DNA of 36,912 nt from Candidatus Methanomethylicia archaeon. GTDB taxonomy: Archaea > Thermoproteota > Methanomethylicia > CALHIW01. Below the pieces are notes generated by a model. The model made no database searches. It saw only the letters and a list, made by a program, of their open reading frames with translations, and had not been told where the DNA came from. Location: NCBI GenBank assembly GCA_038845975.1, contig JAWBQF010000026.1:1-36912 (forward strand), given 5' to 3'. Below are positions 1-36,912 of the stretch, in pieces (position 1 is the first letter of the stretch; each line of letters begins with the position of its first letter). The translations under genes were made by a program, and so were the position numbers.

Positions 1-257
1 TGAGTTTAAAACATGAAGATACTGTTTAGAAGTTAAAAACCTAAATGGAGAGAATCATATAGTAAGGATAAGACTAAACTATTCGATAACTGCATACCAT
101 GTATGAAGAATAAATGCGATAATAAAAATGGATTAATGCCTAGAAATCAATAGTATACATGATAAATGAAACATGGATTGATGAAAAGATAAAGCTAAGA
201 ATTCATAGAAACACAATACCAAAATAGAATAATCAACATGCTTAAGTTAACAAAGCC
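1..257 (+). mobile_element. IS6-family relic (type A), 3' part of decayed transposase and right TIR; runs off the window start
   Basis: Ends in AAGTTAACAAAGCC (244-257), the TIR seen in the other copies. Internal sequence matches the 3' half of 29696-30410 and carries stops and frameshifts. Confidence 0.85.
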
Positions 258-1295
258 AAAGGAAGATTGGGAAAAGTTTTTCATTAAGAACTTTTACAAA
301 GTGGGATGAATACTTCTTCGTTAAGAGGGGCTCTCACTAATAGATTTAAAGAATAATAGGAAGATAAGCTATGAAACATTAAAGGATATGCCTCTAAGAG
401 ATTCAAAAAGAATTGTTATAGATGAATTTCATAGATTACCTGAAGACTTCTTAGATTTTCTACATGCAAATGCATAGAGATTAAATTTGGTTTAAATCAC
501 GTCAACCCTATGGCTATCCAGGAAGATTCTCTCTGAGAGTTCTCCTATATTTGAAATATTTAAGGAGTTTAGAATGGGCTTAGTTGACGAGAGGGATGCT
601 GTAAACTTCATGAAGGAAAAATTGAAAGGAACTCGTAGATTCTGCAATATATATTCGTGAACCGTGGCAAATCTTAATAGTTAAGGGAAGTATATATGAT
701 GAAATACCTAGAATCTTAATAGAAAAAACACAATAGAAAGACTAATAGGAGAAATCCTTAGAGAGAGGATAGGAAGTTAAGAAAAAGCTATCTAGCAATA
801 CTTGAGTGTATAGCTAACGGAAAACAGAAGTCTACAGAAATAAGTCATGACCTTTATGCTAAGAAAATTATAGATAAAGATGATTCAAGCCTAATTCAAA
901 GTTATCCTAAAATATTAGTAAATGTAGGGATAATAAGGAAGCTTAATGTTTAAAATAGGAAATTTGACCTCTACATACATGACTTACCAATACTAGACCT
1001 ATACTTCTACCTAGACTCTAAATATGGATTCTCAGAGCTTGAAATTTCAGAAAATGAAGTTAGAAAAGTCTTCAGAGAGAGGCTTCCACTTCATGCTAAG
1101 GACTTCTTCCGGAATCTATTAGCAAAAATGTTTGAATTTAAAACAGGAAAAATAATAGAGAGACTATGGTATCGATATTGTTCTACACTCATTCAGGAGA
1201 TTAAAACTAGTAGCTGAAGTAAAATGGAGGGAGGAAATGGAGTGGGAGGAAATAGAGAGAACAGGGAAAATACTAAGTAGATTCCCGAAAAATGT
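258..1295 (+). pseudogene. Archaeal ATPase with DUF234-type C-terminal domain, multiply disrupted
   Basis: Fragments translate to a Walker B-like IVIDEFHRLPE (about 412-444) and a PD-(D/E)XK-like LVAEVKWR (about 1208-1231). There are many stops and frameshifts, and no Walker A after the IS end at 257. Confidence 0.7.
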
Positions 1296-1324
1296 GAGAA
1301 AATCCTCTTTTTTCTCTGTTTTCC

Positions 1325-2067
1325 TAGAAGCCATAGCTGCACAGAAATGGTGCGACTCAGGCAAAGAAACAACAGCTTACGCCTACGACCTCTTTGCAAA
1401 ATAGGCTGGCTTAAAATGGGAAAAACCAAGATACAAGGCCATAAGAAAACCTCCCTTCATTCCCCTTGAAAGAGAAATCATCGACGTCCTCATCGCAGAA
1501 TGCAACAAACAAATTGCTACATTCCTTCAAATAACAAAGGAAACCGGTGCCAGAGCGGACGAAATCTTCAACCTTAAATGGATCGATATCGACACAGAAG
1601 CAAAAACCGTGAGAATAACTCCTGAAAAGGGAAGCAACCCGAGAATCCTCAAAATCTCAAACAAACTCATCAGCATGCTTAACAGCCTTCCAAAAAAGGG
1701 CGAAAACATATTCAGCAACTATGGAAGCCTAAGAAGCCTAAGCTGCACCTTTGAAAGAAACCGCAAGAAAATCGCCTATAAGCTTGGAAACCCGAGGCTT
1801 CTCAAAATCTCGTTTCATACTTTACGCCACTGGAAAGCCACAATGGACTATCATAAAACCAAGGACATACTCCATGTAATGCAGGTGCTGGGCCATAGAA
1901 ACATTAAGAACATGCTTGTTTATACTCAGCTGATTAACGGCGACGCTGAAGACGCTTATGTCTGCAAAGCCACCAAAACCGTTGAACAGGCTGCCGAGCT
2001 GATAGAAGCCGGGTTCGAATACGTATGCGAAATTGAAGGCGTAAAACCTTTCAGGAAGCGTAAGTAA
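1325..2067 (+). pseudogene. Tyrosine recombinase/integrase, 5'-truncated, in-frame TAG at 1402-1404
   Basis: The frame of ORF 1609-2067 extends upstream through KWEKPRY..PFIPLERE..KETGARADEIFNLKWIDID. Catalytic-type motifs TGAR, FHTLRH, LGH and LVY are present. The 5' boundary is approximate. Confidence 0.85.
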
Positions 2068-2092
2068 AAGTGCTGATGTTTTGTCCAAACAA

Positions 2093-2118
2093 TGGCGCGG
2101 CCGCCGGGATCTGAATCC
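2093..2118 (-). other. tRNA 3'-end fragment, putative att site
   Basis: Minus strand reads GGA TTCAGAT CCCGG CGGCCGC G CCA: T-loop, 3' T-stem, 3' acceptor strand and CCA. No 5' half is present. It lies 25 bp after the integrase stop. Confidence 0.75.
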
Positions 2119-2333
2119 ATAACAGCAACGGATGGAGATATCCCCCGCAAACCTCCTCTTTTTCCTTTAGGAGATATTAACAGAAGATCATCACGTAGTC
2201 GCTCGTTTTTAGCGGGATATGTGTTAGTTTATCAATCGGTCAAAACAAATTATATAGGGTTTATGCAAAATTTAGAGCAAATGTATGGGAGCAAAGATTA
2301 AAGGAACATAAGGGAATTCATGCCGTTTATCAC

Positions 2334-2724
2334 TTACCATCTTGGAATATCCAACTGCCCAAGATCGGCCCCATTCCTCAAGCAGTAATTCCAATATCGA
2401 ACCAATTTTGCTGTAGTGGCATTATTGACCAATATGTCTACCTTGCTGAATTCTTTAAGCGTCCTCTTCGCCAGTCTGTTCATACTATTCTCATATGCAA
2501 CATCAGTTTTGACAAACAACGCTTTGCCCCCTTCTAAACGGATTAACTCCTTAACTTCGGCTCCGGTGTCTGCAATTTCAGGAATGACAACTTCGGCTCC
2601 CCAGCCAAGCCAGAGCCCTCGCCAACTCTTTACCAATACCTCATCCAGCACCAGTAATTACTGCCAATTTTCTAACAAGACTTGTGCGGGATAGACCCAT
2701 TCTCTCCAATTTCTCAAAAAGCAT
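2334..2724 (-). pseudogene. Short-chain dehydrogenase/reductase, N-terminal fragment
   Basis: From ATG 2724 it reads AVITGAG*GIGKELARALAWLG (stop inside the TGxxxGIG motif), then frameshifts into ALFVKTDVA and VDILVNNA. Confidence 0.85.
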
Positions 2725-2869
2725 CTTCTTTTATTGTCTCCTCAAGCCAATACATTAGCTGGAAACTATTTATTTCTATTGCACTGCGTGTCTTGAATTA
2801 AACGCAACTTGCGACATCAAATGCGCGGGAGTTAGTTTAACTAAAAATTAATTAGAGGGGTCTTAAATG

Positions 2870-3260
2870 TTAACGATGACTAAAAGAAAATTGTGGCTTC
2901 TTTTTGTAAAGGATTATGAGAGATGCTGCTGGCACAATTAAGCCGATGGCAGCTGTAAATTGTATTGTTAACCCCCATATGTCAAGGGCTATGGTCGCAA
3001 TACTGGCCAGTATTGTGCTCCAGAAGCCCCATTTCCTTCCAACTAACAAGCCGAAGGTCGCAATAAGCCCTAAAACACCCAAAAAAAAGAAACATCGCGA
3101 AAAGTATAGCGGACGTTGTGTAGGATATGGGGGAGTCTAAAAACTGTCCCATTCCCTCAGGCGTGCCAAACGCCGCGAAGCATAGTCTGCCTAAAGACTG
3201 AACTATCCATAGAAAACTGACAAAAACCAATATCTTACCTCTTTTTGCAGAACCCGTCAT
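2870..3260 (-). pseudogene. Membrane protein (about 4 TM) split by a frameshift
   Basis: ORFs 2982-3260 and 2870-3082 join into one hydrophobic protein at the A8 run (3081-3088). Confidence 0.65.
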
Positions 3261-3264
3261 TTTC

Positions 3265-3732
3265 TCATCTATCCCTTTTAAGCTGAGCTGCTATTTTCTT
3301 TCCGAATTCTTTGCATTTGGTTAGTTCTCCTTCCGCTACGGGTCCTTTTATTCCTTGAATTTTTACAGATAAGCCAGCTGCTATCTGCCTTAAACCCGGA
3401 GCTTTTTCGCTTATTCTTTTCTCCATTTTCTTCGCAGCTTTCTCGAAGTCCATTCCCATATAGGTGTCGAAAACAGCAAATTTCTTTCCTTCCAGTCGTA
3501 GTTGACTAAGCTTGTCAATGAAGCCCTTAATGCCCCTTGTTGGACCGCCAAAATGATTTGGAGAACCAATCAAGATTGCATCATAACTGGGAATTGCATT
3601 AAAGTCCACCTCTTTCAGATCTTTAAGGGAAACTTCTGCTCCGCCCACCTCATTTATTCCCTCGATTATAGACTCTGCCACACGTTTGGTGTTGCCATAA
3701 TGCGACTCAAAAACCACAATCACCCTTACCAT
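3265..3732 (-). CDS. Flavodoxin domain protein
   Basis: FMN-binding loop ESHYGNT and AILIGSPNHFGG; intact 155 aa. Confidence 0.9.
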   Translation of the reverse strand: MVRVIVVFESHYGNTKRVAESIIEGINEVGGAEVSLKDLKEVDFNAIPSYDAILIGSPNHFGGPTRGIKGFIDKLSQLRLEGKKFAVFDTYMGMDFEKAAKKMEKRISEKAPGLRQIAAGLSVKIQGIKGPVAEGELTKCKEFGKKIAAQLKRDR

Positions 3733-3932
3733 AAATAACCAATTCTCTCATCCAATATTTAAAACTTGTGGGCGTGTCGGAGCAAACAGAAAACAAGCTC
3801 CAAAACCATGAAGGAATTGACGATTAGTGAGAGCACATCTCAGGTAATTGAATAAATAAAAATGCACTGTAAAAAGCTGAATGAGTACTTTTAGATGCTT
3901 GTTCTGCATTTTATTGTTTTCACAGCTAAAGC

Positions 3933-4686
3933 ATGGATAAAGTGGATGTTATTTTGTGTCAACTCTTGATGGCAAACTCCAGGCTTTCTTATCGTGAGCT
4001 GGCGGACAAACTAAACCTTTCCGTTACAGCTGTTCACAAGCGTATCCAATCAATTATGGAGCTGGGCATAATTCGCAAGTTTACAGCTAATATAAGCCTT
4101 GGCGCTTTAAAGGCAACTCACATCATCATTTTCGGGGGCATCTGAACTTCCCTCCCTTCAAAACTTAGATGTTGAATTGGCTCAGCATGACTCAATTTAC
4201 TGGCTTGCCATAGGTGGTGGAAACTTCCTCTACATCGGAGCTTATTTAAGAGGCATAACCGAACTTGAACTCCTCATGAATTACGTTAGAGATGTTGCAG
4301 GAATGCTTGAACCTACTGTTGGTATTACATCCCTTGCATCCGATTTTACTGTAGTGTCGATTGCAAAGGATGCAGTTTTATACGATTTAGATTATCAGAT
4401 TATTCATTCCTTGAAGGATAATTCACGTAAGTCAACGGTGGAAATCACTGAAGAATTGGGTGTTTCAGCAAAAACCATACGTCGTCGACTTTCCCGAATG
4501 ATTAAACAGGGGTTTATAGAATTGTCCATGGAATGGTATCCGGATGCTTCAAATGATATAATAACCATGTTTCACATTCATATGAAACCTGATGCTAACA
4601 AAAAAGAGATAAACACTATTCTTAAGAAATGCTATACTCAAAATACTACAAGCCCTGAAATTCCACGTTTTACAAGTAACGATTGA
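3933..4686 (+). pseudogene. Lrp/AsnC-family regulator with two HTH modules, frameshifted and probably 3'-truncated
   Basis: Two HTH motifs (NSRLSYRELADKLNLSVTAVHKRI and NSRKSTVEITEELGVSAKTIRRRL). ORFs 3933-4145 and 4177-4686 join by removing one G from the G5 run at 4134-4138. Confidence 0.8.
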
Positions 4687-4718
4687 AGAGTTATATATTT
4701 GGTTGATATAATATTACT

Positions 4719-7577
4719 ATGGATGTAACTTCAATGCTTGCAAAGCCTGTTAGGGAAGCTGCTAGAAGGAGGGGTTTTACAGAGTTAACTGAACCTCAGA
4801 GGAAAGCTATTCCGTTGATTCTAAGTGGTAATAATGTTTTACTTATTGCTCCTAGTGGAAGTGGGAAGACTGAAGCTGCTCTTCTCCCTATTTTCAGTAT
4901 GCTTATAACTTCTCCACGTATTCAGGGAATTAAGCTTCTATACATAACTCCTTTAAGAGCTTTAAATAGAGATCTACTAGAGAGGATTGAGTGGTGGGCT
5001 CATGTTCTTGATTTAAGGGTTGCGGTTAGACATGGTGATACAGAAGCTAGTGAAAGGGTTAAGCAGTCTTTAGCGCCCCCAGATATTCTAATTACAACAC
5101 CTGAAACATTACAGGCTATATTAGCCGGTAGAGTACTTCAGGAGCATTTACAGTCTCTACGCTGGGTTGTTGTTGATGAAGTTCATGAATTAGCAGATAA
5201 TAAGAGGGGTAGTCAATTATCAATTGCTCTTGAACGTTTAAGAATGATTATTGGGCATGATTTCCAGATTATAGGATTATCTGCAACAGTAGGCTCACCT
5301 GAACGTGTAGCTTTATTCCTTACTGGTTCTAGAAGGAGATGCGATATTGTAAAGGTTTCAGTAGCCCGTATTATTAGTTTGAGTATACTATATCCTAAGC
5401 CCAGTATGGAGGACTTTAAGCTTAGTGAGAATCTTATTACGTTTCCAGAAGTTGCAGCTAGACTTAGAGTTATAAGAGAGCTTATTGAGAAGCATTGTTC
5501 AACACTTATATTTACAAATACTCGTAGTATTGCTGAAATTTTAGCAAGTAGATTTAAAATGTGGGATTTAAACATTCCTATCGGTATTCATCATGGTAGT
5601 CTATCAAAGTACTCAAGACTTAATGTTGAGGCTGGGTTAAAACATAAAGTATTAAAGGGAGTTGTATGTACATCCTCGTTGGAGCTTGGAATTGATGTAG
5701 GCTCTATTGATCTTGTAATTCAATACAACTCTCCTAGACAGGTTACAAGGCTTCTACAAAGGGTTTGTAGAAGTGGGCATTGGCTTGAATTAATAGCTAA
5801 GGGGGTGATTATATGTATGGATTCTGATGATTTATGGGAGTCTATTGTTATTTCAAGAAGAGCCCTGAATGAGGAGCTTGAAGAAATAGAAATTCCAAAT
5901 TCACCTCTAGATGTATTAGCACATCAACTAGCAGGTTTACTAATATATAGAGGGAAATGGGGAATTGATGAGTTACTTAGCTTATTAAGAGAATCCTATC
6001 CATATAGAAGTTTAAGTAGGGAAGAGTTGTTAGATGTTATTCGATACATGGCTAATAGGTCTCCTCCACTTGTTCGTCTAATTGAGGATGAGGGAGTTAT
6101 TCAGCGTCCTCGTCCTATTGCAGGACTATATCAATACTACTTCTCTAAGCTCTCAATGATTCCTGAGGAGAAACAGTTCCTTGCTATAGATGAGGAGAAA
6201 AATCTACCTATAGGTCTACTTGACGAGGTATTTGTTGCAGAGTATGGTGATCCTGGAACTAAGCTTATTCTAGCAGGTCAACCATGGAAGATCCTATACA
6301 TACATGAGGGTAAAATCTACTTAAAATCTGAAGAAGACCCTACAGGAGCTATACCTAGCTGGGTTGGTGAGGAGATTCCTGTACCGTTTAGTATTGCTAT
6401 GGAGGTAGGATCTATCCGTAGAGTTGTAGAGGAGAAGGTAAGAGAGGGTTTTCCAAGAAGTAAAATTATAGACCTCATAGTGGAGAAGTATCCCGTTAGT
6501 AGGAATATAGTGGAGGAAGGTTTAAAGGAGGTTTTTGAACAGATAGATAATAAATACCCTATGCCTACAGATCGTAGATTAACTATTGAGGATTGGAATG
6601 AATATATTATTTTAAACTGTACTTTTGGTCTACTTGTAAATCGAACACTTGGTAGACTTCTCGCATATATTCTAGCAAATAAGATCGGTTTCTCAATAGG
6701 TGTTTATCAGGATCCATATAGAATCATATTGAGGGCTCCCTCCCTCTTAAAAGATGATGTATTTAAAGCTTTAAATGATTTAGTTAATTTATCGATTGAT
6801 CAGTTAATTATCGAAGCAATTCCTAAAACAGGATTGTTTAAGAGAAGGTTAATTCATGTAGCGAGGAGGTTTGGAGCCATAGAGGAGGAAGCTGATTTAT
6901 CATGTGTAGGCTTTGATAAGCTTATGGAGGGATTTAGGGAAACTGTTGTTTTCAATGAGGCTTTAAAGGAGGCTTTAAGTAGTGATTTTGATGTTGATGG
7001 CTTAAGGAAAGTTGTTGAAATGATTAAAAACAAAGTAATAGAAATAGTAGTAATTGATAATCATGGAGTTCCTACACCAATATCGCGTATTGGTATTTTA
7101 GAATTGACATGGAAGACTGACATTGTACAGCCTAAACGTATTCGGAAGCTTCTAATGGAAGCTGTAAAAGCTAGAATTCTTAATGAAAGAAGAACTCTTG
7201 TATGTGTGGGATGTTGGAAATATGTTAGGGAGGCTTACATTAAGGATTTACCGTATAGATTGATATGTCCAGAATGTAAATCAACAAGTTTAGGATTAGT
7301 GGGAAATCCTATAGATACGGTTCAAGAACTACTGGATAAGATAGCTTTCAACCAGGAATTAACATTAAGAGATAAGAGAATAAGAAGGAAGCTTATGAAA
7401 ACAGCTAAGCTAATAGCTAGCTATGGGAGAACTGCAGCTATAGTGCTTTCAGCCAACATATCCATTCGAGATGCTCAAAACCTTTTAGAGGAGGCAAACA
7501 TAGAAGGTGACTTACTTTATGAGAAAATACTTAAATATGAGAGGAGAAGACTATGGTTTACCACTAAGAGAAAGTAG
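4719..7577 (+). CDS. lhr: Lhr-family ATP-dependent DEAD/DEAH helicase (archaeal long form with C-terminal Zn finger)
   Basis: APSGSGKT, TPLRALNRD, DEVH, GLSAT, SSLELGID and PSWVGE motifs; C-terminal CxxC..CxxC. Confidence 0.92.
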   Translation: MDVTSMLAKPVREAARRRGFTELTEPQRKAIPLILSGNNVLLIAPSGSGKTEAALLPIFSMLITSPRIQGIKLLYITPLRALNRDLLERIEWWAHVLDLRVAVRHGDTEASERVKQSLAPPDILITTPETLQAILAGRVLQEHLQSLRWVVVDEVHELADNKRGSQLSIALERLRMIIGHDFQIIGLSATVGSPERVALFLTGSRRRCDIVKVSVARIISLSILYPKPSMEDFKLSENLITFPEVAARLRVIRELIEKHCSTLIFTNTRSIAEILASRFKMWDLNIPIGIHHGSLSKYSRLNVEAGLKHKVLKGVVCTSSLELGIDVGSIDLVIQYNSPRQVTRLLQRVCRSGHWLELIAKGVIICMDSDDLWESIVISRRALNEELEEIEIPNSPLDVLAHQLAGLLIYRGKWGIDELLSLLRESYPYRSLSREELLDVIRYMANRSPPLVRLIEDEGVIQRPRPIAGLYQYYFSKLSMIPEEKQFLAIDEEKNLPIGLLDEVFVAEYGDPGTKLILAGQPWKILYIHEGKIYLKSEEDPTGAIPSWVGEEIPVPFSIAMEVGSIRRVVEEKVREGFPRSKIIDLIVEKYPVSRNIVEEGLKEVFEQIDNKYPMPTDRRLTIEDWNEYIILNCTFGLLVNRTLGRLLAYILANKIGFSIGVYQDPYRIILRAPSLLKDDVFKALNDLVNLSIDQLIIEAIPKTGLFKRRLIHVARRFGAIEEEADLSCVGFDKLMEGFRETVVFNEALKEALSSDFDVDGLRKVVEMIKNKVIEIVVIDNHGVPTPISRIGILELTWKTDIVQPKRIRKLLMEAVKARILNERRTLVCVGCWKYVREAYIKDLPYRLICPECKSTSLGLVGNPIDTVQELLDKIAFNQELTLRDKRIRRKLMKTAKLIASYGRTAAIVLSANISIRDAQNLLEEANIEGDLLYEKILKYERRRLWFTTKRK

Positions 7578-7587
7578 ATATCATAGC

Positions 7588-8610
7588 TTAACGGTGGAAA
7601 CAATACTTTATCGTTGCATCCACCAGCGCCTTAATATGTTCAGTTGGTGTTTCTAAGTGGAAGTCGCATCCAGGTGAAATCATACTTACTCCTTCACATA
7701 TACACTTATTTACCTCCTCCACAATTCTACTTATAGGTCCTGTTAGAAGAGTTTTCCTAGAGGAGATATTCCCTATTATTGGATAATTCACTCTTATTCT
7801 ATTCACTATTTCCCTTACATGCTTAATCGGCGTTGTTTCATCAACTGCTATAGCTGAACATCCAATATTAACCATTTTATCTATTATCAGTTTTGTTGAA
7901 CCGCAGATATTTAGAATAGTTGGAGTTTTTAAATGCTTAACGATTTCTTTTAGATATGGAGTAATAAATTCATCAAAGTATACTGGAGGAACTACTGTAG
8001 CTCCCATTTCATGGAATGTAATAATGTCAGCTCCAGCCTCCTCGTATGTTTTAGCTACCTCTATGAAGAAGTTTAATACTGTTTCTAGAAGTCTATGCGC
8101 CTCACTCGGATTTCTCCTCATCATAGCGAAAAATCTTACAATACCCAACACGTAATTACTTATACATGTAAATGGAGGATCTAAATACACATTTATAGGG
8201 ACTCTTCCCTCAAACTCTCTCCTTAAAATTTTTATAGCTTCTACAATGATGGGAATTCTTCCAGCATCAACTACATTTCTAGGAATTCTTACTTTAGAAG
8301 GTTCTGTAATAAATTCCTTTACGTAGGGGTACTGAATTCTACCCTCAGGATATTCTATTCTAATACCGAGAGCCTCAGCCTCAACAGCCATATCAAATGG
8401 TAAGCTTACATTATCAAGTCCACATATTCTATGTGCTGCTGAAGCTAATTTAGCCATTTTCTCAGGGTTTCTATGAGCTTCAGGCCAGTATGCATTTACA
8501 GTCTTCATAAAGTCTATTGTTGCAACACTAACAGTATTTACACATGGAACCCTATCAACATCCTCAAGATACCCTCTAAGAATACTTATAACTCTCTCGT
8601 AGGAGTTCAA
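7588..8610 (-). CDS. MtaA/CmuA-family (UroD-fold) methyltransferase, copy 1
   Basis: YWPEAHRNPEKMAKLA, LPFDMAVEAEALG, GRIP, GADII, ILNICG, GNI, SPGCD and TPTEHIKA motifs. Start moved to TTG 8610 (MNSYER, compare MSPYER in copy 2) because the longer ORF runs into an IS relic. Confidence 0.88.
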   Translation of the reverse strand: MNSYERVISILRGYLEDVDRVPCVNTVSVATIDFMKTVNAYWPEAHRNPEKMAKLASAAHRICGLDNVSLPFDMAVEAEALGIRIEYPEGRIQYPYVKEFITEPSKVRIPRNVVDAGRIPIIVEAIKILRREFEGRVPINVYLDPPFTCISNYVLGIVRFFAMMRRNPSEAHRLLETVLNFFIEVAKTYEEAGADIITFHEMGATVVPPVYFDEFITPYLKEIVKHLKTPTILNICGSTKLIIDKMVNIGCSAIAVDETTPIKHVREIVNRIRVNYPIIGNISSRKTLLTGPISRIVEEVNKCICEGVSMISPGCDFHLETPTEHIKALVDATIKYCFHR

Positions 8611-8664
8611 GGCAATCACAATAAAATTTAAACATCTCCCTATATCCTTTACTGTTTTATAGAA

Positions 8665-9208
8665 GATACTGTTACGTTTAGGTTTTTGGGGGTTTTGAGA
8701 AGTAGTCTGTTGGGGATGGTTTCTATAGATAGTCTTCTTAAAGCCCTTAGGGAAAATGGTATTTCTAGGCGTAGTAGGGTTGCTTTTAGAAGAAGTTGAA
8801 GGCATTCTATATATGGCTTAGCTATAGGGTATTGTGTATGTCTGCAAGATAGTTAATGTGGACCACGTATCCATATGGTGTTGGGTTAAGAAGCCTGGGG
8901 AGGTAGGAATTGATGTAGAGCCAAAGCATCGAAGAATCATAGATGAAGCTAAAGGAGGCTGGATATTAATTCTATGTTTAGGCTGCGATAGATGTTAAGA
9001 ATAGGAGCTTATAGCGATAAGGACTTCATGGAAGCAAGAATCCTAGATGCTTTCTGAGGCAGGTTCTGAAGCATGCATTAACAAGCTCCTAATCCTCGTA
9101 GACAGAGGCATTCACAAGCTCTTCATCTCCTAGTACAACTGAATAAGACCACACCAAACCCTAAGAAAACCACCAGCAATATATAAACATTATAAACGTA
9201 ATAGTATC
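8665..9208 (+). mobile_element. IS6-family relic (type B), decayed transposase
   Basis: 16-bp TIRs GATACTGTTACGTTTA and TAAACGTAATAGTATC (15/16). Fragments translate to VDHVSIWCWVKK, FYV*AAIDVKNR, LILVDRG and YN*IRPHQTL. Confidence 0.8.
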
Positions 9209-9430
9209 TATGTTGATCAATTATTCATAAGTGTCGTATATTAAACTGATAAAAGAATATAATATCTCACCATAATTTAGGCTAGAGTAAGCAGTACTAT
9301 AGCTTCAACACTAGCAGCTCTCTTAAACTCAGCTCGACAAATTTTAAGCCTAGTTCTTAAAATCACTATATGGATTATGTAATCCTAGAAGAGAAATACT
9401 CAAATAATGAAATATTGTACTTGCTCTCTT

Positions 9431-9712
9431 TTGTATTAAGTGGTGGTCCACCACTATAAAGAAGCATGCAGAATACTAATTAAACATCAAGTATAGTTTC
9501 AAGATTAGGAATCTAATGGAGAAAATGATATAGTGAAAATAGATAAATTATCTGATAACTATATTCCATATGAGAATAAGTGTGATAGTGAGCCTATTAA
9601 TGCTATGAATCAATAGTATACATACTAAACGAACATGGACTAATAGAAAATAAACGAAAGAATTCATAGAAACACAATACCGAAAACAGAGATAATTAAA
9701 AATGCTTAAGTT
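9431..9712 (+). mobile_element. IS6-family relic (type A), partial 3' half with broken TIR
   Basis: Matches about 30100-30401 (for example GGAATCTAATGGAGA, GAATTCATAGAAACACAATAC, ATGCTTAAGTT). Confidence 0.8.
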
Positions 9713-9774
9713 CATAGAACAATCTATCACACAGTAAATTTTATAAGCTGTAATGCTTGAGGAAGCTGGTTATT

Positions 9775-10005
9775 ATGGTAAGGAATATATTGTTCCATGA
9801 GGCTAGCTGTAGCGGTTGCTGTAGCTGTATGTTAGCCTGTTCATTTACTTATCATAAGGTATTTAGCTTAGGCATGAGTAGGATAAAAATTGACAGAGAT
9901 GAAAAACATGGAAGCTTTAAAGCCTATTTTACTCCTGAATGTACTAAGTGTGGAGTATGTGTTAAGGCTTGTTTATTTAATGCTCTAAGGCTTGAGGAGA
10001 TGTAG
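9775..10005 (+). CDS. 4Fe-4S dicluster ferredoxin-like protein
   Basis: CSGCCSCMLAC and CTKCGVCVKAC motifs; 3 bp upstream of the AOR gene. ATG 9775 preferred over TTG 9757. Confidence 0.88.
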   Translation: MVRNILFHEASCSGCCSCMLACSFTYHKVFSLGMSRIKIDRDEKHGSFKAYFTPECTKCGVCVKACLFNALRLEEM

Positions 10006-10008
10006 TAT

Positions 10009-11937
10009 ATGTATGGTTATTCAGGTAAAATAGTTAAAATAGACTTATTAAGAAGTGAAGTTAAGAAGTATGATTTACCGCTTGAATGGTGTAAAGATTA
10101 TATTGGGGGTTTAGGATTTAATACGAAGATACTATGGGATCTACTATCTCCAAACATAGATCCCTTAAGCCCAGAAAACATAATTGTATTTAGTCCAGGA
10201 GTATTTGTAGGTACTAGCATACCTACAGCCTCTAGATGTGAAGCCTCAGCAAAATCCCCAATTACTGAGCGTTTCGGTACTTCAAACTCAGGGCTTTTCT
10301 GGGGTTTTATGTTAAAAGCTTCAGGTATTGATATATTGATAGTTAGCGGTAAAGCTGAAAAGTTAAGCTATATCTCCATTATTGATGGAGACATTAAGAT
10401 TTGCAATGCAGATCATCTTAAAGGTCTTAACTGCTGGGATACTACTGACTTCTTAAGGCGGGATTATGGAGATGTTGAAGTTGCATCTATAGGTCCAGCT
10501 GGAGAAAATATGGTTAGATTTGCATCGATAGAGAATAACTATTATGATGCTTGGGGTAGATGTGGTTTAGGAGCTGTTTTAGGATCTAAAAACGTTAAGG
10601 CAATAATTGTAAGAGGAGATAATCCAATTAAGATAGCCAACATGAAAGAATACGAGGAAGCATGTATTGAAGCATATAGTAGAATTACATCATATCCTTT
10701 ATTCAATCTTTGGAGGACATATGGTACACTAGTAGCTAGTGATGCCTATAGCTCACAGGGAATACTTCCAGTAAAAAACTTTCAATATGGAACAATAGAG
10801 GGATGGGAGAACTGTTTAAGAGAGAATCTACATAAATATAAGAAGAAGGGAATATCATGCATTACCTGTCCAATTGCATGTGCACACTGGGTTACGGCTC
10901 CTGAAGGTAAATTTAAGGGTCTCACTCTTAAAGACCTGGAGGTTACATGGGTTTTTGAATTTGGAGCTAAACTAGGAATTACAAGTTTTGATAAGATAAT
11001 GAAATGTACAGAAATAGCCTCTAAGCTTGGATTAGATTGCTGCTCATCAGCATCTGTTATTGCATGGGCGTTTGAATGCTTTGAGAAAGGTATTCTAAGT
11101 GAAAATGATACTAAAGGCTTAAAGCTTAATTGGGGTGATGAAGAAGCTGTTTTAAAGCTACTTGAAGACATAGCGTATAGGAGAGGAATAGGTAATATGC
11201 TTGCAGAAGGTGTAAGAAAAGCATCACAAATACTTGGAAGAGGAAGTGAAAAATACGCACTTCATATAAAGGGTCTTGAAATACCGTTTAGAGATCCTAG
11301 AGGTAGATGGGGTGTTTGGTGTTTCGGATATCTAACAAATACTCGTGGAGGAGATCATTTAAGAGTAAGAGCACCAGTAGAGTTGTTTAAGCTTCCACAG
11401 CCTAAGGATGAGTACTGGCTTGAAGCATGCGGCGTAAAGAAGGAGGTTATAGATGAATTAGATATGCTTGAAGAGTTTAAAAGTAAGGTATTCATAAACA
11501 ACGGAGAGTATATACATATACCAACTATGACTATATGGTCTGAAAACTTAATAAGCATATATAATTCTGTTGGACTCTGTATAAGACCACCTGTTCTCGG
11601 AACTATAGGTCCAATCATGATTTCGAAGCTTTATAGAGCTACTACTGGAATTAATACCTTACCGGAGGAAATAATTACAGTAGCTGATAGAATAATTAAT
11701 ATGCAGAAGAAAATGAATATAGCGATGGGTGAAACAAGAAACGAGTATAGATATCCAGATAGATTCTACAATGAAGCCATACCTGACGGTCCTAATAAGG
11801 GTAAAAAGCTAAATAGGAAAGTAATAGATGAAATGGTATCTGAATACTTTAAACTTCGAGGATGGGATCCGGAGACAGGTAAGCCTAAAGAAGAGAAATT
11901 GAAAGAACTAAAAATAGAGCAATCCAAGTTTTATTAG
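10009..11937 (+). CDS. Aldehyde:ferredoxin oxidoreductase family (tungstopterin) enzyme
   Basis: MYGYSGKIVKIDL, KSPIT, IGPAGENMVRFASI, GRCGLGAVLGSKN, CITCPIAC, LAEG, RGGDHL and RGWD motifs. Confidence 0.93.
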   Translation: MYGYSGKIVKIDLLRSEVKKYDLPLEWCKDYIGGLGFNTKILWDLLSPNIDPLSPENIIVFSPGVFVGTSIPTASRCEASAKSPITERFGTSNSGLFWGFMLKASGIDILIVSGKAEKLSYISIIDGDIKICNADHLKGLNCWDTTDFLRRDYGDVEVASIGPAGENMVRFASIENNYYDAWGRCGLGAVLGSKNVKAIIVRGDNPIKIANMKEYEEACIEAYSRITSYPLFNLWRTYGTLVASDAYSSQGILPVKNFQYGTIEGWENCLRENLHKYKKKGISCITCPIACAHWVTAPEGKFKGLTLKDLEVTWVFEFGAKLGITSFDKIMKCTEIASKLGLDCCSSASVIAWAFECFEKGILSENDTKGLKLNWGDEEAVLKLLEDIAYRRGIGNMLAEGVRKASQILGRGSEKYALHIKGLEIPFRDPRGRWGVWCFGYLTNTRGGDHLRVRAPVELFKLPQPKDEYWLEACGVKKEVIDELDMLEEFKSKVFINNGEYIHIPTMTIWSENLISIYNSVGLCIRPPVLGTIGPIMISKLYRATTGINTLPEEIITVADRIINMQKKMNIAMGETRNEYRYPDRFYNEAIPDGPNKGKKLNRKVIDEMVSEYFKLRGWDPETGKPKEEKLKELKIEQSKFY

Positions 11938-12128
11938 TAGTAGAAGAGTGACTATGGCTTACAATAATGCTTAATTATCCTACTATAAATCTTCATAGTG
12001 TATATGGAGGATACACTATACTGATAGCATAATGAAATAGATAATAATCTCAGAGCTAAAGCTGACAGGATAGATTTATAACTACTATAAAGTTTATATT
12101 TAAGCTAGCATGATTAGCTAGATAATTA

Positions 12129-12872
12129 ATGAATCTTAAAGGTAAACTTATACTTGTAGCTGGGGGAGGATATTTCGGTTCTATTGCTGTTAAATCTTTA
12201 AAGAGCATGGAGGCTAAGATAATCGTTGTCGATGTTAATGAGAGCTGTAAGGCAAGTAAATATGTTGATAAAGTAATTAATACCTATACAATAGCTAATC
12301 CTAATGAAGGGGAGGCCTATCTAGTAGTTTATGATTGTGTTAAGTACCTTACTGAAATGGTTAGAAGCGATATTGTACCTGATATTATTGTTCCAGCTAT
12401 ACCGGGCCACTTCATAGGTAGATTTATTAAATCATATCTTGAAGCTGAAGGATTTAATATTGATCCCGATCCATCCTCGATGAATATGGTTTTAAAGAGT
12501 AATATATTGAATAATGTAGCTCTAGATATAAATGCTAAAGATAGTGTTATAGTTGCAAGCTACATGTTAAAGGGTTTAAAATGTAGAATTCCATGTATAC
12601 AGCCTGAAATATGTCCAGTAACGGATAGAATCAAGAAAATACCAATGTATCTCCTACTTGAACTTGCTATAGACAATATATCTTATCCAAGGATTTTTCA
12701 AAGCCATCTAATCAGTTCAGATATTGGAGGAATTCAAGGAGAATCTATCTCCATACTTCTGGATGAAATCATTAGCAGTAATAAGCTTAAAGTAGCTATT
12801 GGAACTGCATGTAAATGTCATGGAATAGTGAACTTCTTCAAAATATTAAAGCAAAATCAAGCTAAGCTTTAA
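12129..12872 (+). CDS. Rossmann-fold (NAD-binding) protein with Cys-rich C-terminal half, function unknown
   Basis: ILVAGGGYFG..IIVVD, followed by CRIPCIQPEICP and GTACKCHG. Confidence 0.75.
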   Translation: MNLKGKLILVAGGGYFGSIAVKSLKSMEAKIIVVDVNESCKASKYVDKVINTYTIANPNEGEAYLVVYDCVKYLTEMVRSDIVPDIIVPAIPGHFIGRFIKSYLEAEGFNIDPDPSSMNMVLKSNILNNVALDINAKDSVIVASYMLKGLKCRIPCIQPEICPVTDRIKKIPMYLLLELAIDNISYPRIFQSHLISSDIGGIQGESISILLDEIISSNKLKVAIGTACKCHGIVNFFKILKQNQAKL

Positions 12873-13153
12873 GCAATCTTTTAGGTAATAATTAACCTAA
12901 ATACTCTGGGTAGTGTATTCCTACATTCACAAGTATATCAATTTCTAATAGTAGATGCTTTCCAATTACAAGTACTGATTTAAATATCTTGAATGGTTTA
13001 GATCATTTAAGAGTTATAATGTTAAGCATTTTATTCCTTTCATTCACGTAGCTAATAACTGTTAAGTATAGGAGGTAAAGTATTTTCTAATCCTATTTTT
13101 AAGAAATTTAAAAATTAAATATGATTTCTATCCAATATATGTTGTGGACTATG

Positions 13154-13561
13154 TTAGAGATATTGTGTTATTCTTGGTTCTAGTAAATGTCTTGGTAATG
13201 CTCCAATAATTCTATCTATGAGTTTTCCATTTTTAAATATTAGTAGGGTAGGAATACTCATTATCTGAAAATATGTAGTAGCTACTTGATTTTCCTCTAC
13301 ATTCAGTTTTCCAAACAGTATCCTTCCAGCATAGTTCCTTGCCATATCATCTATTATTGGTGAAATTGCACGGCATGGAGCACACCATGGTGCCCAGCAA
13401 TCAATTACGACGAAGGGATTTCTTTGAATAATCTCCATAAAATTACTATCAGTTACTTCAACTGGCTTATCTATTACTTGCTTCTTCTCTTCAAAATCTT
13501 TCTTCATTAAGTTCTTCAGCATTCTATATTTTATCATTTCAAGTTCTTCATCCTCACCCAT
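13154..13561 (-). CDS. trxA: Thioredoxin
   Basis: WAPWCAPC active site and SIPTLLIFKNG. Confidence 0.93.
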   Translation of the reverse strand: MGEDEELEMIKYRMLKNLMKKDFEEKKQVIDKPVEVTDSNFMEIIQRNPFVVIDCWAPWCAPCRAISPIIDDMARNYAGRILFGKLNVEENQVATTYFQIMSIPTLLIFKNGKLIDRIIGALPRHLLEPRITQYL

Positions 13562-13919
13562 AGAACCCCAATCTTAACTACTCTACATCTTTATAAATTC
13601 ACTGTTTAATTATTGGTCTGACAGTTAGGAAGCTACAATATACTAAGTTACTACGTTCAATTATTGTACTTATTAAACTTGATTAATACCATCTAGTAAA
13701 TATTTAAATCATTGCTTCAAATAATTCTAGCAACATAATAGTATATGTGAATTCCTTATTTGAATATGTTTAATAAGCTATATCGATTTACTTGAAGACG
13801 TTAAGTAGTATTGGTGGTATTATTTTAATTGATAGCTAGATGGAAACATTAAATCTTTTGATTGGTAACGGTTATGAAGATGGTAATAGGCTTAATATTG
13901 TTTTTCATGATGATAAGTC

Positions 13920-15875
13920 TCAGCTAGATTTCCTAATTCTCTTTAGGAGATTTGCTGTTATTGGGTACTTACTTAAATCTCTATATGGTAGGAATGTTGA
14001 GTTTATGTATTCTATTTGGAATTCAGGGTCTGCTGCTAGTTCGAAGTATTTAATTTTGTTTTTCACTATATATTTAGCATATTCTCTCTCTTCCTTAGAG
14101 ATTAAGCACATTCTAGCTCCTGTACCTGCTGCATTTCCAATGAATTTAATTCTTTCAATAGGTATTTCAGGATACATTCCAATAGTTCTAGCGTTTTCAG
14201 GATCTATATAGTTTCCAAAAGCTCCAGCTACATATAGTATTTTAATATCGTTTTCAGTTATTCCTAGTCTCTTCATTATTAATGAGGCTCCAGTATGAAT
14301 TGCTGCTTTTGCCTTCTGAAGTTCCCTTACATCCTTCTGTGTTATAACTATATCTATATCTAGCTTTCCTCCTGTTTCCTCCTTGTATGCTACTACGTAT
14401 TCCCATCCATCCGGTCCCTCCCTGATACGTTTATTTATTTTAGAGTATTCAGGATTAAATCTTCCACTCATATCTATTATTCCGGATTTAAGCATTTCCG
14501 CTAATATATCTACAAGTCCTGATCCACATATACCTATTGGAGGCTCATCATCTATTGTTTTATATATTGGTTCTAGAGTCTCTATATCTATTGATATTCT
14601 CTCTATTGAGCCTGATGTAGCTCTCATACCGTGTTTTACCGTCATACCTTCAAAAGCAGGTCCTGAAGCACATGAATCATACCATACACCTATCTCCCTA
14701 TTTCCAATACCGATTTCCGTATTTGTCCCTATATCTATACACATCCCTATATCGTTAGAGTCTGGAAGCTTTGTTACTACCATGTTTGCAACATTATCTG
14801 CACCAACAAATCCACCTATAGTTGGTAGGTAGTGGAGATTAGCTCTACTATGTGTTCTAATACCCACTATTCTACTAGGTAGATCTATACTAGCTGATCT
14901 TGGAGGTGGATATGGTGAATATGCAACATATTGAGGCCATATTTTCAAGAGGAACATCATCATTGCAGTATTCCCTACAAATACTGTTTCATATATTTCC
15001 TCAGGCTTAACATTTGCTTTTTGGCAGCATTCATCTATTATTTCATTAATACCCTTAACAACAGCTTTTTGAAGATCGTTTAATCCATTCCATCCCTTAA
15101 GTAATACATGTGTTATCCTACTTATAATATCCTCTCCATATTGAATCTGCGGATTTATTCTTGCAGCTACTGAAACAACTTTTCCCGTATTTAGATCCAT
15201 TAGGAACCCTGCAAGCTTTGTACTTCCAATATCACATGCAAAACCGAAACATCTACTTGTAGTATCTCCAGGTTCTACAGCTATTACTTTATCCCCCCAT
15301 ATAGTAGCCGTAACTCTCCATTTTGATTCTCTAAGAATTATAGGTAGATCAGATAGTAACTCATAATGTATATCAATATTTTCAACTCCATACTTTTCAC
15401 GTAAGGAGTCTAGAAGCCTCTGATCATCTGGTCTAGGATCTCTAAGTGTTGGTGGAGACAATTCTACAAGGTATTTTTTAACTAATGGATTAGGCTTTAC
15501 CGATACTTCAAATCCTTCTATTTGAAGTCTCTGTCTTCCAACTCTACTCCTTTCAGGAATATAGATAATAGTTTCGCAAGGTGTTGTAACTGATGTTAAA
15601 CATGCAAGCCTATATTTTTCCCTAATTTCTTCATCAGTTAGAAATCTTATTTCAGTTTCTCTTAATGGATTTAGATAATCGTACCCCCTTAAGATTTTAA
15701 CCTTACATTTACCACATAGTCCTCTACCACCACATAGTGATGAAATATCAACTCCAAGTCTTTTAGCAGCTTCAAGTAGGTTTATACCCTTTCTGAAAAC
15801 ATTCCTTCTTCCATGGGGTTGAAATACAATTACAACTCTATCTTCAGCAATTTCTAATGACATTGAGTTATTCAA
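13920..15875 (-). CDS. ASKHA-domain reductive activator of corrinoid proteins (RACo/DUF4445), copy 1
   Basis: N-terminal 2Fe-2S motif CGGRGLCGKC..RLAC, then DIGST, GGFVGAD, DIGTNTE, GPAFEG, GICGSG and AGAFG. Confidence 0.92.
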   Translation of the reverse strand: MNNSMSLEIAEDRVVIVFQPHGRRNVFRKGINLLEAAKRLGVDISSLCGGRGLCGKCKVKILRGYDYLNPLRETEIRFLTDEEIREKYRLACLTSVTTPCETIIYIPERSRVGRQRLQIEGFEVSVKPNPLVKKYLVELSPPTLRDPRPDDQRLLDSLREKYGVENIDIHYELLSDLPIILRESKWRVTATIWGDKVIAVEPGDTTSRCFGFACDIGSTKLAGFLMDLNTGKVVSVAARINPQIQYGEDIISRITHVLLKGWNGLNDLQKAVVKGINEIIDECCQKANVKPEEIYETVFVGNTAMMMFLLKIWPQYVAYSPYPPPRSASIDLPSRIVGIRTHSRANLHYLPTIGGFVGADNVANMVVTKLPDSNDIGMCIDIGTNTEIGIGNREIGVWYDSCASGPAFEGMTVKHGMRATSGSIERISIDIETLEPIYKTIDDEPPIGICGSGLVDILAEMLKSGIIDMSGRFNPEYSKINKRIREGPDGWEYVVAYKEETGGKLDIDIVITQKDVRELQKAKAAIHTGASLIMKRLGITENDIKILYVAGAFGNYIDPENARTIGMYPEIPIERIKFIGNAAGTGARMCLISKEEREYAKYIVKNKIKYFELAADPEFQIEYINSTFLPYRDLSKYPITANLLKRIRKSS

Positions 15876-15998
15876 CCTCGATAGTTTCTCATAGCTAATT
15901 GAAGAATCCCTTGAATAAGTTTTTCGCTACAACCTCAAATATATTTCCCTATATGATTATTACCGAAAGATTTAAGTTCTTATATTTTTCAGGATTTT

Positions 15999-16565
15999 AT
16001 GCCAATTATGGATTTTAGCCAGATTGTAGATGAAAGCTTGGTTTATGTATTGAAGCTTATGACTGTTTCAGTAAAGACAGCTCCTAAAGCTAGAGGAATT
16101 GATAGGCTTCAAGCTATCATAGTTACAGGTGAGGAGAAAAACATTTTAGCGAATGAGATGGAAAAGCTTAAGGATGTAATGCCAGGGTTTGAGAGAGATG
16201 CTTTAAATGTTAGGAACTCTAACGCTGTTTTGCTAATAGGTTTTAAGGGTGGAAAGGGATATAATCTAAATTGTGGTGGATGTGGCTATAAGAACTGTAA
16301 GGATTTTGAAGAGAACGTTGTTAGGAAAACTGATTGGGCATTTACAGGGCCAAGCTGTATATATGACTTAATAAATTTAGGAATTGCTCTAGGCTCAGCT
16401 GTTAAAACAGCTTCAAATCTAAATGTTGATAATAGAATAATGTTTACAGTAGGTGTTGCAGCTAAAAGATTAAAGCTTATGGATGCTGACGTAATAATCG
16501 GAATACCAGTATCCTCATATGGTAAAAGCATATACTTCGATAGGATGTGGCCACCTAAAAAATAA
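15999..16565 (+). CDS. DUF2148 ferredoxin-domain protein
   Basis: KTAPKARGID, CGGCGYKNC, GPSC, LGIALGSA, VDNRIM and KSIYFDR motifs. Confidence 0.8.
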   Translation: MPIMDFSQIVDESLVYVLKLMTVSVKTAPKARGIDRLQAIIVTGEEKNILANEMEKLKDVMPGFERDALNVRNSNAVLLIGFKGGKGYNLNCGGCGYKNCKDFEENVVRKTDWAFTGPSCIYDLINLGIALGSAVKTASNLNVDNRIMFTVGVAAKRLKLMDADVIIGIPVSSYGKSIYFDRMWPPKK

Positions 16566-17196
16566 TCCTCTATTTCTAGGCGTTCTTCTGTCGAGAAATC
16601 CATTTATTGATAATGTTTTTATAACATCATTAGACTTCAACGTATATGTAAGGCTACTGTTTTGAAAGGTTTTCCACTTTCTTACGCATTTTGTTATGGA
16701 TTTAGTTAAAGCTTACCGTAGGAGGAAGGATCTTAAAGTTAAGAATGGATTCTATGTTAGCTTATTAGAGCTAATAGTTATCTTATCGTAGAGTTACTGA
16801 GATTTTGTTAACATTAAGATCTTTAATGAATTTAATTCATAGATATGATGATTGACTTGCTAAGTTAAATTAAGCCTAGAGAATTATATAGCTAAAGCCA
16901 ATAAGTAGGTGGATTTAGGGAAAGTAAGAGAACTGATGGAAACCAGAAAGAAGTATTGTTGTTGATGAATTTAGAAATTAGAAACAATAATTGGGAAAAT
17001 AGCAATTTAAGGAGATTCAAACTAATAGTTTACTTATGCTGTGAATATTACAATAGTTTAAATTCATAGGATTTAACTAATCAAATAATATAGTCTTAGA
17101 TATTCTGCGAAGCTTAAACAATATTCTAGAAGACAATAATAGGTATAGGGTTTAAACTTAAACTATACAATTAATATGTTGATATATTCAGTAATT

Positions 17197-17851
17197 GGCT
17201 TTGTTAACTTAATCATGTTTTGCCTCCATTTAGTATTGTTTTCTATGAATTCTAGCTTTATCTTCTTATTAATTCATGCTTGTTAGATGTACTACTGATT
17301 TCATAAGCTGGATACATGTTCACTATCACATTTATTCTTCAATGATATATAATCATCAAATATTTTAGCTCTATCCTAATATATTGTATTATTCTCTCCA
17401 TTAATTCTAGCCTCAAACTATTTCATGTTTTAAATTTACATTTACATTATGCTTATAATAATGAGCTTCATCACTTAATACAGCTATATTAGAACTGTAA
17501 TAGCACTAATTCTTTAATGTTAGGAATGTAGTATGCTGCAACATCACAAATCCACATATAGAATTCTCCTTACAATAACTCAAATATAACATAAATAACC
17601 TATTCTTCTACATTTATAATAGTATAATCAACCATAATTCTAACATTCCCCTATCAAACTCAAATAGATTAAGATAAACCACAATATAGATACTAACCTA
17701 AATAATAAAGGCTTAAATATCTGAAGTATCTAGATGAATGAAATACTAAGCAATAAATAAATAGAGTTTCCTCCTAACAAATCTAACAACTTTAACCATA
17801 CTAACATCATAAATAAGGAAGAATTCAAATAAAGCTAAAGTTAACAAAGCT
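17197..17851 (-). mobile_element. IS6-family relic (type A), both ends present
   Basis: GGCTTTGTTAACTT at 17197 and AAGTTAACAAAGCT ending at 17851, flanked by the direct repeat AGTAATT (17190-17196 and 17852-17858). Confidence 0.88.
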
Positions 17852-17883
17852 AGTAATTTAAGGGAAATGCTTAAATATTCTAT

Positions 17884-18201
17884 TTGATTAAACTAGTAAT
17901 GAATATGCAAAGTAAGGCTGGAGTTAAATGGATTATGTTTGTCTTTCTGATATTATATGTTCTTACCTTTATCTTTAGTTTTATAGTTGTATTACTATAT
18001 TCATTTTTAAGAGCATCACCAGTAGACTATACTTCATTTTTAAGATTTTCATCTATTTACTCCTTCATTTTTTCCATTGTATGCTTACTATTTTCTATCC
18101 TATATTTACGGAGAAATAAAAGTGTTGAGGATCTTATAAGAGAGGAAATAGCTAGAAGAATTGGGGATGCTGTTGAGCGTACTGACTTTGAAGGATATTA
18201 A
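17884..18201 (+). CDS. Small membrane protein (2 TM), hypothetical
   Basis: Two long hydrophobic segments and a charged tail; start codon uncertain. Confidence 0.55.
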   Translation: MIKLVMNMQSKAGVKWIMFVFLILYVLTFIFSFIVVLLYSFLRASPVDYTSFLRFSSIYSFIFSIVCLLFSILYLRRNKSVEDLIREEIARRIGDAVERTDFEGY

Positions 18202-18391
18202 GGAATTATGGCTTAGAAGAACTGAAGTATTTCTAATTACATATAATCTAAGAGGTAAGATGAGGGGTTCTAGAAGGTCTTTAGAGGATTCTTTAAGACT
18301 AGCATTCTTAGCTGTAGTAGCCTTTAACTACTATGTTGAGGAGATTTTATGGAATGTAGAAGAAAGAATTTTGAAATGGAGGAAGCTGTAG
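18161..18391 (+). CDS. Hypothetical small protein
   Basis: 76-aa ORF that overlaps both neighbours and has an amphipathic composition. Confidence 0.45.
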   Translation: MGMLLSVLTLKDIKELWLRRTEVFLITYNLRGKMRGSRRSLEDSLRLAFLAVVAFNYYVEEILWNVEERILKWRKL

Positions 18392-18972
18392 GGAAGCTTC
18401 TACTTTCTATTAGGTGGAAGTTAAGCGAGTTATCTAGGGAGCCTGATGAAACTACACGGTTTCTTAAACTTTCAGCTTTAATAAATACCTTTCTTGAATC
18501 TCAGAGTCTAGGTAGGATAGTTGTTACTGGAGGGTTTGCCGTTGAAGTATATACAGGTAGAACTTATAGAACAATGGATGTAGATGTTATAGCTGAAGGA
18601 TTATCGGAGGAAATACTTAGAAGAGTTCTTGAAAATATTGGGAGAAGAATTGGAAGAGGATATCTTATTAATTACGGTGATTTCATGTTGAAATCAATAG
18701 ATATAGTAGCAACCACTTATACACGCAGGAAGAAGCCTGTTAAGCTTATTGTTGATGGAGATTACATATATTTAGATACTCCTGAGGATCTTATAGTTGT
18801 TTATCTTGCTGGATGGAAGTTTTGGAATGCTACTGAGGATAGAGATAAAGCTCTAGCTCTAGTTAAAGTCTTTCAGAATAGGCTTGATGAAGAATACTTA
18901 AATAGAAGAGCTGTAGAAGAAAACGTAATGGATAAGTTAAGAGAGCTTATGGAATTGATTAAGTCTTTATAA
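18376..18972 (+). CDS. Nucleotidyltransferase-fold protein
   Basis: VVTGGFAVEVY..RTMDVDVI (GG..DxD) and TPEDLIV motifs. ATG 18376 is the likely start; 18349 is possible. Confidence 0.75.
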   Translation: MEEAVGKLLLSIRWKLSELSREPDETTRFLKLSALINTFLESQSLGRIVVTGGFAVEVYTGRTYRTMDVDVIAEGLSEEILRRVLENIGRRIGRGYLINYGDFMLKSIDIVATTYTRRKKPVKLIVDGDYIYLDTPEDLIVVYLAGWKFWNATEDRDKALALVKVFQNRLDEEYLNRRAVEENVMDKLRELMELIKSL

Positions 18973-19110
18973 TTCTATAGCTATAGAATCAGCATGCTTC
19001 ATATTTAAGCTTGTTAGATTCATAATAATTAGGAAATGTTATCATTATTTATTTCATGAGCTGGATTAAAGGATAATTAATAACCATGTAAACATTATAG
19101 ATAAATTTAA

Positions 19111-21885
19111 TTACTGTTCTTCAAATTTTTCTGTAAGTTTTTCTTTTACACTAGCACGTGCTGCTGCTAGTCTAGCTACTGCTACTCTAAATGGAGAGGC
19201 GCTAACATAGTCTAATCCTGCTTTATGACAGTATTCTATTGATCTTGGATCTCCGCCATGCTCACCGCAAATTCCCACTTCCAAGTTTGGATTTGCATTC
19301 TTTCCTAGTTTTACACATGTTTCAATAAGTTTAACAACTCCTTTTTCATCTAGTGTTTCGAATGGGTTTGATGGAAGTATGTTTAACTCTAGATATTGCG
19401 ACATGAACTTATTCTCAGCATCATCTCTACTGAAACTGAATGTTGCTTGTGTTAGGTCGTTTGTACCGAAGCTAAAGAAATCAGCTTCCCTAGCTATTTC
19501 ATCAGCTGTTAAGCATGACCTTACGGTTTCAATCATGGTCCCTATCTTTATAGGTATTTTAACTCCGTATTTAGCTTCAACATCGTTTAAGGCTGGAATT
19601 ATTGCTTTTGATTTAACAAATTTAATCTCATTAACATCACTTACATTTGGAATCATAATTTCCAAATATGGATTCATACCTTCAACTATTAGTTCAGCAG
19701 CTGCTTCAATCATAGCTCTACTTAAATAGTAATATATTTCTGGAAATGTAATTCCTACTCTAACTCCTCTATGCCCCATCATTGGATTAGCTTCTCTTAA
19801 AGCTTTAACTCTTCTATATAGTTGTTCAAGTTTTTCTACTGTATCTCTAGATTCACCCTTTACCTTCTTCTCATATATTTGTTCTAGTATTTCCTCTGGA
19901 GCTGGTAAGAATTCATGGAGAGGTGGATCTATTAATCTAATGATTACAGGTAGTCCATTCATGATTTCAAGTATTTGCTTGAAGTCTAGCTTAATCATTT
20001 GGTATAGTTTCTCTAAATGTTTAATTCTTTCATCTTTATTTTCAGCTAGAATAACTGCTCTTAGAACTTCAAGTCTCTCCGCCTTTCTAAACATTCTTTC
20101 AATTCTAAGTAGTCCCACTCCTTCAGCACCGAATTTTCTTGCTATTCTAGCATCTTCCGGTAAGTCAGCATTTGTTCTTACTCCAAGTCTTCTAATCTTA
20201 TCAGCCCATGAAAGCAGCTCGTTAAGCTCAGGAATTATTTCAGGTTCTACTGTAGGTACTTTGCCTATGTAAATGTTTCCTGTAGATCCATCGATTGTTA
20301 TCCAATCCCCCTCCTTAACCATAACATTATTAACTGTAAACATTCTCCCATCATAATCAACTCTTATACTTTCAGCTCCTACAACTGATGTTTTCCCTAT
20401 CGCTCTAGCAACTACAGCTGCATGAGATGTCATTCCCCCTCTAGCCGTCAATATTCCTACGGAAGCGTAGAATCCATGAATATCATCTGGTTTTGTCTCT
20501 ACTCTAACTAGAATTACCTTCCTCCCATTTCTAGCCCATTCCACAGCTGTATCCGGATCAAATACTACTTGTCCTGAAACCGCGCCTGGAGATGCTGGAA
20601 GCCCATTAGCTATCGGTTCAACCTTTACTTTAGGGTCTATTCTAGGATAAAGTAGGGAAACTATGTGTTGAGGCTCCACCTTCATTATAGCCTCCTCCAT
20701 ACTTATAATTCCCTCCTTAACCATATCTACAGCTGTCTTAACCCTAGCTAGAGGAGTCATTTTTCCAGCTCTTGTCTGGAGTAAATACAGTCTTCCATTT
20801 TCAACAGTAAACTCTATATCTTGAACTTCCCTATTTACTCTCTCTAGGAATTTAGCTGCCTTGTAGAGTTCATCATATATATTTGGAAAAAGCTCCCTAA
20901 GCTTCTCTATGGGATATGGAGTTCTAACACCTGCAACAACATCCTCTCCCTGAGCATTAGGTAGGAACTCACCGTAAAGCTTATTCTCACCTGTAGCTAC
21001 ATCCCTCGTAAATACTACACCAGTTCCACTATTCCAACCTATATTACCGAAAACCATAGCAACAATATTTACAGCTGTACTATCCGCTACTTCAGGCGTT
21101 ACTTTATTAGCTATCCTATAATATATAGCTCTAGGATTCATCCATGATCTGAAAACAGCTGAGATAGCTAGCTTTAGCTGTTCCCATGGATCTTGAGGGA
21201 ATCCTCCCTTCTCCTTTCTAATAACTTCTTTAAATACCTCTACAACCTCTTTAATACCCCCTAAAGGTAGTTCAACCTCATATTTAACACCATACTTCCT
21301 CTTAACCTCATCTAGACGATCAGTAAATAGCTTCTCATTAATTCCCAATACAATCTTACCGAACATCTGTATGAACCTTCTATAAGCATCATAGGCAAAC
21401 CATTCATTACCTGTTAGCTTAGCTAAGCCCTTAACTACATCATCGTTTAAACCTAGATTCAATATTGTATCCATCATGCCTGGCATAGATATAGGAGCAC
21501 CTGACCTAACAGATACAAGTAATGGATTATCTGAATCACCGAATTTCCTACCTATTCTCTCCTCAAGCTTAGCCATACATTCCCTAGTCTGCTCCATAAC
21601 TCCCTCAGGTAGGCTTAATGAATCTATTATCCTCCATATCTCAGCAATAATCTTATCCCTAATGGATGGTGGAGGATTCCTCTCCAATTCCTTAATAAAA
21701 GCATCTATCTTCTCTCTTACAGGCTTATAGAATTCTTTACATGCTTCAGTAGTTATTATGAATCCTACAGGTACTGGAAGTCCAAGCTGAGTCATCTGAG
21801 CTAATCCAGCCCCCTTCCCACCTAGTAGTTTCCTATTTTTCCAATTTCCCTCATCAAACATGTATACGTACTTCCTAGCTTCCAC
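19111..21885 (-). CDS. ppdK: Pyruvate, phosphate dikinase
   Basis: LLGGKGAGL, LVSVRSGA, NAQGEDVVAG, phospho-His motif GGMTSHAAVVAR, SFGTNDLTQ and GICGEHGGDP. Confidence 0.96.
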   Translation of the reverse strand: MEARKYVYMFDEGNWKNRKLLGGKGAGLAQMTQLGLPVPVGFIITTEACKEFYKPVREKIDAFIKELERNPPPSIRDKIIAEIWRIIDSLSLPEGVMEQTRECMAKLEERIGRKFGDSDNPLLVSVRSGAPISMPGMMDTILNLGLNDDVVKGLAKLTGNEWFAYDAYRRFIQMFGKIVLGINEKLFTDRLDEVKRKYGVKYEVELPLGGIKEVVEVFKEVIRKEKGGFPQDPWEQLKLAISAVFRSWMNPRAIYYRIANKVTPEVADSTAVNIVAMVFGNIGWNSGTGVVFTRDVATGENKLYGEFLPNAQGEDVVAGVRTPYPIEKLRELFPNIYDELYKAAKFLERVNREVQDIEFTVENGRLYLLQTRAGKMTPLARVKTAVDMVKEGIISMEEAIMKVEPQHIVSLLYPRIDPKVKVEPIANGLPASPGAVSGQVVFDPDTAVEWARNGRKVILVRVETKPDDIHGFYASVGILTARGGMTSHAAVVARAIGKTSVVGAESIRVDYDGRMFTVNNVMVKEGDWITIDGSTGNIYIGKVPTVEPEIIPELNELLSWADKIRRLGVRTNADLPEDARIARKFGAEGVGLLRIERMFRKAERLEVLRAVILAENKDERIKHLEKLYQMIKLDFKQILEIMNGLPVIIRLIDPPLHEFLPAPEEILEQIYEKKVKGESRDTVEKLEQLYRRVKALREANPMMGHRGVRVGITFPEIYYYLSRAMIEAAAELIVEGMNPYLEIMIPNVSDVNEIKFVKSKAIIPALNDVEAKYGVKIPIKIGTMIETVRSCLTADEIAREADFFSFGTNDLTQATFSFSRDDAENKFMSQYLELNILPSNPFETLDEKGVVKLIETCVKLGKNANPNLEVGICGEHGGDPRSIEYCHKAGLDYVSASPFRVAVARLAAARASVKEKLTEKFEEQ

Positions 21886-22212
21886 CTATATTGCACCTCA
21901 TTGTTTAGCTTCTATCCTATAGCTATATTAACTTATATATCTTACTATCAATCAAATTTACAATTTAAGATAAAGTTTATTATACTGAGCTGTCATGTTA
22001 ACTACTTAATGATAGGAACCTAGCAACCAATGGGAATACTTGTTTCCACCACAATGTTTAACAATTCATTAATGCTACATATCCTAATATTTCTATATTA
22101 CCTCATAATTATTATCTCATTTTCCTAAACTTCATTTTTCATCTGTAGCTATTCTAGAATTCTGATGATTTACATTTATCCATATTAAGCTTATTTATTC
22201 ATTTACAAACAA

Positions 22213-22265
22213 TCCTCTAGAAACCTACAATCAGATAATGCTAGCTCCCCAAACATCTAATATAG
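22213..22265 (+). repeat. 53-bp perfect inverted repeat, left arm
   Basis: Exact reverse complement of 23038-23090. Confidence 0.95.
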
Positions 22266-22267
22266 GG

Positions 22268-22294
22268 TGAAGGAATCATTAAATGATTCCTTCA
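22268..22294. repeat. Perfect 13-1-13 palindrome
   Basis: TGAAGGAATCATT-A-AATGATTCCTTCA. Confidence 0.9.
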
Positions 22295-22463
22295 TAGTTA
22301 ACAACATTTACAAGAACAATAGTTTAAGGTATAGAAATTTTACAATGAATTTAAGATTATCATAGCTAATATATAACTCTCATTAATTTAATAGTTCATT
22401 AATGATAACTACATAGAACCTATTAAGGAACATAATGAGATTAAAATAAAAATTAATTGAGAT

Positions 22464-22886
22464 TTAAGCTATCCTCTTTCCTGCGTTTGGTCCAGGAGAT
22501 TGATCATATACTTCCAGAGGTTCTAAAATCCATACACCATTTATTTTGAAGCCCATTCTCTTAAGTACTTCATTAACCCCCTCATATATAGGACCTGATG
22601 TTTCAAAGCTTTTTACCCTACATCTTACTTGATACCCTAGAAACTGCATTTTTTCCGGTACAGCTTTAACTACTAGTGTTGAAATCTTCTCACCTGTTTC
22701 TCTTGCTTTAATAAGGTTTTCATGGGATTCTCTCATAAATATAGCAGCTAGAACAATAGTATTTGAGTCAGGCGCACTCATAGATCCTACTGGTATTACA
22801 TGTAGTAAATCTCCAGTTTTTGTAGCAAGAACTTTAATAGCTGAAAAATCATTAAATAGATCCTGAACATATTTAGGTAGAGGCAT
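22464..22886 (-). CDS. Pyridoxamine 5'-phosphate oxidase-like (split-barrel flavin-binding) protein
   Basis: KVLAT, GYQV, ETSGPIYE and C-terminal EVYDQSPGPNAGKRI motifs. Confidence 0.8.
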   Translation of the reverse strand: MPLPKYVQDLFNDFSAIKVLATKTGDLLHVIPVGSMSAPDSNTIVLAAIFMRESHENLIKARETGEKISTLVVKAVPEKMQFLGYQVRCRVKSFETSGPIYEGVNEVLKRMGFKINGVWILEPLEVYDQSPGPNAGKRIA

Positions 22887-23037
22887 ACGAATAATATTTA
22901 GGTAAAGTTCTATATAAATCTTTACATTAAAAATCCGGACCTGGTAACCTAATAAGTTACATAAATTCTGTTATGTTAACATTGGAAGTTTTTAGAGAGG
23001 AATAGGGCTTCGTTAAAGTTAATATTCTAGTATAATT

Positions 23038-23090
23038 CTATATTAGATGTTTGGGGAGCTAGCATTATCTGATTGTAGGTTTCTAGAGGA
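23038..23090 (-). repeat. 53-bp perfect inverted repeat, right arm
   Basis: CTATATTAGATGTTTGGGGAGCTAGCATTATCTGATTGTAGGTTTCTAGAGGA. Confidence 0.95.
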
Positions 23091-23614
23091 CGCTTTCTTG
23101 TATATATCTTCTTATTAAGCTTTAAATATCTTCCATGCTTAAGCTTATTCCTGGTTGATGTCTATGTTTACTTTTACTTCCATATGCTAAATAAACTCAC
23201 AAACTCTTAATCTAGGTAATTGTAAACTATTAAATCTCAAAATACACGGCATTTCTAAGTTTAGAATGGAATTCATTTGAATTCTATTAAGTTCTAAGTT
23301 TACTTCTTAAATTATTAGATTATTCTAGCTTATTTAGTAAGTTTAGTCACTCCTTATAGTGTATTTATAAGTTATTGAAATCTGAGAGAAGGATGCTTTA
23401 GCTCTTGATGAACTATATGTTTAAGTCTTATTGATGTGTTTATTTATTAAATTTGTAGTTGTAAACATTAAGATATTAGTACAACATCATATTTAGCGAA
23501 TATGTGGAAAATTATGTAGGTTAATATAGCCTATTAATAGACAAGTAGACTGCTTAGTAGAATCTTAGTTTAATATGAAATATAAAAAGGATGTAAAGTT
23601 GCTTAGTTAATGGT

Positions 23615-24586
23615 TTATAAAGCTGCTTTTTCAAGTTTCTCAACGAATTGAGGGAAAAGCTTGAATAGAGGATGTGTTTTCTCTTTTGGTTTTATTCCGA
23701 GCTCAACCCAAGAGCTAGCTGCAATCATAGCATTAACGACAGCGCATGCTGGAAATATCCATGATGCGGATTCGATTACTCCATATAGTAGGAAATCTGT
23801 ACCTGTGATGAGTGATGATGCTTGTACTGCTGCATCACATGCCTTAAATATATCTACTCCCCAATTTTTAATAGCTTCTTTCTTCCATACTGTTGTTGCA
23901 TTTCCAGGCGCTCCGCCAACGGGTAGTCCAAGTTCATCTTTAACTAGGAATGATGCTTTTGCACCTACTCCAATGCTTGGAACGTATGTGAATAATGTTG
24001 TATCTATTAATGGTTTATCTACATGTGCTTCTTCAGCTATTGATAGTAGTCCCTTAATTCCATTTCCACCCTTAAGAAGGGAAATAACTCCTTTTGGGGT
24101 ACGATCCTTAGTATTGTATGCTAGTAATATCGCGGATCTTATTTTAGAGTCTCTTACAGTATCTATTTCTTCAGGTTTAAACCATGGACTTGGCATGATG
24201 CTATTGTATACAGCTCTATCTGATAATCCTATTTCAGCTACATGTTTAGCACCTGCAATTCTAGCTTCAGCTGTCATGGCATCTATGAGGAAGGGTGTAT
24301 CTGTTACTTCAGCTACGAAATCGATAAATTTAATCATTGACTTGTCGGTTACACCAACAACATCAAGCATACATGGTAATCCGAAATTATCTGATAGCTC
24401 ATCCTGTTTAAGAATAAGCTTTTTAGCCTCCTCCTTATTAAATACGCCTTCCTTATGGTCTTGAACTATCTTATGGCCAGTATAGAATATTGTACCGATA
24501 AGAACTGTAGGATTCTCCCCCGGCTGTCCTCCAATCTTTACTTTACCGATTTGAAATGTTTTCTGTTCAGATTTAAACTTAAACAT
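23615..24586 (-). CDS. mtrH: MtrH-family corrinoid:pterin (H4MPT/H4F) methyltransferase, stand-alone
   Basis: MFKFKSEQK..IGGQPGENPTVLIGTIFY, PFLID, YNSI, DFLLYG and HPL motifs. No other mtr subunit genes in the window. Confidence 0.9.
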   Translation of the reverse strand: MFKFKSEQKTFQIGKVKIGGQPGENPTVLIGTIFYTGHKIVQDHKEGVFNKEEAKKLILKQDELSDNFGLPCMLDVVGVTDKSMIKFIDFVAEVTDTPFLIDAMTAEARIAGAKHVAEIGLSDRAVYNSIMPSPWFKPEEIDTVRDSKIRSAILLAYNTKDRTPKGVISLLKGGNGIKGLLSIAEEAHVDKPLIDTTLFTYVPSIGVGAKASFLVKDELGLPVGGAPGNATTVWKKEAIKNWGVDIFKACDAAVQASSLITGTDFLLYGVIESASWIFPACAVVNAMIAASSWVELGIKPKEKTHPLFKLFPQFVEKLEKAAL

Positions 24587-24594
24587 TTATTCAC

Positions 24595-24834
24595 CTATTC
24601 TTCAGGGAACTCTTTTTTGAGGAACTCATCTTTAATGAAGTTTAGAAGCTGCTCTAATTCCTCTTTGTAGAGAACAACCTTATCTGGTGGAAGACTTCTT
24701 CTATCTTCGCCACGTATTATTCTATATAGGATGTCTGCCTTTTCTCCTTCACCTACCTTTTCTATCCTGATTTTTAAGCTATCCCCTATTTTACTTTTTA
24801 TTGTATATTCCTTTATTTTTAATGGTAAACCCAT
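24595..24834 (-). CDS. Hypothetical 79-aa protein
   Basis: Its ATG directly follows the upstream TAA, and its stop overlaps the GGTGA RBS of mtrH. Confidence 0.8.
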   Translation of the reverse strand: MGLPLKIKEYTIKSKIGDSLKIRIEKVGEGEKADILYRIIRGEDRRSLPPDKVVLYKEELEQLLNFIKDEFLKKEFPEE

Positions 24835-26013
24835 TTAGACACCACCTCTTAATTCTCTCGGTACCCATTCATCAACGCTAACCCCCTCCTTAACCCATGG
24901 TGGTGGAGAACCATATTCAATAACAGCATTTACGTATGCTCTTATATGTTCTGTTGGGGTTTGTATCCAGATATCACATCCAGGATTAACTATATCGCAT
25001 CCACTATCTATTGCTCTCTTAACTCTATCTCTTATCTTCTCTACAGGTCCCTCAAATAGAACGGCGAAGGCGCTTAGATTTCCACCTATTGGGAATCTAG
25101 GTCCCTTAAGTTTATTAGCGATTCTTCTTGTTTCAATCATGGGTGTCGCCTCCTCAACTATAAAAGCATCAGCATCACATTCTATAAGTCCGCTTATATT
25201 CTCCACAATTGCATCCCCCTTCTTAGACCATAGCTCACCACAACAGTGGAGAATTACTTTTCCATATTTTCTTGCTTGAGCTATAGACTCTTTAAGGTAA
25301 GGCTGAACAAATACACGGAAAGTTTCTGGCTTTATGTTTGCAAGTGATGAAGCCTCCTCCCTATAGGTAACAATATCAGCTCCAGCTTCAAAATATGCAA
25401 TAGCAACCTCAGTAAATAATGGATTAAGAGTCTTCATGAATTCATGAACTGTTCCAGGTTCACTTCTCACGTATTTATACCATGTAGCTGTATCTACAAC
25501 ATATCCACCAATAGCTTGCCATGGGTAATCTATACTAGCAACTACAGGAACTTTCCCACCATATTTCTCCTTTAAAATTTTAATTGCCTTACATACAACT
25601 GGAACCCTCCCAAGTTCCCTCATTTTTTCTGGTTTATCTGGAATTTTAAGATCATTTACCTTTTTAACCCAGTATTTCCTAACTGAGGGCCATTTTATCT
25701 TACCCTCAAAGAAATCCAACTCAATACCTAACGCTTCCACTTCAAGTGTTAATTCAAACGGAACTATAACATTCTCTAAACCGGTAAGTTCATGAAGAGC
25801 TGAACCAAGCCTAGCCATTTTCTCAGGATCCTTATGAGCTTCAGGCCAGTATGCATCAAAAACCTCCATTCCCTCAATAGTATAAGCAGCAATAACAGAG
25901 CATGCTGGAATCCTATCAATACTATCCTTCTTCCAATTAAGTATGGCCATTAACCTCTCGTAGGGAGACATTTCATCTTTAGGATGGATTTTATATTTTT
26001 GCATAAATATCAT
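24835..26013 (-). CDS. MtaA/CmuA-family (UroD-fold) methyltransferase, copy 2
   Basis: YWPEAHKDPEKMARLG, VPFELTLEVEALG, ILHCCG and NPGCD (H-x-C...C zinc-ligand pattern). Confidence 0.9.
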   Translation of the reverse strand: MIFMQKYKIHPKDEMSPYERLMAILNWKKDSIDRIPACSVIAAYTIEGMEVFDAYWPEAHKDPEKMARLGSALHELTGLENVIVPFELTLEVEALGIELDFFEGKIKWPSVRKYWVKKVNDLKIPDKPEKMRELGRVPVVCKAIKILKEKYGGKVPVVASIDYPWQAIGGYVVDTATWYKYVRSEPGTVHEFMKTLNPLFTEVAIAYFEAGADIVTYREEASSLANIKPETFRVFVQPYLKESIAQARKYGKVILHCCGELWSKKGDAIVENISGLIECDADAFIVEEATPMIETRRIANKLKGPRFPIGGNLSAFAVLFEGPVEKIRDRVKRAIDSGCDIVNPGCDIWIQTPTEHIRAYVNAVIEYGSPPPWVKEGVSVDEWVPRELRGGV

Positions 26014-26162
26014 TATTTAACTCTCCTAAAACCTATAAACTTAACTATCGGATAACTTATCCAATTGAATACTGTAAATTAAAAACTCATGGCCTATAAT
26101 TTAATTCTCTCCCTATTTGTATTTTTTACTATTTAAAGCAGCTTTTTAGGATAACATATTTA

Positions 26163-26176
26163 GAAAAATATATAAA
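26163..26176 (+). promoter_or_regulatory. Putative BRE/TATA promoter of the corrinoid-protein operon
   Basis: GAAAAATATATAAA about 30 bp upstream of ATG 26206. Confidence 0.5.
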
Positions 26177-26205
26177 TCCCTTCCCCTAAATAAGCTGGGT
26201 TCTGT

Positions 26206-26886
26206 ATGTCTTCTAGGGAGGAAGTCTTAAATAAGCTTGCTGAAGCTGTTATTAATGGTGATACTGAGTTAGCTAAGAGTATGGCTGAAGAGGCTTTAAA
26301 AATTGGTATTGAGCCTTGGATAGCTATTACTCAAGGATTAGCTGCAGGCATGAAGGTTGTAGGTGATAAATATGAAGCTAAAGAATACTTCCTACCCGAA
26401 GTTCTGATGTCCGCGGATGCTATGTATGCTGGTCTCGATGTTCTACTTCCACATTTAAAAGCTGGAGAAGCAGGTGTTAGAGGAAAAATTGTTTTAGGAG
26501 TTGTTGAGGGAGATATACATGATATTGGTAAAAACATCGTTAAGGCAATGCTTACAGCAGCAGGATTTGAAGTTATAGATGCTGGAAGAGATGTACCCGT
26601 ACAGAAATTTGTTGAGCTTGTTGAGAAGGAGGGAGCTCATGTACTGGGAATGTCCACAATGATGACTCCTACACTTCTATCAATGAAGAGAGTTGAGGAA
26701 ATTCTAAGGCAGAGAGGACTTAAAGAAAGAGTAAAGACAATAATAGGTGGAGGAACTGTAACCGATGAGTATAGAGAAAGAATAGGGTCTGATGCTTACG
26801 GTAAGGATGCTGTAGAAGCAGTAGATAAGGTAAAAATGCTCATCCAATCAATACTTGCAGCTGCTGAACTGGTAAAGAAGGAATAA
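26206..26886 (+). CDS. Methyltransferase corrinoid protein (MtaC/MtbC-like)
   Basis: EYFLPE cap domain, B12-binding GDIHDIGKNIV, GMS and IIGG motifs. Confidence 0.94.
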   Translation: MSSREEVLNKLAEAVINGDTELAKSMAEEALKIGIEPWIAITQGLAAGMKVVGDKYEAKEYFLPEVLMSADAMYAGLDVLLPHLKAGEAGVRGKIVLGVVEGDIHDIGKNIVKAMLTAAGFEVIDAGRDVPVQKFVELVEKEGAHVLGMSTMMTPTLLSMKRVEEILRQRGLKERVKTIIGGGTVTDEYRERIGSDAYGKDAVEAVDKVKMLIQSILAAAELVKKE

Positions 26887-26914
26887 AACAATTCACCTTT
26901 TTTTTGGTGATTTT

Positions 26915-28918
26915 ATGGCTTTAGAAAGAGAGGTTAAGCTTCGTGAAGATGAAACTATAGTTGTCTTCCAACCCTACGGAAGAAGGGATATATTCAAAAA
27001 GGGCGTAAATCTACTTGAAGCTGCTAAAAGACTTGGAGTTGATATTTCATCAATATGTGGTGGTAGAGGACTATGCGGTAAATGTAAGGTTAAAGTTATT
27101 AAGGGATATGAGCATCTAAACCCGCTTCAAGAATCTGAAAAGAAATTTCTAACTGGGGAAGAAATGAAGGAGGGATATAGACTTGCATGTCTCGCACAAT
27201 CATATGCTCCATTTGAAGCTATAATCTTCGTGCCTGAGAGAAGTAGAGTTGGTAAGCAGCGTCTACAAACAGAAGGAATTGAAGTTCCTGTTAAGAGACT
27301 GAATCCAGCTATTAGGAAATATTTTGTAAAGATGAAGCCACCAACATTAGAGGATGCAACATACGATGATGAAAGAGTATTAAGAGCATTAGCTGAACAG
27401 CACGGTATAGTTAATGTTGACTTCGACTGGTATACATTAAGAACTCTTCCTAAAATATTAAGGGATGCTAACTGGGAGGTTACCGTAGTTCTATGGAAGA
27501 ATAAGATAATAGCTGTAGAGCCTGGAGATACTACAAGTAGATGTTTCGGTTTTGCATGTGATATTGGAAGTACAAAGCTTGCAGGGTTCCTAATGGATCT
27601 AAATACGGGAAAAGTTGTTTCAGTAGCTGCAAGAATGAATCCTCAAATACCGTATGGAGAGGATATTTTAACTAGATTAACATACGTATTGTTTAATGAG
27701 TGGAAGGGACTTGAAGATCTACAGAAAGCTGTTGTTGGAGGTATTAATGAAATGATAGATGAATGCTGTCAGAAAGCAAATGTTAAGCCTGAGGAAATAT
27801 ATGAAACAGTATTTGTAGGAAATACTGCAATGATGATGTACTTCCTTAAAATATGGCCTGAATACGTAGCTAAAGCCCCATACCAACCTCCCAGACTATC
27901 AGGAGTTGATCTTCCAGCTAGAGAAATAGGAGTTAAATCTCATCCTAATGCTAACCTTTACTATCTAGATACTATTGGTGGATGGGTTGGTGCAGATAAT
28001 GTTGCAAACATGGTAGTGACTAAGCTATTTGAATCTAATGAGCTTGGAATGTGTATTGATGTGGGAACAAATACTGAAATAGGTATCGGATGTAGAGAAA
28101 TGGGCGGTGTACTATATAGCTCCTGTGCTTCAGGACCTGCTTTTGAAGGCATGATGATTAAGTATGGTATGAGAGCTGCTGACGGTGCAATAGAGAAGAT
28201 AACAATAGATCCTGAAACATTAGAGCCTATTTATAGAGTTATTGGTGATGTTAAGCCTGTAGGTATATGTGGATCAGGAATCGTTGATATAATGGCTGAA
28301 ATGTTCAAGTCAGGAATAATAGATTGGAGGGGAAGATTCAATACGAAGCTTAGTGAGAAGACTAAGAGAATAAGAAAAGGACCTGATGGAATATGGGAAT
28401 ATGTTATTGCATGGAAGGAGGAAACAGCAACTAAAGAACATGATATTGTATTCACACATAACGATGTTAGAGAGATTCAGAAGGCTAAAGCAGCAATACA
28501 TACAGCCGCTTCAGTATTATGTAAACTACATAACGTAACGGAAATGGATATAAAAGTTCTATATGTTGCAGGAGCATTCGGAAACTATCTTGACCCTGAA
28601 AACACTAGAACAATAGGTATGTATCCTGAAGTTCCCATAGAGAGAATTAAATTCATAGGAAACTCAGCTGGTACAGGTGCACGTATGGCTTTAATCTCTA
28701 TCGATGAAAGAGAATATATAACCAGGGCTATAAAAGAAGGAAAAATAAAACATTATGAAATATCATCATATCCTAAATTCTACGACGAATATCTTGCATC
28801 AACATATATTCCACATAAAGACCTAAATAGATATCCAATAACAATCGAACTGATCAAAAGACTTGGTACACATCCAGAAATAGAAGAAGAATTAAGAAAA
28901 CAACAAACTATAAAATAA
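26915..28918 (+). CDS. ASKHA-domain reductive activator of corrinoid proteins (RACo/DUF4445), copy 2
   Basis: Same 2Fe-2S and ASKHA motifs as copy 1; GGTGA RBS at 26906-26910. Confidence 0.93.
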   Translation: MALEREVKLREDETIVVFQPYGRRDIFKKGVNLLEAAKRLGVDISSICGGRGLCGKCKVKVIKGYEHLNPLQESEKKFLTGEEMKEGYRLACLAQSYAPFEAIIFVPERSRVGKQRLQTEGIEVPVKRLNPAIRKYFVKMKPPTLEDATYDDERVLRALAEQHGIVNVDFDWYTLRTLPKILRDANWEVTVVLWKNKIIAVEPGDTTSRCFGFACDIGSTKLAGFLMDLNTGKVVSVAARMNPQIPYGEDILTRLTYVLFNEWKGLEDLQKAVVGGINEMIDECCQKANVKPEEIYETVFVGNTAMMMYFLKIWPEYVAKAPYQPPRLSGVDLPAREIGVKSHPNANLYYLDTIGGWVGADNVANMVVTKLFESNELGMCIDVGTNTEIGIGCREMGGVLYSSCASGPAFEGMMIKYGMRAADGAIEKITIDPETLEPIYRVIGDVKPVGICGSGIVDIMAEMFKSGIIDWRGRFNTKLSEKTKRIRKGPDGIWEYVIAWKEETATKEHDIVFTHNDVREIQKAKAAIHTAASVLCKLHNVTEMDIKVLYVAGAFGNYLDPENTRTIGMYPEVPIERIKFIGNSAGTGARMALISIDEREYITRAIKEGKIKHYEISSYPKFYDEYLASTYIPHKDLNRYPITIELIKRLGTHPEIEEELRKQQTIK

Positions 28919-29695
28919 TACATTTTTAATTTTTATATTCTAATCCTACTGTTAGATACTAGTAAAATAATTGTAAGGTTAACTATGAAGTTATTGTAAA
29001 ATATTCAGATCTTATTTTTGATTTTGTGAGCTTATTGATGGTGAATAGAGCCTATTAGCTTCTTCCATATAATTGTCTCTTAACGTTAGATGTTCAAGTA
29101 GTAGTATTATTATGTATGCTATCTGTTAGATTCTGGAAATGTTGATGTATCCTCTCGTATTCTTTGAATGCTTTAGCCATACGAAAATCTTTCAACAGCC
29201 TCATTTCATACTCTTATAGATTTCCCTATTGAGTCTATATGGTCCTCAAAGTATTGGTTTACACTTGTTCTCTAGGTTGAAATTTATACTTCTCTTACCT
29301 CTCTATGCTTGAGGTAACTCTTACTCCTAGTATGCTAAGTCGCCTACAACTCTATAGCATGCTTAGCCTCCAAATCCCTGAAAGCATATAAAGTGGTTTA
29401 GGTCATACCCATTAACTAGCCTAGCCTGAATGCTTAACAGCATCACGTGATATAAGCGTATACCTCCCAACATCCTTGATATGCTTACATACATTATCTA
29501 ACTAGTCTCTCTTAGCCTTAATAGTTTACCATCAAAACAGTCCTATCTAGATCTATTCATAGTAAACACTATCTATTAAGGCCTAAATACATCAACCTAT
29601 ACCTCTAACGCTTCAATACTAAAACAATCCTATATGAGTCATACTTAAAACCATACGCATCAAGACAATAACATAAGAATACCATTGTCCACGGA

Positions 29696-30410
29696 GGCTT
29701 TGTTAACTTTAGATTTATTTGGGAGTTCACTCCCCTATTTATGGTGTGTTTATGGTTAAAGTTATCAAGTTTGTTAGGGAGAGAACCCCATTTACTCTAG
29801 TTGTTTATTGCTTATATATATTTTCGTTCTTCTAGAATGGCTTCGGATATTCTAAGCTTTATTATTTTAGGTTATGTATCTATATTATCGTGGTTTATCT
29901 TAATCTTCTATTGATAGGAGGGATGCTAGGATTATGGTTGATGATACTATTACTAGTGTAGGTTCTAAGAGTAAGATTGTTTATGTTGCATTCGAGCCAT
30001 TATTAAGAAGAATTCTATATGTATGGGTTTGTGATGCTGCAACATGCTTACATCTCTAACATTCCTTAAAAGATTAGAGCTATTTACGGTTCTAATATAG
30101 TTGTATTAAGTGATGGAGCTCATTATTATAAAGCATCATGTAGAATATTAAACTTAAAACATTGTATAGTTTAGAGGTTAGGAATCTAATGGAGAGAATA
30201 ATACAGTATATTAAGGATAGAACTAGATTATTTGATGATTATATACCGTGTGTGAAGGATAAATGCGGTAATGAGCATGCATTAATGCTTATGAAGTCAA
30301 TAGCATACATACTGAACAAACATGGATTAATAAGAAAATAAAAGCTAAGGAATTCATAGAAACACAATACCAAAATAGAGGTGATAAAACATGCTTAAGT
30401 TAACAAAGTT
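29696..30410 (+). mobile_element. IS6-family relic (type A), longest copy (715 bp)
   Basis: GGCTTTGTTAACTT...AAGTTAACAAAGTT ends. Fragments translate to VVLSDGAHYYKASCRILNLKH and RNLMERIIQYIKDRTRLFDDYIPC, with frameshifts. No TSD seen. Confidence 0.88.
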
Positions 30411-30591
30411 AGCAAACCTAAAGAAAAACTTAAATAGTTTCCAGATGAGCTCTTACATAAAATACAAGAAATGAGTACTAAGCTGCAAAAGCTAAAGCTC
30501 TAAATAATGCTAAACTTAGATAGTTGAAAGTTATAGTTTCACATCATTAGTTACACAATAATTTTATAAGTATAAATGGTTACTAATAGTA

Positions 30592-31095
30592 ATGATTATT
30601 AAGGAAATTCCTATTGTAAAATCTCCACGTTACTCAATTGAAAACATAAAGAAAATAGCTATTCTTTCTCTTGGAGTGGTAGATAAGGAAATTATTGATG
30701 AGAAACGAATACTGATTGAAGCTAGAATCTTTGTTTGCCCAACACAAGTAATAATAGAGGATCAAGATGGGATTTACGATGTAAAGATACAGTTCGTATG
30801 CATAACTGATAACTGTAACTTTAAAGATTTATGTGGTAGAATAATTGAGGAGAAAGCCTCTAAGTTTAAGAATATTCTCCCCCCTCCACCTCAAAAATCT
30901 AATGAGGATATAGAATCAGTAATAATTAAAATACTTAGAGATAAAGAAAAAAATATCAATGATATCCTAAATGAGCTAATGAAATATTCATTAAACTACT
31001 GTCCAGATACTTTAGTTCAGATTTTACTTAGAATGGAGAGAAATGGAAAGATAAAAAAGAAATTCTCTTTAGGAAAATATTTATGGTATATATAA
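30592..31095 (+). CDS. Hypothetical protein with probable C-terminal winged-helix domain
   Basis: Intact 167-aa ORF with a TATA-like TTTTATAA about 25 bp upstream and a wHTH-like tail (LVQILLRMERNGKIKK..GKYLWYI). Confidence 0.65.
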   Translation: MIIKEIPIVKSPRYSIENIKKIAILSLGVVDKEIIDEKRILIEARIFVCPTQVIIEDQDGIYDVKIQFVCITDNCNFKDLCGRIIEEKASKFKNILPPPPQKSNEDIESVIIKILRDKEKNINDILNELMKYSLNYCPDTLVQILLRMERNGKIKKKFSLGKYLWYI

Positions 31096-31371
31096 TTTGC
31101 CATGTTAACTTGGATATTCTTTCATCATTTCTCTTGTGGATTCTCATAATTTAATGTTCCCATAAACGATGACTACATAAACTTACTAAAGAGCATTAAG
31201 GCTTATATAATGTCTACAGCAATCAAATAGTTGCTCCGGCTTTATCAATTAAGTATGGATATATTCTGAATTTAAGAAATACTTTTTATCATGTTAGGAT
31301 TAGCGGAAAGGAACCATAATATGTTAATGGCTAGGTAAAGCTTATATGCTATGACGAATTAACCTCATAAT

Positions 31372-31617
31372 GTGTTTAAGTATATTTGCATGATCTGTAA
31401 ATTTGAGTTTGATACCGATTCATCAATATGTCCGATATGTCGATCTAAAAGCTTCATTTTAATATCTAAGAAGCCAGCATGTCGTGATTGTGTTTACCAT
31501 ACTATGCTACATATTAGTAATTCTGATTATAGTTACTGTACATTACTAGATATTCATGTAAGACCTGACAGAATGATATGCCAGAAATTCTCAAGAAAGC
31601 CAATAAACTATATGTAA
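31372..31617 (+). CDS. Small Cys-rich zinc-ribbon protein
   Basis: CMIC..CPIC, then CRDC..C..C. Confidence 0.65.
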   Translation: MFKYICMICKFEFDTDSSICPICRSKSFILISKKPACRDCVYHTMLHISNSDYSYCTLLDIHVRPDRMICQKFSRKPINYM

Positions 31618-31833
31618 TTACTATAATTATAAATACTCTAAATTGATAAAAACTTATTTAAATTTCTTATTTTACTCAACGCATTCATCTTTCTAAGCTA
31701 TATCTAGAGAATTAGTTTAATAGGCTGCAATAATGGTATCCTACCCATTAAATAATCCATATTTATTAATCATGCCAATATAGGATAAGACATCTCCCGC
31801 TTAAACATCTAGATTTAATAGGATACATGAATT

Positions 31834-32361
31834 GGCTTTGTTAATTTAAGCATGTTTATTACCTCTATTTTGGTATTGTGTTTCTATGAATTCCTTAGCT
31901 TTTATTTTCTTATTAATCCATGTTTGTTAGCTATGCTATTGACTTCATAAGAATTGATGTACGCTCATTATCACATTTATCCTTAAGGTATGTAGTTATC
32001 GAATAGCTTAATTCTATCCTAATATAATGTAAGTATGTTGCAACATCGCAAACCAATATGTAGAGAATTCTTCTCAATAGTGACTCGAATACGACATAAA
32101 CAATCCCCTCATAGGCTTATACTTATAATAGTATCATCAACTATAATCCTAACATCCCCTATCAAACCCAAACAGCTTAAAGATTAAACCACAATAATAT
32201 AAAACAACCTAAACAATAAAGCTTAAAATATCTGAAGCATTCTAGAAGAAAATATAAGCACCATAAACAACTAGAGTAAATGGAGTTCTCTCCTAACAAC
32301 TTTAACCATACTAACACCATAAATAAGGAAGAACCCAAATAAATCTAAAGTTAACAAAGCC
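31834..32361 (-). mobile_element. IS6-family relic (type A), internally deleted (528 bp), with 8-bp TSD
   Basis: GGCTTTGTTAATTT...AAGTTAACAAAGCC ends; CATGAATT at 31826-31833 and 32362-32369. Confidence 0.92.
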
Positions 32362-32417
32362 CATGAATTAAGCGATAAAGTTAAATAAAGTTCTATTTTG
32401 ATATTTTAGGTGGGAGA

Positions 32418-33662
32418 TTGCTGGAAGCATTTATTTCATCATTTCTAGCTAGTAAGGTTCTTAAAGATATTAGTTTTTCACATGATGTTAATATTCATTT
32501 GATAAGTACTGTGAATCCATCTCTTAATATTCGTGTCCCATTCTGTAGGTTTCAATGTCCCTTTTGTTTATTTGTGAATTATCCATATAATGAGGCTATT
32601 AGTGACCTATATGTAAAAGCGGTTAAACGGGAATTGAAGCTTTACTCAACATATATTAAGGAATCCACAATTGAAAACATTTATTTTAGTGGGGGGACTC
32701 CTTCGCTTATTTCAAATAGACTAGGTGATATTCTAAACTGTATTCATGAGTTGTTTGGGTTTATAGGTAATGTAGCTATTGAAGTAAATCCCCTAGATCT
32801 TAATGATGAAACACTAAGTAGACTAGTAAATACAGGTATAAATCAGATAAGTATTGGTATTCAGTCTTTTAATAGTGGTGTGCTAGAAGGTATAGGTAGA
32901 AAGTATAGTAGTGAAGTGGCCTTAAACGCTGTGAAAAAAGCTATGGATGGTGGATTTGACTATGTCAATATTGATTTAATGTTTCCATTACCAAATCAAA
33001 CCGTAAGCTCCCTACTTCAAGATCTTGAAATAGCTGTAAAGCTTGGTGTACATGGAATATCTACATATCCCCTTATGCTACTACCATATACGGAAATGTA
33101 TAAACAGCTTAAAGATAGGAGTGTAAATATAAAGAAAATGGAGAAGGAAATGTATATGTTGATACTGGATTATTTGATGAACGTTGGATATGATGTTCGT
33201 AGTATATGGAGCTTTACAGTAAAACCAGGTTTTTATAATGGTCCTTTTGAATATGATGAGTATTTAGGTATAGGTCCCTATGCATGGGGGATTATAGATA
33301 ATTCATTTATTATTAATACTCCTCTACTTGAGGAATACCTTGTAATGGTTAAGAAAAAAATCCCAATAGCTGCTTTAGCTAGATTTGAAGGGGAGAAATC
33401 GATGATTATTTGGCTTTCAAGAAGCCTCTATCATGGTAAGGCTAGTAAAACTGAGTTTTATAAACGGTTTAAGGTAGGTCTAGATAAAAAGTTTAAATGG
33501 TTAATTTACCTGATGCGTTTATCAGGACTAGCTGAATGGAATGCGGATTCTCTAAGATTAACTAGGAAGGGCTTACTCTATGGAAGCCTTACAACTAAAA
33601 AGATAGTAATAGGGTTACTTATGAAGATGCATAAAGCAACAGGATATTATCCACCATTATAG
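32418..33662 (+). CDS. HemN/coproporphyrinogen III oxidase-like radical SAM protein
   Basis: VPFCRFQCPFC (CxxxCxxC), FSGGTPS, IEVNP, ISIGIQSF and NIDLMF motifs. Confidence 0.88.
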   Translation: MLEAFISSFLASKVLKDISFSHDVNIHLISTVNPSLNIRVPFCRFQCPFCLFVNYPYNEAISDLYVKAVKRELKLYSTYIKESTIENIYFSGGTPSLISNRLGDILNCIHELFGFIGNVAIEVNPLDLNDETLSRLVNTGINQISIGIQSFNSGVLEGIGRKYSSEVALNAVKKAMDGGFDYVNIDLMFPLPNQTVSSLLQDLEIAVKLGVHGISTYPLMLLPYTEMYKQLKDRSVNIKKMEKEMYMLILDYLMNVGYDVRSIWSFTVKPGFYNGPFEYDEYLGIGPYAWGIIDNSFIINTPLLEEYLVMVKKKIPIAALARFEGEKSMIIWLSRSLYHGKASKTEFYKRFKVGLDKKFKWLIYLMRLSGLAEWNADSLRLTRKGLLYGSLTTKKIVIGLLMKMHKATGYYPPL

Positions 33663-34682
33663 CCTACGTTTTATACTCTCAATTCTCCTAGTAACCGTAT
33701 CCCCGCATTGACATGACTTATCAATAAGTCTAGTAATATCTCCAGTTCTATATCTAACTATAGGCATTCCCCTCCTACTAATAGATGTTAAGACAAGCTC
33801 CCCCTCCACCTCAGGCTCTAACGTTTCTCCCGTGTTTGGATCTATTATCTCAGCATATACATCCACTTCATTAAGATGCATTCCCTCATGTACTGCGCAC
33901 TCCATAGCTACAGTAAATCCCATTTCAGTAATGCCATAATGATCAAATACTTCACATCCCCATATATCCCTAAGCTCCCTCTTCATCAAATCGGTAAATG
34001 GATGAAAAACACATCCATGACATGTGATTACTGATTTCAATTTGAGCTCTTTAAGTATCGATGGAAAGTTCTCCTCACACCATTCACTAAAATAAAAGAT
34101 ATGGAGTGCAGGACCAATAAGTATTTGGGGTCTTAAACTTTTCAATGATTGAAGCTGAACTTCAAATTGTAATTCATCTACTACTACTCCTCTACCTCCA
34201 GCCTTTCTTACTGCCCCCTCCAAGATTTGTTGAATACCCCATTCAGCCTCTCTAGGAACTGCTATTTGAACGGTATCATTTCTATCTAGATTAGCTATTT
34301 TAAGCCCAAACATTGTAGCCTCCACTATACGTATCAATTCATCCTCAGTAAAGAATATCCTCCTTATTTCTCCATCAACATCTTCAACAGTAAATCCTCT
34401 TAGAATTTCGCTTTGGGATACACATAGAAATCTATAAGGATTCCCTGCTATATGACTTGGCAATGTAAAGGGAAGCTTAGAGAAATCCTTAAAATCCCTT
34501 ATTCTCTTAGGCCTAATACCGTACTTTCTATAGATTTCCCTATAGAATGGGCTTCTCTCATAAACATACTTAACAGTATCCCTCAACTTTAGAAGTAGAT
34601 ATCTCTCAAACTTCTCCCTACTTAATTTACCATTTCGAAAAACCTCTATTACGTTATTTTGAATCCATGGTATTAACGACAT
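33657..34682 (-). CDS. Phenylacetate-CoA ligase (PaaK/F390 synthetase)-like protein, short and with degenerate P-loop
   Basis: SPFYR, LPFT, HYGITEMG, EIIDP, GELVLTS and RYRTGD motifs. Confidence 0.8.
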   Translation of the reverse strand: MSLIPWIQNNVIEVFRNGKLSREKFERYLLLKLRDTVKYVYERSPFYREIYRKYGIRPKRIRDFKDFSKLPFTLPSHIAGNPYRFLCVSQSEILRGFTVEDVDGEIRRIFFTEDELIRIVEATMFGLKIANLDRNDTVQIAVPREAEWGIQQILEGAVRKAGGRGVVVDELQFEVQLQSLKSLRPQILIGPALHIFYFSEWCEENFPSILKELKLKSVITCHGCVFHPFTDLMKRELRDIWGCEVFDHYGITEMGFTVAMECAVHEGMHLNEVDVYAEIIDPNTGETLEPEVEGELVLTSISRRGMPIVRYRTGDITRLIDKSCQCGDTVTRRIESIKRRL

Positions 34683-34990
34683 GGTTTAAACACAATAGCT
34701 ATGTTTTCTTTTAAAGCCAATCCAGCTTCAACCTCTATACATTTCAGTATAGCTATTGGTATAATACATGAAGGATGAGGGATTATACTCCTTGAAAGCT
34801 TTAACACTAAATTATCATCAAACTTCTTAATACATTCCCTAATATCCACTTTACATAGTAGATCCCCAAGTAACTTAATATGTCTACATGAACTTTCAAT
34901 CTTTATATTAGCTTCATGGTCATTAATCATTAAAACCTCAATTAATGCTTTAAACCTGCAAGGACCTGGAAAAACATCAACAGCTACCAT
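34673..34990 (-). CDS. Small Cys-containing protein (DUF6951-like)
   Basis: PGPC.F, SSC.HI and HPSCIIP..KCIEVEAGLAL motifs; overlaps the PaaK-like start by 10 bp. Confidence 0.7.
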   Translation of the reverse strand: MVAVDVFPGPCRFKALIEVLMINDHEANIKIESSCRHIKLLGDLLCKVDIRECIKKFDDNLVLKLSRSIIPHPSCIIPIAILKCIEVEAGLALKENIAIVFKPCR

Positions 34991-35032
34991 ATGGATCAGT
35001 TATAATATAATATCATATAAAATCTTCTTATA

Positions 35033-35602
35033 CTAGGCTATTAATACTAATCCATATGAGGTAACTATATCTGATGTGGATGTATATACTTTAGATTTAT
35101 ATCCTGCCCTTTCTATAGTTGCCGATACATTTATACCCATGGACTCCATAGCTGGACGAGCTATTTCCGGATGTCTACACTTCCCCGGTTGAAGTGCGCA
35201 TTCACTACAGAGTAGACACGGTCCACCAGTCATTGCAAAAGCGAGCTGATACCCGGAGAGAAATATCCTTCTCTCTAATTCCGCAGCTATCTTCTGTAAT
35301 ATTACCATATCCTTAATTGAGTGAATACCTCCCTCAAAAACCCCTTTAGGTATTGCTGACGAAAAATGCACTGCAAAAAGCAATCCCAAATTATATTCAC
35401 TAATGATCTTTACAGTTTGCTCTGGAGAAGGGCTAAAGGGAGGACATGTAAGATAGTGTCCATAAAACGGGCAACCGTACTGACACTTAAGTCTTATTCT
35501 ATTTTCCACAACTATGCAATTAGTATCAATAATTTTTGCATCTATAGCACCGAGCTCCCTGGCTAACTCACAAAATCTAACAATACCTATAGAGGGCTCC
35601 AT
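35033..35602 (-). CDS. DUF2284 metal-binding protein
   Basis: KCQYGCPFYG..TCPP, GPCLLCSEC, CRHP..ARPAMESMGINV and YGLVLI motifs. Confidence 0.85.
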   Translation of the reverse strand: MEPSIGIVRFCELARELGAIDAKIIDTNCIVVENRIRLKCQYGCPFYGHYLTCPPFSPSPEQTVKIISEYNLGLLFAVHFSSAIPKGVFEGGIHSIKDMVILQKIAAELERRIFLSGYQLAFAMTGGPCLLCSECALQPGKCRHPEIARPAMESMGINVSATIERAGYKSKVYTSTSDIVTSYGLVLIA

Positions 35603-35856
35603 ACAATTACTTTTTCTTTTACCTTAAAAATTTTACCATGTTCTATGGCTTTACGAACTTAAGCGAAACCCTCTTACATACAAGTATCAATTTTAAAGCG
35701 GAGTTAATAATAGCTTAACAACAATACTAATCACTCCACTAAATAATATAATCCAATATACTATAAATCTAGGTAAATAGAACAATCTTAAAGCTAAAGT
35801 TTACAAGATATTATCTCTATACGTAAGGTTTAAATTTATTTTACTGCTTTTAACGT

Positions 35857-36513
35857 GTGGTCCCGGATATTAAGATTTTAAGTGTGATTAGAAGTCTTTG
35901 TGAAAAGAGGGCAGATAAGGTTCCTCCACTCTTCAATGAGTACCATGTACTTAAGACTTTACTAATACTTCAACAGCGATCCGCTAGTAGAGAGTTGCTA
36001 GCAAGGGAGTTACGTATTGGTGAGGGCTCTATACGAACATTAATTGGTAAGTTGAATAAGTATGGATTAATATCTACATGTAGAAGATATGGATGTTCAT
36101 TAACTGATTCTGGAAAACAGATCATTGATGAATTTAAAAAAATTGTACCAAAAGTAGTTCTTAATATTGATCTGAGGAAGTTACGCTTAGGCTATTTTAA
36201 TGCAGGATTATTAATAAGGGGCCTCCCAATTTATAATAAGTCAGGAACTATACTGCGAATTAGAGATCTTGTAATTCGGAATGGTGGTGATGCAGCTCTT
36301 ATTCTACAGGTAACAATAAATGGAGTTATTATTCCTCCAATGGGTGTTGATGATTCTGTATATGAGGATTTAAGAAGAATTAAGAAAGCTTTAAATCCAG
36401 ATCAAGATGATTTAATTATTATCTCGTTTGCTCAAACACTATATGCTGCTGAGAAATCACTGCTTATGACGTTAATTACATTCTTAAATGATAGCGTTAA
36501 AACTTATAAATAA
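35857..36513 (+). CDS. Winged-HTH protein (DUF4443-like), putative regulator
   Basis: SRELLARELRIGEGSIRTL, G.SLT..G and RDLVIRNGG.AALI motifs. Confidence 0.75.
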   Translation: MVPDIKILSVIRSLCEKRADKVPPLFNEYHVLKTLLILQQRSASRELLARELRIGEGSIRTLIGKLNKYGLISTCRRYGCSLTDSGKQIIDEFKKIVPKVVLNIDLRKLRLGYFNAGLLIRGLPIYNKSGTILRIRDLVIRNGGDAALILQVTINGVIIPPMGVDDSVYEDLRRIKKALNPDQDDLIIISFAQTLYAAEKSLLMTLITFLNDSVKTYK

Positions 36514-36545
36514 ACACTAATTATTTAGGTTCATCTCCATTAATC

Positions 36546-36912
36546 GGCTTTGTTAACTTAAGCATGTTTTATCACCTCTATTTTTGGTATTATGTTTTCT
36601 ATGAATTCCTTAGCTTTTATTTCCTGTTAATCCATGTTTCGTTCAGTATGTATGCTATTGATTTTATAAGCATTAATGCATGTTCACCATCACATCTATC
36701 CTTCATGCATGGTATGTAGTTATCGAATAGCTTAGTTCTATCCTTAATGTATTGTATTATTCTCTCCATTAGATTCTTAACTTCTAAACTATACAATTCA
36801 TGTTTTAATTTTAATATTCTACTGCTTTATAATAATGAGCCCCATCACTTAATACAACTATATTTGAACCATAAATAGCTCTAATCTTTTAAGGAATGTT
36901 AGGGATGTAAGT
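36546..36912 (-). mobile_element. IS6-family relic (type A), runs off the window end
   Basis: GGCTTTGTTAACTTAAGCATG start; reverse-complement match to about 30045-30410. Confidence 0.88.

Follow-up and report, generated by a model that had tools for sequence, protein, structure and literature searches.

The window analysed here is a 36,912-nucleotide stretch of DNA from an uncultured archaeon, and it carries a five-gene B12-dependent methyl-shuttling system at 23615-28918 (Table 1). The five ORFs lie in two divergent operons exactly where a sequence-only reading had placed them, an arrangement borne out by strong family matches. The minus-strand operon encodes an MtaA/CmuA-like methyltransferase of the UroD fold (His-type), a 79-aa protein and an MtrH-like protein; the plus-strand operon encodes a corrinoid protein and a RACo activase. 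The intergenic distances are compatible with two operons: the 79-aa ORF begins 0 nt after the UroD stop, 8 nt separate the 79-aa ORF from the MtrH-like gene, 28 nt separate the corrinoid protein gene from the RACo gene, and the divergent spacer of 192 nt is a putative promoter region for both. Elsewhere in the window are a second UroD-fold methyltransferase (Asn-type) and a second RACo, neither of which the earlier reading mentioned.

Table 1. Features of the methyl-transfer module and of its paralogs in the window
Feature	Position	Strand	Evidence
MtrH-like pterin (H4MPT or H4F) methyltransferase, 323 aa	23615..24586	-	PF02007, NF002142, PDB matches, tree
Conserved 79-aa protein of no known family	24595..24834	-	Conserved homologs, dN/dS, profile search
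His-type UroD-fold (MtaA/CmuA-like) zinc methyltransferase, 392 aa	24835..26013	-	PF01208, NF004889, motif, AF2 fold, tree
AT-rich divergent intergenic region, 192 nt, TATA-like elements for both operons	26014..26205	.	Sequence reading
Corrinoid (cobamide) carrier protein, 226 aa	26206..26886	+	PF02607, PF02310, TIGR02370, DxHxxG
RACo-type ATP-dependent reductive activase of corrinoid protein, 667 aa	26915..28918	+	PF14574, PF17651, PF17650, PF00111
Asn-type paralog of UroD-fold methyltransferase	7588..8805	-	PF01208, paralog alignment, motif
Second RACo activase, 651 aa	13920..15875	-	68% identity to first RACo

The His-type protein matches the URO-D family (PF01208) at E 1.7e-62 and passes NF004889 (245.4 bits; cut-off 244), and it scores below the cut-offs of TIGR01463 (225.4 vs 235.4 bits) and of the MtaA equivalog (225.9 vs 400 bits). 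The top fold match of its AF2 model (pLDDT 91.1) is MtaA of M. mazei (4ay7_A; TM-score 0.92 normalised by target length, 31% identity). Among the more distant fold matches of the model (ranks 28-49, query-normalised TM-score ~0.5) is MetE, a zinc enzyme that methylates homocysteine. The zinc motif that had been read from the sequence holds up: H256, C258 and C346 align with the LHICG and PGCG of 4ay7, and 31 of 31 clade members keep them. In the tree the 392-aa protein belongs to a His-type subclade of 26 rows (SH-aLRT 100), inside a 64-row archaeal clade (SH-aLRT 100) that is apart from Methanolobus and Methanovirga MtaA; fused UroD-corrinoid proteins (584-594 aa) fall outside this clade. Judged by score and tree, the protein lies outside true MtaA, in a well-supported archaeal clade and not in a characterised one. 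An internal Met near residue 15 may be its real start.

The Asn-type paralog matches PF01208 at E 2e-70 and is 36% identical to the His-type protein, with Asn in place of the zinc-ligand His (LNICG where the His-type protein has LHCCG). Because only two alignment positions with at least 90% conservation separate the paralogs, His256/Asn and Glu220/Met, both of them fixed (33 of 33 Asn-type rows vs 26 of 26 His-type rows), the comparison suggests that one partner has a rebuilt metal site and the other a thiol-type one. The Asn-type protein has a long terminal branch (0.7 vs a median of 0.14), and its gene likely starts at a GTG near 8619, giving ~343 aa. It sits 16 kb from the module, and the second RACo likewise lies outside the module.

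Family membership of the MtrH-like protein is clear (PF02007, E 1.7e-91; NF002142, 326.5 bits vs a cut-off of 287), and it misses the MtgA equivalog cut-off of 550 with 255.2 bits. Its PDB matches include MtrH (8z9u_B, 1.5e-66) and D. hafniense MtgA (6sj8_A, 5.4e-63). The tree places it (SH-aLRT 94) among MtrH-like genes that lie inside operons with UroD-fold, corrinoid protein and RACo genes in Bathyarchaeia and Hadarchaeota. The corrinoid protein has B12-binding_2 (PF02607) and B12-binding (PF02310) domains and a DxHxxG motif at D103-G108; it passes TIGR02370 (222.3 bits vs 215.3) and reaches none of the substrate-specific equivalog cut-offs. The first RACo has all three RACo domains and an N-terminal 2Fe-2S domain with C48, C54, C57 and C92. 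It is not AcsV itself, because it scores 491.6 bits against the AcsV model's cut-off of 800. By tblastn, the RACo genes in related loci are mostly a slightly better match to the second RACo than to the first. These assignments agree with the proposal of a soluble methyl-transfer module with the functional parts of Cmu and Mto systems.

No Pfam or NCBIfam model matches the 79-aa protein. Its homologs adjoin the His-type gene in 10 loci, with a mean column identity of 66%, and dN/dS is 0.06-0.30 in the five of eight pairs whose dS is unsaturated. A profile search of 1.84 billion representatives returned only five matches at E<=1e-3, all of at most 84 aa. Judged by this conservation, the gene is a narrow family under purifying selection. 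The AF2 model (pLDDT 70.9) has three strands followed by helices, and Foldseek gave no match to it in the PDB at E<=1e-3. The protein probably assists the His-type methyltransferase, as an accessory confined to a single branch of these enzymes.

The module belongs to a widespread gene cluster. Its recurring members, in a set of 68 related loci, are the two UroD-fold paralogs (His-type and Asn-type), the corrinoid protein and RACo, frequently joined by an MtrH-like gene. The cluster is present in Bathyarchaeia, Hadarchaeota and Methylarchaeales-like Nitrososphaeria, and where the His-type gene shares an operon with an MtrH-like gene, the host mostly carries the label Bathyarchaeia or Hadarchaeota. 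We counted partners within 5 kb of the 25 His-type genes outside the window and found the corrinoid protein in 22, RACo in 19, the Asn-type gene in 16, the MtrH-like gene in 12 and the 79-aa gene in 10. The order His-type, MtrH-like, Asn-type is seen in L013, L015, L017, L025 and L032, followed by the corrinoid protein and RACo where the contig extends far enough. The Asn-type gene occurs by itself at 14 of 46 loci. Seven Methylarchaeales-like loci have the cluster and no MtrH-like gene in the locus DNA (for L004 and L006 the flanks were scanned too), so the pterin link is not obligatory. The neighbours in the Methylarchaeales-like loci are housekeeping genes, while in Bathyarchaeia the cluster lies inside islands with MttB- and MtmB-family genes. 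The description of the module as self-contained fails on this evidence, since the Asn-type paralog travels with it in relatives and the window itself has both that paralog and a second RACo.

Pfam scanning of 27 of the 40 window ORFs of at least 80 aa gave no match for MtaB, MTTB, MtmB, MtbB, Mtr subunits A-G or MCR, and no MFS or efflux transporter adjoining the module. The 13 ORFs outside the scan are 10 that lie inside or antisense to longer assigned genes and 3 at 1.8-2.7 kb; the longest has 267 aa and is antisense to the MtrH-like gene. The claim that the window is free of Mtr, mcr and the usual substrate enzymes therefore stands for the ORFs scanned, although the Asn-type paralog is another candidate for the substrate side.

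We tentatively favour a cytoplasmic corrinoid-dependent methyl hub that would connect H4MPT to a thiol; which pterin and which thiol take part, and which way the methyl moves, is our inference. RACo would reactivate the corrinoid protein, spending ATP and a low-potential electron to bring its inactive Co(II) back to Co(I). Methyl exchange with this carrier would have two sides: a pterin, H4MPT being the most likely, served by the MtrH-like enzyme, and a sulfur nucleophile, served by the His-type enzyme with its MtaA/MetE-like zinc site (His256, Cys258, Cys346). The Mtr reaction yields ~-30 kJ/mol towards methyl-CoM, so pterin to thiol would be the natural direction for a soluble system. Moving methyl the other way, off a methyl thioether or methyl-CoM and onto H4MPT, costs the same ~30 kJ/mol, which makes the zinc-type enzyme more plausible on the thiol-acceptor side. 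The motif alone is no proof of a thiol, however, since CmuA-type enzymes have the same zinc motif and act on methyl halides. Another variant is that the MtrH-like and His-type enzymes are two methyl exits and a further methyltransferase loads the carrier, for which the Asn-type paralog would be the best candidate. Because this paralog travels with the cluster in relatives and is present in the window, it, and not the zinc-type protein, may be the substrate-side enzyme. Against the hub, methyltransferase genes that adjoin their own corrinoid protein gene are usually substrate-side (mtaB-mtaC, mttB-mttC), and the frequent corrinoid protein linkage of the His-type gene, set against the lone Asn-type genes, would fit the His-type enzyme as substrate-side.

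That placement, which the sequence-only reading had made, leads to catabolic methylotrophy on a methylated sulfur compound, with the His-type enzyme acting as MtsA and MtpA do: methyl groups from DMS, methanethiol or methylmercaptopropionate would pass by way of the corrinoid protein and the MtrH-like enzyme to H4MPT, and on to oxidation or acetyl-CoA synthesis. The zinc H-x-C...C motif and the tight linkage to the corrinoid protein gene speak for it, as do the MtaA homolog MtpA, described as substrate-side on a thioether, and published proposals of methyl transfer to H4MPT in lineages carrying the operon. We nevertheless consider it unlikely, given the uphill step from thioether to H4MPT, a cost that a soluble system cannot meet from an ion gradient; the MtpA paper likewise calls cob(I)alamin methylation by a thioether thermodynamically unfavourable. 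Run anabolically, the same parts could amount to a cobalamin-dependent methionine synthase divided into separate proteins. In this special case of the hub, methyl-H4MPT would methylate the carrier through the MtrH-like enzyme, the His-type zinc enzyme would pass the methyl to homocysteine, and RACo would replace the reactivation domain. The parts would match the MetH modules one-to-one in function, MetE is a fold relative of the His-type model, the Methylarchaeales-like loci have housekeeping neighbours, and Loh et al. bring up the idea that the corrinoid-MtrH couple is anabolic. An anabolic step, though, should not need a pair of paralogous methyltransferases and a pair of activases, and the Bathyarchaeia islands suggest catabolism through their MttB- and MtmB-family genes, so that we rate this special case as distinctly improbable.

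Methoxydotrophy of the Mto type, quite unlikely in our view, would make one or both UroD-fold proteins the O-demethylase for methoxylated aromatics, with the corrinoid protein as MtoC, the MtrH-like protein as MtoA and RACo as MtoD. It has the same four functional parts, including the RACo with an N-terminal 2Fe-2S domain and the MtrH-like second methyltransferase; the Asn-type paralog, which lacks the thiol-type His, could handle an oxygen-linked methyl; and Methylarchaeales MtrH is reported to be closer to MtoA than to Methanosarcina MtrH. However, Kurth et al. place MtoB with MtvB-related enzymes in a cluster of its own beside the MtaA/CmuA family, while the window proteins score as MtaA/CmuA-like with MtaA as nearest solved relative (MtoB being compared by its description), and the transporters of mto operons are missing beside the module. 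To a split CmuA plus CmuB we give very little credence: chloromethane or bromomethane would methylate the carrier through the His-type enzyme, and the MtrH-like enzyme would pass the methyl to the pterin. The reaction is downhill, and the architecture matches CmuA, an MtaA-like domain fused to a corrinoid domain, together with the MtrH-like CmuB. Yet the window proteins are separate, fused UroD-corrinoid proteins are outside their clade, and we saw no sign of halide metabolism here, with CmuA compared by description.

Among known systems, MtoABCD of Methermicoccus shengliensis and Archaeoglobus fulgidus is similar in its UroD-superfamily methyltransferase, corrinoid protein, MtrH-like methylcorrinoid:pterin methyltransferase and 2Fe-2S RACo, and MtoA is reported to demethylate methyl-MtoC with H4F and not with CoM. 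MtoB is MtvB-related, whereas the window enzyme is MtaA/CmuA-like and has the thiol-type zinc motif; the 79-aa gene and the Asn-type paralog are further additions in the window. MtaA, the methylcobamide:CoM methyltransferase, has the fold and the motif, whereas the gene for the window enzyme is accompanied by an MtrH-like gene and by genes for a corrinoid protein and activase of its own. In Methanosarcina, MtpA/MtpC and MtsA/MtsB likewise each consist of an MtaA-family enzyme for a thiol or thioether and a corrinoid protein of its own, and MtpA is specific for a thiol other than CoM; in these systems the methyl group ends up on CoM, and an MtrH-like partner is absent. MtsF (CmtA) of M. acetivorans, a fused corrinoid/methyltransferase cited for methyl transfer from methyl-H4MPT to CoM, would share a soluble route avoiding the membrane Mtr complex, but in the window this chemistry would be divided among three proteins, the pterin enzyme being MtrH-like. 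Isolated mtrH genes adjoining a corrinoid protein gene, with proposed transfer to or from H4MPT, are described in Bathyarchaeia, Methanomethylicia and Culexarchaeia and compare with Desulfitobacterium MtgABC. The window's MtrH-like protein matches MtgA (6sj8) as noted above. Where the partner in those systems is known, it is an MttB-superfamily enzyme, whereas the window's partners are UroD-fold paralogs. This literature contained no biochemistry for the window's clade that we could find. The MtrA-H membrane complex has an MtrH-family catalytic subunit and its overall chemistry may match; the window's carrier is a B12-binding-domain protein and not MtrA, and with no membrane part the module would pump no sodium. 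The system lies outside characterised clades but is not entirely undescribed: MtrH-corrinoid couples of Bathyarchaeia, the MtoA-like MtrH of Methylarchaeales and the MtsF route are in print.

The net reaction of the hub would be CH3-H4MPT + R-SH -> H4MPT + CH3-S-R, soluble and non-pumping. Most Bathyarchaeia and Hadarchaeota are not known to synthesise or use CoM; in these hosts the thiol would be something else, which counts against a hub with CoM. Should the organism share methanogenesis with its Methylarchaeales relatives, CoM would be the leading candidate, and otherwise the thiol may be homocysteine, sulfide or a small mercapto acid.

The five ORFs of the module lie exactly where the sequence-only reading had put them, in two divergent operons parted by a 192-nt AT-rich spacer, and chance cannot account for the Pfam and NCBIfam matches (see the table). 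Gene content and family matches bear out its view that this is a genuine soluble corrinoid methyl-transfer system; the reductive activase (RACo) of the module has Cys48, 54, 57 and 92 present in its ferredoxin domain. With a GC of 0.29-0.41 the window is AT-rich, and its genes are of archaeal kind (Lhr helicase, aldehyde:ferredoxin oxidoreductase, DUF4443, PPDK). Rfam and tRNA scans found no RNA genes in it, and a repeat scan of 22800-29400 returned just short pairs, as chance predicts. The AT-rich stretch of low coding density directly downstream of the module RACo, with its inverted repeat, may be a mobile or invertible element.

Window features: coordinates, strands and family evidence
Feature	Position (nt)	Strand	Length	Evidence
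Integrase-like ORF	1609-2067		152 aa	C-terminal part of PF00589 phage integrase only (profile positions 57-168 of 172); probably a fragment
Asn-type UroD-fold methyltransferase	7588-8805		405 aa as listed	36% identical to His-type protein
Rossmann-like protein (weak)	12129-12872		247 aa	No significant family; N-terminus E 0.004-0.009
Second RACo	13920-15875			68% identical to module RACo
DUF2148 protein	15999-16565			Ferredoxin-like domain; divergent from second RACo
MtrH-family protein	23615-24586	-	323 aa	MtrH Pfam match E 1.7e-91; 8 nt from 79-aa ORF
79-aa ORF	24595-24834	-	79 aa	0 nt from UroD gene
His-type UroD-fold methyltransferase	24835-26013	-	392 aa	PF01208 (URO-D) E 1.7e-62
Corrinoid protein	26206-26886	+	226 aa	B12-binding_2 6e-22, B12-binding 4e-26; DxHxxG at residues 103-108
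RACo activase	26915-28918	+	667 aa	Three RACo domains and Fer2; 28 nt from corrinoid protein gene
Long imperfect inverted repeat	29730-32331			Arms ~29730-30388 and 31855-32331; segments 76-95% complementary
ORF inside repeat	30592-31095		167 aa	No family
Cys-rich ORF inside repeat	31372-31617		81 aa
Downstream gene group	32418-35602			HemN/ChuW-like radical SAM gene, DVU_1553-family AMP-dependent ligase (277.2 bits vs 300), DUF6951, metal-binding DUF2284
DUF4443/PH0730-like putative regulator	35857-36513			7 kb from module

The sequence-only reading also held that no classic substrate enzyme is present. This stands in that MtaB, MttB, MtbB, MtmB, MtrA-G and MCR had no match among the 27 of 40 window ORFs of at least 80 aa that were scanned with Pfam, but its inventory was incomplete, having missed a second UroD-fold methyltransferase and a second RACo. 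The scan also took in the 79-aa ORF; the 13 ORFs outside it are at most 267 aa long, and 10 of them lie inside or antisense to longer assigned genes. No transporter families and no PF06253 (MttB family, the MtgB-type partner) were seen among the scanned ORFs. We call the two methyltransferases His-type and Asn-type, because the module protein reads LHCCG where its paralog reads LNICG. The first 64 residues of the Asn-type ORF are of low complexity and have no counterpart in homologs; judged from the DNA, its true start would be a GTG near 8619, which follows a TATAAAA by about 35 nt and would give some 343 aa, like its relatives. Searching with the window's own proteins (tblastn) found no second corrinoid protein gene or remnant in the window, the surroundings of the Asn-type gene included. 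The DUF2148 protein beside the second RACo is conceivably an electron donor for the activase.

Like MtaA, the His-type protein has the UroD fold (PF01208). Its AF2 model, built on 31 clade members (pLDDT 91.1), has M. mazei MtaA as best solved match (4ay7_A, TM-score 0.92 normalised to target length, 31% identity). H256, C258 and C346, which we take from the MtaA and MetE literature to be the zinc ligands, align with LHICG and PGCG of 4ay7 (E 1.4e-48) and are invariant in all 31 clade members. The protein reaches 245.4 bits against 244 for the NF004889 subfamily and falls narrowly below TIGR01463 (225.4 against 235.4). A score of 49.1 bits with the hemE model, far below its cut-off of 302.95, led us to reject a uroporphyrinogen decarboxylase of the heme pathway.

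A word-indexed protein search found 144 UroD relatives at E ≤ 1e-10. Among the best 120, the closest are metagenome proteins at 94% and 85% identity, and the best named ones are 'Nitrososphaerales archaeon' MAGs (73% and 68%) and 'Candidatus Methylarchaceae archaeon HK01B' (69%). Identities fall to 47-53% in Bathyarchaeota, to 36-43% in Syntropharchaeia, Hodarchaeota, Freyarchaeota and Jordarchaeales, and to about 30-36% in proteins named MtaA, all among those same 120. Related loci came from one scan of GTDB species genomes, using an alignment of 35 clade members and two peptide patterns; 161 stretches matched, 101 were confirmed and the best 80 were kept, yielding 68 loci (L numbers below), a non-exhaustive sample shaped by the two patterns. 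Even the best loci reach only 67-71% identity, and the source species is therefore not represented in the 68. Relatives of the module are labelled Nitrososphaeria or Bathyarchaeia, and the best named matches of the window's PPDK come from 'Sulfolobales archaeon' MAGs (73%) and Thermoproteus/Pyrobaculum (69%); the organism is probably a member of Thermoproteota. A locus with a bacterial label, L014, on a 5.09-Mb chromosome named Deltaproteobacteria bacterium bin73, has a His-type UroD gene 71% identical to that of the window, with the same neighbours as in the Bathyarchaeia-labelled L005, which suggests gene transfer or a chimeric assembly.

A quick IQ-TREE analysis of 101 rows (SH-aLRT support, midpoint root; six of 107 UroD-like ORFs, each under 300 aa, were left out) gathers 64 rows into an archaeal clade with support 100. 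Inside it a subclade of 26 rows (support 100) has H-x-C throughout, and the remaining 38 rows have N-x-C (33), S-x-C (2), S-x-P (2) or Y-x-P (1). The window His-type protein belongs to a 10-row group with Methylarchaeales-like rows (support 100); its paralog groups with the Asn-type rows and has a long branch of 0.7, the median being 0.14. Only two positions discriminate the paralogs at a conservation of at least 90%, namely His256 against Asn and Glu220 against Met, and both residues are fixed in 26/26 His-type and 33/33 Asn-type rows. The MtaA equivalog NF040654 has a cut-off of 400 bits, which 4 of 17 scanned locus proteins pass (L057, L059, L063 and L053, 417-470 bits); clade members score 233-277, the window His-type protein 225.9 and its paralog 262.4. 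The rows above the cut-off, from Methanolobus and Methanovirga, are excluded from the 64-row clade in this quick, midpoint-rooted tree, and fused UroD-corrinoid proteins also fall outside it. The phylogeny against MtaA that the sequence-only reading had called for thus sets the His-type protein outside bona fide MtaA.

The MtrH-like protein passes the MtrH-family model and also the mtrH equivalog (303 bits against 271.4), and at 255.2 bits it does not reach the 550 of the MtgA equivalog NF047990; among solved structures it matches MtrH and D. hafniense MtgA with nearly equal E-values. The search for relatives gave 1213 proteins at E ≤ 1e-10, and among the 120 listed the closest is 93% identical and the best named ones are from Hodarchaeota (63%) and Bathyarchaeota (59%). 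A 52-row tree was made from the window protein, the locus MtrH-like proteins of at least 250 aa and 35 picked at intervals from the 120. In this tree, which has no canonical MtrH, MtoA or MtgA rows, the window protein belongs to a group of 30 rows (support 94) that also takes in the UroD-operon MtrH-like genes of L013, L015, L017, L024, L025, L027, L030 and L032. A remnant of membrane Mtr was rejected, as no other Mtr gene occurs among the scanned window ORFs.

The 79-aa ORF is a genuine gene. An alignment of ten homologs has a mean column identity of 66% and 19 invariant columns, and dN/dS is 0.06-0.30 in the five pairs, out of eight, whose dS was not saturated. The gene always adjoins a His-type gene, being co-directional and nearly abutting in the window and in Nitrososphaeria-like loci, and divergent in the Bathyarchaeia loci L024, L028 and L029. 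The family is narrow, since a profile search of 1.84 billion representatives returned five proteins at E ≤ 1e-3, none above 84 aa, and no fused form. A permissive Pfam scan of the ten members gave nothing better than E 0.03, and a feature search of the Atlas gave a best score of 0.78, below lead level. The AF2 model has three strands and then helices at moderate confidence (pLDDT 70.9), and Foldseek found no PDB match to it at E ≤ 1e-3. Complex prediction with the His-type enzyme returned 'no answer' (score 0.00 in both runs), which is evidence neither way.

Synteny was assessed by tblastn of the window proteins against the 68 loci, keeping matches that cover at least half of the query. The recurrent order in Bathyarchaeia and Hadarchaeota is His-type UroD, MtrH-like, Asn-type UroD, corrinoid protein and RACo, complete in L015, L017, L025 and L032, and found in L013 with the corrinoid protein undetected; L009 and L011 have no intact Asn-type gene at the expected place, and in L012 the cluster genes are rearranged. 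Methylarchaeales-like Nitrososphaeria have the Asn-type gene divergent from those for the corrinoid protein and RACo, followed by the His-type and 79-aa genes (L001, L002, L004, L006 and L018; in part L003 and L007), and the locus DNA of these seven holds no MtrH-like gene; L004 and L006 are flanked by housekeeping genes (ThiDN, CTP synthase, CoA synthesis). The window agrees with the His-type/Asn-type cluster in having a His-type gene of the 26-row subclade with corrinoid protein and RACo genes directly adjacent, and departs from it in that the Asn-type paralog lies 16 kb off. The window module represents, in rearranged order, a cluster that recurs among archaea and whose methyltransferase clade is uncharacterised.

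Co-occurrence within 5 kb was counted for 25 His-type genes and 37 genes of the rest of the clade, the window's own excepted. A corrinoid protein gene accompanies 22/25 and 21/37 of these, respectively, RACo 19/25 and 21/37, the other paralog 16/25 (Asn-type) and 16/37 (His-type), an MtrH-like gene 12/25 and 10/37, and the 79-aa gene 10/25 and 3/37. None of the other cluster genes was seen in 14 of the 46 loci with a gene of the UroD clade, and because many loci are cut by contig ends such absence counts are upper bounds.

Several further genes lie near members of the cluster. Homologs of the 247-aa window protein (36-37% identical; L005 8091-8855 and L014 11052-11828) sit between the His-type UroD gene and small B12-domain and MtrH-like genes, and this protein may be part of the methyl-transfer system. 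A DUF4443/PH0730-like gene directly adjoins the Asn-type UroD gene of the Heimdallarchaeota-labelled L016 (9188-9847). The Bathyarchaeia UroD/MtrH/corrinoid protein/RACo operon sits in 'methyltransferase islands' with MttB-superfamily or MtmB-family genes (L011 8503-9957, L012 2824-4287, L024 5562-7268, L025 15953-17341, L033 5703-7079) and extra corrinoid protein genes. Two UroD-like frames (L063 7989-9191 and L009 1935-3125) have one in-frame stop each, which could reflect a pseudogene, codon recoding or an ORF called too long.

The module belongs neither to MtaA proper nor to MtgA, the Mtr complex or fused CmuA. MtaA shares the UroD fold and the H-x-C...C motif with the His-type protein but differs in equivalog score and branching; MtgA is marked by its equivalog cut-off and an MttB-family MtgB partner, and the module has neither; in the Mtr complex MtrH is encoded with MtrA-G, whereas here the MtrH-like gene is adjoined by those for a corrinoid protein and RACo. 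In CmuA a single polypeptide carries the methyltransferase and corrinoid domains, whereas the module has these as separate genes on opposite strands. A methyl halide system seems to us very improbable. In the Mto system, as in the module, an MtrH-like second methyltransferase, a corrinoid protein and a 2Fe-2S RACo are encoded together. Both UroD proteins here score MtaA/CmuA-like, while MtoB, compared by its description, is drawn in a separate cluster (PMC8630106), and the aromatic-compound transporters of the Mto cluster are absent among the scanned window ORFs; we hold an Mto-like O-demethylase to be quite unlikely.

RACo-type proteins use ATP to reactivate corrinoid proteins in the Co(II) state, MtrH-family enzymes carry out methyl exchange between corrinoid and pterin, and MtaA-family zinc enzymes let methyl-Co(III) alkylate a thiolate, or catalyse the reverse. 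One carrier with the MtrH-like and His-type enzymes would accordingly make up one self-contained reaction, methyl exchange between pterin and thiol, and the reading we favour, at somewhat less than an even chance, is a cytoplasmic hub coupling pterin and thiol methyl transfer through one carrier. The Mtr reaction is worth about -30 kJ/mol towards the thioether, so a soluble system would run from methyl-H4MPT to thiol, or else the MtrH-like and His-type enzymes would be two exits for methyl loaded by another enzyme. The obvious candidate loader would be the Asn-type paralog, since its gene accompanies that of the His-type enzyme and its metal site appears remodelled. The sequence-only reading instead put the His-type enzyme on the substrate side. 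In the form of thioether catabolism we consider this unlikely; the substrate-side reading is kept alive by the His-type gene being the one tightly tied to the carrier gene and by the hosts, as most of those carrying the operon with MtrH are, to our knowledge, not known users of coenzyme M (CoM). A role like that of methionine synthase we rate as improbable. The fuller joint reading is a possibility that we put well short of probable: the His-type enzyme, corrinoid protein and MtrH-like protein would form a modular soluble counterpart of membrane Mtr (equivalently a split MetH analogue), moving methyl between H4MPT and thiol with no ions pumped; the His-to-Asn and Glu-to-Met changes, fixed in the paralog, would mark a split of labour on one carrier between a thiol side and a non-thiol substrate side; the two paralogs would supply the substrate-specific methyltransferases so long missing from the corrinoid-MtrH couple of Bathyarchaeia, Hadarchaeota and relatives; and in the 79-aa protein there would be a new subunit or regulator specific to the lineage.

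MtoABCD was defined by Kurth et al. 2021 (PMC8630106), with an MtrH-like MtoA that exchanges methyl between corrinoid and pterin with H4F, not CoM, and an MtvB-related MtoB; an Mto cluster is likewise described in A. fulgidus (Welte et al. 2021, PMC8359953). Methylarchaeales are reported to have MCR and mtaA/mtbA-type genes, no complete Mtr, and an MtrH nearer MtoA (Ou et al. 2022, PMC9478090). For Bathy-6, Loh et al. 2021 (PMC7886697) describe a corrinoid-MtrH couple with its substrate-specific methyltransferase unidentified and consider an anabolic role possible. MtrH occurs with MttB-like partners in Valentin-Alvarado et al. 2024 (PMC11291895) and Kohtz et al. 2022 (bioRxiv 10.1101/2022.04.06.487207), and an MttB-superfamily enzyme has been assigned to methoxy-aromatics in Bathyarchaeia (Yu et al. 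2023, PMC10989822). The Syntrophoarchaeum MtaA/corrinoid genes once proposed for butyl-CoM conversion (Benito Merino et al. 2024, PMC10811742) are Asn-type in our UroD tree, in a cluster of Asn-type UroD, corrinoid protein and RACo. MtpA acts with mercaptopropionate, not CoM, according to Fu et al. 2019 (bioRxiv 10.1101/548461), who cite MtsF for methyl transfer from methyl-H4MPT to CoM. Searches of the openly readable literature turned up neither the His/Asn paralog pair nor the 79-aa family, and the term 'MtaA-like' had no occurrence in the literature looked through for it.

Isolated mtrH genes beside corrinoid genes are the basis of many genome-based claims of methylated-compound use in Bathyarchaeia, Asgard archaea, Hadarchaeota and non-euryarchaeal methanogens, and the substrate-side enzymes for such couples are given as unidentified or of the MttB family (e.g. 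PMC7886697, PMC11291895). The window and the 68 loci point to a recurrent pair of UroD-fold paralogs as partners of the corrinoid-MtrH couple, and two diagnostic residues now tell these paralogs apart. Were the pair to prove one more CoM methyltransferase of the methanol or methylamine type, the finding would be an ordinary one. The finding is chiefly of value for naming a definite and testable candidate for the partners still missing from the archaeal corrinoid-MtrH couple. The pair, if characterised, would show which methyl donors or thiol acceptors are used by abundant sediment and hot-spring archaea, and whether a non-pumping link between H4MPT and thiol exists outside Methanosarcina.
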